Below, piece after piece: positions 1 through 64,000 of a stretch of DNA of 64,000 bases. Under the pieces are notes generated by a model. The model worked only from the letters and a program-made list of their open reading frames with translations, had not been told where the DNA came from and did not search any database. A program made the translations under genes and the position numbers. This stretch comes from Balanoglossus misakiensis (taxonomy: Eukaryota > Animalia > Hemichordata). Numbering within the stretch: position 1 is the first letter of the stretch; each line of letters opens with the position of its first letter. The stretch covers positions 3,694,760-3,758,759 of the forward strand of contig CM082576.2 in the NCBI GenBank assembly GCA_040954595.2. The letters are read 5' to 3'.

Positions 1-1735
1 CCTGCAGCGGTGTCTGAGATCTAGAGCGACAAAGAATTGACAGAAGAATAAAGAAAGAAAGAAAGAAAGAAAGATTAAAGCTGCAAGCAGCATTGTCCGG
101 GCCCAAGCTTTATTATCTGATCTGATATTAGATATGCACATAATTAATGAGAAGAAACATAATGCTGTGTTTATCCCATGAAATATCAAGGTTATATCTA
201 TGTTTTGTGCTGATATAGTGTTAAGTAGGTCAAAGGTCACCCAGAGGTCACCCACAATTTGGGCAGAAAATTTTGACCCATAGTGGTCCATGTCCAACAA
301 AAACCAGACCTCTAGGCCTTTTGGTTAGCACAGAATTAGGTATGCACATAAATAATGAGTTGAGCAGGGGTAACAGGTGACGCAAAACTTTGGCTTTTCA
401 TTATGGCCCCATACCTCCAAACGCCAAGGCTGTATCTGCTGTGGATGTCGAGATATGCAAAAGTAGGTCAAAGGTCACCCGAGGTCATCCAAAATTTGGG
501 CAAAATATTTTGACCCCATACTGATCCATGTCCAAAAAAAAAAACCTCTAGGTCATTTGGTTCATCTGTAATTAGGTATGCGCATATTTAATGAGGTCAG
601 CAGAGGTCAAAGGGGTCATGAAAAGTAGCAAAAATTTTTGATCACATACAAAACCACATACATCAAAAACCAAACTTATAGCCCTATTGGTTAGCCTGGA
701 ATTAGATATGCAGAAAAATGATGCGTCAAAAGTAGGTCAAAGGTCATTGCCAAAATTACCAAAATATTTATAGCTTATTCTTGTCATATGATGATTCATA
801 TCCATAAAAAGAATTTCTGTGCTATCAATTTTTAGGCTAGAAACGGAATTTTTACTTTTTAATCGTTGTTCACAAAATCCAATATGGCCGCCAAAATCTT
901 CGACCAATCATAATGATCTTAGCAAACTTGATAGACATCAGTGTAGTGACCATACTCCCCAAATCTTGTGACTCGGTTATCGCTGGTTCTTGAGAAGAAG
1001 ATTTTTGAAATTTTACTAGGGTTTTTCCAAAATCCAATATGGCCGCCATAATCTTCGACCAATCACAATGATCTTCGCAAACTTGATAGACCTCAGTTTG
1101 GTGACCACATACCCCAAACCCAGTGTCTCGGTTATCACCGGTTCTGGAGAAGAAGATTTTTGAAATTTAAGCCAGATTTCAGAAAAAAAATTGTAGCAAA
1201 AAAACTGCAACTTTGTCAGCATAATTTCCAATTACAGAAATGATGGGCAGAAGGTAGTCTACCTGCACGCCAAATTTGAAGTCGATCTGACTTGTAGTTT
1301 CTGAGATCTGAGATTTGCATATTTTCAGAAAATCCAAGATGGCTGCCAGGTCATGTGACTAATTAGAAATTCAAGGGTTCAATGCACGACTACTCATTGA
1401 CCTTGACCACTGTAGCAAGTTTCAGAAGTGTACCTGCAGTGGTGTCTGAGATCTAGAGCGACAAAGAATTGACACAAGAATAAAGAAAGAAAGAAAGAAG
1501 AAAGAAAAACCCCAACGAAACCAATAGGGCCCAAGCGCTGGCTTGCGCTTGGGCCCTAAAAAACCCCAACGAAACCAATAGGGCCCAAGCGCTGGTATGC
1601 GCTTGGGCCCTAAAGACTGAAAAATACCAACGAAACCAATAGGGCCCAAGCCTGGCTTGGCTTGGGCCCTAAAGAAAGAAAAACCCCAACGAAACCAATA
1701 CGGGCCCAAGCCTGGCTTGGCTTGGGCCCGTAACA
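1..1735. mobile_element. Non-autonomous Helentron/DINE-1-like (HINE-type) repeat in a TTC8 intron, preceded by the tail of a second copy
   Basis: 1-70 is nearly identical to ~1432-1500. GGGCCCAAGC at 99-108 recurs inside 3' palindromes. Internal 155-bp tandem duplication (873-1010 vs 1028-1167), a (GAAA)n tract and 3' stem-loops; no transposase ORF. The family assignment is inferred from architecture only. Confidence 0.55.
1506..1732. repeat. Four tandem copies of a ~52-60 bp unit containing a palindrome (GGGCCCAAGC-loop-GCTTGGGCCC)
   Basis: Unit CCAACGAAACCAATAGGGCCCAAGC...GCTTGGGCCCTAA read four times; the first copy has a 14-bp stem (1525-1538 / 1545-1558). Confidence 0.9.
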
Positions 1736-1760
1736 AACAAACATCTGACTGGTGCTGTAC

Positions 1761-4700
1761 CTCGTATATCCTTGCAATGCCAGTCAGAAGGCTGATCTCA
1801 CTAGGGAATTTCTCCAGCGCCTGCTTGTAGATCTCCACGGCCGTTAGGGGCTGATCAAGCCTGGTGTAGACTTTACACAGATACAGGAAGGTGTCCACCA
1901 TCTCTTGCTGTTTCATGGCAGACTTGAACTGCTGTTCTGCTTCTCTGTAGAGCCCCAACCTGGCCAGAAAATTAATATCATTTGAAATTATCTGTGGTCT
2001 CTTTCGGGAGTCAAAGAAGTTTGCAATGTACACAAATTCAAAACAAGATTTGTTTGAACTGATAGGTGGATTTTGATAGCTTGGGGGAAGTTAAGGCCAG
2101 TTGTGATTTCTAGGGTCTTATGTAAGGAGGAAACACTGCCTGACACAGTGATACAATCTACTAGTCAACATAGTGACATTTGACCTGTGTACATTAATTC
2201 ACAATGATGATACACTTTGCCCATGTGCATATATGGACATTCACAAGAATATATCTGCGCTTCCCCCCCCCCCCCCCCCCCCCAAATAATAGCTCTACTC
2301 CTTGTGTGGAACACACACACCCACACTGGTAACTATGGGATGAAAGATTGACATAATGCTGCAATGTCACCAACACTGCATACCTGTAGTAACATTTTCC
2401 TAATTGAACCTTCCACCACCAGTCCTTAAAATGACACGCTTCCGTCGCCAGAGCCGCTAACTCAAGTGCATTCCTGACGTCATTCTCGTGATGAAATATA
2501 TACTCGAACAAAGCCTGAAAATGTAGGAAAAGTTAACATTTAACACATCGATCGATGGACACATATTGAGGATTACAAAACAAAAGCCAAAGAAGATTAC
2601 CACCTACGCAGTCAGACTCTTAACACTGCCCGGATACATTCTTTTGACATATCAGTCTCGACACCATGGACTCTGTAATTCTCAATAAGGCACCTTTGCC
2701 CCTTTAAACAATGAAATAGACTGTCATATAAATTATGCCCGGCATAAACGCAAAACAAACACCACAATAGATACTGAGGCATTACTACCAGAGGAAATTT
2801 TACACGAACACATATTGATACAAGTTTTAAGAAAAATATTGTGGTAACTTTGATAGAATGGTGATCATCCTTTATGATCACCGTGTGTGACTTTTCTCTC
2901 TCGTCTATACAACCCACCTTGGCTAGAGTTGATCTTTGAGCATACTTGGTAAAATTCAGCCTGGCTAGGTTGATGAATGGACCATCTGGAGATGACAGCA
3001 TAGACGCCTACAGACATAAGGACAAAAATTAACCTCTTACACATACTTGCAAACCTGTACCAATGAAGTTAAACCTATATTGATGGTACTGCAATATGCA
3101 GTGTTCTGAACCTGGTTTTCTTGATCTATGAGACTGAAGAAAAATGTCACTGTACGAGTTTGCATTATTCAAATCTCCTTGGTCACTGTGATATCTGATC
3201 ACGAGCGAAAGAAGGCCAACTTAACAGCACCCGAAATTTTGCAGCATTACGGAATCTCTTATTAAATGCTGAGCATGCTCTCAGTTGGGACAGATCAGAG
3301 TTTCACAGACAAAGCGAGATGCTGGGAGACAGACACTCACCGTTCCTAGCCTGACATATCTCCCTGAGGCACTGGTGACAGGCCTTGCAGTATGCGCCGT
3401 CCTGGGAGTTCTCAGAGCCTGCTCCATGGTGCCCGGCCTGCCCTGGGTGCCGGGACGTGCAAACCCAGTCAGCGGGCGTCCTCCTTGAGTGGTGGGTCTG
3501 AAACCCGCACTCGGCCCTCCTTGCCCGGTCCCTGGCTTCTTCAGCGAGGTGCCGGGTCCTGCAAATTAAAAAGTTCAGACTAGAAAAACAGGATACTTCC
3601 CCTGACTTTGTATCCAGGGACTGAAAACAACACAAGCAATAAACACAACACTTGCCCAATTACATCGCAAAATTTAAAGGTAAAAAAGAATGTGCACGTA
3701 ATAAGTTACTATCATAGTACACGTATTAACATTCATATTGGCACAACTCAAAGTCCATGTCGTGATTTTGGTTTACACCAACCCGGATCTGGGGGTTGTT
3801 AAGTGTATCTTTTTACGAGTATGTAACAAACACATAAAAAAACACATGATTAACATCTTGAGATAACAACTGTTTTTTACCCTAACCTTTCTTAAGGTTT
3901 TTTGCAGTAGACAACTCGTCCAGTATGAGAGGTGCTGAAAACCTGTTACACGCCAATCAAAATTTTCACATCCAGTGTTTTTGTTAGGGGCAGTATCTAG
4001 GTAAATGTTACCAGATTTCCCCAGTCGTTTTACCGGGGTTCCCCTTGATAATGATAGATCAATGCATTTCTATGAATAGGTAGCAGAAGTGTTTATACTG
4101 GGGTCCCCCCAAATCATTACCAAAACACTGACATCATAATTTGCAGCCTGCCTTCAAAATTGCTGGTGTTGTCTATTACATTCACCTTTAGTTTAGGCTA
4201 CACCAATGCCATTCTTGTTAGGGACAGATTACAAAGCATGATAGTGATCATCTCGCTGCTATGCTATGCAATCATCATGACCACAAAGTATTATTTATAG
4301 CTTACGTGCAACTTGCGCAATGGTATTGTCGTCCATAACCATCTCAGCTATGCCCTCTTCATCTACTTCAACTTCATCAACATAGACCTGTTCTGTTAAT
4401 GCCCTGGTCTTCAGCGACCATGCTGCCTATGAAGTAAAACCAAAATATTGAATTTACTGACAAGGACATATGCCATGCATATCTGTAGGGTGTACATGTA
4501 GAACGTACTTGGATGCATGGATATTTGGTGTTTGACAATTCACAGTCACTCCAGCCTCCAGGGGGTGTGTCTGTGGGCAAATACTTGCATCATTGGTGTT
4601 CTCTTTAATACCTCTATTACGGTTTAAGCCAGTTGACCAGAAAGAAATTAAGATTGGTGCTGACAGCATAGGTAAATTCAAGACTCCACCGTCTATTATA

Positions 4701-5029
4701 ACAGCTACTGAGCCAGCTGCAATAATTGTATCCCACGGGCCTTTATGTGCCGAGTTGGCAAAGGCCCGTGGGCTACAATTATTGCAGCTACTACTGAGCA
4801 AGCTTCTCCCATCTACTGTCTATGGTTTTACTTTTCTTCACATCACAAATGATACCACGTCCATGAACATACAAACAGGAAACCCACATGAAATTTCTTC
4901 AACTGATTATCTGCCCTTCCTGCTTACCTGGTCGTATGGATTTTTCTCCAGGAGCTGAGTACACAGGTTGACACACTCTTCGAATTTTCGCCTCCTGTAG
5001 AAGCTCAACGCCAAAAACATCGGATCCAT
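1761..5029 (-). CDS. TTC8: Tetratricopeptide repeat protein 8 / BBSome subunit BBS8, first six coding exons (continues left of the window)
   Basis: Exons 5029-4928 (MDPMFLALSFYRRRKFEECVNLCTQLLEKNPYDQ), 4426-4306, 3558-3341 (RPGTSLK...PRTAHTARPVTSASGRYVRLGT), 3007-2918 (SMLSSPDGPFINLARLN), 2514-2384 (DWWWKVQLGKCYYR), 1959-1761. GT-AG junctions keep frame and the motifs are diagnostic of BBS8. Confidence 0.97.
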
Positions 5030-5511
5030 GGCTGTATCAATGCAGTTTGTTTACGTTGGTGACATGAACCAATGCAGGCTGTTTTAAAGTGTTTCGACGA
5101 AAACTTCAGACAGACTTGTATATCGACGCAGTTTACTTGTCGGCGAAACCCTATTAATTGGGATAGCCACTCTTAAACTGTGAATAAATAACAACTTTCA
5201 GCTTGTCATTTTCGCACTGCTTATCACACTGGCCTGACCGCTAGCTGGAAATGGAATTTCAAAATGGCGGCTCACAGCGCCCACATGGACAAACTCAAGT
5301 GTGCTTTTGTTTTTACTGAAGAACCTGTTGGAGTACCAGTAGCAGGCCTGGTCTGATAAAAGTTACGTAGATAAAAAACGCACTTTATGCGCTTTATGAT
5401 AAGCATTGGCCCCCTTTCTGTGCTAGCTGTCTGTGAAGACATATCTCGATGATAACGCGAACTTCTACATGTAATGGTCACAGCGTTGGAGTAGGAATAC
5501 AGGGCCTACTA

Positions 5512-5597
5512 AGCCTACATCTGCAGTTCAGTAGGTCGAGGTTTTGCCTTGGTTTGTGTATTAGAGGGCAAAACCACAAGCAACTGAACTGCGGCTA
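5512..5597. repeat. Short MITE-like imperfect inverted repeat
   Basis: Arms 5521-5550 and 5565-5594 match at 24/30 positions; GGCCTACTA flanks both sides (5503-5511, 5598-5606). Confidence 0.45.
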
Positions 5598-6185
5598 GGC
5601 CTACTACTGAGTTGCGAGTCTTCACAGCTCTTCTCGAACATCTACCCTAATTTTGTTTAGTAATCAAGTTGCGGTGAATCCCCGTCTGGGTTTATGAAGT
5701 TCTCAACCCTTTGTAGCTGTAATAATGGTAGGCGGGCGGTGGCTTGAAAGACCCGTTATTTATGCAGCTATTGCAACCCATACCTATTCACACTATGAAA
5801 ATCAAAGGCTTGACCAAAGAATGGGGAAATCCTATAAAAAAGGTAAAGGGGTGAAACGAATCAAGCGCATAACAATTTCTGTACTTTGGTTCCTGGAGAC
5901 ATGCCAAGAACCAAGTGAGTGTCCCCTGATTATCATAAAGGGGGAGGGGGGTCCAGCTTCTATGACCTATTCACCCACGGTCATTACAAGGAAGTATGTG
6001 CAGGTATTTCAGAACGAGCCTAGGATGCCAAAGGGTGACACGCAAACGAACTCACGGGAGTTTAGAACCACCGAGCCAGAGCCGTAAAAAAACAACTGAA
6101 GGTCGCATGCGGTTTTTGGCCTGTTCATACTTCATCCTCCAAACGGAAAGGCCATCCACTGAAGAAGTCGTTGTAGAACGCAGCG

Positions 6186-11616
<5,431 letters not shown>

Positions 11617-12606
11617 CTGCCGCGGTTCAACACGACCGTGTGTATTTTCTACAATATCAATTTGTTCAAAGACCAGTCAGGTTATGTGTTGGAATCTTTA
11701 TTTTTATCGGATACCTTCATTCCATAAACCGCGTATTGGATCATGTGAAATTATTTTAACTTGTGCACATGAGCGGCATTTTGACAAATGCCTTCGAACT
11801 TCATCAGATTGATATTGCCTTACATTAAGAAAATACATTTTATTCTCAATGCTTTCAAAACAAACTGCATTTTATAAAAACGAACTGATTGGACTAAACT
11901 GTACTGACAGATGGCACAATGTTCAAATCCAATTGTAACTCTTGCTAACATTTTCATCTCTTTTTGTTGTATCCAGTCTGTATCGGTAAAAAAGTAAAAC
12001 CACTTTTCAGAGAAGTGAATAGAAAATCCAACCTCGAAAATAAATTATTAATTTACCTTGAAAAACTTTCTTGTCCTGTCGTAATTTTTATGGATTATAC
12101 ACAAAATTTCAGAATGCATCGCCTGGCCGGAAGGCCGGCAAAGGTAAATCAGGTGGGCCGCAGAACGAGGCTGAGCATTGAGGAGCGCCCCCATCGACAA
12201 TTTTTATCTAGACACGAAAGTTTGGGCGTTCCCACTTTCACTGATTCCTTGCGAATTGAGTGACGAACGTTAGCCTTTTGCCTGAACACCCTTGTTGCGG
12301 AAGGAGAACATTTCTGGTACACGAACAAGAACAATTTGTTTTGTCTGGATAGACACTTTGCCAGCCTGGGCCAGGGTAGGTACAATGTATACTCCTCAGA
12401 AGTGTGTTAGTCGGGCAGGTGTATGTACTGAAACTTGCCAGCTGTCCTTCACAGTATTTTGGACAAGACGGACTAAACACCAATGTTTAAAACGATCTTC
12501 ACAAAAATAAAACTCTTTGCGATTTTGTTACACAGTGCCACACCTATCAGGGTATATATGTACAACTTTGGTGAAATTTGCCAGGTACAGTATGCGTGTG
12601 CGGAGC

Positions 12607-15600
12607 ATGACTGGAGCCAGATTGTTGTTTTGGTCATTTGGGGTCACGCTGTTGTTGCTGCAGTCGAAGGTGAGTGACGTGTGAGTCTTAACCTTGTGAC
12701 TCGAATACGTGAAAACAATGGCCGAATTACGACTATAATTGTGTGCTACGAAACTAGAAACAATTACATAAATCTCAACTAATTTTGGCGAATTTTCGAC
12801 CAATAAAACAAATTCGACCTACATTTTATACACTTTAAGCTCGTTAAATGTTTAATACAAGAACATAAAACAGGCAGATAACCCTCTTGTGTTCAGATCA
12901 GGGTCACCCCATTGAGTGGTGTGACCGTGTCCAATCTGGGACCCTTTTTTCGAGACTATTGTGACGGCTAAGATGGCACTTGGCACGGCGAAACACGTTC
13001 GGTGTAAATTGTTATCGTTCACTTGACACAGAAAAAAGTGCATTCCCTTTAACTAAGAGCCCTGTACAAGTACCGCCTGATGACCGTTCCACACGAAGTA
13101 CTTTGTCGTCGTGATCTGAGGTAACTGTCCCCACAACCCTTCTGGCATTCAAAGACATGACAAGATAACGACACGTTTTGTTCTGGGCACTGCATGAATG
13201 ACACGCCCGTAACGCGACGGCATCCGTCATCCCACAGTCCAGATTACTAGTAGTATGAGTATTAGTATAAGTTGAAAGTGGCTTTCTTAGAAGTCTGCCA
13301 GTGGATTGGAGAGCTAGTTTTGAAGAAAACAAGGCCTTTTTGCAATTGTGTTGTTTGTTTGTGAAGGTTTCCCCGGCTGCGGCGTCGCCTGACGACTGTT
13401 GGGATTGCGTATCACCGGAATATACAAGCTGCCAGTATTGCAGCGGTTCGAATGACACCCTGAACGGCACCTGTAATTCGGGTTACCGGTTAGCTGAGCA
13501 TGGCACGCCCGGCGAGGAGGACGAGGAGACGCGGTCCGCCGAAGAAGGGCCAGAGGTGTGTCTGGGCACAACCAATGCAAGTAGAGCGATGAATGTCAGC
13601 GCTGGATGGATGTGTTGCAGGTATGGCTGACAAATGTGTTGTCTACCACATCGTTGACAGTATTTGTGGTACTAGTATATATTTTCCAATTGCCTGAATT
13701 TGGTTTATTCACGACAGGTGTGAAATGTCCAAGAATCATATGACTATACAATTTACAGGCTTTCTTTCTCAATTTATTCAATACCAAAGCAAACGCCTTC
13801 GGGCTTAATTATTTTTCTAGGAAAGGCACCGTGGATGACATGTCGGTATTCATAATGTCTCTGGGTATTGCTATCTTACTGGTCGGTCTCCTTTTGTTGG
13901 CCATTATTGCAGCGACCATATATTATTGTTTACGACGGCGTGGCCTTGTTGGGTCGTGTACGTGTAAAGCACGTTGTACGTGCTGCAAGGTAAGGATTAT
14001 TTGTAAAATGTCCTCTTCTTAAGGTAAGGGTAGAATTAGACTTGTTTATAAAAACAACTGAAATAAGAAACTTATAAGAAACTTTTAGGAAACTTATAAG
14101 AAATATCGTCTACCATAAGCGCAATATTCTCTTGGTTGATTATATTTATATATATATAGCGTAAAATAATTCTTCCAACTGGGTTATTGTAATTCATTCC
14201 AAACGTATGTGGTCGCTCCAACAGTTGCTTATTTGACATCATTTTTTCTTTCCTTTTTTTAATTTTTAGACTGAAGACAAACAAGGAAAACTCAGATTAT
14301 CTGATATTGAAGAGATACAGCCGGTAGGTCTCACACGTTATAATGTATAAAAGAAATATTTTTAGAACGCTGAGAAAAAACGCGATGATTTTCGTAATTA
14401 CTGATTATTTTTTTATTCTTGATTTTGTACTGCAATTTCTTAGGGGCAGCCGCTGATATTTCGTACGCTTCCATCATGTTACTATAACTGTTTTTAGCGT
14501 CACGGACCCAATTTTAATTTTGATTGATGATTGAAAAATTCGAGACGACAAGCTCAAAGTTTTAAGGTATCTCCATCCGTATGTTCATAAACTTACTTTC
14601 GTATAGGTGAAGGGACCCCCTTCCCCAAAGATCGTTCCAATAATGTTTTATTGGTCACACGGAGCCCAAAGCATGATCGGGGAGAGTGGGGAAATTGCGA
14701 AAAGGCGCAAGTCGAAACGTGTTCTCATGGCTGGTCGCGCTGTTGACTTACCGCCTTCAACAATTGAAGAGAGGCTCGAATCTCCGATCTCTCCCGAACC
14801 ACCCGGTTCTCCGATTTCTATCGAAGCAGAAGTGTACGGATCGGTAGAAATGGATGAAGGCGTACAGCCATATGACGGTGAGACGGCCAGGGAGGAGGGG
14901 GACCGCCTGGGCGACTACTTGTCTGCGGCACGGCAACTCGGCGAGGCGGCGCTATGCCGTGGCACTTGGAACGACGCACTTTTCGCCAACCCGGTCTTCG
15001 CTGCCGGCTTGTTCGACGTCGAGGGCGGACATTTGGCCTTGGAGGACATGGGAATAGACCTTTTCATACCACCAGGAGCGATCACTGAGGGCGACGAACC
15101 AACATTTGTGTATCTATACATCAGTAGAGACCCAAACCACAGTCCGAGCGTTTCGGAAAGACGCGTTTCCGTGAGTGGGGTGGTACATTGCGGGCCGTCT
15201 GGACTGAGATTTCGCGAGAGGGTTGTGCTGTCGTACCAACACTGCGCAGATATGGAGAGCCAAGGAGTCCGGGTTATCGCCCTGTCGTCTGAATCTGACC
15301 CTGGCGACGCAGCTGAATACAGAGATCTGATGGATGATGAAACCTCCATGAGTATAGTGAAAGACAACAAATGCCTTCTTTACGTCACACACTTTACTGG
15401 CTTCACTTCAGTTGCCGAGGCAACGCCTATACAGGCCGTCGACGAACAAGTGGAGACGCCGGTGATCAAGAAACTAGTTGAAATACTCGGTTTCCATGGT
15501 GATCTAAATCCCGGAATAAAGAAACTGCCTCTGAGGCTGTATTGCGTAAACAAGACTGACGATGCAAAACAGGTAATTATATGCCGCGATACTTCAAAAA

Positions 15601-17336
15601 AGACCAGAGATTCCCCTATGATTTTTTTTTTCACATTTTCAACGGCAATGATAAAGTTGGAGGAGAGAGAGGGTGAGGGAGGGATGTATCTATTGTGATA
15701 AGCATAATATCATACCTGGAAGCACTTTTCCGTTTGTCTATTGCAAATATGCGGATCTGCCTATCTCATGTCGTCAACTTCAAAAGTGGTAGAAATCACG
15801 AATAGATTTCACAAATAATAAGGATTCGGATATCTGATTTCGGAAGGGAAACAACTTCGCTGTGTGGTAGGATATTTATGAAACCTGGCTTACTTCTTCT
15901 CTGATTACTTCTTATCAGCTTGTTCTTGAAGAAGAGTATCGAATGTCTGGTCACCAGGCCGATGCTCCAAAGACGATGTCTTTCTTGAATAACCAACGAG
16001 ATTTAGAAGTTCACATGACCGAGATCGACCCAGCCTGGAAGATTGGTGGTACGGGACCGATTCAGGTATCGTCTGCAATTGTATTCTTTTGATGTATGTC
16101 TAACTTAACAAAATGAGTCGATTAAGACTTATGACAACAGTGTCGTGGTGCAAATTATAACCGATTTACGGGGGCGAGGTGTCGAGTATTTGAAGGATGT
16201 TCTCGTCGTTCTATGTTACAGGCGACAGATCGAGTGACTGTGTGGGCTGCAATCTATTTTATTTTGTAAAGATTGATTTTCACGGGCGCCATAGCCCGCT
16301 TTGGTTGGGGGTGTACGGGTCTAAACTGGAAGACTTTTCTCTTCTACTCCGTGGCACTGCGTACGACTGATTCCCTTCCTTTTGCCACTTTTTTTCTCGT
16401 TGTTAATACTACTCTAGTTATAGTTGATCACTGGGCGATACACATTTAATATGTTTGTGACCGTCTCCCTATATCTGTCTTTTATTTTTACAGAGCATCG
16501 ATTACGAAGTGGTGATGTCCTCGTCTTTTTCGGCCTGCTCTTACAGCATGTCGAAACAGGACAAGACGGCGAACACCTTCGACTGCGTTGTCAACGCCTT
16601 CCAGAGAGATAATGCAAAGTATGACGAAAACAACAAACAGCCAGTTTATTTCACCATCAATGAATCGGTAGGTACAGTACAGTACAGTACAGTACAGTAC
16701 AGTACAGTGCAGCGCAGCGCAGCGCAGCACAGCACAGCACAGTACAGTACAACAGTGCAGTGCATTGCATTGCAGTGCAGCGCAGCGCAGCACAGTACAG
16801 AACAGTGCAGTGAAGTGGTGTGATGCGGTAAGGTGAATGTATGGTGAAGTGGTATACTAGTATGACATAAAGTGCGGTGTACTTTACAGTTAACACCTTA
16901 CCAGAAATTACACGATACCAGAAAAAAGCACGTCACAATCTTTTTCAACTTGCAGAAACCGCCCGCAGCCCAGGACATCGACGCCCGTTACAAAGTGAAA
17001 GAGAGCCGAAGGAATAACCCTCGCTTGAAATACAGCGACAGGCTGAAACTGAGCCTTTTGCTGGACCCAAACAGTCCCCTTGGCAACGATTGGAGGATGG
17101 TGGCCGACAAAATGTCTCTCGATTACGACACCATTCAGCAAATTGAGGAACAGTTCCTGGCTGGCATTGTGCCAAGCCCGACCAGAGAGGTTCTGAATTA
17201 CTGGGATGCGACGAAGAAGGACGCTCCTCTTGGCGACTTGGTGGTAATATTTGAGGATATAGAACGACTTGACGCGGTCGAAATTGTGAGAAACGCGATG
17301 CAAAGTTCCAGCAAGGACGGCCAGGCGTCTAGATAA
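12607..17336 (+). CDS. Type-I membrane receptor B, tandem paralog of receptor A (SP, Cys-rich, TM, ZU5-UPA-DD)
   Basis: Exons 12607-12669 (MTGARLLFWSFGVTLLLLQSK), 13367-13620, 13821-13989 (TM), 14270-14323, 14607-15572 (ZU5, THFTGF), 15919-16065, 16494-16667, 16956-17336 (DD: GNDWRMVADKMSL..SPTREVLNYW). Same eight exons and intron phases as receptor A. Confidence 0.88.
16673..16810. repeat. Degenerate pentanucleotide microsatellite (CAGTA/CAGCG/CAGCA)n
   Basis: Direct reading; intronic in receptor B. Confidence 0.95.
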
Positions 17337-18183
17337 ATGAACTTTGGCATATATTGCTATTTACGCTCGAAAAATAAGTACTATCATCATTTCACAGTTG
17401 GTAAAGGTTCACATTGTAGTTTTGTAAATACAATTACAACTCCACAAATGTTAAGCATGGTAAACTGTTCTAATACTTGTACCCATAACAATACAGCGCT
17501 CGTATGTAATTGTAATGAGTTGCTTGTCTCAAAAATATGAAAAAAAAACGATTGTCATAAGCAAACTTTATCCGTAACGTTGCGCTATTTTTCAGTGTTC
17601 TAATTCAATCTGTCTGTTGAATGTCGTTTCGCCTTTCACAAGTTCTGTTTTGAAATATAACAATAGACCTTATAGATTATCACAATACATTGTATACCAC
17701 ATATGTAATGGCAGTATTGTTGTCATTGAAGTAGATACTATACTGTATTTTGACTTACAGTCTCTCTCACACACCCTTGAAGAACCTGGCACACGGTGAA
17801 ATTTAAATAGCTTTTAATAAATATAATTCTCTCCCTAATTGTGAGATACACGATGCATTCATTGAATGTTACTCATCCATAAAACAGATACTGTCTTACA
17901 TAGTATGTTTTAAATGATTCATAAAGACCTAAAGGGATCTAAAAGTTTCAGTGGAGATGGATATCGAAACAAGTACATGTGGTCCATTAAAACAACGAAA
18001 TATTATGTAAGTAAAGCCAGTCTACTTTGATTGGAAGTGAAATCAAACCCCGCCGAAATGGCGCACAATGACACATTTTTGTATTGTAATAAAGGCGCAC
18101 GGACAAAACTGGAAGCTTTGACAACGCGGTGAAATTTAGGCACCCGGAAAAAATAGCATCGGTTGCGTGGAGTTGTAGAGCTC

Positions 18184-18193
18184 GGGAAATCCC
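18184..18193. promoter_or_regulatory. Consensus NF-kB site GGGAAATCCC downstream of IL-17
   Basis: Reverse complement GGGATTTCCC matches GGGRNWYYCC exactly; function untested. Confidence 0.4.
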
Positions 18194-18520
18194 CTTTGTG
18201 TTCTGCTAACGACTCCTGTCCCTCCGACAAAACCAATGACCTGAGTACGCTCGTCGAGCCGCGATAAACACGAGAGTTCGCCGATAAAATGGCGATAACA
18301 GCGAGCTGTATGCAACGGGCTTTTCGCGTTGCCTGGTACGCCGCGCACAGAGGAAATAAGTAAATGATAACGTGTTCGCAGTGGTGACTGGCTGAAAATT
18401 TGCATCAGTCTGTGTATATCCACCCTAATAACCTCCGACTGATAATGTTCTAGTAAAAACTCTGACAGGTGAAACGTGTGCGAAGAACAATCACTGACGA
18501 GTCTGACGTGTTGGCATTTT

Positions 18521-19814
18521 TTAGTCCAGCGCCGTTGGTCCGCGATAAACTCTGGGTCGGAGGCACACGCATGCAACGGGCACCGCCTCATGGGTGAACT
18601 TGTACCTGAAGAGAACAAAGAAGCAAAATTAGGAAATACTGTATCTTAAAAGAGGTAACAAATCATGCTGCAAACGTCACTTCGGCCTACGAAATGTGAC
18701 AAAATGTTCTGTAGCACCAAGAGCCAAAGCAACATCGACAAAAGTGAATATCAGCCATTAAATGAAAGGAATTGTTGGAATCCGATATCAACGAAAGATG
18801 TCGCTCTACTTGTCGGAGAAGAGATGGTTGCAGAGCCCCAGTCGTGACAGTCGATTGACACTGTAGAAGTTAAGCGCTGCATAGGACTAATGAAATGTTC
18901 TCCTAAACGTACCTGTAATACCCGTCCTGATCGCAATCGGCGAGCCTCCTCAAAACGCGTACTCGGTAGGTGACTGGTTGGCAATAATTGTCGAGTGAGG
19001 GATTGTGCGATGTGACGTCGATGCAGTTTTGACAACGACACGCGGCAACAGCCATCACTCGTGGAAATCGATCGGGATCGCTGTCTAATTTGAAAGTCCA
19101 CGGGCAAAGTGACCTTTCGCTGATGTCTTCATCCAGAGTGTTGGCCAACTCCAGCGGACACGTAAGATTGGTCGTCACCTTTGCCGTCGGATAGGCGTCG
19201 ATGTTGCCGAATGCCGAATTATTTGACGACCCCGGGCTGTCGTTCAGCGGGTATACAAAAATCGGCGAGTTTTTGTAGCTACCGTCCTTCTGCATGAATT
19301 TGTTGTGGAGCAGTTCTTCCGTTGGCTCCAGACAAGGTGCGGCCCTGACTCCGTTCGCATTTTCGGTTTTCCCGCTCAAACTCTCTTCGGCGAAGCTGCC
19401 TGCCTCGAGTCTTCCCATTTGTGCCGGCTGTGGTCCCAAGTGTGATTGGATGATTCTGACCCCGTCCGAATTCGATCTCTCGTTTGGTAAGATTGGGGTC
19501 GCCCGTGCGCAGTTAAGATAAAACGAAACGAGAGCGATGGATACCAGCAAACGTGTCAACAGCTGAAAAGCGTGCAAAAAAGTCGGTTATTTATACGCAT
19601 TGCAACAAGTGCATGCTGTCTTCAAACTAATTGCGGAAAAACACGATTTACAAAATTCAGATCGGATTAAAGGTGTTTCATTTCAGAGATAGAAGAGGGG
19701 GGAGGGAGGGAGGGAGACACAGAGACATAAATACAAAGACTCTCATACATTTGTTGAGCTACAGTCTGAACGAAAATAATTCGTTGGTGCAGAGTTTATA
19801 CATACCTTATTCAT
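18521..19814 (-). CDS. IL17: Interleukin-17 family cytokine
   Basis: Exons 19814-19806 (MNK), 19562-18913, 18605-18521. Signal peptide LLTRLLVSIALVSFYLNCARA; IL-17 cystine-knot signature RSLCPW..DSDPDRFP..A.CRC..C..CQPV..VLRR..C..Y..VPVACVC. Confidence 0.95.
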
Positions 19815-19895
19815 GTTTGTCCCCGAGACAGTGCACCAGAGTATAGATTGAAATCCTATCCCACGAAAATACTAGAATTTGGCACACTGCGATCG

Positions 19896-19940
19896 TTTAT
19901 ATATCGTCCCCATGCAAAATATTTTCTTGAGGGAATACCC
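19896..19940 (-). promoter_or_regulatory. IL-17 core promoter: TATA box plus near-consensus kB site
   Basis: TATATAAA on the minus strand at 19896-19903, ~80 nt upstream of the ATG; GGGAATACCC at 19931-19940 (one mismatch to the kB consensus). Confidence 0.55.
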
Positions 19941-20920
19941 GGCGATACGAAACATATACCATCACCGCGAGTGTTTCCGTTTCCCCCTATTCTCGTGATG
20001 CCGTGATGACACTTTTGAAAACGGATTCCGACTGTTCATTCCTGATCGTTTTTTATCTATCTAGACGTTATAGATGTTAACTGTTAAAACAGATACCCGA
20101 TCATTGGAAATTATCAACTGCAACAGAGCAGCGGGGGAGGGACAGGCGGGCGGACGGATAAAAATGATTATGGTGGACACGACATTCCGCCTCTTTGGCA
20201 ACTTTATCCATCATCGAATATTGCGGAAATAGCTGGCCAAAGGCATCACGTGACTTAAGCTCCACAACAAGAGCATTGGACCTCGTGATTTACCATGCGA
20301 GTGTCAGCTGAATGACAGCTCGGCAGTTTTGCTTCCCCAGTTTTATCCAAACAAAAGTACCATCATGTGGGGGGGGGGGGGGATCGTCAGCCAATGACGG
20401 ATGATACAGTCAAAGTCTTCACGTTTGTTTTTATTGCATTTATTGAATCGCGATACACCGCAGTTTAAAGTAAAAAAAATATAAGATTGTGCGCTGGTTC
20501 TGATTTGACTGCCCCCGCGACTAATTTCCTCATCAGGTACAATAGGGACTTCGAACCCGCGGCCAGTAGCGAACAAATATCATGCGTCGCAATGTCAACA
20601 CGGATATGGGATGGCTATATTTGGTCGACTGTGTTGTTGGAAATTACACCAATCGTTCCGAGTTCAATAAGAGTTTTCCAAGAGCTCTGGCGCCCCGCCA
20701 ATTGATAATGCGCACCCCAGCGTCATTTCAATCTAGCCTATACGCAGTCGGGTGAAATTTAGAGGTCATGTAATTTTGATCTTTAGTGGTGTATGCCTAC
20801 CTGTAATCTTGAACGATGGCGTCACAGTGATTTTGATGGTAAGAAGATGGTACTGGAACTTGACAAATGTTATTAGACGGTCGTCGGTGGACAATGCAGA
20901 CGTAAACGCAACCGATGACC

Positions 20921-21157
20921 GGTATGCTGGCAGGTACAACAGACGAACGCACGTTCAACCAATACGGACATGAACGGGAACGGTGACTCTGTACCCTGAG
21001 CAACACGCGATCACCAGAAGAACGCTTGCAGAAGAATGGAACCCCCAGATCTTGAAGCACCGGCCTTTTATATGCTTCAATCGCGGTGTCAAAAGCTGAT
21101 TGGCGTAATCAATGTCACCCGGCAGATGCAGCACTTGTAACATGTTAATATCCCGCT
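20921..21157 (-). repeat. Dispersed promoter-like repeat, copy 1 (CCAAT, TATAAAAG, Inr-like)
   Basis: Homologous to 47055-47279; shared blocks include GGCAGGTACAACAGACGAACGCACG, CCTTTTATATG, AAGCTGATTGGCGTA and AACATGTTAATA. Confidence 0.8.
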
Positions 21158-21541
21158 AAAATACCTACTCCAACTTGTAAACACCATGTGCCTGTATCTA
21201 CAATATGTAAATTAACCAAATAAATCATATCGTGACAGCATTTGAGAGCGATGATTTTTAATGCAAGGAAAAAACTTTAGATATTACACAAGTTTAATTA
21301 TAGTATCGGCACTACAATATGCAAAGTACAAATAACCGATTGCATTAAACAAACGTATAAATAAAAAAATGTGAAGGAAGTGTCATCACTATTCTGTCGG
21401 AGATATCGTTGACACTACAGCGAGGTATTTATTTCAGAAAATAAAATGGTAAAAGCACCCGAAGTAAAGGGTAAATAACATCATATTGTAAATGCACAGA
21501 CAATTGCAACTAAATAAAACGAGTCGAGTATAATCGTCCAT

Positions 21542-22725
21542 CTACCGGAGACACATCTGGCACTGCGGCGGGGTAGGGAACCGCGGGACACCTGCAAAGC
21601 CGTTGCCGTACCGCGGTAAACTACACACGACACCGGAATGGAAAGGAAGTGGTGCGGACGGCATGGTCTGTGGAATTTGAGAGAAGCCGATAAAGTCACA
21701 CGACCAATTCAGATCATAACAGGGTTCGATGCGATGGGGTAGTGGTTGCGTCAGTGGTGGTGGCGATGAAACGTGGGATTTCTGGAACATGCATGGCTTG
21801 CCGGGAAACACAAAAACTCGTGATGTCCTCGGAGGATCATCGTTGAGCTCTGTGTCACTGTCTGTGGATGATGATGAACTGTCGATGCTGAGGGGAAGAG
21901 GAATACCGGAACTGCTTGCCTTCTGGTCGTACCCACGCCTTGCCCGTCGTCGTTGGCGGGCACGTGTGTTGCGAAACCAACACTGTAAATTGAAAGACGA
22001 GAGCAATGTCAGAGAGGCGAATTTGACTTGATCAGTTACATGTACTTCTTTAAAAAATGTATTGTCCGAGTTGGGAATTTCTGATTGAAAGAGTACATGG
22101 TTTTCGCTGTAGCTATGAAACAGAAATAAACCGACGTACCAAAAGAAGTCCATAATCACTCTTTACATGCAAATCGCAATAAAACGAAGGTATAACTCAT
22201 ACTGCAAACACACACAGACGGATTACATCGACAGAGTATCAATTGCCTACCTGGACTTGTCTGGTACTCAAATTAAGTATCTCAGCGGTCCTCTTGACTA
22301 GGGGTACGGTTGGGTACCTGGTGTACCCTTCATAAATCGCCAACAGTGCATTCACTTGGGCTTGCGTGAATGCTGGACGACAAACGCGTGGCAATGCAGC
22401 TTCAGTATTTCTGGCGTAACGGTGCTTGTTGGTCATCTCCCCACTGTCTGTAGAAGGTGCGACTGTGTTAAAATAAATGACATTACTGATTAATTTTCCT
22501 GAGGGGAGAGGACATAGCCATTGCATGTGCTGTTAATACTGGCGACGCCGGAGCAGAAACAAGGCTCTCCTACGCCGATTTCTTCAAAGTACGAACGGTC
22601 AGCTCTCAATCAACTCTCAATTACTAGTATTGGAAATGCTTACCTTTCTTTGGCGATGACACCGTGAGATCTATCACTACGGGACTTGTAACTTCAGAGC
22701 GGTTGGACGCGGATCTTTCTGGCAT
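21542..22725 (-). CDS. Divergent PRD-like homeobox gene 1
   Basis: Exons 22725-22644 (MPERS..PVVIDLT..KK), 22447-22251 (FTQAQVNALLAIYEGYTRYPTVPLVKRTAEILNLSTRQVQ), 21982-21542 (CWFRNTRARQRR...). The intron lies between homeodomain codons 46 and 47. TATAAA at 22816-22821 and CACGTG at 22838-22843 upstream. Confidence 0.9.
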
Positions 22726-23329
22726 GATGATGGACTGACTTACAGATACTGCGACGATGTTGATCTCACGATAGACGTTGATCGAATGCGTGTCGATCAG
22801 GATCTGGTGTCTGAATTTATAGAGCTACGCTTCTTTTCACGTGACCGTCAACTTTTGTTCAAAAGAAACTTTTGAAATTAAACAAAGCGATGCCGCCGCA
22901 ACGGCGTGATTGACAAATTATGTTCATTGGGTGCGCCACCTTTCGGGCTCTTTCCCAGAAACTTGCACCTGAAACAAAAGATGTTGCAGCGACAACAGCG
23001 TGATTGACACAGGTCACGAGTGACTATCTGCCTTTCCTTCAAGAAACCTGCACAACGTACGGCGAGACACAACTTCACAAAATACCGCTTGAGGAAATTT
23101 GTGTAAAGCGTTTTCCGACACGTGATGTTCGTGTCCAAATTTCCTGAAAGTCAGGGCGCTTCGGTTAACTTTTTCATGAATGTTGATTTAAAATTTAGTC
23201 ACAACTAATTAATTTTATTTTGAGAACTGACAAAGTGGGTCAGTTAGTCTGTCGATGGCATGCATCTTTAAACAGATTTTAGGAATTCTCGCGCGAAGAG
23301 TCCGTGGCGTGACCATATTACAGGTGTAA

Positions 23330-23500
23330 CTTTGAACAAAGAAATTTGCGGCCGCATGTCCTTTGATCACCCGCCCTCCACTTCAAGACGGTGTGCGCGG
23401 GGCGGGCGGCGCGTTCAAGGAAAACGGTAAATTGACATGTTTGTCAGGGCATAGTGCAGGTGATGTGACAAACTTCTCACACTTTCGATTTTGTGACAAT
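23330..23500 (-). promoter_or_regulatory. Putative enhancer module upstream of homeobox 1 (TCF sites)
   Basis: CTTTGAA at 23330-23336 and CCTTTGATC at 23360-23368; block CCCTGACAAACATGTCAAT (minus strand) has close matches in 32890-33090 and 33490-33680. Confidence 0.55.
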
Positions 23501-24290
23501 GAGTAGGAACCAAGAAAACCACAAAAGGCAACACGGCCCTGTTTGATCCGCCATTGTCTGTACCGACCAAAAACAGGTGTGTCAGTTATGAAGAATGAGA
23601 AAGTGTTTGGCGGTGACGAAAGGATTTGGACAACGATATACGGCAATCAGGTGTGTGAGTTATGAAGAAGGAAAAAGTGGACCTGCTTTTACATTAAACG
23701 CGCAAATGATATGTTTGTAGTTGCGCATTTACATGACATCTTTAAATTGAAGTGATCGAATGTCTGTGAGACTTGTTCACCAGAGTGTCGACAGCAACGT
23801 TATTGACATCGTGGGATCTATCAATGCAGGACGCCGTACTCTAATGCCAGCATATAGGTTGGCGATGTGACAGAGTTAGTTAGAGAACACAGACGCCGTT
23901 TAGTCTTTTCCAGCATCGCAGTTGCATGTTTGACATGCTTTCGTTAGTACACTGTTTATCGCCTTTCCCCACAACCTGCCTGCCAAAACATGATCGAAGA
24001 CATCTCCCATGCCGGTAGTTTTGATTAAAGAACACCTTGACACGTTTTTCAACTTTTTTGTTGTGCTGTGTAGACAGGCCAGCCAAATGTGGGCGAAATG
24101 ATATTTGTGACGAGTTTCAAGACGGTAAGTAAAATAAATTATAATGCAAAACTCGACAAATTCAAAACAATATATACGTTTATTTCACTGAGAAATACTT
24201 AGTACACATAAAATAGAACAATCTTTATGAAAAACATTATACAAAGCGGATAAAACTTAGTGTATATACAAAGCAACTGCTAAGACTGGG

Positions 24291-25419
24291 CTAAAAACGA
24301 TCACATGCGACGTGGCTAAAGGTGACTGGATGGACGGAGCTCAGATCACTGCTGGACAGTGGGTGTGTTATAAACCGCCCGCTGTACTGAATAGCCGGAT
24401 GACAACAGTGACTATTCGGGAAAAGTGGCGAAAACTGGGATCTGGTGGAGACAGGTGGACCATCTGCTGGGCGGCTGGTGGAGTAGTGAGGCGCTGGGGA
24501 TGCGAACCTACACGGGTTGCCGGGAAACTTGAAAGTTGATTGGGGATGCGCAGGTTGGGATGGCGTTGAGTGTGGCAGAGGGACAGAGTCAGCTGATGAC
24601 GGGCGTGTGATGGGTAGGTCAGCTGATGTTGTCTCGAATCGCTGCCTGTGTCTTAGTAGCTCACGTTGCTTACGAGCGCGGCGATAACGTAACCATTCCT
24701 GTAGGAGTAAAAAAAATTGAGGTTAATTAACTGCGATATGAAACATCTCTTCAAAATACACATCAAAAGGGTTATTATCCTTTACAGATAAACTGAGTAA
24801 GAAAGGGATTATTACCATAATAGTGTCTTCTGGCAGTCCTGTCAAATCGGTCAGCAATTCTCGGAGTATCAGAGGGGGATGCTCTGATTGTCTGGTGACC
24901 GCTTCGTCCAATGTCGTCGACTGGCTGGCGGTGACAGGAACGGCGTGGCGGCTTCTTCGTTGCACATCGCGGTGGTACGGCCTGCATCGACTTCCAATGC
25001 GTCGTCTTCGTGGTGTAACTATGGAAATAAAGAAACGAGATGCATTAGAGTATATACAGATCCGATAGTAGCTCATATTCGGGGAGAACCCATAACAAAT
25101 TAGTTGTAGATTAATCCATTCCAAAATCAGCCGACAGTGATATAGATGGCATGGCAATCTTACCTTTCTTCTGTATTGAGCTTTTCGCAAAGGAATCGCC
25201 GGGGTCCTCGGCTGATTCTCTTGGATCGGTGACTGGCGGCGCGTCCCTCGACTCTGAAACTGTCGCATCACTGCCGCTAGATGGCGAACGGTGGTTCTCC
25301 TTTCGCTGACCTCTGCTGAACAGCTCCGGTACCAAACTCACCAGGGGATTATTCTGCGAGAAGCGCTCAGGGTAATAGTAGACTTCTAAAGCGCTGATCA
25401 TCTTGTAACCTGCTTCCAT
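24291..25419 (-). CDS. Highly degenerate homeobox paralog 2
   Basis: Exons 25419-25164 (..KK G), 25018-24816 (VTASQSTTLDEAVTRQSEHPPLILRELLTDLTGLPEDTIM), 24698-24291 (EWLRYRRARKQRE...FKFPGNPCRF...). Same intron phases as the paralogs, the shared FPG(N/K)PC motif, and an open frame throughout. Confidence 0.78.
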
Positions 25420-27061
25420 GCTGATGTTGTCGTTGTCAAGTCAGGACAGAGACTGGTACTGCAGGGGATTCCGACCCCCCCATTTTATGCTCATCCTCAC
25501 TTTCATCTCTCCGTCAAGAGAGTCTTCTTCTTTGTTTACGAGCGAAGGTGGTTATTATGGTGATAAGGCTCCACTGAGGAGAGTTGCCGACTGCAGTCGA
25601 TTCCTTCGCGACAATAGACAACGGAGAAGGCGGTGACACCTATCGGCATCCATTGAATAATTAATTTGGAGAACAATAGAATGGCGGTACCGCCACTCAG
25701 TAACAATGACATTACTATTTCAAGGCGGTGACACCAATTATTTGACAAAACACGATTTGAACCATTTTGCGATAATTGTCAGCGGGTAAACTTTTCTTCT
25801 GAGAACCCGTAAAAGCTATACGAACTCTATGAACTGTGTTGTAAGCGCCGCGTCCGTTGTCCGCTTCAAAACGCTCGCGTTCAACAAAACACCTGTTGAG
25901 TAGTACAACAACATAACATCATGATAACAATTTAATTCTTTACGTCGAATCGCAGGATGTGTACTTTGCATTGATTTATGCGCATTCACTGTAATGCGTT
26001 TGTTATCAGAAATAATACTTTATGAAGTGCGACATATATATTTGTCTGGTTGATACTTGCGTCACTATCTATTTCCGTTAGACTATCAAAATGTGATCCA
26101 CTGTTGTCGGATTAAGATGAATAGACGTAACCGTTATATATCTTTGTTTATTCAAGCAACGCGTGACTGCATGCGCATGACCATTTGCGAGCGACAGACT
26201 CTGCGTACAAGCGGTTTTTGCCGTCGTGGTGCAAAGTCTTTATGTTGAAATAAAGATATTTAGAATACATGTACATGTATATGAAACCAATCTGCTGAGT
26301 GTTGCTGTTCCTCTGCTATCTGGCCCGTCAAATGCAAACCAAGTCGGTTACTGGGTTACTGTACGTATGGTAGCGTTTGTATGAATGAAGGAAAATTTTA
26401 TTGTGTGTGGTAAATGTTCAAGTTTTAGAACTGTGTAAGACAAAGGCAATTGTGGAATCGACCGTACGGAATGTAAACATTTACACCTGGTGGTTTGATG
26501 GTATTTATAGCTGTTTGAAATTAGTCGTTCAGTTGGAATCGATAATGGGTGAAATACTCAAATCAGTGCGAAACTTCTCCGTTCCGTATTCCGAGCTGTA
26601 AAACGGAAAGATATATTTTCGGGATCAGGCTTGCTCCAAACAACCTCTGTTGTATCTGGCTTTTCTGCCACCAATTTTAATTATCTGGATTGTGTTGACA
26701 CAACAAAATAAGTATTACTGAAACTTGAGACGGAAGAGGACCAAGTACAGACGAACTCAAAGACTCGTGGAGTCGCAAGTCTGTCAAAACATGTAACGCC
26801 TGTTCAAAACACTGCACTACTCTCATGACGTCAAATTCCACGAAATCATCAATTACCAATTTCTGACATGCGAAATATCACCCAATTCTTGCTACGGATA
26901 ATTTGTTCAGCGTAACAGGAAGTCTGATTGGTGTTGCTTGAAACAGCCTTGACCAATGATCGCGTTTTGCGAGCGACTACAGGGTATATATAGGCGTCGT
27001 GTTCTGATAAATGCAACGAGGACCAGTAACTGCTGGACCCAAGCTGAGATCTGTCGACTCC

Positions 27062-28652
27062 ATGACGCTGATGATGATGATGAAATCTCGGGTTCTGCTC
27101 GTCGTCGCTTGCCTGTACTGGTTGTACACAGGGTAAGTGGCATACTCGGCCAACAGTCAAATTTAAATACAAGGATAGACTCTTCCTCACAGAATTTTTT
27201 TGTACAAGCTGGGTTCGTTTCAACAACCCATGCAGTTGCGCATCATGGGATACAGCAAAAGATAATTACGCAATTATTTCTATTATTTGCTTCTCATATC
27301 TTGTTTGCGTTGGTCAAAGGACACGCCGTGTGGCCAGCAATAACACTGCGCGAAGAGGTTGCCCGGCTGTTAGCGGACTAGTATTATAATGTAGTGGTGA
27401 AAGAGGTGGTTTGGGATGAGATGTTGTTCGTAGACTGTGTTTATTCCTCTGTCAGCTGTGTTATGGTCTACACTCACTCCTTTATCACACCTGGTGTGGT
27501 TGGGTGGAGAGGGGAGGTTTGGAGGGTTCTGTGAGTTCTATCCAAATACATGTGCAGTGACATTACCAACCGCACCGTATGTCGTATGCTTTTACTGCTT
27601 TAATATCTAAGGCGATGTTGACTGACTGCTTGATCCCCTTGATACGTCAATACAAGTTGATCTTATTGCATAGTAGTAACACATAGACCAGAACTGAAAT
27701 GACCATAGCAGACATGGTGTATAGTCAACTTGATTCAGAGCTTCAGAAACAGGCGAACACATATAGGGCCTACGTTCACCAGCTACAGATGTCTAAGCTA
27801 ATACCCACCCCTCCCCATCACTGTCCCACCCCTCCCCACCTTTCTCATTGAACCATACATAGTTCCTCTGACAAAACACTGCGTCGGAGAGTCCCCGCAC
27901 CTGGTCAAAGCAACGCGACGGAACAAGGTGGGAAATCACACGTTTATATGTGCATAACATTAGCGCACAATAGCCCCGTTATTGCGCGACGGACGGGTCG
28001 CCTTTGATTGCTAAGATTGATTCTGAAGCCTGTACCTGTGATTGTTGTTGTTTTTGTCCTGTGATTTTGTACGACAAAAACCGTACCATGCGGCACGTAT
28101 AAACGTTGCTATGCATGCACGTTTGCCAGATGGTTTGGGGTTTGTCACAAAATGAAATACGTCATAGGTAGAACAGAAATTCGACAATGGGCTAAGTGTG
28201 CAAATTGCTTGAACATACTGTGGAGGCATTTGGGCAGCCGGTGCAAAATCATGAATTCTTTCGCAATATGCAATTAATTAACTACATTCTAGGGATGAAA
28301 ACTATTGGGCAAAAAGGAAAGAAAGAATTTACAAGTTATGTACAAGATTTTTGAAATCTTTTTTTTTCTCGCTGACAGTGCCGCTGGTTGTCGAGAGGTT
28401 ATAAGGAACGTGACACAGTCGGAACAAGTTACCGAAAGATGTGGACCTCATGATTTGAGACGATGCATTCGTTATCGGTAATGCGTTATTATTTTTCTGA
28501 TATTTCATTCAATAATAGTGACTCGTTCTTTTATCACTATATCATTGATGTTTACGCTGACACACTGATGAAAATGTTGTGACGAGCGATTTTACGCCAG
28601 AGTTAACTCTCTGCTCGATATAAATTAAGTCGTTGATTGATGTTCACTAATC

Positions 28653-28724
<72 letters not shown>

Positions 28725-30506
28725 GACACTGTATCTCACAGGCCGATTATTAAACCTATCAAACAGTACGTTGACTGTATTCCAGGTATGCCTCATTAAT
28801 CAAAACGTCCTAAGGTCTAAGGTGGTGGTAGTAGTGGTGGTATTATAATTAGTAGATTTCAAGAAAAAAAATATTCACGACGTCCAAACATTTTTTACCA
28901 AAATTGAAACGCTGGTCTATCTTATTATTACGAAGGAAACATAACAAGAAACGGCCAGATCAAGATGATCTCCTAGACTGAGCGCATTGCCTATGACCCT
29001 TCGAAGGCAGTGCACCGGACCGCCCAAGTCCAGTTGATCTCCTTGCCAAAACAGCACATCAGACCAAACACGATTACGTGTAAACACGAGTACTTTGTAC
29101 AATGCGCGAAGTGTTTTAGTTGTTTCATACACTTTCAGCTGTGTCGAAAGTAATGTAATACTTTACACTGACAGAATGCAATGGTCAATGGACACAGTTC
29201 TTCGACCGAGACAACCCAAGTGTAACAGGAGACTGGGAGACCCTAGACTCTTTGCAGGCAGCGTACCCGGGTCAAATATGTGACAACCCGTCAGCGATAT
29301 ACGCCGAAACTACCGACGGCGTGCCGGCCGAGCTGACGGGAGAAACGTTTGCAGCGTATGACGTACAAACTGGCTTCGTCTGCGTCAAGAATCAGCAACC
29401 TGACGGCGTCTGTCTGGACTACAGGGTAAAGTTCTGCTGTCGAGGTAAGGTGGAAGTTTCAAGTAACGGATTTCGAGACAAGATACAACGCGCATGCAAA
29501 ACTAATTATCGTTTACTCAGTGCAGAATACATAGCTCAAAACTAGCATCAGATAGCATCAAGAGCGCTAAACTTATAAGTACATTTGAATCTCAAATAAA
29601 GGCGGTAGCTGACCTTTGAGGAACATTTAAAAATTGGTAACCATACTCTATTATAGACAGTAGTAATAATTATGCGTGCTGGGTTCTTTGTGTGTTCTAC
29701 TATACTAGATTGCGATGGAATGATGACCCAATTTTTCGACCGAGACGACCCTTCTGGTTTTGCGGATGCAGAAACTCTGCAACATTTGAGGCCTGAGAAT
29801 CCGGGCAAAATTTGTGAAAAACCAACGGCGATTTATGCCGAGACGCTGGCTGGCGTACCGGCAGAATCAACTGGGGAGATATTTTCACCCTACAATCCAG
29901 TGAGTGGGTTTGGCTGTCATAACAGCCACCAACCCGATGGTCAGTGCATGGATTACAGAGTTCGCTTTTGTTGTCCAGGTAAGCATTAGCGTTATTCTGG
30001 TTACCGTGGAACAACAGCGCCATCTGTGTGGGAAACATGGAGAAAGTCGGTGTCTTGTCGGCCTGACAATATATGCCACATTATAGTGGACTTCTTGCCA
30101 AATCCGGCAACTTCGATTGTAACTTCTATTACCAATGGTGATCAGAATGCAGAGTAAGGCTAAACGGTGAAATACCTTTTCTTTTCTCACAGCTAAAAGC
30201 TGCACACACTGGACACCGTGGTATGACAGGGACAACCCGTCTGGCACCGGTGACTGGGAGACTCTCAGTGACCTGCGCGAGCAATATCCGAACCAAATTT
30301 GCCGAGACCCAACCGGACTACAGGTGCGCGTCAAGCTTACCGGACAGATCGTGTCTCCCAGCGACGGCAATTTCTATCGCTTCGATACACAGTCTGGTTT
30401 CGTCTGTCGCCTCGTCGACCAGAGCTGTAAGGACTATGAAGTCCGTTTCTGTTGTCCGCGGTTTACTTCTGGTGTCCTTTCTGAGGCGGACTACCTTAAA
30501 GTTTAG
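27062..30506 (+). CDS. Secreted protein with three mucin WxxW/CysD domains (CILP/mucin-like) and a short Cys-containing N-terminal module
   Basis: CCAAT at 26953 and TATATATA at 26985. Exons 27062-27132 (signal peptide), 28379-28477, 28742-28785, 29175-29444, 29709-29978, 30193-30506. Each domain reads WT.(W/F)(F/Y)DRD.PS..(G/A)D.ETL..L..P..IC..P..GF.C..C.DY.V(K/R)FCC (first W replaced by M in domain 2). Phases are consistent (2,2,1,1,1). Confidence 0.85.
28655..28721. repeat. (CT)n microsatellite
   Basis: Pure CT run. Confidence 0.99.
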
Positions 30507-30926
30507 ACAATGTCATGTATCAGTCCGCATGGACTTTCAGAAATAAAGTTACATGCTTTGTCGCCATACAGCATGCCTAATAATAAAATTAGATGATTGC
30601 ATGTACTACAGAAAATGGTCTGTTGTAAGTATTGTGTTATCCCATGGTCACTCCGACAAATCCAAACATGTCGTTCCATAAATGTGCACGCGAATACATA
30701 GATACATACATATACACCGTCATCCACTCGCACGACTCATTGACAAACACAAGCTCATACATCATGCCTAAACACCGACAAAATAGCTCCCGTACTTTCA
30801 TATAAATTTATTTCAGGTAAAAATAGCAAATAAATAAATAAATAATTAAATAAACAACCAAACAAAACATCAAGGAAAAAAACTCCAAAGCGAAAAAGCG
30901 GGTACAATCGTCCTCGGCTACTGGCG

Positions 30927-32002
30927 TCATAGGTAACACTGCGGGGGTCTGGTGGACTGAGACACATCTGCATAACAGCTGTCGTACCTCGGTAAACTAC
31001 ACGCGTGGCCAGAATGGAAAGGAAGCGGTGCGAACGGCGTGGTCTGTGGAATTTGAGAGAAGCCGATAAAGTCACATGACCAATTCAGATCGTAACAGGG
31101 TTCGGTGTGATGGCAGAATGGTGGTGGTGGCGATGAAACAGGTGTCTGGAACATGCAAGGGTTGCCGGGAAAAACAAAAGACGTCGGTGGTGATGGACTC
31201 GGCGAAGATGGCGTGGAAGGAACATCGGAGAGTGCGGAATCGCTGTCTGTGGAGGATAAGCATGATGAACTATCGGTGTAGAGGGGATGATGATGATGAT
31301 CGGAACCGTCTTTCTTCTCGACATACCCTCGTCTGGCACGCCGCCGTTGCCTAGTACGGTTGTTACGAAACCAGCACTGTAAAAAGAAAAGACAAAACGG
31401 AATTCGTGAATCTACTTGACAGATGAGAATTTATGATAGACAAAAACAGGACGTTTGATCTCGAGATGCAATTTAACAATGCATGGGGAAGGTCGAAACC
31501 ATTCACACACACGTCGATGTTTCGTGAATATGGGTTTCGTGTTAACCCAGACAAGATAGCTCACTGCACTTCTTTTCTTACCTGGACTTGTCTAGCCGTC
31601 AAATCAAGTAACTCAGCGGTCCTCTTGACTTGGGATGGGGTTGGATACCTAGTGTACTTTTTATAAACCTCCAACAGTGCAGTCACTTGAACTTTAGTGA
31701 ACTGCCGAGCGCTCGTCGGTTTGACCGCCGCAGGCCTGGTGTATCGAAGCTTGTTTGTCATCTTCATTCCACCGTCTGTAAAGAAATAAGATACGATTAT
31801 TGCAAACCACTTGGCATTCCTATCGATTTGCTTCTAAGTCGGAAAATAGTGGAGTAAAGTGAACTCAATAATAATGCATGTTCTTACCTTTCTTCGGTGA
31901 TGTTGCCGTGAGGTCGATCAGTACGGGACTTGTTGATCTTCTCGCTGTTGACAAGTCTAATGGACTCGGCAAGTCAGACGATGCGGATCTCTCTGGGATC
32001 AT
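30927..32002 (-). CDS. Divergent PRD-like homeobox gene 3
   Basis: Exons 32002-31888 (MIPERSASSDLPSPLDLS..PVLIDLT..KK), 31775-31582 (FTKVQVTALLEVYKKYTRYPTPSQVKRTAELLDLTARQVQ), 31376-30927 (CWFRNNRTRQRR...). Confidence 0.9.
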
Positions 32003-35000
32003 TCTGGATAAGCGCGGTGGAATAGTGTTGAAGTAACGATCGACGTTTATCGAATGTGGTGATCAGTCTCTGGTGCCGCATTTTAAAGGACTAGGCCTCC
32101 GTTCACGTGATCGTCAACTTTTGTTCAAAACTCTTGTAGTTTTCACAAAGCGTTGCCGAGACAACGGCGTCATTTACACGTCACGATTGTCGGACTGTTG
32201 GCCTTTCGGTCCCTTGTCCAGAAACTTGAACAGCGGCAAGTTCACAAAAGACACCTGAAACATTCACAGTTCGTTGGTCTTTGTCATGGCGGAAACCACG
32301 CGACAGAGTCAAATCTTTTATAAAAGACAATTCTGATAGTTTTTATTGTTTCGATAACATGTTGAATTCTTTCATTCGGTGATCTTTCATCTTAAAACTC
32401 AGTTGCCTGTTTGTGTTCGTTTCCATGGTTAAAACGTTTTAACGTAATCTATGCTCTCATCCAAACCATCATCATGATCATCATCATCATCATCATCACC
32501 GCCGCCATCGCCATCACTCAACTGTCGTCGTCCTCGTGTTAATAGCCAATTTTTAATAAACAAATGTGATCTTCTTCCGAATGTCATGACGTTTGATTAA
32601 CTTTTGGAAACATTTCTTGCTGTTTTTGGCTTTAAAACATCATGGTCCCGACCCTGCTTTGTACAGTAATTGCTTTGGTCCCGTTGTTTCAACTCGTAAT
32701 ACATGTATACTAGTATATGGAGCACGCAGTTTTTTCACTGATTTAGTAGCACTGTTTAGTGCTTTTAATTATTCTGAATTGGCTGTGGCAAAACGATAGT
32801 TCCTATGGATTTTGGACACGCTAGTTATGATCACACAAAAGAAAGTCGTTTCATCTTCTACGGTGTTTGTTCATTGCCATTCTCACAGTCGAACGTTTGA
32901 TAAGCTTGTCATGTCAACTATACCCCGACAAACATGTTAAAGTGTCGTTTGATCACGTGTAACGCGCCGTCCTGAACGCGAACATGCCGCCATGAACTCC
33001 CGAAGATGTGATCAAAGGCGCAATGCGAACTTGTCAATCACGTCTCTTTTGTTCAGACCCATTACATGTATTTACCGAAAATACCGACACGCGACGACCA
33101 TCTGACCAGGACAATAGAATAATGGGGAATACCCCAACCACATAGCTTATTCCTGATCACCGTAATTACCACAATCAATGCTGGCTTGTGATAACTTTTT
33201 ATACGACCTTATAAGTTTGTCTAAACTTGCCATAGATACTTTGAATATTTGTTTCATCACAAGGACATATCCAAAAGTCGCGTCAACTGAGAACACGGGT
33301 AATAGAATAGCTAATACAACTCATTATCCCAATTATGGGAGTCAGTTCGACTGTTTATTTTCGGGCAATCTATTGGTTGTCCTTTTCCAAAACATGCCAA
33401 CATTCTGTCTAAACAGCAGGCGGTCAAAACGAAAGTCTGTTATCTTCATTGTTCATCTCCATTCTCACACGTACTCCTGGTCGCTTCGTACAATCGAAAG
33501 TGTTTGATCTGTTGTACTCTACCCTGATAAACATGTCAATGTCCCGTCTCCTTTGTAACAAGTCGTTCCGCGCACGCGACTACGAACTCACGGCAAGGCG
33601 ATCAAAGGCGGTGCGTCCAACAATAGAACCTTGTCAATCACGTCGCTTTTTGTCCCAGTACCGAAAACACCGACACGTGATGAGCTAGTGTTCCAAAACT
33701 ATCCACTGTCCCGTTTTTTAAATCTATCAAGTAAACGACGTTATGTTCAGGATGTAGGGCCCATTATTCCAATCCACTTCGAAATACAAATCTGCAAAAT
33801 TTGCCAAAATACAAATCTTCCAAAAGAACCTGTCTCACATCAAAGGACAGAGAGTATCAAAGGCGGTACCAAAGTATTACCGCAACAATGCGCACACGCC
33901 CCGTCAAACAAAAGACACAACAGAGAAGTGTAAGTAAAAAATAAGGTGCCAACAAGTTTCTTTGATCAAAACTTGAAGCGACACCAGTGGCATTTGGTGG
34001 AAAGGCGGCGGAGAATAATTAAGTTTGTCAAACAATTAGGAGACCGAACGAACCCCAGGTGCGAGTTATCAAGTAATTGTCTTGGGGCGGGATGGTACAG
34101 TATTACCTCTACATGTAATTTCAAAACACATCCACGTGAACTTGGTAAAAAAAATGGACAAAAAAACCCAGAATGTGTACAAGAGAAGATTATAAAGTAA
34201 AGTCGGATGAGTCCTATCCTATCATTATCTAATAATATAAACATAAGCCAAAAGATTCGAAAGTTTGAAAGTTCATGAATGCGTCGCACATTTGGATGAA
34301 AACAAGACTAGGAGAAAATGTTTGATGAAGTGTGGACCATGATAACGATGATGGAATATAAGTACTAGAGTTCCCACGTGGTCAGACATTGTGGAAACAG
34401 ACCTTGTAGAATTCTGGAATCGAAAAAACTAACAGTCTCGCATGTTGACAGTATTCTACCGGGGATCAAAACAATTGAATCTGAATTAGCTTTCGTTTTC
34501 TCTGTTTTCAACGATTCGGCGTTTGCCGCAATGATCACGTCATGACCAAGGCCAACAAACTGTGAATGTTTCAGGTGTTTCTGGACAAGGGACCGAAAGG
34601 CCAACAACCCGACAATCGTGACGTGTAAATGACGCCGTTGTCTCGGCAACGCTTTGTTAAAACACCAAGAGTTTTGAACAAAAGTTGACGATCACGTGAA
34701 CGGAGGCCCAGTCCTTTAAATTGCGGCACCAGAGACTGGTCACCACATTCGATAAACGTCGATCGTTACTTCAACACTATTCCACCGCGCTTATCCAGAA
34801 TGATCCCAGAGAGATCCGCATCGTCTGACTTGCCGAGTCCATTAGACTTGTCAACAGCGAGAAGGTCAACAAGTCCCGTACTCATCGACCTCACGGCAAC
34901 ATCGCCGAAGAAAGGTAAGCACATGCGTTATTATTGAGTCCACTTTGCTTTTTACTCTACTATTTTTCAACTTAGAAGCAAATCGATAGGAATGCCAAGT

Positions 35001-35652
35001 GGTTAGCAATAATCGTATCTTATTTCTTTACAGACGGTGGAATGAAGATGACAAACAAGCTTCGATACACCAGGCCTGCGGCGGTCAAACCGACGAACGC
35101 TCGGCAGTTCACTAAAGTTCAAGTGACTGTACTGTTGGAGGTTTATAAAAAGTACACCATGTATCCAACCCAATCCCAAGCCAAGAGGACCGCTGAGTTA
35201 CTTGATTTAACAGCTAGACAAGTCCAGGTAAGAAATGAAGTGCAGTGAGCTATCTTGTCTGGGTTAACACGAAACCCACATTCACGAAACATCGACGTGT
35301 GTGTGAATGGTTTCGACCTTCCCCATGCTTTGCGTTAAATCGCATCTGGAGATCAAAAGTCCTGTAAATTCTCATCTGTCAAGTAGATTCACGAATTTCA
35401 TTTTGTCTTTTCATTTTACAGTGCTGGTTTCGTAACTATCGCGCTAGGCAACGACGACGTGCCAGACGTGGGTACGGCGAGAAGAAAGACGGTTCCGGTC
35501 ATGCTCATCCCCTCTACACCGATAGTTCATCATGCTCATCCTCCACAGACAGCGATTCCGCACTCTCCGATGTTCCTTCCACGCCATCTTCGCCGAGTCC
35601 ATCACCACCGACGTCTTTTGTGTTTCCCGGCAACCCTTGCATGTTCCAGACA
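31143..35652. repeat. Large inverted repeat: arms ~31143-32288 and ~34541-35652, spacer ~2.25 kb
   Basis: Promoter, exons and both introns of homeobox 3 and 4 are near-identical reverse complements with small indels. Confidence 0.92.
32890..33970 (+). promoter_or_regulatory. Two diverged direct copies of an enhancer-like module plus extra TCF sites in the inverted-repeat spacer
   Basis: GATCAAAGG at 33010 and 33600, each followed by TTGTCAATCACG (33031, 33631); ATCAAAGG at 33839 and 33856; CTTTGATC at 33960. Confidence 0.6.
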
Positions 35653-35865
35653 TCATCTGTTTCGCCGCAACGACACTTCTATTCCACGGAGCCCTCCTAC
35701 GAGCTGAGTTGGTCGTGTGGCAATTTACCCGTCCCGCAGATCATCGAACGCGCACCGGTTCATCTCCATTCCGGCGTCTCGTGTAGCCTACCAAGGTACG
35801 GCAACGGCTTTGCAGATGCCTCACAGTTCCCCAGCCCGCCGCAGTATCAACGATGGCTCCCTTAG
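34800..35865 (+). CDS. Divergent PRD-like homeobox gene 4
   Basis: Exons 34800-34914 (PLDLS, VLIDLT), 35034-35227 (FTKVQVTVLLEVYKKYTMYPTQSQAKRTAELLDLTARQVQ), 35422-35865 (CWFRNYRARQRR...). Confidence 0.9.
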
Positions 35866-36732
35866 CACATCAGAAACACTACACACATGATAAGTTTGCA
35901 GTCGTCATCTGTAACTTTTGCTTTTGAGAATAATGTATATATTTAAAAATTGTATGTTTTTATGATTCATTGTAATATACTTCGCTGTATCTGTATTAAA
36001 CTTTTAAATGAATGAAAACTATTGTTGTCGCTAGTATTGCAAATATTATGTATGTATATGTGTGTGTGTGTTTATGTCCTCAATTTGTTGAACCTCGTCA
36101 TAATAAAACGAATGTTGCAGGCGGCCCGACCTCAAAACCTATTTTTATTGTTTTCGTTTGCGATCACAACATTTACAGAGATGATGACGAATCGTCCACA
36201 CTAACAAAACTACTGTACAATCAAAATGTGATAGATAAAAGTCGCTAACTGCTTGGGTGACTACTGAATACATGTAGTCGGCTTCTGGTCTTGAGCAGCT
36301 ACTGTGCACCATTCCCCGTGATCTCGCGAGATATCTCGTGATCGAACCGACTCGAGGAACGGAGAAATCTAAACCCAGCAGTGGACGTGGACGAAGCACA
36401 GCTTCTATACGGACTAGGGGGCACTCCACAAACCAATTACTGACATAGATGATGTGATGTGTTCCTGTTGGATATGGGCCAATTTGAAGACAATTCAGAA
36501 GTGTAGTCACGCTTGCTTCACATCAGAACCTTCAGGCGATGAAGTGGCGAGACTTCAGCTACTTTGCAAAGATAAAGAAAGCGTGTCCCTTCATTCCTTT
36601 ATGTCAAAATGCTTTTAACTTCTTGATTACAATATTCTCACTTCAAAGGGTAGAATTGGAATCCTAACGCTGCCAATAAATGTTTTTTTCCTTCTAATTG
36701 ATAAGCAATATATTTCCAAAACAGTGCGACTT

Positions 36733-37967
36733 CTAAGCTGTAGAAGTATTAGTAACACCGCTTCCATTTTGAATCATAATGACCACATAGGCGACGGTTG
36801 ACACCAGCGACGCCGCACTCAGGAAGCAAGCCGCAAACAACACCGCGTTGTTCCAGTACCGGAGAGTTTTCGTGTACACCAGGCGACCAAAGCAATTGCA
36901 CATCGCCACAGCCGTCTCTGGTCCATCGCCCTCGTCGATGTCGACGACCCCGATGAGATGAATCAAGAGCGCGAGGAGAATCTCCAAGAAGATGCAACCG
37001 GCCACCGCCGCAATTGTGAACGGCTCCAATCCTGTCACCACTTTCGCAGACGGGTACTGAATGACTATCAAGCTGATTAGCATACCCACGTGTGTGACGA
37101 GAAGACCGAAATCCAACACACCGATCCCGGCGGTCTTCACAGTCACGTAGCTGTTGAACTTCCCGTACTGTTTAAATGAAAGTAAAACTTAGGATTAGGA
37201 GGCTATAGAAGTTAGCTTCCCATGTTAGGACGACTATACGGAATTAGTTCCTCAGATTTTTTTCTCTCGAGAAAGCACAATAAACTCCACGAGTTTCACT
37301 GACCATTGAAATTGCATACTCATCATGCTGAATGCCAAATTATTGCGACAGAATAAAAGCGGGCAGAGAATACTGTTCTATGTTTATTCGCGTGGCAATG
37401 AAACGAGAAAAGACAAAGTTTCTTGTGTTAAGTTTGAAAGTAGAAACTGACAGTACCAAGAAAGTCTATCAAACAAGAAACCACATGGAAACAACTTCAA
37501 ACTTCAAAAAATGGGTAAATGGTGAGGTCAAGAAACATTGTTTTTCCCCCAGCTTAACTGTTGTTGCGAAAGATCCATTCGGGCAATACTTAGTAGTCAC
37601 TATAGTTATAAAAGCACTAATAAGTTTCGAAAGACTTTCCAACACGCACCTTCCTGGCTGGTTCACCTTCGCATTGCCATTCAATCTCAGGACTTAACTT
37701 TTCAATCGGAAAAGCCCCCGTGGAATCTGCAGCAACCATGTCGTTTGTTTGGCCAGACTTGAGAAGTATGGTACTGGGGTCAAGACAAAACAGTCTGCCC
37801 ATGACGGAGCGGGTGAGACGGTCCTTTGACAGCCATATTCTGCCCTTCATAGCGTATGGCCCTGACGCCATGGTCCCGTTGACGAACACGCCGCTCTGTC
37901 GGCCGTCGCCGCCGCTGAACGCCACTAAGGGATCCGACGGAGGTGCTTGTTCGTGTTGGTCCGCCAT
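36733..37967 (-). CDS. Ninjurin-like protein 1 with an additional N-terminal globular domain
   Basis: Exons 37967-37650 and 37167-36733. NSYVTVKTAGIGVLDFGLL aligns to the ninjurin motif NHYASKKSAAESMLDIALL; it is followed by hydrophobic segments, with WNN before the last helix. Confidence 0.8.
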
Positions 37968-38122
37968 TTCCACTGCACTGGAGTTCTCAGTCTGAAGTCA
38001 CTGGATGGATGAGCTCTAATGACAGCTTTGAGGAGTGCACACCACTTTTCCAACGAAGGCAATTGTGTGACGCGCGTGATTTATCGGAGATGTTTCTAAA
38101 TACCCGGAAGCGCAGACCCCGC

Positions 38123-38136
38123 GTTGCTATGGGTAC
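38123..38136. promoter_or_regulatory. RFX X-box-like motif upstream of ninjurin-like 1
   Basis: GTTGCTATGGGTAC followed by GTAAAC; paralogous motif at 49014-49027. Confidence 0.55.
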
Positions 38137-39053
38137 GTAAACGTAAACACAAGCATAAATCCCGTCCACGCAAAAAGTCAGTCATCCGTGGAGAATGTAA
38201 ATGCACAGTTTTGTCAAACGCATGAAAATGCAAGAGGTATCTTCGAGCTTTTTAGTTTACAATACGCAGCCTACCCGCTGAAAAGGCTCTGGTGAATTCG
38301 AAGGAAGATTGAAAACAAACGGGGATGGAGAGCGCCCTATGTGGTGACGACGCCGAAGCATATTGCACTCACCTCGATTCATCAATAATTACACTGACTT
38401 GGAACGACCCCAGCGATGTCTGCATCCGAGTGTGACTTTGAGAACAAAGGCTGCGTAAACATGTACAAATGTAGTATGTCTCAGGTAGCATGGGGAATAT
38501 TCAAATGATACAGTGCCGTGAATACTATATCAATTCATACAGCTAGCTAAGCTGGGCTTCAAGTACACCTTGTACTTTTAGGATACAAATCGAAGCTCTA
38601 AATGAAGGGAAAATAAATTCTTGTAATACGCAAGTGAAAACTTCCCTAGTTTTAGCAAAATACAAAAGGTGCTTCGCAAAACTTTGGAAACAATACATCG
38701 ACAATCCGCATATGACTACTTTCACGAACAGGTTCGGCCCAAGGTGGCGCTGTGCACGTATATCTATTCCGCCACCATGATGATTACAATGTACTGGTCA
38801 ACCATCTGTTGGGCAGAACAGGATAGTAGTATGGTATACCTGGTATGGTCTATTCATTGAAGAATGTTGACATGTTTAAGTAACAGGTGGCATTTCGGTG
38901 ACGTCATGTTTGTCATGATTTAGACAGCGAAAATAGGTCCATACCCCAAATGTACTATAATAGTGTAAATTGATCCTCACTTATCTGTCGAAAATGTGCC
39001 ATCTACATACATGAAGCAAAATTGCACGCATCTGTACACGCAGCACATTACGT

Positions 39054-42000
39054 TCAACTGTGTGTGGTGTCGGTGAAATCAAAACTCTCGGTGTCCAGCT
39101 GTTCGACCTCTTCAGCCAGACTCGTCTCTCCGATAACTTTGAGGGTGTTGACCATCTTGTCAACTTGCTGCTTGACAAAAGCGGGTGTTTGCCTCTGATC
39201 CTTCCATTTTTGCAACAGCTGCAAGAGCTTGTCTTTCTGCGGGACGCTTTCTTTTTGTCGATGGCCCTTACTTTCTCGCGGGGGATTCCCAGGTGCGGGG
39301 CCAGCTCCTTCCATCTTGCCGGGTCAAGTTTGGAGTTGATTATCTCCAGCGCTGAGGTCATAGCCCTTCCTGCAAGACATAACGAGAACAGAACTCGGTT
39401 GGACGGTTGTGTTGGACGTAGTATTGAAACGACCCACACGCGACACGTGCAATCCTACGCCTTCACATGCATACAAAATCAAAGATGGCTTCCTTTCCAA
39501 AGTGAGGCTGTCCCCTCCCAATGCTTCTGGGTGAGGGCGCAACACGTATAAGTTCAACCTGTCTCTACTTTCCAGATCCATTCTTTTGTCACAAAAGTTG
39601 CTGTTTGCTAAAATAATCATGTAACAATAAAATCGCACGTCGTTAAACAGAAAAGAGTACTGAAGTACTGTTATATATAAATGAAACATTTCTGCTGACA
39701 TTTTAATTCTCCGAAGAGAAAAAAAACTTTCACCAATGAAATGTCATACTCACGTGCAACAACATGAGCGGCTATCTCTGTAGAGAAGGAAAAGTGAAAT
39801 TAGCAATTAATTTATTAGCCCTTTCCTTGAAATGGTTCTTGATAGAAATCTTACGTAAACATTAGCTTTAAATCACAACAATTCATGTGATGACAAATTA
39901 TCGTACATGTATTTGTTACATGTAATGTTACACTTTGTTATCGTGTTCACAGTGGCCTGTGAACACATTACCTATGCATAAAGCAGTAAACCAGACGCAC
40001 CTTCTTTTCTGTGCTTGCACTCTTCGAAAATCGCCTTCATGTCGTCTGAATCCCTGGGAAATGGTTTCCAGTTATGTTGCACAGCATTTAACTGATGTCT
40101 GCACCCGACATCCTCCGGGCATATCACCTTGAAGGCGATGGAGTAGGTCAGGGAAGGCCAAGTACTTCGCATGCAGTCCCTGAGTTTTTGGACGAACTGT
40201 TCGTTGAGGACGCGATAGGTGCTCTCCATGTCAACCGACATGGTGGTCTTGATCGACAGTGACTTGGACGCCCCCTTGTGTTCAGAGACCACCATACTGA
40301 CACCGCTGAACGAGGCAAGGAAGCCATCTTTCCATTCCTCTCGCACGTTTGCGTGCACGGTGCAGACGAGCACACTCATGAGCCTGGACGGACAGAACCA
40401 CGGGAATTCCACCCGGGCTTCGAACAGCGGTACGAATTTCACGGGGACGCTCATCCCCTTCTGGAGGTATCCTGGGAACCGCAGCACCCTCGGTGACCGC
40501 TCGTCGGCGTTTATGCCTTCAGAGTGGAGAAAAGAACCTTCGTTTCCCTCGGGATCCACTTCATAGCAGATCTTGAACCCGGTCAGCACATCAAACACCA
40601 ACGACATCACATCAGGGTCCAGTTCTAAATGGCCCAGGACGCACTCTCGGATCACGTCTTCCGACAAGACCGCCTTGCTCTCAAACGTCTCATTCACAAT
40701 GGCGAACTTTGTACCTCGATAGCCCGGCGGAAAGCTGTTCGCGTCCAGGAAGTCTGAATGGCCCTTCTCAAAGATCGCCTGGAGGATATCTTTCAGGAAA
40801 TCCAAGTTATGGAAGACATAGTCTCTAAGGCTTGGTATCCAGTCGTAGTATTGCACGACACCGATTCGTTTCATGTATGCAATTACACCTTGAATGTCTC
40901 CCTCCTGTAGGCCAACACTCCTACCAATACCCTCAAATTCTGAAAGAGTGAGCCTTACTCTCTTGAGTTGATCATCATCATCCCTTGTTTCTAGCAGCTC
41001 TCTCTCAAGCTCCAACATCTTTTGTATGTTGGGCGTGCTCCCGTTCCTATCCAGAGATGTGGTGCTGGCGGGAAGGAGGCGTTTGTCCTTGTCCAGTAAC
41101 AGCTGACAAATCTTGTCCTTGCAAACCTTCATACCGTTCTTGGCCTTCCCAACAACAATCACTTCAGTTGGCGACGAAAATAGAAGCAGGTCTTTATGCT
41201 GACGCTGCTTCAGTTCACTGAATAACTTCTGTAGCTCTTTACTTATGTTGCTGCAGGTCTCCCTTACCTTCTCTGCGTCTAGTTTATGAGCATGCGTTCC
41301 GACTATGGTTACTATTATTTCCCCTCCAATGGAAACCACGACATCCTTGATCCACATTGCAATGCACGCCTGGAAACCTTCCGACGGATACCGCTGCAAG
41401 TTGACTGTGATGATGTATAGAGAATTTGCTGTGTAAAACAGTGGGTACACAGATTGCACACTGCCGCTTCCGCCGCAGTATGTTAGTTCCGCGTCGATGT
41501 TGTCCGTAACCGGCCATATCGCTCGGTCCATGAAAGCAACCGTGCCGCTTGATGTGTCAGATTCCCCGCCAGTGTTCATGGCTGCCTTAACACCATTTCC
41601 TGGATTTCTACCATTTGTGGTCACTGGTATGTCTTGCTGTGTGTTGCCAGATGCTGGTTCTTCATCTTTCCTTGAGGTTCCCTCACCACCGCTAACGACA
41701 ATCCTGTCTGAACTGGTAGTCACTTGATCAGGCTGTCCCTTTTCTCCTTGCCCTCCGGGATCTTCATTGTTATTGACCTCTGACCCACGCCCATCTTCAC
41801 TTCCAAGCCTCCCTGATTGCCTGTCACGCGATTTTTTGAGCCTTTTCATAAGCGTGGCCTTGCCAGCGCCTTTGGAACCAAGAAGAAATATTTTGCCCCT
41901 TGCAATGCTGCTAAGATGAGGCGATTCTCTCAACTTCCGCCTCATCTCTCCCAACTTTGTCGTCTTGACTGCATCAGGGACATCTCTCAGCAGGTTCCCG

Positions 42001-43874
42001 CCAATTTCTACCTCTGTCCCTATTTTCTCCTCCAGTTTGACAAGTGCACTTGGTAAGAAGTATAACTGATTGTCAGAGACATTCACCCTTTTCAGACTCT
42101 TGACATTTTCAATAGCCTTCGGCACAGAACGCAAACAGTTGCCACTCACATCCAGTGTCTGCAGGTTTTGCTTGCCTTTGCATGCAGTTTTGTCTGTGCG
42201 AACGGTGTGAATTTGGTTTCTGCTCACATTAAGCTCTTGAAGAGTCGGGTGCTGAAATACATGCGCAGGCACGACGATCAGCTGGTTTCCGTCAAGTTTC
42301 AGACTTTGCAACTTCTTCAGCTCCTTAATTTGTTCCGGTATTACTTTCACATTGTTGCCGCCCATGTCGAGATCCACCAGATGCTCACAAGAAAAACAAA
42401 CAGGTGGGATGTGTACGATGTTATTGTCTTTCAAGTTCACATCTTTAAGTTTCATGCTGTCCACTGGGCCAATGTTGTCATCACCACCACCATCATCATC
42501 ACTATCATTGACACCGCTCTTAACACGGACACCGTCATCTGAACCAGCATCTTCTCGTGTGTCCTTTATTTTATTTCCAGACAAGTTGATGTGTTCCAAA
42601 GTTTTCATTCTGGAAAGACGCTGTGGGACACATTCCAGCCTGTTCCTTGCCAAGTTCAGCGTCTTCAGTTTTTCCAGATGTATGTTTTCAGGAATGTCTG
42701 ATATGCTGTTCCCCTCTAAGTCGAGCTCTTCCAGATACCTTGCGCTGAACAGGCTGTCGGGTAGATTATTGATGTGATTACTCTTGAGGGAAAGCTTCTT
42801 CAGCTTCTTCATTTTACCGAAGTCGATGTGGGTCAGATCTGTTAGATCATTAAAATCAAGGTGCAGGGACTCCAAGCTGGGTTGTTCCACCTGCTTCGGT
42901 AGATGGCCTATTTTGTTGTTCTTGGCAGAAAGGTGACAGAGCGCCATTTTGTCGAACGGGACGTCTGCAATGTCACTTATCGCGTTTCGATCAAGATGAA
43001 AATCCCTGAGTTTGTTGAGACCTCTGAATGGAGCGGGACTAAGGTTATCTATTGCGTTGTTTGTCAGTATGCAGGTGCTGAGACAGGCGAGTTTGCTGAA
43101 CGCGTCAGGCACGTCCCTGATGTCATTGCCTTCGACGTTGAGGAAAACCAGCCGAGTTAGCACCGCCACAGTATGTAAGATTCCCTTGCCTTCAGGGGGC
43201 ACATCAACGTCGAGATGGTTATTTCTCAGGTCCAAGTGGCGCAGAGCTTTGAGTCGAGTGACTATGCTCTCTGTGATACCAACGGTCAGGACAGGCTTAG
43301 TTGTTAAATCTGCACAGAGTTTGAGTGTGTGCACGAAGATGGGTAGTTGTGCCACCGTGTTTTGCTCGACTGACACCACTCCATTTCGACTCCAGTCTAG
43401 AACCTGCAACTTTCTCAACTTGGAGATATCGTGAGGGATAAATGATAGCCTGTTGTCTGCCGCCAGAAATTTTGCGAGCTTCGGCAACTTGAAGACATCT
43501 CCCCAGAGTTTGGAGAATTTGTTTTTGCTGATGTCTAGATGCTGCAACTTTCTCGCGATTCCGATGCCAGGAACGCTTGTCAAACTGTTGTCAGATAGAT
43601 CGATGTAAGTAAGGTTTGGCAACTCAAAGAACTCGTATGAAATCCACGTTAAGCGATTCCTGCTCAAGTTCACATATCGCAATCCTTTGAGTTCGACGAT
43701 GTCTTCTTTTATGTCCGCGATGTAGTTATTGGACAAATTCAAAGTCTTGATGTCGGTCCTGCAGTCATCGATCAAATGATCGGGGACTGCTCTTAGTCTT
43801 TTATTTGTTGCTACATATTCTGGCTTTGGGCTAGCAATGTCAGTATTGTTGAATTTTGAGGCTCCTGATCCCAT
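39054..43874 (-). CDS. Roco protein 1: N-myristoylation motif, LRR, Roc-like, COR, death domain (1-nt frameshift inside the DD exon)
   Basis: Exon 43874-40001 (MGSGASK, many LxxLxLSxNxL repeats, P-loop LGSKGAGKAT, VGTH, COR-like HNLDFLKDIL..F), micro-exon 39777-39754, DD exon 39369-39054 (WKELAPHLGIP / LLQKWK..LKVIG..LAEEV in two frames). Confidence 0.85.
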
Positions 43875-45476
43875 AATATGTTTTTCGTGTCCTTTTCACC
43901 AAGCGGACGACTCGAGTGGAACTTCTAAAGTACAAACAATCACAAATCCCTTTGTATCATGGTTGCACGTAACATGGGACTGCTATTTCTGTCCTGTCCA
44001 CCAGGATAGGCATGTCAGGATCTAAGGTCCTTGTTCCTAAAGGTAAGGAGAACGAGTTCAAAATTTCAAATTATGTCTAATCCAAATGTTCAGCAAATGT
44101 TGCGTTCGGCGCATTCAAATAGTGGACTATCTTCCCTCCCTACCATCGATCGCCGCCCTATAAACGACTCCAATGCGTTCACGCATTCTCTTATACATTT
44201 ATTAGGTTGTACAAAGTTTTATCATAGTTTTGACCTTCTTGATTTATATATTTACGATGGTAGAAATGACAGGTGGTATGTGTCGAGCTTTTGAGTTCAT
44301 GCCAAGAATTTAAGGGTGTGCTGAGGTACGTTATGGACGTTATGGGAGTTGCAATACAGCAAAACACCGAGGTCTACGGCAATGCTGTGCAAATAGACTG
44401 CAAGTGGATACTCAACGTTTCGCTTCAATTAGGGACTAGGTTAGATTACTGGCCAAATTACAACAAAGCGAGCACACGCGGCTGTCAACGGTAAATTTTG
44501 TATGAGATATAGGAAGCAAATGACAGTACTGACCGAACCGTCGCAGATTGCGGGTATTATCAAGCCTCTATCAGGTTATGGCGAACAAGTGTTGAGATCC
44601 ACGCACCGTTCTGTTCATAGCCACAACCCGAACCTCTGTTGGAAATACCCTGTCGTGTTTTCTTTGTGACGATGTCCAGATCCGGGTCTGTCTGTCTACT
44701 GCACGTCAACACCGGGCTTGTGAGAGAGTCTATAGTCAACACCCCTACTCAAACCACGGGCCCAAAGTGCGTTGTTTCTTTGACAGGTTCCCCTTCAAAC
44801 GAGTTAATCTGTAACAAAAGGCGAGCTGCGCAGACGCGTACAGGTGAATGGCAATTTAATGATCTCACCACCAACTAAAAACATGGCTCAAAGTTCTGGC
44901 GCAGAATCGCCGTCGCATTGAGTGCGAAACGTTGCAATTTCCTTTATAGATTGTCGCATTGGGATCATGTAGGAGTTTCCTGTAATAATGGATGCTAACG
45001 TGGAATCTGCAAATGTTTACTTTTGTGCAGACAGACGGAAGAAAGGACAGACAGACAGACAGACAGACAGACTTTAATTACTGGTAAAAGTGATGAAAAA
45101 AACCAAACATGATTCTTCCTAATATAAGCTTGGTTATAATATAAGTGTGTGAATAACTGAAGCTCGAGTACAATGCGGAGAGAACCGTTACCACCAGGAT
45201 GTTGGTGAGATTGTTACTTGGTTGACGTCAGGCCACAAATGCGGGTTGTTTTTCTCCGCGACCGCCACTTTCATACCTGCTCAGCCGATACATGTTTCTG
45301 CATATTATCAGAGAATTTGAAATATTGTGAATATTTGGCAACGTTTTACTGATTCACTTTTATTCTAAAGTGTAAGTCTAGAAGATTCCAATCTTCCTGG
45401 TACCTTGTTTCTGGAAGATATGCTATTATACTAGTCCGAGGGAACAACTGTAGACATTTGTCAGTTTTTGGCTTGA

Positions 45477-46533
45477 CTAAGAGGCTGGCGCGATACGAAT
45501 TACAAATACCACAAACAAAACTCCGGTAACGAGGGTTGTTCCGGCCAAGGTGTATGTCAAGAACGTAATCGTGTTGTTGCGTCGGCGTACAGTTTCCTTG
45601 CAAATCCTGCCGCAACCACTGAACAGGGGAACCGGTGTTTCCTGTCCTTCGCCGTCGTCGATGTCAACAATACCCACTATGTAGAGGAGGTAGGCAAGTA
45701 CGAGCTCTAACAAGATGCAGAGGCAGGAGAAAGCTATGGTAACTGGCCAGATGTCGAACGACTTGTAGGACGACGACGCTGTCCCGAAGACCACCAGGGA
45801 CACCAACAAACAGACGTGGGACGCGAACAGCCCGAAGTTCATGATACTTAAGGCGACTGTTTTCGAAGTGGCGTAGGCGCTGAATTCACCATACTGTAAG
45901 ACAGATCGAAGAATAATACGTGAGTTGTGATATTTGTTGTCAGAAATTAAAAGAGGGATCGGAACGTGTAGGGGTTTGGGCAGTACTTTTTACTTTTTTT
46001 AAAATACCGAAGGCCTCCCAAACGCACTTTTAAGTCACAATTCCGTATAGGTCAGTAATGTGTGTACCATTATCGATCAGTGTAGGTTTAATAAAAATAC
46101 TTGTCACGTTCCACCCGTCCCGCCTGTTCTAAAAACAATAATTATCACACACCTTGCGTGCAGGTTCCCCTTCACAAATCCAGTCTACTGATGGATCCAA
46201 TTTCTCCAAGGAAAACCCACCGCCGCTTTCTGGACCGACGAACGTGTTGTCGACACTTGACTTCAAGACGATCGTCTTCGGATCGAGACAAAACAGTTTG
46301 GCGAGAACGGAGCGTGTTAAGCGGGCTTCCGAAAGCCAAACCCGACCCCTGACTGTGTAAGCCCCGGCACCCATCATTCCGGCGATCGTCACACCATGAA
46401 TGTTCGGGTTCGCTTGGTGCTGTCGGCCTGACGACTCCTCGGCCATTTCTTGCAGCTCGCTCCGGTTCCGTGAGCCTCCCCGCGCTTTTCTCTTCTGGTC
46501 ACGTTCTGGTGAAACGCTTGCTGTCGCAGCCAT
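45477..46533 (-). CDS. Ninjurin-like protein 2 with N-terminal globular domain
   Basis: Exons 46533-46153 and 45893-45477; SAYATSKTVALSIMNFGLF motif, hydrophobic helices, RNN. Confidence 0.8.
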
Positions 46534-47054
46534 TTCTGTTGTTTTGACTTTTATTTTTCTGGCTACTTGGGGGCTGATCTAACTTGTCATAGTTGAGATA
46601 CGTTAACCATATTAACATACCATCTGTCAAAGTGAGATTGGGTTGACGTCTACGACCAATTGTTTCACGCAAACAGACAGAAGGGAGAAACATATCAGAA
46701 ACGTGTCAGAAACTTGTCAGAAACATCTGAAAGTTCCCTGTCCAAAAGTGACACTCCTCTCAGCGCCTATTGTTCGACCAAACAAATAATGAATAGAAGT
46801 GTCACAAGATGGTAAGAAATACACTAGCCAACTGTGACGTGAATTTAGTATTCACCAAAATGTGTGTAGCCAGAATGTTGTGCAGAAAAGAGCTCACACG
46901 TACACATTTAAATATTGTTTAACTAGATTGTAATTCACCAAAAGAACGAAATACAAAAATTATGCACATAAAATACCTCTGTAGGAACTAACTATAATAA
47001 TGCGGGTGACGAAAAGTTTAGAACACAACAACTCACGACAAGAGCAATGTCCAT

Positions 47055-47279
47055 GGTAGGCTGGCAGGTACAACAGACGAACGCACGCCCGACCAACACG
47101 GACACGGACGGTGACCGGAGGAACGCTGGAAGTAGAGTGGAGCCCCTAGGACATGAAGCATCGACCTTTTATATGACCAGTTTTGCATCACGACTGTTTC
47201 AAACGCGATCTCAGAAGCTGATTGGCGTACTCGATGTCACCCAACAGATGTAACACGCACAACATGTTAATAACCCGCT
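47055..47279 (-). repeat. Dispersed promoter-like repeat, copy 2
   Basis: Homologous to 20921-21157; CCAAT and TATAAAAG on the minus strand, pointing at ninjurin-like 2. Confidence 0.8.
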
Positions 47280-47499
47280 CAGCAAGTCACAGGAGAAAAT
47301 CAATTAATGTCAAATAACAATGACAGGGTTGTGACCTTTGGCAAGTTATCGAGGGTTCATACACGGGGACCAAGTACAAAATGATAAAAGGGGTTCGTTC
47401 GCGTAACACTTATATGAAAGGTTCGCTTGGTCCCTCTTTGAAATGATACATCAGACAGAAATGTTGTGATAAAATAGCATTTTCCCCTCTTTAGGTCTA

Positions 47500-48646
47500 T
47501 CAGAGAGATGCTTCGAGTTGAACTATAATTATCATGGTAACAAAGGTTATTCCGACCAAGACGGCTGCCATGACAGTGATCGTGTGGTTACGTCGGCGTA
47601 CAGTTTCCTTTAAAATTCCGTCATAGCAAATAAACAGGGGAACCGGTGTTTCCTGTCCTTCGCCGTCGTCGATGTCAACAATACCCACTATGTAGAGGAG
47701 GTAGGCAAGTACGAGCTCTAACAAGATGCAGACACATGCAAAAGAAAGAGCGACTTCCCAAAGACCGGCCGACGTACTGTTCAAGAACAGGTCCTGGTTT
47801 ACCACGAGGGCCACTAACATACAGACGTGGGACACAAACAGACCAAAGTCCATAATACCGATGGCGACTGTTTTCGAGGTAGCGTAGGCGTTCACGTCAC
47901 CATACTGAAAGAGAAATAAAACAAACTATAGATACCGTGTACGCGGATATCAATATTTGAAACCGTTCGGTACACGACACGAGGGTCAACCCATACTCTA
48001 GAACTTGAAGTAAGCCAGTTTCGGATTCCGTGTGATGATCATAAAACTGTGTCCAAACTTGAAAATATCAGTTTGCGTTATGGCTATAAAATGTAATTAT
48101 TGTATTACAGTGCTCTAACGTTCTCACTTGAATTGGAATTTACACATTCTTGATGTAAATATTAATAGTAGATTACTTTCCAATGAGTATGCCAGACGTT
48201 GGTAATTTCTTACAAGTTTAATGCAGAGATAAGGCCTCATATACTCCGACAAGGTCACACACCTTTCGAGCGGGCTCTCCTTCGCAAATCCAGTCAACCT
48301 CTGGATCTAGTCTGTCCAGGGAAAATCTGCCGCCGTTTTCTGGTCCTATCTTAGTATTGTCTTTGCTTGATTTCAAAATTATCGTTTTGGGATCGAGGCA
48401 AAAAAGCTTGGAGAGAACGGAGCGTGTTAATCGGGATTCTGAAAGCCATATTCGCCCGTTGACTTTGTATGCTCCGGTACCCATCGTTCCGGTGACGGTC
48501 ACACCATTGAAGTTCGGCGCCGGTTGGTGTTGTCGGCTCGATGCATCTGCGTCTCTTTCTTCCGAGCCTAGTGCGCTCGATGTCCGCGACACCTCTTCTG
48601 GGGATGGTGGATCACGCTCAGGCGAAACGCGAGCAGTCGCTGCCAT
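47500..48646 (-). CDS. Ninjurin-like protein 3 with N-terminal globular domain
   Basis: Exons 48646-48263 and 47904-47500; VNAYATSKTVAIGIMDFGLF is the closest match to the ninjurin N-terminal helix motif. Confidence 0.83.
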
Positions 48647-49013
48647 TTTACGGAGTCGAAGTAAGTTGTTGGACAACTACTGACAGCAAAGAAGGAACTA
48701 TTTACGGTCACATCGTATCGAGGATCGGAGGTATGAGGAAGCACCGGACCTTCGACCTGTTTACGAACAAATCATATAGAGCCTCAGACATTGTCATAGC
48801 AACTGTGTGTTGTCTCTTCTCTCTTGTTTGTCTTGATGCGACATTTAGTCAATAGGCCATTGAGATTTATTACATTACAGTTCAAAGGACAAGGAATTTA
48901 GTGGGTGACGATCAGGCAGAATTGAAATAAAAATACGTCGAGGTTTTTCGACCCTGTCAAACAATGGATACGTTTTGTTTAAGTTGTAGGTGTGACCCAT
49001 TGGGTTTTGCGTC

Positions 49014-49027
49014 GTCGCCATGGGTAC
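49014..49027. promoter_or_regulatory. RFX X-box-like motif upstream of ninjurin-like 3
   Basis: GTCGCCATGGGTAC followed by GTGAAC, ~100 nt past the Roco2 stop codon. Confidence 0.55.
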
Positions 49028-49125
49028 GTGAACAAGCTCGGGAGATTAAGAGTTCGAATCCGATAAATGCATTACAATGTATATGTGCAATGCATCAGGT
49101 TTGACCCAAAAGTGGATTGAACATA

Positions 49126-52100
49126 TCAGCACTGGAGCTCAGATAGCGTATCAGCCAAAGCTTGCTCATTGATAACCCTCAGACTATTGATCAGAATTTG
49201 GAATTGCTGCATCATGACGCCAGGAGTGTGGAGTTTGTCTTTCCATCGGTCCACGAGTTCTCTCAGCTTATCCTTTTCACATCCGCCGTCCCGTCTGTCG
49301 ATTACGGTTACCGTCCTTCCCGGTATTCCGAGCTGTAAGGCGAGTTCCTTCCACTTTCCGGGTTCCAACTTGGAACAGACCAGATCGCAAGCTTCATTCA
49401 CCATCCCCCCTACGGAAATTCAAACATTGATTCTTCAGTATGAGTAAACTGGCAAGAGACAGCTCCAAATATAGTTGTAGACTTTACAAAGCAGTTTTGC
49501 TTGTCAACACCATTCCAAAAATGACGTTTTGAAGAAAGACAGTTGGCGTTGTCTCTCAATTTGGAAAAAAAATGAACAGAGGAAAAATTAAAAAACAATG
49601 CATAGAAACGGATGCTAGTAGTAAAATACTTACTTGTAACAGTGTGATCGGCTGCTTCTGATGAAGTAATCAAACAATTAATACAAGTTAGTAAAGCAGG
49701 TTTTCACACAATTTTCAAACAGTCAATCTATGCGCTACCTACTCGTCTTTCATCGTGAGTAATTATTGGCTATGTTATCTACAAACTATTCTGACACATC
49801 TGACAAGAGATTCTTGTTTTGCTTTGAAGAATATAGTGTCTGAATAATGTCCGTCAGAAAACTACGAAATGCCTGGTCGATAATGATATAAAATGTTTGT
49901 TTGCTTGCTTGTGCGTTTGCGTACCTTGCTGATACTGGCATTGGTTTAGTTCTTCCAGAACTTTCGAAGAATCCTTTGGAAACGGAATCCGTGAATGATG
50001 CATTGCGCTGTTCGGATGCTCACAGCCCACTCCCTCTGGGCATATCACTCTCAGCTTTGTGAGATAAGAAACGCTTGGCCACTTTCTCTTCATGATAGCT
50101 CGCATTCTCTGAAGCAAACCAGAGTTTAAGACATTGAAGACGTGTTCAGTGTTCGTCAGCATTTCAGCCCGTAACTCGTCGCCAGGAACGTCCTCTGCTC
50201 GTTGGCGCACTCTCTTGTCCATCGCCGTTTCCACAACCAGCGTCGATGTCTTCGAAAGACCTTTCTGTTCCGTGATGGTCATGGTGACTCCGTTGAAGAC
50301 ACCGTAGAAGCCATCTTCCCACGCTGCCTTGATGTTACTGTTGTACGCGCAGGCCAGGGTGTTCAACATCGCCGACGAACGCCACGACTGAAGTTCAATA
50401 CCCGTTTCCAGCACGGGTTTGAACTTCCGCGGAATGCGAGGCACTTTACTCAAGAAGGCAGGAAACCTCAGAACTCTCGTTGGAGGCTTGTCCGTGGCCA
50501 TTTCGAGGGAAGAAAGCGATTCTTCTCCAGAATGTACTTGATAGCACACGCCGAAACCAATCAGTACATCCAGTACAAGTGACAGGGCCTCGGTACTCAC
50601 ATCCAAACTGCTGAGAACATATTCTCTGATCACATCGGCCGACACGACGGCCTTACTTTTGAAAGTCTTCCTGAGGCGAGATAAACCACCATCATCATTG
50701 ACTGTCGATGAGCGGATCTTGCTCCCAAGGAAGTTTTCTTTCTCTCTACCAAACATTTCCCCGAGAACATCTTTCAGGAAGTCCAGGTTATGAAAGATAT
50801 GACCTTTAAGGTTAGGTATCTTTGCGTAGTGTTGCAATACACCGGCTCGCTTCAAGTACACCACTATGCTTTCTGCGTCCTCTTTCAAATAGCCGACTTG
50901 CTGCAGAAGGTCTTCGAATTCCAACAGGGTGATGGCAACTTTTTGCTGGTGGACATCTTTCAACTTTTCACGGAGAAGTTCTTCACTTGGTTGTGAATTC
51001 ACCATCTCTGCTTGTTTGTCTTGGCTGCAAACATCCGTTGAATTGGTGGGAAGTAGATGATTGTGGCCACTTCTCAGAAGTTCGACCATTTTGTGTCTGC
51101 ATAGGTCGATCTGTTGTTCACTCGCTCCCATCACCAAAACGTCCGGGAAAGAGGAAAGAACCGGCGAGTCTGTCTGTTTCCTTTGCTGCCAGTCCGTCAA
51201 ACACTTCTTCAGCTCGTTCCCGATGCTTTTGCGGACTTCCTCGACCTCGGTCAGCTGTAAACTATCGCCGCATGTACCAACAACCACGAACGTCACGTCT
51301 GCTCCAACACTGTCCAGGACGCCATCGATGAACACTTTGATGCAGTCTTTGAAGCGCTCATCTGGGGAGATGATGTACTGGGCAAGGTTAACGATGATGG
51401 CATACAGCGTAGAGTCGGTGTAGAACAGTGGACAGGCCAAATGCGCCATGCCTCGTCCTCCGCAGTAGACAAACTCAATGTCCAGGTCATGATCGAGTGG
51501 TAAGTTGACGCAGTCCATAAAACTCAGGGGTTTTGCGTCTTCTTTGTCTGCATCGTTTGTTTCTGAAGGCTCATCTTCTGGTGCACTGACTGGACGTTGG
51601 TCTGATCGTAGGGAACCAGCTGGACGCGATTCGTGACCATCTACAATCATCATGGCTTGTAAGTTTCGGATAGTCGTGGCTTTGCCAGCGCCATTGGCAC
51701 CGAGAATGAATATGCGACCCTTTTTCTTTGGTATCTCTGTTGCAGCGGGGTCTTCCGCTTGTTCCTCTTCAGGGGAAACACTGTCTTCGCCGTCTTCAGT
51801 TACCTCTACCGACGTGGTAGACGTCCCAGAGCTGAGACTTCCATCTTCAAAGGAGTTTCCTTCCGAGTTTACACCTTGAGAGGAGTCTTCATCTTCAAAA
51901 GGGTTTCCTTCTAAGTTAACATCCTTCAACGTCTTCATTTCCGACAGACACTCCGGAACACGTTTCAAACGATTACTTCCTAAGTTCAGTTTCTCAAGAT
52001 GTGGAAAATAAAATCCAGATGGAAGGTCGTGTATCTGATTGCATTCTACGTCAAACGTCTCCAGGCAACGTGCTTTGCAGATAGCACTGGGAATTTCTGT

Positions 52101-53189
52101 TAGGCAGTTCTTCTTCAAGGAGAGAGACTTCAGCATCTTCATCTTGTGAAAGCTTACATGGATTACCTCAGTCAATCTATTGCAATCCAAATGGAGTGTC
52201 TCTAAAGTCGGCTGCGCGATCTGTTCAGGAAGACGACGTATCATATTGTCATTCATAGATAGAACAGCTAGCCTCATGTCGTCGAATGGAATCGCGTCTA
52301 TATCCTGTAGTTCGTTTTTGTCGATTCTGAAGATCTCCAGTCTTCTTAAACCCTCAAGGGAAGCCGCAGGCAACAGTTGTATGCTGTTGTTGCTCAGAAT
52401 GCATGTTGTCAGAGAGGTAAGGTTGCTGAACGTGCCTGGCAGAGCCTTGATGCAATTTCCTTCAACGTTTAGATACACCAGGCCGGTCAGCAATGCCACG
52501 GCGTGCAGGATCCCTTTGTCTTCATCTGTAATGTTTTTGTCGAGAAGATTGTTGCTGAGGTCCAAATGTTCTAAGGACTTTAGACCTTCACTCAGACTTG
52601 AGGGGAGGATTGGGGCCAATAGGGTAGATCCTTTCGTTCCGAGTTTCAGTGTAATAAGCGATGGGGGCAACACAAGTTCGCGAACGGTGCCAAGTGGATT
52701 CCTTCTCAAGTCGAGGCTCTTTAACGACTCCAACCGGGCAAATTCATTTGGGAGGGAAGACAGCTTGTTGTCGGCTGCAAGCAGATGTTGTAGGCGACGG
52801 AGTTTGAAAAATCCCGCGTGCAGTTTTCGAAACTTGTTCTTGCTGATGTCCAAGTGCAGCAACTTCTTGGCTGACTCTAGTCCGGGTAAACCTGTCAAGT
52901 TGTTGCCAGACATGTTGGCGTGCGTGAGTTGAGGCAATTCGAAGAACTGATAGGCCACAAGACTCAAACGGTTGTGGCTGACATCAACGTGTCTCAGTCC
53001 GACGAGCAGACTGATTTCGTCCGTTATTTCTTCGATGAAGTTTGTGGAAAGACTGAGGGACTTTATGTCAGTTCTCGCCTCCTCAATCAGCTCATCGGGC
53101 ATTGCTACAAGTCTTCTGCCCTTCTTTTCATAGACAGGTGATGGCATCGTTCCCACATCGCCGCCGACTTTTGATAATCTGATTCCCAT
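49126..53189 (-). CDS. Roco protein 2: N-myristoylation motif, LRR, Roc-like, COR, death domain
   Basis: Exon 53189-49925 (MGIRLSK, LRRs, ILGANGAGKAT, VGTCGD, HNLDFLKDVL), 24-nt micro-exon 49657-49634, DD exon 49409-49126 (WKELALQLGIP..LVDRWK..LRVINEQALADTL). Frame is intact. Confidence 0.88.
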
Positions 53190-54364
53190 ATTGAAGTATC
53201 AGCGTGCCTGGCTGGATATCGGAAGAACACTTTCGGGTTATCTACCCTGAAATGAACAAGAATTAAGTCTATATGTCGAGAGCAAACTTCTATCTTTGTT
53301 TTATGGGATTATAAAATGTATAAGAATCTCATCTGAGCAGAATGTACTCCCCTTCCACAGTATTTGTCATTCTGGTTTGTTCACACAATGGAGCAGTTAC
53401 GACTTTCTCCTCATGCATATAAAGCAAATGTTGCTCGCGCCTTACATATTCTAACCGTCTGCAATGATCCGACCAACCAGTTGATTTTCAAATGGCACAA
53501 TGTTATAACAGGTCATCAATGTTTCTCGTCAACAGGGGTATTCAGACCTCTTCTTGATCTCGTTTACTTTAGATTTGAACATTTCGTAGCAACGTAGATA
53601 TGAAATAGATAGCCTCTAGGGCTACTGCAGAATGCAATCCATTATTATACGATCTTGCAAAAGACGTCCCGGCATGTCTCTGTCAAAGGCCAGCTTAAAC
53701 AAGGGGACGAAGTGATGGCACCTAACTAGATAATCACAGCACCTAGACTTCCAAATTAATTACATTTTTTCCGCACCGGTGGTTTGACTGTACATTTATA
53801 TTTTAAATATTTCCGTTGATCATAACTGAACGATATCTGCGGCATGATGAATACACCCTATACCTAAACCATTGGTATCTCTGCACGTCACGTTAAAGAG
53901 ATGATTGGGTCGCTGATGGATCAAAGAACAAAGAGTTGCCAATCATTCAGAAGCTGGCTGCAAATCTCGAAAAAAACATCGCACCCGCATTTGCCAAGTC
54001 GTAGACGTTTGGAGACTAAATCACGTCATACCTTTGTCCTATGGGTTATACTAGATCGATAATGTCCGAGTAAGCTGGCACGGGCGCCGATATTTCTGCT
54101 ACCCGCACTCCCCCAACAGAAATGTGCCAATGATTATGTTCCCTGGCAGTAACATGCCCCGTTTTAATACAACGGACCAAAGTCCAGACTACAGCCTTCG
54201 CACGCGTCTTTAGGATCAAATACTGGATGTTGAATTTCATGCCACACAGACATCATGGGTGAATGTCCCCACATAGATAACACCTGTTGGCCATGCGTTG
54301 AAGATCGTAGTCACGTGATAATCGCATCGATCTTTTTTTTCGAACCGCGGATGGCAATATTTGT

Positions 54365-54378
54365 GTTGCGATGGTAAC
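54365..54378. promoter_or_regulatory. Near-palindromic RFX X-box upstream of Roco2
   Basis: GTTGCGATGGTAAC. Roco2 has a 5'UTR splice acceptor near 53247, so its TSS lies further upstream. Confidence 0.55.
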
Positions 54379-55870
54379 CGCATACCGATGTGTATACCGT
54401 GAACAATGCTGAGCCGGTACGTGTGTTTCAGTTAAGGTTAATCACCAGCGGGCGCTCTACACTCCCGGATCCAGTGGTGATCGTGATCCGAACATGTTAC
54501 CCTTAGAAACGGCACACGCAATACTACCATAAAACGGAATATCTGAACTTTATAGTTATATAGTGGGCACTCGAAACTAGATTTGACCGCAAATATGCAA
54601 ATTAAAAGTATGCTGACATATCACACACACTGAGAAAGCCTTCACCAAATTCGGTCTGGATCCTTTGCATCAGGGAGGACCCCAAGACGTCGACGAGTGT
54701 ACCCACCTGATCCACCTTTTAGTTACAAGATAATTTTACATTGTAGCATAGTAAACGAAATCCCAGCACAACTGTTTTCAATGTGTTTTTATTACTGCAG
54801 TGCCACAGTGTAGAATACATGATAACGCTACGAAACAAAAATAAGTAAAGTTATGATAAATGATATGGAAATATCTTAATTTGCAGTATTTCAGCGATTT
54901 GTCATATCTGGTACACTGTTGTCAATGTACATGACTATTACACATAAGCCTCAGAATGATTTCATATTGAGAATACAAATATGCATCATGATTAGACTCA
55001 GACATTTCTGTAGAAGATACATCACAAGGGAAATTTGTAGTATTCTATTTAAAAACATGCAACAATGAAGTGTACTATCGGCCAACTGCTAGTATCAATA
55101 AATACATTTAAAGTCCTATACATCAGCACTGCACCAGTAGTAAGAAGCATTTGTTGAATTGAAATTATAACACAGGGACTGGGTGATTTTTTTTAAATGT
55201 TCATTAGAGACATGTAATCAGAGTGCAAAATAGCTTTGAAAACTGGTGGTGCTATGTTAGATACAACAAACCAGTCTCTCTTCTTCTTACTACTTTTCCC
55301 TATGGTAACAGGCAGCGGCCATTTTAACTACTTTCTTCAAAATGCACGTAATAAGAATGTGATTCATTCATTTGTTTCATCGCAATAAATAAATCAAAAT
55401 GTGCTATGTAAACATACAGCCTACAGGGAAATACTTTTCATGAGTTAGACGGTCAAAACCTCTCATGGCATATATTGCAACACACTTCGTCCACTGAATC
55501 TGTTAAGATTATTGTCATGGAGTGAGGCATGTCTTATTTCTTACACCAATACAGCGAAAATGCAGTGTCCCTAAAACAGAATATAAGTTTCATTGTTAAT
55601 CCCTCTATATAACTTTACATGAATTATGGATACTTTTTTCAGATCATCAATGAGTTTGCTGAATCAGTAGCAAACCACACAGCCTCACACGGCACACTGC
55701 TTGCGACTGCAACTGTTTGTATTGTCACAATGAATACACATGATTTTATATGAAGGGCAGCACAACAATTTAAATATCACAACATTTAGACCATAAACTT
55801 CAGCATCTTGGGGGTATTTCAGATACAAAAAGTGTAAATAACAGTCAGTCTTCTCATGGGTGGGTCGGTG

Positions 55871-57826
55871 CTAATTTGATGAGTGTTTCATCTTCTTTTC
55901 TCTGGGTCTACGTTTCTTGGTGGCAGTTGTGGTGGCGGTCGCGGTGACATCGTCCTCCGCTTTCCGTTTGTGACCCACCGCCGTTTCTGACTTGGCCGTG
56001 GCCACCTGACTCAGCTTGCTGATCTCGGCGGTCAGGCCCTCGAACTTGTGATCGTACTCCAGGAACTTTCTGTTCATTTCGTTCAGCTTTTTGTGCTGAT
56101 CGCTCAGCTTGCTGTTGAGTTCGTTGATGACCTGCTCCTGGCGCTGCGACTTCTTCTCCAACTCGCAGTATTTCTTCCGCTGCTCCATCAGCATGCGCCT
56201 GTGCTCCAGGAACTCCTTCTTGAAGAGCAGCTGGTTGTTGACGCTGGCTTTCAGCTGCGACTGCACCCTCAGCACGTCCTGGCGCCGCGCCACTGCGTTG
56301 CTTGAGCCGATAGCAATGCTTGTGGATGTGCCTAAGAAGAGAATGTACCCAAACTCCCCAGTCAAGACACCCATTTTACCATAAACCCCTGAATACAGTC
56401 AAGTAATACAGTCGATCTGTCAGCACAACACACGGCAGTTTTCTTTCCTGAAGGACAATACCCACAAAAGAGTCCACAATGTTTGTATGGATTTATGTCA
56501 GAGCAACAGCCAGACAATACAAGTTGTACCGCACTACTAACCTGGACAGGGATGTTTTATTATAAATTCTGAAGAGTTGGTCATCTTTTTCTTGAGGGTG
56601 GGAACAATTTTCTCATCAAAGTATTCCATGGACATAGAGGAAATGTCTCGTAACTCTTGAAGCAGTTCATGGGCTCTGGGTGGGTTGGGTGTCTTTTTGA
56701 TATACTCAATCAGCTGTGTGATCTCATCAAGCACCTGGTAAAGGAGACACAGTCATTGTTAGGTTACATGTTTTTTCCATTTCGAAAATTAATACTCGGA
56801 TAGATATTTTCCTGAATAAAGTCACACATGGTGCAGTTCTGCTCATCAATGGACAATGCCACAGAAAAAAGCACACATCCAAAAACACATTTAAGAAGCA
56901 TTCAACACAGCAGCCATAATCCATCTATTGGAGGAAGAACTGTGGAAAAGGGGTTACCGGTAGTTCATTTAAAGTCATTTTATTTTGTTAAGGTAATAGT
57001 AATACTACTAGTGCCATTTTCTGCCTCACCTTTCCAGGTATAAAACAGCACAGGTTCATATCCACATACTTCATGAATGTCATACCCAGTAATGAGAGTC
57101 TGGTCTCGATGGCTGCCAGTATATCACAGTGTCTTGACAACGGGTGATTCCTTCTTTCAGACTCCCTCCTTGGTAGCCTAGCTTTTAAGTCTTTCTGATA
57201 CTGGGAGTGGAATCTATCAACCTTGTGGTAGCCTTGGTTCAAAAGATCCTGACAGATTTCATCAAATGTCTTACAGACCTGAGAATTATTGCAGATAAAA
57301 AGAGACACTGTGAAAGATGGTAAGCTCATGTGATTGCGGGTTCTGTGGCCATGTGGTATATATCAATCAGCAGCAGCCAACTTTGAGAGCTTATATTTGC
57401 ATATTCTCAAAAGAAGTTTTCAAAACAAGTGCATGATGGAGTGACGCTAAAATAGGCATGCAGATAATAATCATCCTCCGAGTAAAGACTGTCCAGCTAT
57501 AAAGCATGATGCATTCTTGGACATTGGTCGTTTCGACATCAAAGGTTGTGGGACGTAGATAAAGTGACGGGCTTTCACCGTAAACACTAGTGCATTTGCA
57601 CAAACAAACAGCGAATGTGTATCATGCATCATATGCGTTGCCGATTAACATTTTAGTCATTTCAGTCTCCAACATCAACATTTCAAAGAATACTAACCAA
57701 TCTCAGCTCACTGACTTCTTCATACGATAAATAACCCATAATGTGACGCATTATTTCCACTGGAAGTGTTAGAAACTGTGAATAATCTTCAGACGACTCT
57801 GGCTGCGACTTGCTGGTGGACGCCAT
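55871..57826 (-). CDS. FBXO28: F-box only protein 28
   Basis: Exons 57826-57698 (F-box LTLPVEIMRHIMGYLSYEEVSELRL), 57278-57030 (LPRRESERRNHPLSRHCDILAAIETRLSLL..CCFIPGK), 56734-56542 (RAHELLQELRDISSMSMEYFDEKIVP), 56331-55871 (coiled coil, basic tail). Confidence 0.96.
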
Positions 57827-58734
57827 ATTTCTCCTTAATTAGACTCCCTAAGTTATTGACAAATTTCGTCTCAACTTCAGTATAGAACTCCTCAGCTCAA
57901 CAATTAAAATCCCCTGGGCTGAGTATAGAACAGTCCGGCCAGAATGCGACGTTCTCTTGATGTTTGCATGGTCATTTTCTAATTTATCTATTCATTTACG
58001 AATAAATAAATGTAGCAAATACCAGCATACATAATGAGTTATACTGATCTGGGCACTGTTTGTGTGTTCTGGCCACATTTGATGCTTTTATGACTTAACC
58101 AAACATCATCACCTTGATAAAAAATGTTGAACTTTCGTTACTCATCTTCACATTTCACTTCACCTAAAGAGGCATTATAATAGTCTCCTGGACAGTGATT
58201 TTCGAGAATAAAACTGTTTTGATTTAAAGGTTTACATAAAAAGGTGTATGGTATCATTGACTAAACAAGTGCCACCACAAATTTTAATGTGCATTCATTT
58301 CCAAAGTGCACAGACACAGGTCAAAAAAGTTATTGTCAAATAAAGGCGAAAACTGCTACAAAGTAATAACACGACTAAAAAATGTCACAATAAATTTATG
58401 TTTATTTTCTTGAATGTAAAAATAAACAAAAACGAGTGGGAAAATTACACAATTTTCAAGTTTCAAAGTATGGGGGAGGGGTTCAGGGTGTAGACATCAC
58501 TTTGTCCCCTTTTTGTAATAGGTGAAGCTCGAACAAAGGGAATGTCAATTTCAAACAACATTATCAGCATGCAAAAAAAGCCATCATACAAGGCATTGGC
58601 ATTTGCTGCTTTCTGAACATAATTATGGTAAGTATAAACATTATACAATATATTGCTTTCTGGACATCACCTATCAACACCAGTATAACGCTCAAAATAA
58701 ATCTCTTCAGTCAAAATTTAAAGTATACAGACAC

Positions 58735-61700
58735 TCATTTTGTTGGGTTTATTTTTCTAAAGCTGTACTTTCTTTGGCTCTGTGAATTGCCATTTGATGA
58801 ACTTTGTTGAGTTGTTGGAATCGGAACTTTTCTGGATATCTGCTTTGACTGGGATAGTTTGATTTTCTGTTGTCTTCTTTGCAGAGCTTCTTTCTTCTTC
58901 CTTTCTATTTCTTCAGGAGTGCAACGCTGAGAGCTGCTTTCACCTGAAACAAAACACGAAAGTGGAATTAAAAGATAAATTTACAAAGCAAAATGCCAAA
59001 TGCACATCCACCAGTTTAGACAGTGTCACACATTGGATGGGGCAATATCTTGAAACCTGCCTACACTCAATACTTCTACAGCAGACAAAGCACGAAATAG
59101 ATGCTGACAACCAACAGTCAGACAGGCCAGTAAATGTACAATGTACTAACTACTAGTATGCAACACAGTCCTGAAAAATTGAAATTTATGCGAGTGATTA
59201 TTTGCATCCACTGAAAATCAAAGTTTTTAAAGAAGATGGATGAGGATGACACCTTACCTTGACTATTTGAAAATCCTACTCTGTCAGCTTGGGTGGTTTC
59301 CTTCCGTCCATTATTGTTGTGCTCCAATTTGCCTCCTGTACCCTGTGTAATGTCTTTCTGATGTGATTTTGCGTTAGGCTGGTTAGAATTTGTTCTCTGT
59401 TGTGTCTTTTGGTTGTTATTACCGAGAGGTCTGTGGTAACTGCCTGTTGCAGTTTTTGTACCAACAAAAGTGGTCGCCACTGATTGTGGTTTGATACAAG
59501 TTCTACTGTTTGTGGCGGTCACTGTGGTTGGCTGATCAACATAAACAGTTGGTTTCCTCTCGTTCAGATCTCCAGATGCAATATGATTTGGGATGAAGGT
59601 GTGTTTCGACGAACTTCCTTTTTGGTAATTTTGTCCACCTGAATGGTTTGGCACATCATTCCTGACCAGTGGTTTACTGTTAACATCAGAGATGTTATTT
59701 GAATCCTTGGATAAATCCTCTTCAATGTCCCACGAGTCGTCTTGTTCCATCAGTTTCAAAAGATCATCCTTGGTCAAGCTGAGATCATAGTCAACATTTA
59801 TGGGGCTTGCCACGGCATGCTTTGCTGCTGGTGGTTTACCCCTGTCCTGTGTGCGAACAGGTGAAGCGTTTTTCACAATATTGGCAGTTGTGGTTAGCTG
59901 GTTTGGAGAAGTCTTCAATGGCTGTACAGTTTGGTGGGCAGCACTCTGACCTTTCATTCCTTTGTTACATGCACTTGTGCTGTTCACTTTTGGAGTCTGG
60001 CCTAAAGTTGCTGTCTGACAGTTTTTGCTTCTTGCCATGCTTGGAGGCTTGGTGCTTGTAAACTGGGCTGATTTAGCACTTGTTTGCCCAGTCAATGGCT
60101 TCACGTTTGACACAGTACCTGGTTTGGCAGTGAGTGCAGCTTGTGGCCTGGCGGGATGGCCCATGGGCGTACTCCGTGTGCCAATGCTGATGCTCTGATT
60201 AACTGTGTTCTGAATGCCTGGATGAGATTTCATCTGATTGTTTGGTACACCTGGTTGAGGCTTGATGCCCACACTGCTTGGCACACCTGGCTGAGGTCTG
60301 ACTACTCCCTTGCTACTGGGTACACCTGGCTGATGCTTAGCACCCTGATAGCCAATCACACCTGGCTGAGATGTAGTGTTTGGAGTAGTACTCTTCTGAA
60401 ATTGGTTTGTAACCGTCTTGGAACTTTGTGAAGCAGCCAAAGTCACCGATGCTGAATGTGTAAAACTTCTCGTCTGCATTCTGGGGGAATTTAATCCTTT
60501 ACCAGTGAGGGGTTTCTGTTGAGATTTGTTGATGGTCATGGCTGTGTAACTCTGCACTGTTCCACGATTGATGGGCTGCTGTATGGCTCGATTGGCGGAC
60601 CCAGTTACAAAACCCTGCCTTGCCGTAACAGTAGCTGGAGTTGGCTGTGGTATGGCTTTATTGGTAGGCCCAGCTTGATAACCTTTCACCCCTGAGCTAG
60701 CCAGACACTCCTGGCGTGGTTTGTTCCCTAGCCCAACAGTTTGTCCTTTAGTGGACGTAGAGTTCAACACCTTTGAATTGAACTGATATGTTCTGTGCGG
60801 CTGTGTCGTTGATGTTGTATTCCTGGAGCTCATGTTCCCTGCGTTACTTTTCATTCTATCTACATTAGTGTTTCTCCTTTCACTTTTGTTCTTGTTTGTC
60901 AGTGGTGTGCTTGTTACAAGTCTACAATTTGCTGCAAAATCCTCACTCTTTCCCTGACGTTTTTCTTCCATCTGAGAACACTGAATTTCAATCTGCGTTG
61001 CTTGTCTGAGAAAAGAATCGTCACAGAAAAAGTCATCATCATCCCACAGCTCATCCTGGGATGGCGAGTTTAGTTTCACTGTTTTATTTGAAGTTGAATT
61101 CTTGCACTGTGCTTTGCTGTCCAAGGAAATATCAGTTTCCTTCTTCCCTTCTTTGTGGCCGATTCCTTTCTCACACTGCAGGGCAGTCGTTTTGTCGACA
61201 GAGTTGTCAACCTCAGCCTCGCCAAACAGATCCAATGATTCATTTGGGCAATTCTGTGATAGCTCTTGTCTATTCTCTACGACATTCCTGTTCTTCTCTT
61301 TATCACCACCACCACCATCATCGTCACTGATTTCAATCACTACACCAGGATCACCTCGGGGTTGATCAGTGTCACTGTTGACCGCCGAGGTACTGTGTAT
61401 GAAAAGTACAAACATCACTTTGGTGTACACAAAGATAGTTTGGTTCTTATCCATTATTTCTAATTATAGAGTTGGTCATCTTCAGATGTAAAATGACAAG
61501 GAAGGGTTCAAAAACAGAATAACATTTAATGCCTACACACCTATGAGATACTGCGTCATCATCGTCTTCTTCTCCCTTATCCATCAACTCTTGTGCCTCT
61601 GTTTCCTCTATAAGCTTCTTCATATACTTAGTCACTTGTGAGGATCTGATACTTGTGGGCTTTCCACTGAAGATTTTCCTTTTGTTTCTACATTTTAGTC

Positions 61701-62957
61701 AAGAATATTTAACAAAAATAAGTTATTTGTTCAACAGAGATTACAGTAAATGGTACTGGTAAATGATACTCTTTACACATACCTCCTTCTGACTGGTGTG
61801 GTCTGATTGATAGGTTTAATAACCCCTGATTTTCCAACCACATCAACAGATTCACAGGTCCCTCCACTGTCTTTACTCATCCATACACCAAGCAATGTTG
61901 GAGTACTTGGTCGACCGCTGTTCGCTGATTCCTGTGGAAAGAGAAAAGATAAAGCTAAGACTATAACAAACAAAAAAGAACATCACATTTTTTCTTAAAG
62001 GATGAGATCATACACCTTGATGCTTTTACTTGACACTTCTACTTCAAGAACGTACATTTACTATCGTATGCCTGTGTAAGAACTACCTCACAACTCAATG
62101 AAAAATATGGTGGTCTGATTTACCTCAGAGTTGCTACAAGCTCCTGTTATTCTCTTTACAATTTCAGAGACATCGCTTACATGCTGGCCCTTCTTTCTTG
62201 TTCTGCTAGCTGTACCATTTATGAAATAGGGCAAGAATATGTGCAGACAGAAAGATAAATTTAACAATAAATTATTTGGGAGAACAAACTTTGCTGAACA
62301 ATGCATTTCAAAGGTAATAATCATGCAAGGTAAATGTATTTTGGTCTGCAGTTGGAAGGAAAACAAATACTAGTGACGTACAACAGATGGCATGCTGATA
62401 TACACACGGTGTTATCACTTACCCAAACGCGAACATTTCATGGGTGATGGTGAGTTGTTGTCCCATGTGATTTCTGGCTCTCCGTCGAATGAAGTGTTCA
62501 TTGATTCATTCAAGTTAAACCCAGGCGTCCTTCCTGCAGAGAAAATGATATGGCCATGGCCCGGGAAAATTATTTATACGTACTTTCATTTGAAAGAGTC
62601 AAATAAAATGTCCAAAGGGTGGGAATTTGTTTTTAAACAAATGATGTCAAGAGTCACCTGGGGAGAATGCACATGTTAATAACATTTACCAATACAGCTG
62701 GGTGTGAAATTAATTAGACGCCGGGTGAAAACCACAAACAACATCACCGTGTCAAGGGGTCAAAATTAAACGTACCCATTAAGAACCTAGTTCTTCTACG
62801 AGGGGTCTTTTCGCCGTAGGAACTGCGTCTTTTCCTCAACGGGAACGCTTCTCGGATACTCATCTTGTCCAAATAACATAACTACAGGAGAAAGACGCGG
62901 AAAATGAGTAGATTCGCAGGACAAAATAAGAAATTAACACCCCACGCATTCCGCCAT
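58735..62957 (-). CDS. ETAA1: ETAA1, ATR activator
   Basis: Exons 62957-62946 (tentative), 62881-62776, 62533-62423 (ATR-activation motif EITWDNNSPSP), 62209-62124 (DVSEIVKRI), 61931-61783 (LLGVWM), 61666-61541, 61392-59258 (WDDDDFFCDDSFLRQATQ), 58943-58735 (RPA-binding motif CTPEEIERKKKEALQRR). Confidence 0.87.
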
Positions 62958-63031
62958 GTTCAAACTATGCCGCCTCGATTTGAATGCCTATGTTTTGATT
63001 GGTCAACTATAAAGGTCAACGGGGTCACCTT

Positions 63032-63046
63032 CTGCAGAGGGCGCTA
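63032..63046 (+). promoter_or_regulatory. CTCF-like motif upstream of ETAA1
   Basis: CTGCAGAGGGCGCTA resembles the CTCF core. Confidence 0.35.
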
Positions 63047-64000
63047 TTTTGAATGGAACCCCTGATGATCAGCTGATCTGTCACCTGATCCAAGGCTTGA
63101 CCTCAAACCTTCCAAAATACGAGGGAAAACCCTTGAAAACAGGATTTCTGAGAATCAACAAGGCGATCGAGGGAAAGGAAGTGCAAGCAACAAATTTTAA
63201 CACCACTGTAAACTATCGGACTCATGCTTCATTCACCATCTGCCGATTTGAAACTTTTCTTAGGACGATTTTAGCGAGACACTGTTTGAAATACCGGAAC
63301 GGCGGCAAGTTTGAGAATAATATACGTGTGGAACGTAAACAAAGCTCTGATCTGGTGGACCCGAGCCTTGATTGGAAGTGCAAGTGAGGTATACCGTGAG
63401 GAAACTGAATAACAGGAGCCATGAAACTCGTCGTGTACAACGAAATCCTCGAATTGATGCACGCTTGCGGGACTCGAGAATGTTTGAAAACAATTGCCAA
63501 GCAATATCCCGAGTTAGTATCAATTTTGTTTTATTTCAATGCAATGATTGTTGTTAAGTTCAGAGATCTGTGGTGAAAAGAGTTTTCCGATGCATCAAGG
63601 AGAAGGTATATGTACCTGGGCATTGATTGAACCACTGAGGTACCAAAGGCACTTCAGTTTCTATGAATGAGTACCCTTCTAAGTTTGACCCCTCCCCCCT
63701 CAAATGTTTAACCCTAGTCACTTGAACCATGGATGTAGTGTACACTTCCATGTTTGAACCCTTCTCATTGCAAATTGGCTCAAGCAACTTGATCAACCTG
63801 GTTGAATTCTTTACTATGTTGAATATGATGATCAAGCTGCTTGCATCAATTCCAACTGAGAATGTGTCCAACTATGGTCCAAACAATTTTACCACAATAC
63901 AATTAAATAAACTTACATGTATTACAACTGTGACATCCCCAAAGCTGATTGATTATATATTGTACAGACTGTGAGACAGGCAGAGATAATTTATATACCC

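What the first reader, a model, noticed from the sequence alone, without database searches (positions are those of the whole stretch)
21542..35865. Cluster of four lineage-specific PRD-like homeobox genes with a 61-aa homeodomain and Arg at position 50
Seen: four three-exon paralogs with the intron between codons 46 and 47, one extra residue between helices 1 and 2 (Y-xxxxx-YP), helix 3 QVQ/CWFRN (C47, R50) in three of them, and private C-terminal motifs FxFPG(N/K)PC (all four) plus EPxYxLxWSC and HSGxxCSLPRY (genes 1, 3, 4). Known: the 46/47 intron is typical of the PRD class; HOPX has the same one-residue insertion; residue 50 sets DNA specificity and is normally Q, K or S in PRD; fast-evolving PRD clusters (ETCHbox, siamois, dharma) act around zygotic genome activation. 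Inference: an undescribed early-embryonic homeobox family.
Basis: partly seen in the sequence, partly recalled or inferred. Interest (0 to 1): 0.72.

Follow-up and report, generated by a model that had tools for sequence, protein, structure and literature searches.

The report
Unnamed acorn-worm Arg50 homeobox cluster
Four intact homeobox genes here belong to a fast-evolving family also multiplied in the acorn worm Ptychodera flava; shared Wnt/TCF-type sites upstream and a conserved ERK-docking-like motif suggest they are likely signal-driven early-embryo regulators, but their expression is untested.

Summary
There are four intact three-exon homeobox genes with the 46/47 intron and a 61-residue homeodomain. 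Arg50 is present in all four, not three.

The family is not private to this genome. Ptychodera flava has 14 RefSeq proteins of it under inconsistent automatic names, and the two species' copies group apart (independent expansion or homogenisation). No other species was hit.

Two additions:
(1) Genes 1, 3 and 4 share a homologous upstream module with a TCF site. CCTTTGAT occurs 4 times between genes 3 and 4 (0.12 expected), alongside E-boxes.
(2) FxFP is invariant in 15 of 15 proteins, with Thr-Pro 9-12 residues upstream in 13, the layout of an ERK docking site.

Best reading: a PRD-derived acorn-worm family, likely switched on by beta-catenin/TCF and tuned by ERK, working like pmar1/phb or ETCHbox genes without meeting their membership features. 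Arg50 has precedents (ARGFX, CERS), and HOPX and CERS5 share the loop insertion. The parent gene is unresolved (Otx-like PRD, CERS, Hopx). Expression and DNA binding are untested.

The parts
21542..22725 (-). Gene 1, three coding exons, 239 aa; R5 kept, C47, R50, N51; VVIDLT near the N-terminus; FVFP at 21803-21814
24291..25419 (-). Gene 2, divergent member, 288 aa; R50 but L49 and Y51, so canonical DNA binding is predicted to be lost; FKFP at 24522-24533
   Evidence: exon 3 hit by P0001 at E 2.7e-7 within the window
30927..32002 (-). Gene 3, 252 aa; PLDLS and VLIDLT; FVFP at 31167-31178; 3' part of exon 3 is gene-1-like (mosaic)
34800..35865 (+). Gene 4, 250 aa; inverted, divergently oriented duplicate of gene 3 (96% identical over two arms of about 380 nt); FVFP at 35617-35628
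22790..22900 (-). Gene 1 proximal promoter, homologous to those of genes 3 and 4: CGCTTTGT, TTTTGAACAAAAG, TCACGTGA E-box, TATA-like box
   Evidence: motif names recalled
32056..32290 (-). Gene 3 proximal promoter
34512..34746 (+). Gene 4 proximal promoter
23330..23500 (-). Distal module upstream of gene 1: TGTGAGAA (23474), ACAAACA (23438), TCF-type GATCAAAGG (23361)
32860..33050 (+). Distal module copy A between genes 3 and 4: TGTGAGAA (32880), ACAAACA (32928), GATCAAAGG (33011)
33450..33650 (+). Distal module copy B: TGTGAGAA (33462), ATAAACA (33527), GATCAAAGG (33601)
33839..33966 (.). Three further TCF-type sites outside the duplicated modules (33839, 33856, 33960)

Best explanation
These are four intact paralogs of a homeobox family shared with the acorn worm Ptychodera flava, likely derived from a PRD-class gene, likely switched on by beta-catenin/TCF with an E-box factor in the early embryo, and predicted to be tuned by ERK phosphorylation. 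Step by step: (1, shown) tandem and inverted duplication with sequence exchange between copies gave four genes here and up to 13 loci in P. flava. (2, inferred from motifs) nuclear beta-catenin/TCF binds the conserved upstream module and gives a transient pulse. (3, predicted) G1, G3 and G4 bind DNA through W48-F49-N51-R53, with R50 favouring a GC-rich 3' flank as K50 does; the weak N-terminal arm (R5 in 1 of 15) suggests lower or altered affinity. (4, predicted) the N-terminal PLDLS and [VIT][IV]DLT motifs recruit CtBP or SUMO-linked co-repressors (motif identities recalled), so repression is more likely than activation. (5, predicted) FxFP docks active ERK, which phosphorylates the Thr-Pro just upstream. 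(6, predicted) G2, with Y51 and L49, acts as a non-DNA-binding modulator or is decaying.
For: Intact frames, shared intron phases and a polyadenylation-type hexamer after each stop. dN/dS 0.40-0.54 over 229-247 codons for the three pairs among G1, G3, G4 (Nei-Gojobori, no significance test). Family in P. flava: 1 real hit of 3 in the representative library, 6 of 22 candidates, 14 accessions on records of one length. G1/G3/G4 form a clade at 96/94 apart from 11 P. flava rows. R50 in 15 of 15, N51 and C47 in 13 of 15. Predicted three-helix fold, pLDDT 84-92 in the domain, matching solved homeodomains. CCTTTGAT: 4 in the 2.7-kb gene 3/4 spacer against 0.12 in shuffles, 0 of 1000 reaching it; 8 in the whole 64 kb, 5 of them upstream of G1, G3, G4. 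The distal module of G1 scores 109 and 85 against copies A and B, while 1938 random stretches reach at most 38. In an unbiased count TTTGATC ranks 2nd among 7-mers, also after dropping recent duplicates. FxFP in 15 of 15, Thr-Pro 9-12 residues upstream in 13 of 15; ERK F-sites are FxFP downstream of the phospho-acceptor (PMC4459106, passages). Beta-catenin specifies endomesoderm in a hemichordate (PMC5786327, passages).
Against: Time and place of expression rest on motifs alone. The E-box TCACGTG outranks TCF (rank 1 among 7-mers), and the plain core CTTTGAT ranks only 28-32. The module copies are paralogous, not independent, and 8 patterns were tried on 3 regions. G2 has no CTTTGAT within 1.5 kb upstream and shares no promoter block. 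In P. lividus most hbox12/pmar1 copies do not depend on beta-catenin (PMC5370098, passages), so TCF input need not hold across a family. PLDLS is only in G3 and G4; P. flava copies have QDLS or LDLS variants or lack the stretch. FxFP arises by chance in 3-10% of shuffled single tails, G1 has no Ser/Thr-Pro within 25 residues upstream of it and P0005 lacks the Thr-Pro, and the motif could be a transactivation or other binding motif. Class is not resolved by sequence: CERS5 scores highest (33.8 bits), then HHEX/PRH 32.2, CDX1 31.9, OTX2 30.9, ALX4 29.8, HOPX 21.2. dN/dS in the homeodomain itself is high (0.31-0.60).
Confidence: 0.45

Rival explanations
1. Same unnamed PRD-derived family, but active outside the early embryo (germ line, larva, regeneration or adult Wnt-active tissue), as Rhox clusters are.
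For: TCF and E-box sites do not fix a stage. Rhox genes are a tandem PRD cluster expressed in reproductive tissue (PMC2211742, passage). In P. flava homeobox genes as a class peak late (PMC11618098, passage).
Against: Divergently oriented tandem copies, species-specific clades and TCF sites repeat the pmar1/hbox12 pattern. Other fast-evolving PRD clusters (ETCHbox) are early (PMC4904359, passage).
Confidence: 0.25
2. Highly diverged hemichordate offshoot of the phb/pmar1 family, i.e. members of a named family.
For: A phb1-related sequence exists in Saccoglossus, and residue 50 varies in this family (Q in Pmar1, H in Pplx) (PMC4709884, passages). phb expanded to 13 copies in a brittle star (bioRxiv 2023.10.30.564762, passage).
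Against: Pmar1 has Q50 and two eh1 motifs and two exons; these genes have R50, no eh1 match and three coding exons. No echinoderm protein was hit, though the word search saw only 22 candidates.
Confidence: 0.13
3. Expanded Hopx derivatives that act as non-DNA-binding cofactors.
For: HOPX has the 46/47 intron and the one-residue loop insertion. Amphioxus Hopx has a similar loop. HOPX clusters rank first in the feature search at 0.85, a lead only.
Against: HOPX is homeodomain-only, 73 aa; these are 239-288 aa. N51 is kept in 13 of 15 and R53 in 15 of 15. Identity to amphioxus Hopx is the lowest of the candidates: 13 of 53 for P0009, 11 of 53 for G1 (counted by eye). HOPX scores 21-25 bits.
Confidence: 0.08
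4. A free-standing homeodomain derived from the ceramide-synthase (CERS) class.
For: CERS5 is the top solved match, gapless, sharing TKYPD, C47 and R50. Drosophila CERS has S5 and R50. Amphioxus Cers has the insertion and R50, with 18 of 57 identities to P0009, equal to Otx (by eye).
Against: No TLC or membrane domain. F8-T9, Y25, N51 and A54 are PRD-like and absent in amphioxus Cers. G1 is closer to Otx (23 of 57) than to Cers (15 of 57), by eye. CERS6 scores only 22 bits. Beetle Cers lacks the insertion. The 46/47 intron is typical of PRD.
Confidence: 0.05
5. Redundant duplicates drifting towards loss, or an assembly artefact.
For: dN/dS up to 0.68 in the gene 3/4 tail; G2 has lost N51; one P. 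flava copy has D51.
Against: All four frames and splice sites are intact. G3 and G4 differ at 7 of 61 homeodomain positions and are inverted, with a mosaic 3' end. The family persists in a second species with invariant motifs.
Confidence: 0.04

Closest known systems
pmar1/micro1/hbox12 and phb (echinoderm PRD-like clusters)
   Same: Tandem, often divergently oriented copies; species-specific clades; upstream TCF sites; sister-phylum context.
   Different: R50 not Q50, no eh1 match, 61-residue domain, three coding exons, invariant FxFP.
ARGFX / ETCHbox (eutherian CRX-derived genes)
   Same: R50 (by its name); fast-evolving PRD-class duplicates; 5'-biased gene conversion between inverted copies as in TPRX1/2, like G3/G4 here.
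   Different: ETCHbox genes are eutherian and CRX-derived; any likeness is convergent. An Otx parent for this family is only a weak lead.
HOPX
   Same: 46/47 intron and one-residue insertion between helices 1 and 2.
   Different: Long flanks with conserved motifs; N51 and R53 kept in most copies; low identity.
CERS-class homeodomain (CERS5)
   Same: Loop insertion, TKYPD, C47, R50, non-Arg residue 5; top score.
   Different: No TLC or membrane segments; PRD-like F8, N51, A54 and 46/47 intron.

Membership tests
PRD class (PRD-like, no paired domain) | Intron between homeodomain codons 46 and 47 | tested here: met
   All four genes; feature per PMC2211742 passage
PRD class (PRD-like, no paired domain) | Highest homeodomain similarity to PRD-class proteins | tested here: inconclusive
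   PRD tops exon-2 searches; CERS5, PRH and CDX top full-domain profiles by 1-3 bits
PRD class (PRD-like, no paired domain) | Groups with PRD class in a homeodomain tree | not testable with these tools
   No reference homeodomains were held as stored sequences
PRD class (PRD-like, no paired domain) | R5 and Q/K50 as usual residues | tested here: not met
   R5 in 1 of 15, R50 in 15 of 15; usual states from PMC4901127 Table 1; exceptions such as ARGFX and HOPX are still filed as PRD
Pmar1/Phb | Q50 (H50 in Pplx) | tested here: not met
   R50; residue 50 of Phb itself not seen
Pmar1/Phb | Two eh1 repression motifs (Pmar1) | tested here: not met
   No eh1 pattern match in G1-G4; Pplx lacks them too
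Pmar1/Phb | Two-exon gene | tested here: not met
   Three coding exons
Pmar1/Phb | Tandem copies with upstream TCF sites | tested here: met
Pmar1/Phb | Transient early vegetal expression; clade with phb1 | not testable with these tools
   No expression data or phb sequences obtained
Hopx | 61-residue homeodomain with 46/47 intron | tested here: met
Hopx | Homeodomain-only protein of about 73 aa | tested here: not met
   239-288 aa
Hopx | Loss of DNA binding | tested here: inconclusive
   N51 kept in 13 of 15, lost in G2; binding not assayed
CERS class | R50 and non-Arg residue 5 | tested here: met
CERS class | Homeodomain inside a multi-pass membrane protein with TLC domain | tested here: not met
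   No such Pfam hit on any exon scanned; model disordered outside the domain
CERS class | Shared intron positions in the homeobox | not tested
   CERS gene structures not available
ARGFX/ETCHbox | Eutherian genes descended from CRX | tested here: not met
   Only P. flava relatives found
ARGFX/ETCHbox | Otx-specific C-terminal domain | not tested
   Feature; no full-length Otx held for comparison

The most novel reading that the evidence does not exclude
Acorn worms independently evolved their own cluster of beta-catenin-triggered, ERK-gated Arg50 homeobox repressors from an Otx-like K50 gene. It would be the hemichordate counterpart of the sea-urchin pmar1 double-negative gate and a convergent twin of mammalian ARGFX, with gene 2 as a built-in non-DNA-binding antagonist.
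Probability: 0.2. Interest if true: 0.8.

Novelty: new member of a known kind. Interest (0 to 1): 0.58.

Why it matters
Beta-catenin specifies endomesoderm in hemichordates, and a paper on the echinoderm gate found no close pmar1 in the Saccoglossus genome. This cluster gives concrete candidates for a first zygotic tier in the sister phylum, testable in P. flava, which has staged transcriptomes and chromatin data. It would also add a case of fast-evolving PRD clusters being recruited repeatedly, with Arg50 reached independently, and a natural C47/R50 homeodomain whose binding site is unknown.

Tried and rejected
No genome is held for the window, so copy number elsewhere and synteny were not examined. 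Sequencing-run search for 30850-36050: no RNA holder was listed; this is no evidence either way. Word-based homolog searches with G4 exon 3 (0 of 139 candidates) and the exon-2 alignment against longer proteins (0 of 7482) found nothing, although P. flava relatives exist, so these blanks reflect low sensitivity. Two of the 3 profile hits (P0002, P0003) were rejected as repetitive or low-complexity. The feature search with full-length P0001 gave only generic hits at 0.85 or less. Foldseek gave homeodomains of all classes with E above 0.001 and does not resolve class. Three look-ups of earlier findings returned nothing. K50-type TAATCC and Sox ACAATRG sites are not enriched upstream. The TGTGAGAA site of G1 is not at the aligned position of those in copies A and B, so a Su(H) input is a weak lead. 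No eh1 or WRPW match. A published binding site for an R50 homeodomain was not found in PMC3460184 or PMC13530268 (passages) or in listing 84. A script to model the WxxW gene returned no model. P0013 (near-copy of P0012) and P0014 (apparently fused model) were left out of the tree and counts, leaving 15 rows.

Full report
1. Observation. The window holds four homeobox genes at the stated place: G1 (-, 22725-21542), G2 (-, 25419-24291), G3 (-, 32002-30927) and G4 (+, 34800-35865). Each has three coding exons, GT-AG introns, a phase-1 first intron and a phase-0 second intron between homeodomain codons 46 and 47. Exon 2 of G1, G3 and G4 passes the Pfam Homeodomain cut-off. G2 does not, but aligns to DUX4 with the same one-residue gap. 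Homeodomain identities are 54 of 61 (G3/G4), 38 and 36 of 61 (G1 against G3, G4) and 12-15 of 61 for G2. G2 also has R50, but with L49 and Y51.

2. Relatives. A profile of the four third exons run against 1.84 billion representatives gave 3 hits, one of them real: P0001, XP_070579179.1 of Ptychodera flava. Its homeodomain region retrieved 6 of 22 candidates, all P. flava. Cluster look-ups brought the total to 14 accessions, every one on a record of 41,862,543 bases and with near-consecutive numbers; one chromosomal cluster is inferred. Two accessions are isoforms of one gene and one looks like a fused model, so at most 13 loci. Their automatic names (Pax-6-like, SIX2-like, OTX1-like, PROP1-like, aristaless-like) disagree, so the family has no annotation name. 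G3 and G4 share 30-37 and 28-36 of 61 homeodomain residues with them. The window is therefore probably from another acorn worm (inference). No other species was hit, but the word search is insensitive.

3. Evolution. In a tree of 15 proteins (P0013 and P0014 left out), G1/G3/G4 form a clade at 96/94 apart from the P. flava rows, and G2 is a very long branch of unsure place. This fits separate expansions or homogenisation. dN/dS is 0.40-0.54 overall and 0.31-0.60 in the homeodomain. G3 and G4 are inverted and about 95% identical from promoter to mid-exon 3, but in one stretch of exon 3 G3 matches G1 at 82 of 90 bases and G4 at 50 of 78, a sign of gene conversion or recombination. TPRX1/2 show a similar 5'-biased conversion (PMC8208926, passages).

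4. Protein anatomy. R50 is in 15 of 15, C47 and N51 in 13 of 15, R53 in 15 of 15, R5 in 1 of 15. The predicted structure of P0001 has three helices (56-68, 75-85, 89-119) with pLDDT 84-92 and disordered flanks. Outside the homeodomain the clearest invariant motif is FxFP (15 of 15), with Thr-Pro 9-12 residues upstream in 13 of 15. ERK F-sites are FxFP lying downstream of the phospho-acceptor (PMC4459106, abstract and passages), so ERK docking is predicted. A single tail holds FxFP by chance in 3-10% of shuffles, so the case rests on conservation, including in the distant G2. The N-terminus has a [VIT][IV]DLT motif in 9 of 15 (three P. flava models begin at exon 2; G2, P0005 and P0008 lack it) and PLDLS in G3 and G4 only. 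I recall these as SUMO-interacting and CtBP-binding motifs; no call tested that. No eh1 match was found.

5. Upstream DNA. G1, G3 and G4 share a proximal promoter block with an E-box and a TATA-like box. They also share a distal module, one copy upstream of G1 and two between G3 and G4, whose alignment scores (109, 85) far exceed 1938 random stretches (maximum 38). GATCAAAGG is kept in all three copies; TCAAAG is the canonical TCF/LEF motif (PMC5370098, passage). CCTTTGAT occurs 8 times in 64 kb, 4 of them in the G3/G4 spacer (shuffle mean 0.12, 0 of 1000) and one upstream of G1 (57 of 1000); two of the four lie outside the duplicated module. An unbiased count puts the E-box TCACGTG first and TTTGATC second among 7-mers, with or without recent duplicates; the plain core CTTTGAT ranks 28-32. 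G2 lacks these blocks; one CCTTTGAT lies 2.6 kb upstream of it at 28001, inside the neighbouring gene.

6. Origin. The 46/47 intron, F8-T9, Y25-P26, N51 and A54 point to the PRD class. Sequence scores do not settle it: CERS5 is first in three searches, aligning without a gap and sharing TKYPD, C47 and R50, but leads OTX2 by only 3 bits, and CERS6 scores 22. By eye from a published alignment (PMC5322547 supplement), P0009 matches amphioxus Otx at 18, Gsc at 17 and Cers at 18 of 57 positions and Hopx at 13 of 53; G1 matches Otx at 23, Gsc at 19, Cers at 15 and Hopx at 11. OTX2 is the top match of G1 exon 2 at a non-significant E of 0.3. HOPX is first in a feature search at 0.85, a lead only. A K50 PRD parent such as Otx is my best guess.

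7. Mechanism. Most likely (0.45): beta-catenin/TCF with an E-box factor drives a transient embryonic pulse; G1, G3 and G4 bind DNA with an R50-shaped preference, repress through short N-terminal motifs and are modulated by ERK; G2 is a non-binding modulator or a decaying copy. Gene structure, family, duplication history and motif conservation are shown. Regulation, timing, binding site and repression are inferred or predicted. Rivals: non-embryonic function (0.25), diverged phb offshoot (0.13), Hopx-derived cofactors (0.08), CERS-derived domain (0.05), decay or artefact (0.04).

8. Known systems. It works, by inference, like pmar1/phb and ETCHbox clusters. It fails tested features of Pmar1 (Q50, eh1, two exons), Hopx (size), CERS (membrane domain) and ETCHbox (eutherian, CRX-derived). 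R50 has precedents in ARGFX, Drosophila CERS and an oyster orphan. Loop insertions have arisen several times (PMC4901127, passage).

9. Literature. Searches (listings and abstract starts) and term look-ups in two P. flava genomics papers (PMC11618098, PMC11175523; passages) showed no description of this family. All papers were seen as passages, plus one section; none was read whole. Yamazaki 2020 and the P. lividus genome paper are not held. One supplement of PMC11618098 was too large and its data tables were not among the files listed, the alignment figures of PMC4709884 gave no text, and one file of PMC5322547 was not searched. Any of these could name or place the family.

10. Verdict. A real and apparently unnamed acorn-worm homeobox family: a new member of a known kind, interest 0.58. 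It rises to about 0.8 if it proves to be a beta-catenin-triggered first-tier regulator.

Noticed in passing
window 27062-30506 (+): A gene with three Mucin2_WxxW domains and a likely signal-peptide exon sits between homeobox genes 2 and 3; a CCTTTGAT site lies in its first intron at 28001.
   Followed up: partly
window 9225-11616 and 14607-17336 (+): Two tandem ZU5 + Death-domain genes.
   Followed up: no
window about 18900-19590 (-): Interleukin-17 domain gene close downstream of homeobox gene 1.
   Followed up: no
window 39972-43895 and 49854-53198 (-): Two long open frames with LRR and weak COR matches (Roc in the first), a weak Death match at 38981-39454, and two weak Ninjurin-like frames at 45477-47925 between them: an immune-type duplicated block.
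   Followed up: no
window 1422-2090 (-) and 59118-61463 (-): A TPR exon resembling TTC8/BBS8 and a 781-codon low-complexity frame with an ETAA1-like acidic stretch (names recalled, not tested).
   Followed up: no
P0014 (XP_070579138.1): The RefSeq model appears to fuse the tail of one family copy (with D51) to a second whole copy.
   Followed up: partly
Amphioxus Hopx, amphioxus Cers, CERS5 and the P. flava members of this family all show a 61-residue domain with T-K-x-P-D in loop 1, whereas beetle Cers lacks the insertion; shared origin or convergence is open.
   Followed up: partly
3' of genes 1 and 3 (21150-21541, 30560-30926): Six and five ATTTA pentamers, possibly AU-rich instability elements fitting a transient mRNA; no control run.
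   Followed up: no

Follow-up and report, generated by a model that had tools for sequence, protein, structure and literature searches.

Fungal and bacterial NLR-like sensors often sit beside membrane effectors, and in such pairs the gene of a repeat-bearing NTPase adjoins the gene of a membrane protein with an extra N-terminal module, as at the locus described here, which lies in a 64-kb stretch of Balanoglossus misakiensis DNA (the window, meaning the whole stretch analyzed). The locus differs from these pairs in that its NTPase is of the Roc and not the STAND type, the LRRs are N-terminal, and the genes are animal genes arranged head to tail; the STAND ATPase with C-terminal repeats was not found in the window Rocos, and the order Roc then COR, by which the ROCO family is recognized, was. 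The kinase-less ROCO proteins (MFHAS1/MASL1, and the Roc-COR-Death proteins of Trichoplax and molluscs) have the LRR-Roc-COR core in common with the window Rocos; PMC4104024 describes Roc-COR with death folds for Trichoplax, and the ESM Atlas also has this combination in mollusc clusters. But the window Rocos differ from them in their degenerate G1 and G3 motifs, their MGxxxS start and their ninjurin neighbours. In being short of at least one G motif, the window Roc domains are like the G-domains of the pseudoGTPases (p190RhoGAP pG1/pG2, CENP-M, dynein LIC, Rnd and RGK; for the definition, PMC5593906), except that here the degenerate G-domain sits inside a Roc-COR tandem. NINJ1 and NINJ2 (Pfam PF04923; PDB 8SZB, 8UIP, 8CQR and 9BIA) share with the window ninjurins the start of helix 1 (Y-x3-K-[ST], with K45), the D53 position and the three-helix bundle. 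However, their N-terminus is disordered, and in NINJ1 its function is unknown (PMC12547243), whereas the window ninjurins have a predicted folded ubiquitin-like domain there, together with a far more hydrophobic helix 1, loss of G95, Glu in place of Q91, and a longer, acidic loop that carries Cys and leads into the last helix. We found no paper describing a ubiquitin-like-ninjurin fusion or a Roco-ninjurin pairing.

The five genes all lie on the minus strand, to which the coordinates below refer, in the transcription order Roco2, Ninj3, Ninj2, Roco1, Ninj1, and all seven introns are GT-AG. The first exon of Roco2 (53189-49925) encodes an MGxxxSK start, LRRs, a degenerate Roc (G1 GKA, G3 YCGG) and COR, as judged from the ORF, Pfam, the ESM Atlas and motifs; it is followed by a 24-nt micro-exon (49657-49634) bounded by AG and GT, which is in frame and aligns with the Glandiceps Roco P0013, and by a death-domain exon including the stop (49409-49126), giving a product of 1190 aa. 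The Roco2 stop is separated from the Ninj3 ATG by 479 nt with a polyA signal in between. Ninj3 (262 aa) consists of one exon for a low-complexity leader and an 86-aa ubiquitin-like (beta-grasp) domain (48646-48263), and a second for a ninjurin-like three-helix membrane domain (47904-47500). Between Ninj3 and Ninj2 there is a 642-bp high-copy insertion (46716-47357, no strand assigned), recognized by its joint and depth in runs X1 and X2 and missing from some contigs. Ninj2 (265 aa) has its ubiquitin-like domain, 76% identical with that of Ninj3, in exon 1 (46533-46153) and its ninjurin-like domain, with Asn at the D53 position, in exon 2 (45893-45477). Roco1 has a first exon with an MGxxxSK start, a longer LRR array, a degenerate Roc and COR (43874-40001), a 24-nt micro-exon (39777-39754) and a death-domain exon (39369-39054). 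In Ninj1 (250 aa), the ubiquitin-like exon (37967-37650) is 54% identical with that of Ninj3 in its domain, and the ninjurin-like exon (37167-36733) shows 36% identity to Ninj3 exon 2. The Roco gene model is confirmed by P0013, since this protein includes the peptide of the micro-exon as well as a complete death domain. An assembly artefact was ruled out, as 30 of 30 bins were covered by contigs of runs X1 and X2, and an apparent premature stop among Ninj3 variants vanished once two changes in one codon were read together. Thus, the gene order, the micro-exons with separate death-domain exons in both Rocos, the two-exon ninjurins and the gap of about 480 nt given by the sequence-only reading were all recovered. 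The old duplication that it proposed for the Roco/ninjurin unit also stands, with 40% identity between Roco1 and Roco2, 44% between Ninj1 and Ninj2 and 43% between Ninj1 and Ninj3, while Ninj2 and Ninj3 are 65% identical; the paralogues have pN < pS.

The domain calls of that reading (LRR, Roc, COR, Death, ninjurin) were backed by Pfam, the ESM Atlas and fold matches, several of them weak. In the Rocos, Pfam LRR matches were strong, Roc was matched in Roco1 only (2e-4), and COR-A was matched weakly across the two Rocos (3e-4 and 2e-3), but the ESM Atlas gave Roc-COR at 0.96 with all ten best matches in one clan, and the orthologue P0002 passed the Pfam Roc cut-off (32.7 versus 27). NCBIfam returned LRR-type and weak P-loop matches only, a PDB sequence search with the Roco2 Roc-COR alone gave nothing useful, and a word-based search for it, a weak method that missed true relatives found later, gave 0 of 7996. 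The G1 motif GxxxxGK[S/T] reads GKA in Roco1, Roco2 and P0013, and the two Saccoglossus proteins have GKT or GKS; G3 (DxxG) reads YCGG in Roco1 and Roco2 and YCSG in P0013 versus DCSG in both Saccoglossus proteins; the Tyr of the window Rocos aligns with the Asp of Rab6. G4 ([N/T]xxD) keeps its Asp in Roco2 and P0013 and has His in Roco1; G4 is variable among Rocos, whose best-conserved motif is DxxG (PMC6337361). Because both the Ser/Thr of G1 and the Asp of G3 are lost, the window Roc domains are unlikely to be GTP switches, and from their motifs both are likely pseudo-GTPases. They retain the Lys of the P-loop and part of G4, and so may still bind nucleotide without catalysis. An MGxxxS start of the myristoylation type is present in all five Rocos, and this predicted signal agrees with the membrane-anchored Roco of the earlier reading.

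The Pfam Death match of Roco2 is 8.5e-5 (23 bits, just over the cut-off of 22.6), that of half of the Roco1 domain is 1.6e-4, and P0013 reaches 33 bits; the Roco2 death domain had no pairwise similarity to that of a nearby receptor (E 12). The Roco1 death-domain exon has a 1-nt frameshift near 39253 in this haplotype, so that it runs in two frames and tblastn of P0013 splits into two pieces. By one contig comparison, a single extra base at this site in an X2 contig, which was not seen in X1, leaves the frame open.

Each of the three ninjurin relatives is fused to a predicted ubiquitin-like domain. The N-terminal domain of 86 residues was modelled with a pLDDT of 88 and a predicted beta-beta-alpha-beta-beta (beta-grasp) topology. 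Ubiquitin-like folds made up most of the leading Foldseek and VIA rows, including RA/RBD, CIDE, PB1 and TDP-43 N-domains, and the best structural match, from a wide search with this domain as query, had Z 6.3 and rmsd 2.8 over 71 aligned residues, but the rows were tied within about 1.5 Z across subtypes, Foldseek E was above 0.02, and the ESM match to TDP-43_N (0.92) was flagged unreliable. These scores are middling, so no ubiquitin-like subtype or binding mode can be assigned. The domain had no Pfam match, and its PDB sequence search gave nothing useful. The distance from its end to the K45-equivalent lysine is 14 residues in all five proteins.

For the ninjurin domain itself, Pfam Ninjurin matched Ninj3 (2.5e-5, 24.6 bits) and Ninj2 (1e-3, 19.4 bits), both below the curated cut-off of 26, and did not match Ninj1. 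A PDB search with the Ninj3 domain matched NINJ2, and a five-sequence profile against the PDB gave five matches, all of them ninjurins (best E 9.6e-4). The model (pLDDT 68; helices 2-39, 46-78 and 102-133) had NINJ2 at rank 1 in Foldseek (probability 0.98, E 0.045) and NINJ1 K45Q at rank 3, with weak E-values, and its first helix is continuous, as in resting NINJ1. The profile and fold searches thus point to ninjurins, as had been claimed. Of the residues of the NINJ1 salt bridge K45-D53 (PMC10307626), K45 is present in all five proteins, and the D53 position has Asp in Ninj1 and Ninj3, Asn in Ninj2 and P0001, and Ala in P0003. The positions of K44, E49, Q63 and K65 are Ser or hydrophobic in the window ninjurins, and a 30-residue segment of helix 1 has 1-2 charged residues versus 6 in NINJ2 (counted by eye). 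No Gly is found at position 93 or 95 in the three window ninjurins, and G95 is replaced in all three. Since G95 and most polar residues of helix 1 are missing, and lysis depends on G95 and on the polar face of this amphipathic helix, lysis of the NINJ1 type by the window ninjurins seems doubtful from their residues.

In the searches made, neither family turned up outside acorn worms. Relatives in Saccoglossus kowalevskii are uncharacterised entries (LOC102802228 with XP_077865728.1, XP_006817044.1, XP_006817047.1 and LOC144357888), as is the Glandiceps talaboti Roco LOC144446238; they are orthologues or close paralogues, with 35-36% identity for the ninjurin fusion and 29-52% for the Rocos. 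The Saccoglossus Rocos keep their GTPase motifs, whereas the Glandiceps Roco has lost them like the window Rocos. Among 1.84 billion proteins searched, the N-domain was found solely in Saccoglossus, and no Glandiceps ubiquitin-like-ninjurin was among the 9 matches, though the Glandiceps Roco is annotated. Six of the nine (P0004-P0009) were rejected as repeat-driven matches with unrelated domains, two metagenome loci were discarded because they matched by chance over 19 residues, in frames full of stops within high-GC DNA, and the word-based search with the N-domain, likewise weak and blind to true relatives found later, gave 0 of 254 candidates. No additional copy of the ubiquitin-like domain or the ninjurin turned up in the 64-kb window. 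In Saccoglossus, P0001 and P0002 are identical over 99 residues up to a common exon boundary, after which P0001 continues into a ninjurin and P0002 into a Roco. The P0002 gene model joins the ubiquitin-like exon to the Roco exon, so the genes would be adjacent there too, and the linkage is probably old and also present in Saccoglossus. The earlier claim of old linkage probably holds, but no Glandiceps fusion was found and P0003, the second Saccoglossus ninjurin, sits on another contig. Trees did not separate a Roco1/Roco2 split before Glandiceps from one after it (support 44/8; p-AU 0.41). The Saccoglossus Roco was duplicated independently (100/100).

We tentatively propose that the interleaved LRR-Roc-COR-death-domain and ubiquitin-like-ninjurin genes work together in a membrane-damage or immune pathway, in which the Roco would be a nucleotide-independent scaffold controlling ninjurin clustering by way of the ubiquitin-like domain. 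The Roco would be myristoylated and lie on the cytosolic membrane face, and the ninjurin at rest would be a three-pass, N-inside bundle, which would put the ubiquitin-like domain in the same compartment as the Roco. Binding or polymerisation of this domain would pull helix 1, and the resting dimer would be released or held; the death domain would send a separate signal to death-fold adaptors, and rupture of the NINJ1 type would be a less likely output than clustering, adhesion or limited permeabilisation. This tentative proposal draws on the N-domain fold, the constant spacing, the resting-like helix 1, the NINJ2 fold match, the MGxxxS starts, the dead motifs shared with Glandiceps, the narrow range, P0001/P0002 and pN < pS, and on a review according to which the N-terminus of resting NINJ1 is intracellular (PMC13093763). 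Against it are the topology, which the same review calls still debated (PMC13093763), the lack of a Glandiceps fusion among the 9 matches, the location of P0003, the middling scores, the head-to-tail gene order with its polyA signal, the broken Roco1 death domain and the other tandem duplicates.

The window also contains two ZU5-death-domain receptors that are 40% identical, an inverted duplicate of 1.3 kb and three homeobox genes; its other tandem pairs at 40% identity mean that co-duplication here needs no functional link. Unrelated neighbours could have been copied together once in a duplication-prone, immune-gene-rich region, with Ninj2/Ninj3 duplicated afterwards, and Roco and ninjurin would act separately, the Roco via its death domain. 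One segmental duplication explains the alternation at the identities given above, the Saccoglossus Roco duplication is independent, and conserved microsynteny is common in hemichordates. Mere linkage accounts less well for probable adjacency in Saccoglossus despite Roco identity of 32-38%, for the same narrow range of both families in searches, and for two proteins that would face the same membrane leaflet. With other old tandem duplicates in the window and no Glandiceps ninjurin found, we give bystander linkage roughly the same odds as a functional pair. It is unlikely, in our judgement, that a myristoylated LRR-Roco grips the ubiquitin-like domain of the adjacent ninjurin, as Ras does RA, and gates membrane rupture directly, one lineage having made the switch a dead scaffold.

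Less probable still is the strict form of the sensor/executioner reading, in which an LRR sensor switched by GTP turns on the ninjurin next to it for NINJ1-like polymerisation and plasma membrane rupture. Ninjurin homology with the conserved K45, and D53 in Ninj1 and Ninj3, agrees with it, and the Saccoglossus Rocos keep GK[T/S] and DxxG, so a functional switch may have existed in the ancestral pair. But both window Rocos have degenerate G1 and G3 motifs, the equivalent of the G95 replacement, G92A in turbot NINJ1, impaired lysis (PMC12799870), and even NINJ2 is non-lytic (PMC12547243). What holds of the earlier reading is thus the domains, the old duplication, the MGxxxS starts and the probable linkage in a second species, and what speaks against it is the Roc motifs, helix 1 with G95, and one frameshifted death domain; the frameshift, the degenerate GTPase motifs and the ubiquitin-like fold are additions to that reading. 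Very improbable is a ubiquitin-like exon spliced to either the ninjurin or the Roco exon, which would give sensor and effector the same polymerising domain for like-to-like coupling: XP_006817044.1 (P0002) in RefSeq has such a fusion, in frame at a conserved phase-0 boundary, but its own MGxxxSK start 4 residues past the junction suggests a gene-prediction merge, the window has in-frame stops 24 and 12 nt upstream of the Roco1 and Roco2 ATGs with no strong in-frame acceptor after them, and the newer model XP_077865728.1 links the exon to the ninjurin.

The narrow apparent range limits the general impact. For the problem of how ninjurins are switched on, a natural ninjurin whose predicted folded module keeps a constant distance from helix 1 offers a direct test of N-inside topology and of activation by clustering. 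The Rocos form a natural pair, with motifs intact in Saccoglossus and dead here and in Glandiceps, for asking whether Roc-COR needs GTP, which is relevant to LRRK2 and MFHAS1. If the Roco does grip and gate its neighbour, it would be the first protein known to be dedicated to activating a ninjurin from upstream.

Six-frame translation and splice-site reading placed Roco2, Ninj3, Ninj2, Roco1 and Ninj1 in that order on the minus strand (36733-53189), with GT-AG borders in 7/7 introns and intergenic gaps of 479, 966, 1602 and 1086 nt. The sequence-only reading had described this order, a 24-nt micro-exon upstream of a separate death-domain exon in both Roco genes, two-exon ninjurins and about 480 nt from the Roco2 stop to the Ninj3 ATG (479 nt as measured), and all of these were recovered; the three ninjurins also share one phase-0 split site between exons. 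Contigs of two sequencing runs, X1 and X2, covered the region in 30/30 bins, both runs being from one sample of one study and possibly the source of the window sequence itself. Of the 213 single-letter differences from the contigs, 40 were listed; among these, 13/20 in Roco2 were synonymous, and pN was lower than pS in 8/8 paralogue comparisons, with synonymous sites close to saturation for old pairs. The five genes are real and constrained.

Several local features were seen in the ninjurin part of the array. Four allelic changes in Ninj3 (47777-47796) cluster in the helix 1-2 loop, which is predicted to be extracellular, and 4/4 alter amino acids. Exon 2 of Ninj2 (45477-45893) and of Ninj3 (47500-47904) share a 100-nt identical tract and are otherwise 73% identical, suggesting gene conversion. 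A high-copy 642-bp insertion (46716-47357), in which clear terminal inverted repeats are absent, is polymorphic among contigs. In one X1 contig the beginning of Ninj3 runs into the body of Ninj2 via 35 other letters (46459-48605), with the frame intact by eye; this joint may represent another haplotype or an additional paralogue, so copy number may vary.

The ninjurin identity was borne out by HMM and structure comparison: exon 2 matched Pfam Ninjurin below the cut-off in 2/3 window proteins, a profile of five ninjurin-fusion sequences retrieved ninjurins as 5/5 of its PDB matches, and the predicted exon-2 structure was a bundle of three helices, the first of them uninterrupted, with NINJ2 as its top Foldseek match. 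Exon 1 closes with an 86-residue domain (N-domain) for which there was no Pfam match; its model (pLDDT 88) resembled ubiquitin-like folds in general, with no subtype singled out. The N-domain profile gave 9 matches, of which 3 were genuine, all three from Saccoglossus (P0001-P0003). Residues were then read in NINJ1 numbering with the key sites described in PMC10307626. K45 is present in 5/5 family members, always 14 residues from the N-domain end, and D53 in 2/5; the Q91 position is Glu, and Ser or a hydrophobic residue occupies positions K44, E49, Q63 and K65. Homology and K45 agree with the executioner role first proposed, but G95 is missing and the helix-1 window has only 1-2 charged residues. 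The turbot G92A change, equivalent to G95, is reported to weaken lysis (PMC12799870), NINJ2 to be non-lytic (PMC12547243), fly ninjurins to function in haemocyte adhesion (PMC11664169) and a zebrafish role to be independent of rupture (PMC13503662). Lysis by the ninjurin-like proteins cannot be assumed.

The LRR-Roc-COR assignment held, with a strong Pfam match for LRR, weak ones for Roc and COR-A, and placement in Roc-COR clusters at 0.96 in the ESM Atlas. A search with P0002 (XP_006817044.1, Saccoglossus, N-domain plus LRR-Roc-COR) kept 3/5327 candidates, namely P0002 itself, the Glandiceps talaboti Roco P0013 (LOC144446238), 52% identical to Roco1, and a second Saccoglossus Roco, P0014; judged by these best matches, an acorn worm is the likely source of the window. 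The best PDB sequence match of a four-Roco profile was LRRD1 (E 1e-78), far ahead of other LRR proteins, which is probably generic LRR similarity. In Roco1, Roco2 and P0013, Ala follows the P-loop Lys and Tyr replaces the G3 Asp, whereas P0002 and P0014 keep GK[T/S] and an intact DCSG. These G1 and G3 residues of G proteins hold the Mg ion and the phosphates. The Tyr aligns with the Asp of Rab6 DxxG, described as the most conserved Roco region (PMC6337361), and a pseudoGTPase is defined by loss of a G motif (PMC5593906); the window Rocos and P0013 are thus predicted pseudo-GTPases. Trees set the Saccoglossus pair apart from the other three with 100/100 support, and grouping of Roco1 with P0002 was rejected (p-AU 3e-56), therefore Roco was duplicated separately in the two lineages. 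All five Rocos start with MGxxxS and 4/5 have Lys at position 7, which is the myristoylation consensus. A review places the N-terminus of resting NINJ1 in the cytosol and records dispute on this (PMC13093763); if cytosolic, the N-domain would lie in the same compartment as the putatively myristoylated Roco.

In the Roco1 death-domain exon the frame changes near 39253, where an X2 contig has one extra base and X1 does not; the domain is uninterrupted in the orthologue P0013. The simplest reading, on the basis of the contigs, is a segregating broken allele.

In Saccoglossus, P0001 (N-domain plus ninjurin) and P0002 share 99 identical residues ending at the conserved exon end, after which P0002 has its own MGxxxSK start. 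We read P0002 as a gene model merging neighbours, a real splice form being less likely; either way, we infer that ninjurin-fusion and Roco genes are adjacent and co-oriented there, in line with the old linkage proposed in the sequence-only reading. The accessions of P0002 and P0014 are three apart, suggesting a tandem Roco pair also in Saccoglossus. Our tentative preference is a pathway pair, in which a Roco acting as membrane-anchored pseudo-GTPase scaffold would control ninjurin through the ubiquitin-like N-domain; binding, direction and output are all what we infer. Bystander linkage of the two genes is nearly as likely: against a functional module, no Glandiceps N-domain-ninjurin fusion was among the matches of the profile search over 1.84 billion proteins, the fusion P0003 sits on a different Saccoglossus contig, and further old duplicates occur elsewhere in the window. 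An example is two tandem single-pass receptor-like genes (7685-11613 and 13271-17333, plus strand), each with a Cys-rich exon, a hydrophobic exon, ZU5 (exon 40% identical) and a death domain; with an UNC5-like tail and an unusual ectodomain, they are possible death-domain partners. A strict model of GTP switch to lysis is unlikely for these copies; of the sensor first suggested, the Roc-COR architecture stands, with degenerate G1 and G3 motifs. Still more improbable is a shared N-domain exon spliced to ninjurin or Roco, since in-frame stops lie directly 5' of both Roco ATGs in the window.

Roc-COR combined with death folds has been described (PMC4104024; PMC9334734). Among the matches listed in a search of the main texts of mainly openly readable papers, we found none on a ubiquitin-like-ninjurin fusion, none on a pseudo-GTPase Roco, none linking "ninjurin" and "hemichordate", and, like the sequence-only reading, none on a Roco-ninjurin pairing; supplementary gene tables of hemichordate genomes might list these genes.

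The window also contains an interleukin-17-like gene (18906-19586, minus strand; Pfam 1e-15) and, by domain search, three Mucin2_WxxW repeat exons (29159-30503, plus) and three divergent two-exon homeobox genes (21545-22532 and 30930-31833, minus; 34976-35862, plus), two of which lie inside a 1.3-kb inverted duplication of 89% identity. Flanking minus-strand genes (1425-3565, 55874-57362 and 58738-61698; TPR and a weak coiled-coil match), which we take to resemble TTC8/BBS8, FBXO28 and ETAA1, could anchor a synteny comparison of the locus.

What the first reader, a model, noticed from the sequence alone, without database searches (positions are those of the whole stretch)
41230..41900. Both Roc domains look like pseudo-GTPases with the same substitutions
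Seen: Walker A reads GSKGAGKAT (Roco1, ~41853-41879) and GANGAGKAT (Roco2, ~51675-51701), with Ala at the GK[S/T] position. The G3 DxxG motif (WDFAG in typical Roc domains) reads YCGG in both (~41469-41480, ~51456-51467). G4 reads GTHAH and GTCGD. Known: the Walker A Ser/Thr and the G3 Asp coordinate Mg2+. Inference: because both old paralogs share the changes, a catalytically altered scaffold or switch is more likely than decay.
Basis: partly seen in the sequence, partly recalled or inferred. Interest (0 to 1): 0.7.

Follow-up and report, generated by a model that had tools for sequence, protein, structure and literature searches.

The report
Acorn-worm Roco proteins, GTP switch lost
Two neighbouring LRRK2-like genes of what is likely an acorn worm lack both magnesium-binding residues of their GTP switch, a change shared with their counterparts in two other acorn-worm species but not in a third, so they likely work as membrane-anchored, death-domain signalling scaffolds rather than as GTPases.

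Summary
Both genes encode LRR-Roc-COR-Death (Roco) proteins whose closest relatives are from enteropneust hemichordates. The Walker A Ser/Thr is Ala and the DxxG Asp is Tyr in both, at the positions of LRRK2 T1348 and the DFAG Asp. Counterparts in Ptychodera (2) and Glandiceps (1) carry GK[A/V] and YC[G/S]G; both Saccoglossus paralogs and 12 of 12 amphioxus relatives are canonical. Trees give one origin, before the duplication, so the paralogs share one event, not two. Fold, switch II and COR are conserved and synonymous change exceeds non-synonymous, which argues against decay. G2 Thr is absent in all 7 family members; G4 drifts. All 7 carry an N-terminal myristoylation-type motif, and ninjurin-like genes are interleaved. 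Best reading: a pseudoGTPase scaffold without a Mg-GTP cycle; weak Mg-free GDP binding is the main rival. No biochemistry exists. Dead Roc domains were predicted before in Entamoeba. This scan holds no look-alike DNA, only an unchecked note on a diatom Roco with an altered P-loop.

The parts
40001..43874 (-). Roco1 exon 1: MGSGASK start, LRRs, Roc, COR
   Evidence: ORF; Pfam; GT donor at 40000
41853..41879 (-). Roco1 G1/Walker A GSKGAGKAT; Ala codon 41858-41856 at the Mg-binding Ser/Thr position
41541..41819 (-). Roco1 switch I replaced by a ~90-residue poorly conserved insertion, predicted disordered; no conserved G2 Thr
   Evidence: pLDDT <50 for model residues 49-138; 16-30% identity to orthologs
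41469..41480 (-). Roco1 G3 YCGG (Tyr in place of the DxxG Asp)
41286..41300 (-). Roco1 G4 GTHAH (guanine-binding Asp replaced by His)
39754..39777 (-). Roco1 exon 2 (24 nt, inferred)
   Evidence: AG/GT ends and match to P. flava protein
39054..39369 (-). Roco1 exon 3, Death domain; one-base frameshift near 39253 in the window and in run X1, absent in run X2
49925..53189 (-). Roco2 exon 1: MGIRLSK start, LRRs (shorter array), Roc, COR
51675..51701 (-). Roco2 G1 GANGAGKAT; Ala codon 51680-51678
51456..51467 (-). Roco2 G3 YCGG
51264..51278 (-). Roco2 G4 GTCGD (Asp kept)
49634..49657 (-). Roco2 exon 2 (24 nt, inferred)
49126..49409 (-). Roco2 exon 3, intact Death domain; spliced product 1190 aa
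   Evidence: Pfam Death E 8e-5, above cut-off
47500..48646 (-). Ninjurin-like gene A (inferred exons 48646-48263, 47904-47500), between the Roco genes
   Evidence: Pfam Ninjurin E 3.2e-5, below curated cut-off; NINJ2 8szb E 0.006
45477..46533 (-). Ninjurin-like gene B (inferred exons 46533-46153, 45893-45477)
   Evidence: Pfam Ninjurin E 0.0026, below cut-off; 59% identical to A
36733..37967 (-). Ninjurin-like gene C (inferred exons 37967-37650, 37167-36733), downstream of Roco1
   Evidence: no Pfam hit of its own; 36% identical to A; shared exon-1 domain

Best explanation
These are two intact-fold LRR-Roc-COR-Death proteins whose Roc domain lacks the G1 Ser/Thr, the G2 Thr and the G3 Asp, and which therefore likely cannot bind Mg-GTP or cycle, likely acting instead as membrane-anchored signalling scaffolds held in one state. 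Shown: the substitutions, their register, their presence in 5 of 5 proteins of one branch and absence in the Saccoglossus pair, conservation of switch II and COR, an N-terminal MGxxxS[K/R] in 7 of 7 family members, C-terminal Death domains, and interleaved ninjurin-like genes. Inferred from mutants of LRRK2 and small GTPases: little or no GTP binding (pseudoGTPase class i). Inferred from Chlorobium Roco, where the nucleotide-free form is a COR-mediated dimer: the protein would sit at the membrane as a standing dimer that holds its Death domains close, with control moved from GTP to LRR ligand binding or partners. Inferred from architecture and neighbours only: an innate-immune or cell-death role. 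History (inferred): G2 and G5 eroded first in the enteropneust subfamily; G1 Ser/Thr and G3 Asp were then lost once on the Ptychoderidae+Spengelidae branch, before the Roco1/Roco2 duplication; G4 has drifted since.
For: Motif table: G1 position 8 is A,A,A,A,V and G3 is Tyr in 5 of 5; S/T and Asp in 14 of 14 others. G4 Asp 3 of 5 against 14 of 14. With motif columns dropped the Saccoglossus pair splits from the five at 100/100, and an older duplication pairing each Saccoglossus gene with one paralog is rejected, p-AU 0.0002; with an amphioxus outgroup one change suffices. Fold: pLDDT 77 and 79; best matches LRRK1/LRRK2/CtRoco, Foldseek E 4e-16, Z 23.5, rmsd 3.7 over 429 residues. 8 of 16 columns from YC.G to PLFY are invariant in the five against 23 of 159 in the Roc core (p 0.0004, window chosen after seeing the data). 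Paralog Roc pS 0.70, pN 0.42; allele differences 4 non-synonymous to 7 synonymous over 518 codons, pN/pS 0.17, p 0.005. LRRK2 T1348N and T1348P lose GTP binding (PMC12183101; PMC3976973); D57Y Cdc42 is used as a dominant negative (PMC8209548). Nucleotide-free CtRoco is dimeric, GTP-bound mainly monomeric; the DxxG region is the most conserved part of Roco proteins and contacts COR (PMC6337361). N-terminal motif 7 of 7 against 0 of 14 amphioxus rows.
Against: No biochemical data. G1 Gly-x4-Gly-Lys and the G3 Gly are invariant in all 7 and G4 Asp survives in 3 of 5, as expected if some nucleotide or phosphate still binds; an HRAS S17A/D57A double mutant kept GDP through a simulation (PMC4182752). 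Only 7 family members from 4 species were found. The root between Saccoglossus and the five has only 77/82 support. A single invariant column is not rare (14% of Roc-core columns), so selection on the Tyr itself is suggested, not shown. Synonymous sites between paralogs are near saturation, so dN/dS (about 0.3) is rough. Roco1 has a Death-exon frameshift in the window's allele, which shows that this copy tolerates damage in at least one haplotype. LRRK2 nucleotide-free mutants lose stability and dimerisation (PMC3976973), unlike CtRoco, so the locked-dimer step may not carry over.
Confidence: 0.58

Rival explanations
1. Class ii pseudoGTPase: the pocket still binds GDP (or another nucleotide) without magnesium, and the bound ligand stabilises one conformation or acts as a slow sensor, without hydrolysis.
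For: P-loop glycines and Lys invariant in 7 of 7; G4 Asp in 3 of 5; HRAS S17A/D57A kept GDP in simulation (PMC4182752); human MFHAS1 binds GTP with no hydrolysis detected (PMC3995007), so binding without turnover has family precedent.
Against: [quoted passage not shown]
Confidence: 0.27
2. The Roc domain is a relaxed structural spacer: the substitutions are passive leftovers after GTP control became dispensable, and neither Tyr nor Ala matters; the genes work through LRR, COR and Death alone.
For: Roc core identity is somewhat below COR-A (60% against 78% to P. flava; 51% against 62% to Glandiceps); G1, G4 and switch I vary among the five; each key change needs only one base.
Against: Tyr is fixed in 5 of 5 over about 3 changes per column of tree length; switch II is the most conserved Roc segment. 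This rival differs from the best explanation only in whether the locked state is selected.
Confidence: 0.08
3. An active but atypical GTPase that uses relocated residues or a partner supplied in trans (class iii).
For: G2 and G4-G5 are known to vary in active Roco proteins (PMC6337361); RGK proteins diverge in G motifs and stay active (PMC5593906).
Against: All three Mg ligands are missing and no conserved substitute Ser/Thr/Asp was found in the alignment.
Confidence: 0.04
4. Gene decay (pseudogenes).
For: Frameshift in the Roco1 Death exon in the window and run X1.
Against: Open frames of 1290+ and 1088+ codons, canonical splice sites, an intact frame in run X2, full-length orthologs in two other species, pN/pS 0.17.
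Confidence: 0.03

Closest known systems
MFHAS1/MASL1 and invertebrate MFHAS1-like Roco proteins (kinase-less LRR-Roc-COR)
   Same: LRR-Roc-COR order and fold; databases label the orthologs 'MFHAS1 homolog'; nearest outside relatives are amphioxus MFHAS1-like proteins.
   Different: G1 Ser/Thr, G2 Thr and G3 Asp are missing; human MFHAS1 binds GTP (PMC3995007); these add an MGxxxS[K/R] start and a Death domain; only 21-28% identity to the amphioxus proteins, so orthology to MFHAS1 is not shown.
Saccoglossus kowalevskii XP_006820306 and XP_006817044
   Same: Same subfamily (44% and 37% to Roco1), same N-terminal motif, no G2 Thr; XP_006820306 has the Death domain.
   Different: Canonical GKS/GKT, DCSG and G4 Asp; they form their own pair.
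Entamoeba IMLRK Roco proteins (Kerk and Moorhead 2010, PMC2927912)
   Same: Roc domains predicted from sequence to lack GTPase activity.
   Different: Amoebozoan myotubularin-LRR-Roco-kinase proteins with poor conservation and deletions; here two clean, fixed point changes in an animal, kinase-less family with a canonical sister group.
[quoted passage not shown]
   Same: G-domain fold with degraded G motifs; scaffold role proposed.
   Different: Those were tested biochemically; none in the passages read is a Roc-COR protein; the P-loop Gly/Lys frame is still intact here.

Membership tests
Roco proteins | Roc G-domain fold followed directly by COR | tested here: met
   Pfam Roc E 2e-4 and COR-A E 2e-3/3e-4, all below curated cut-offs; Roco1 model matches LRRK1/2 and CtRoco over Roc and COR, Z 20-23.5; Roco2 model has the same element order but was not searched
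Roco proteins | N-terminal LRR array (group without kinase) | tested here: met
   Pfam LRR_8 E 2e-66 and 1e-44
Active Roc GTPase | G1 GxxxxGK[S/T] | tested here: not met
   GKA in both
Active Roc GTPase | G2 Thr | tested here: not met
   LRRK2/amphioxus Thr column holds V, L, I, F, L in the five, V and G in Saccoglossus; Roco1 alone has a Thr one place off
Active Roc GTPase | G3 DxxG | tested here: not met
   YCGG in both
Active Roc GTPase | G4 with guanine-binding Asp | tested here: inconclusive
   Roco2 GTCGD met, Roco1 GTHAH not met
Active Roc GTPase | GTP binding and hydrolysis; nucleotide-dependent oligomer change | not testable with these tools
   needs assays
PseudoGTPase (classes of PMC5593906) | G-domain fold with one or more degraded G motifs | tested here: met
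PseudoGTPase (classes of PMC5593906) | Class i (no binding) versus ii (binding, no hydrolysis) versus iii | not testable with these tools
   needs assays
MFHAS1 orthology group | Clade with vertebrate MFHAS1 | not tested
   no vertebrate MFHAS1 sequence was returned by any search, so none was in the trees

The most novel reading that the evidence does not exclude
An animal immune or death receptor that has dropped nucleotide gating altogether: a myristoylated LRR-pseudoRoc-COR-Death dimer, frozen by natural equivalents of the Ras S17A and D57Y changes, that signals to the ninjurin-like membrane proteins encoded between and beside it, a gene linkage kept since the Saccoglossus split (~373 Ma).
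Probability: 0.12. Interest if true: 0.82.

Novelty: new variant of a known kind. Interest (0 to 1): 0.56.

Why it matters
How the nucleotide state of Roc controls Roco proteins such as LRRK2 is still debated, and engineered nucleotide-free LRRK2 mutants are unstable and hard to interpret (PMC3976973). This family offers naturally stable-looking Roc-COR units without the Mg ligands, plus a sister pair in Saccoglossus that keeps two of them, so the gain or loss of the switch can be tested by two point changes in either direction. It would also add an animal Roco to the short list of pseudoGTPases, with the order of motif loss readable on a tree.

Tried and rejected
No whole genome is held, so no genome-wide Roco census. 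COR1:COR2 complex prediction gave no verdict (score 0.00, alignments not used). No RNA holder was listed, so expression is untested. A profile search with the 7 full-length proteins returned 71 hits, 2 of them known family members and 69 others matched over 8-53% of the query with LRR annotations; I took none as a new member and did not align them. Word-based searches missed known members (one search found 1, one search found 2), so absence there is weak; the exhaustive HMMER search gave 4 strong clusters, all hemichordate, then 10 weak ones, all Branchiostoma. A PDB profile search with full-length rows was swamped by LRRs. The ESM Atlas did not answer for the Roc domain and gave only weak, uninformative hits for the exon-1 domain of the ninjurin-like genes. 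My first guess of amphioxus as source was dropped. Rejected: assembly error at the motifs; misregister of YCGG; convergence in two old paralogs. Rows dropped from the Roc-COR tree for run time: 5 of 12 amphioxus rows; motif, insert and linker columns were dropped.

Full report
OBSERVATION. The window holds two long minus-strand frames, 39972-43895 and 49854-53198, with LRR, weak Roc and weak COR-A Pfam matches. A Roc profile built from the two window domains and four stored relatives aligns to LRRK2 Roc at E 2e-19, with GNTGSGKTT on G1, WDFAG on [T/V]YCGG and GTHLD on G4. So the Ala sits at the T1348 position and the Tyr at the DFAG Asp. AlphaFold2 models of both Roc-COR units (mean pLDDT 77 and 79) put the Tyr at the end of beta3 and the Ala at the start of alpha1. 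The Roco1 model matches LRRK2, LRRK1 and Chlorobium Roco best (Foldseek E 4e-16; Z 23.5, rmsd 3.7 over 429 residues). Contigs of two runs of one coded sample confirm the Roco1 motif bases; one may be the source of the window.

GENE ANATOMY. Both genes have the same inferred three-exon plan: a large first exon, a 24-base exon and a Death-domain exon, with GT-AG introns. Roco2 splices to 1190 residues with a Pfam Death match above cut-off. The Roco1 Death exon has a one-base frameshift near 39253 in the window and in X1, while X2 has the extra base. Both proteins start MGxxxS[K/R], as do all five relatives (one at an internal Met); 0 of 14 amphioxus rows do. I recall this as the N-myristoylation consensus; no call tested it.

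RELATIVES. An exhaustive HMMER search of 1.84 billion cluster representatives with Roco2 Roc-COR gave 14 hits: 4 strong (E 1e-44 or better) and 10 weak. With the family has 7 members: the window pair, two in Ptychodera flava (consecutive accessions, same longest contig, so probably adjacent), one in Glandiceps talaboti (Spengelidae) and two in Saccoglossus kowalevskii; the weak hits are all Branchiostoma. The window is therefore likely an enteropneust, nearest P. flava in both paralogs. Motifs: P. flava Roco1 GKAN/YCGG/GTHAD; Glandiceps GKAT/YCSG/GTHTD; P. flava Roco2 GKVT/YCGG/GTHTG; Saccoglossus GKST/DCSG/GTHGD and GKTL/DCSG/GTHCD; 12 of 12 amphioxus rows GKTS/D[F/V]GG with G2 RTH and G4 Asp. 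The G2 Thr column is not Thr in any of the 7 hemichordate proteins, switch I carries a variable insertion predicted to be disordered, and the amphioxus G5 SAE is not recognisable.

HISTORY. In a Roc-COR tree with 7 of the 12 amphioxus rows as outgroup, the five altered proteins form one side of a branch (77/82, not starred) and one change explains the states. In a full-length tree of the seven with motif columns removed, the Saccoglossus pair separates at 100/100, and pairing each Saccoglossus gene with one paralog is rejected (p-AU 0.0002, LG+G4). [quoted passage not shown] The simplest reading is one loss of both Mg ligands after that split and before the Roco1/Roco2 duplication. The root is the weak point: if it lay inside the five, two parallel losses or a regain would be needed.

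SELECTION. The Roc core is 60% identical to the P. flava ortholog, against 64-72% for LRRs and 67-78% for COR; the insertion is 30%. Invariant in the five are G673, G678, K679, Y806, C807, G809, G811, P818-Y821, G866 and T867; 23 of 159 Roc-core columns are invariant, 8 of them in the 16 columns of switch II (p 0.0004, chosen after the fact). Between paralogs the Roc domain has pS 0.70 and pN 0.42, near saturation. The X2 allele differs at 11 coding sites in 518 covered codons, 7 silent and 4 not (pN/pS 0.17, p 0.005). This argues against decay. Against my reading: one invariant column has a 14% base rate, and G4 and the rest of G1 vary.

MECHANISM. LRRK2 T1348N and T1348P lose GTP binding, and T1348 is modelled as the Mg ligand (PMC12183101, first half of the text; PMC3976973, passages). 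D57Y Cdc42, the same Asp-to-Tyr change, is used as a dominant negative (PMC8209548, passages). The region round DxxG is the most conserved part of Roco proteins and packs on COR; CtRoco is dimeric when nucleotide-free and mainly monomeric with GTP (PMC6337361, passages). From these I infer that the acorn-worm proteins have no Mg-GTP cycle, keep switch II for its COR contact, and stand at the membrane as scaffolds, probably dimers, that present Death domains. The dimer step is an analogy only. The main rival is Mg-free GDP binding: the P-loop Gly/Lys frame is invariant, an HRAS S17A/D57A mutant kept GDP in a simulation though such mutants dissociate faster (PMC4182752, passages), and MFHAS1 binds GTP without detectable hydrolysis (PMC3995007, passages). 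An immune or death role rests on architecture (LRR-AP-GTPase-COR-effector systems, PMC8195603, passages; PMC4104024, passages) and on neighbours: three ninjurin-like genes lie between and beside the Roco genes (matches below Pfam's cut-off), and their exon-1 domain appears at the front of a Saccoglossus Roco gene model. NINJ1 is required for membrane rupture in lytic death (PMC13503662, search listing only). Proximity shows no shared pathway.

WHAT IS KNOWN. PseudoGTPase classes are defined in PMC5593906 (passages) and extended in PMC12490416 (passages); no Roc domain appears in the passages I saw. Entamoeba IMLRK Roc domains were predicted from sequence to lack GTPase activity (PMC2927912, passages), so a dead Roc is not a new idea. 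PMC11378527 (passages) discusses Roco pseudogenes, not pseudoenzymes; PMC2119986 (abstract passage) added nothing. Searches 'roco + pseudogtpase' (0 papers), and searches showed no report of this hemichordate family; the library lacks most subscription papers, and I read no supplements, where alignments of invertebrate Roco motifs might already show it. This scan's notes hold no look-alike DNA; one unchecked note describes a diatom Roco with a conserved P-loop change, another a placozoan Roco/death-fold cluster.

VERDICT. Real, conserved and apparently undescribed: a lineage-restricted pseudo-Roc Roco subfamily with a canonical sister pair. It is a member of the Roco family by fold and architecture, fails three of the motifs of an active Roc GTPase, and works most likely as a class i pseudoGTPase scaffold (0.58), with class ii as the main rival (0.27). 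New variant of a known kind; interest 0.56.

Noticed in passing
window 48646-47500, 46533-45477, 37967-36733 (- strand): Three two-exon ninjurin-like genes interleaved with the Roco genes. Their first exon encodes an unannotated ~90-residue domain that is 41-44% identical to the first 100 residues of the Saccoglossus Roco gene model XP_006817044, which suggests a neighbour fused into that model (or a real fusion) and old linkage.
   Followed up: partly
window 43874-43854 and 53189-53169: All 7 family members have MGxxxS[K/R] at the start (internal Met104 in XP_006817044); 0 of 14 amphioxus rows do. That this is the N-myristoylation consensus is recalled, not from a call.
   Followed up: partly
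window 39253: One-base frameshift in the Roco1 Death exon in the window and in run X1; run X2 of the same coded sample has one more base and an intact frame, so it looks like an allele difference.
   Followed up: partly
window 9225-10316 and 14607-15698 (+): Two ZU5-domain exons, 40% identical over 305 residues.
   Followed up: no
window 18903-19586 (-): Interleukin-17 domain exon, E 1e-15; another immune-type gene in the neighbourhood.
   Followed up: no
window 29159-30506 (+): Repeated WxxW mucin-type exons (Pfam E 2e-22 for the first).
   Followed up: no
window 30917-32225 and 35866-34577: 1.3-kb inverted duplication, 89% identical, each copy with a similar 165-167-codon frame.
   Followed up: no
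window 59118-61463 (-): 781-codon low-complexity frame with no Pfam hit; an acidic W-DDD-F segment recalls ETAA1-like proteins from memory only.
   Followed up: no
window 53189-49925: Roco2 and its P. flava ortholog lack the second LRR block (about 150 residues) that Roco1 has before Roc.
   Followed up: no
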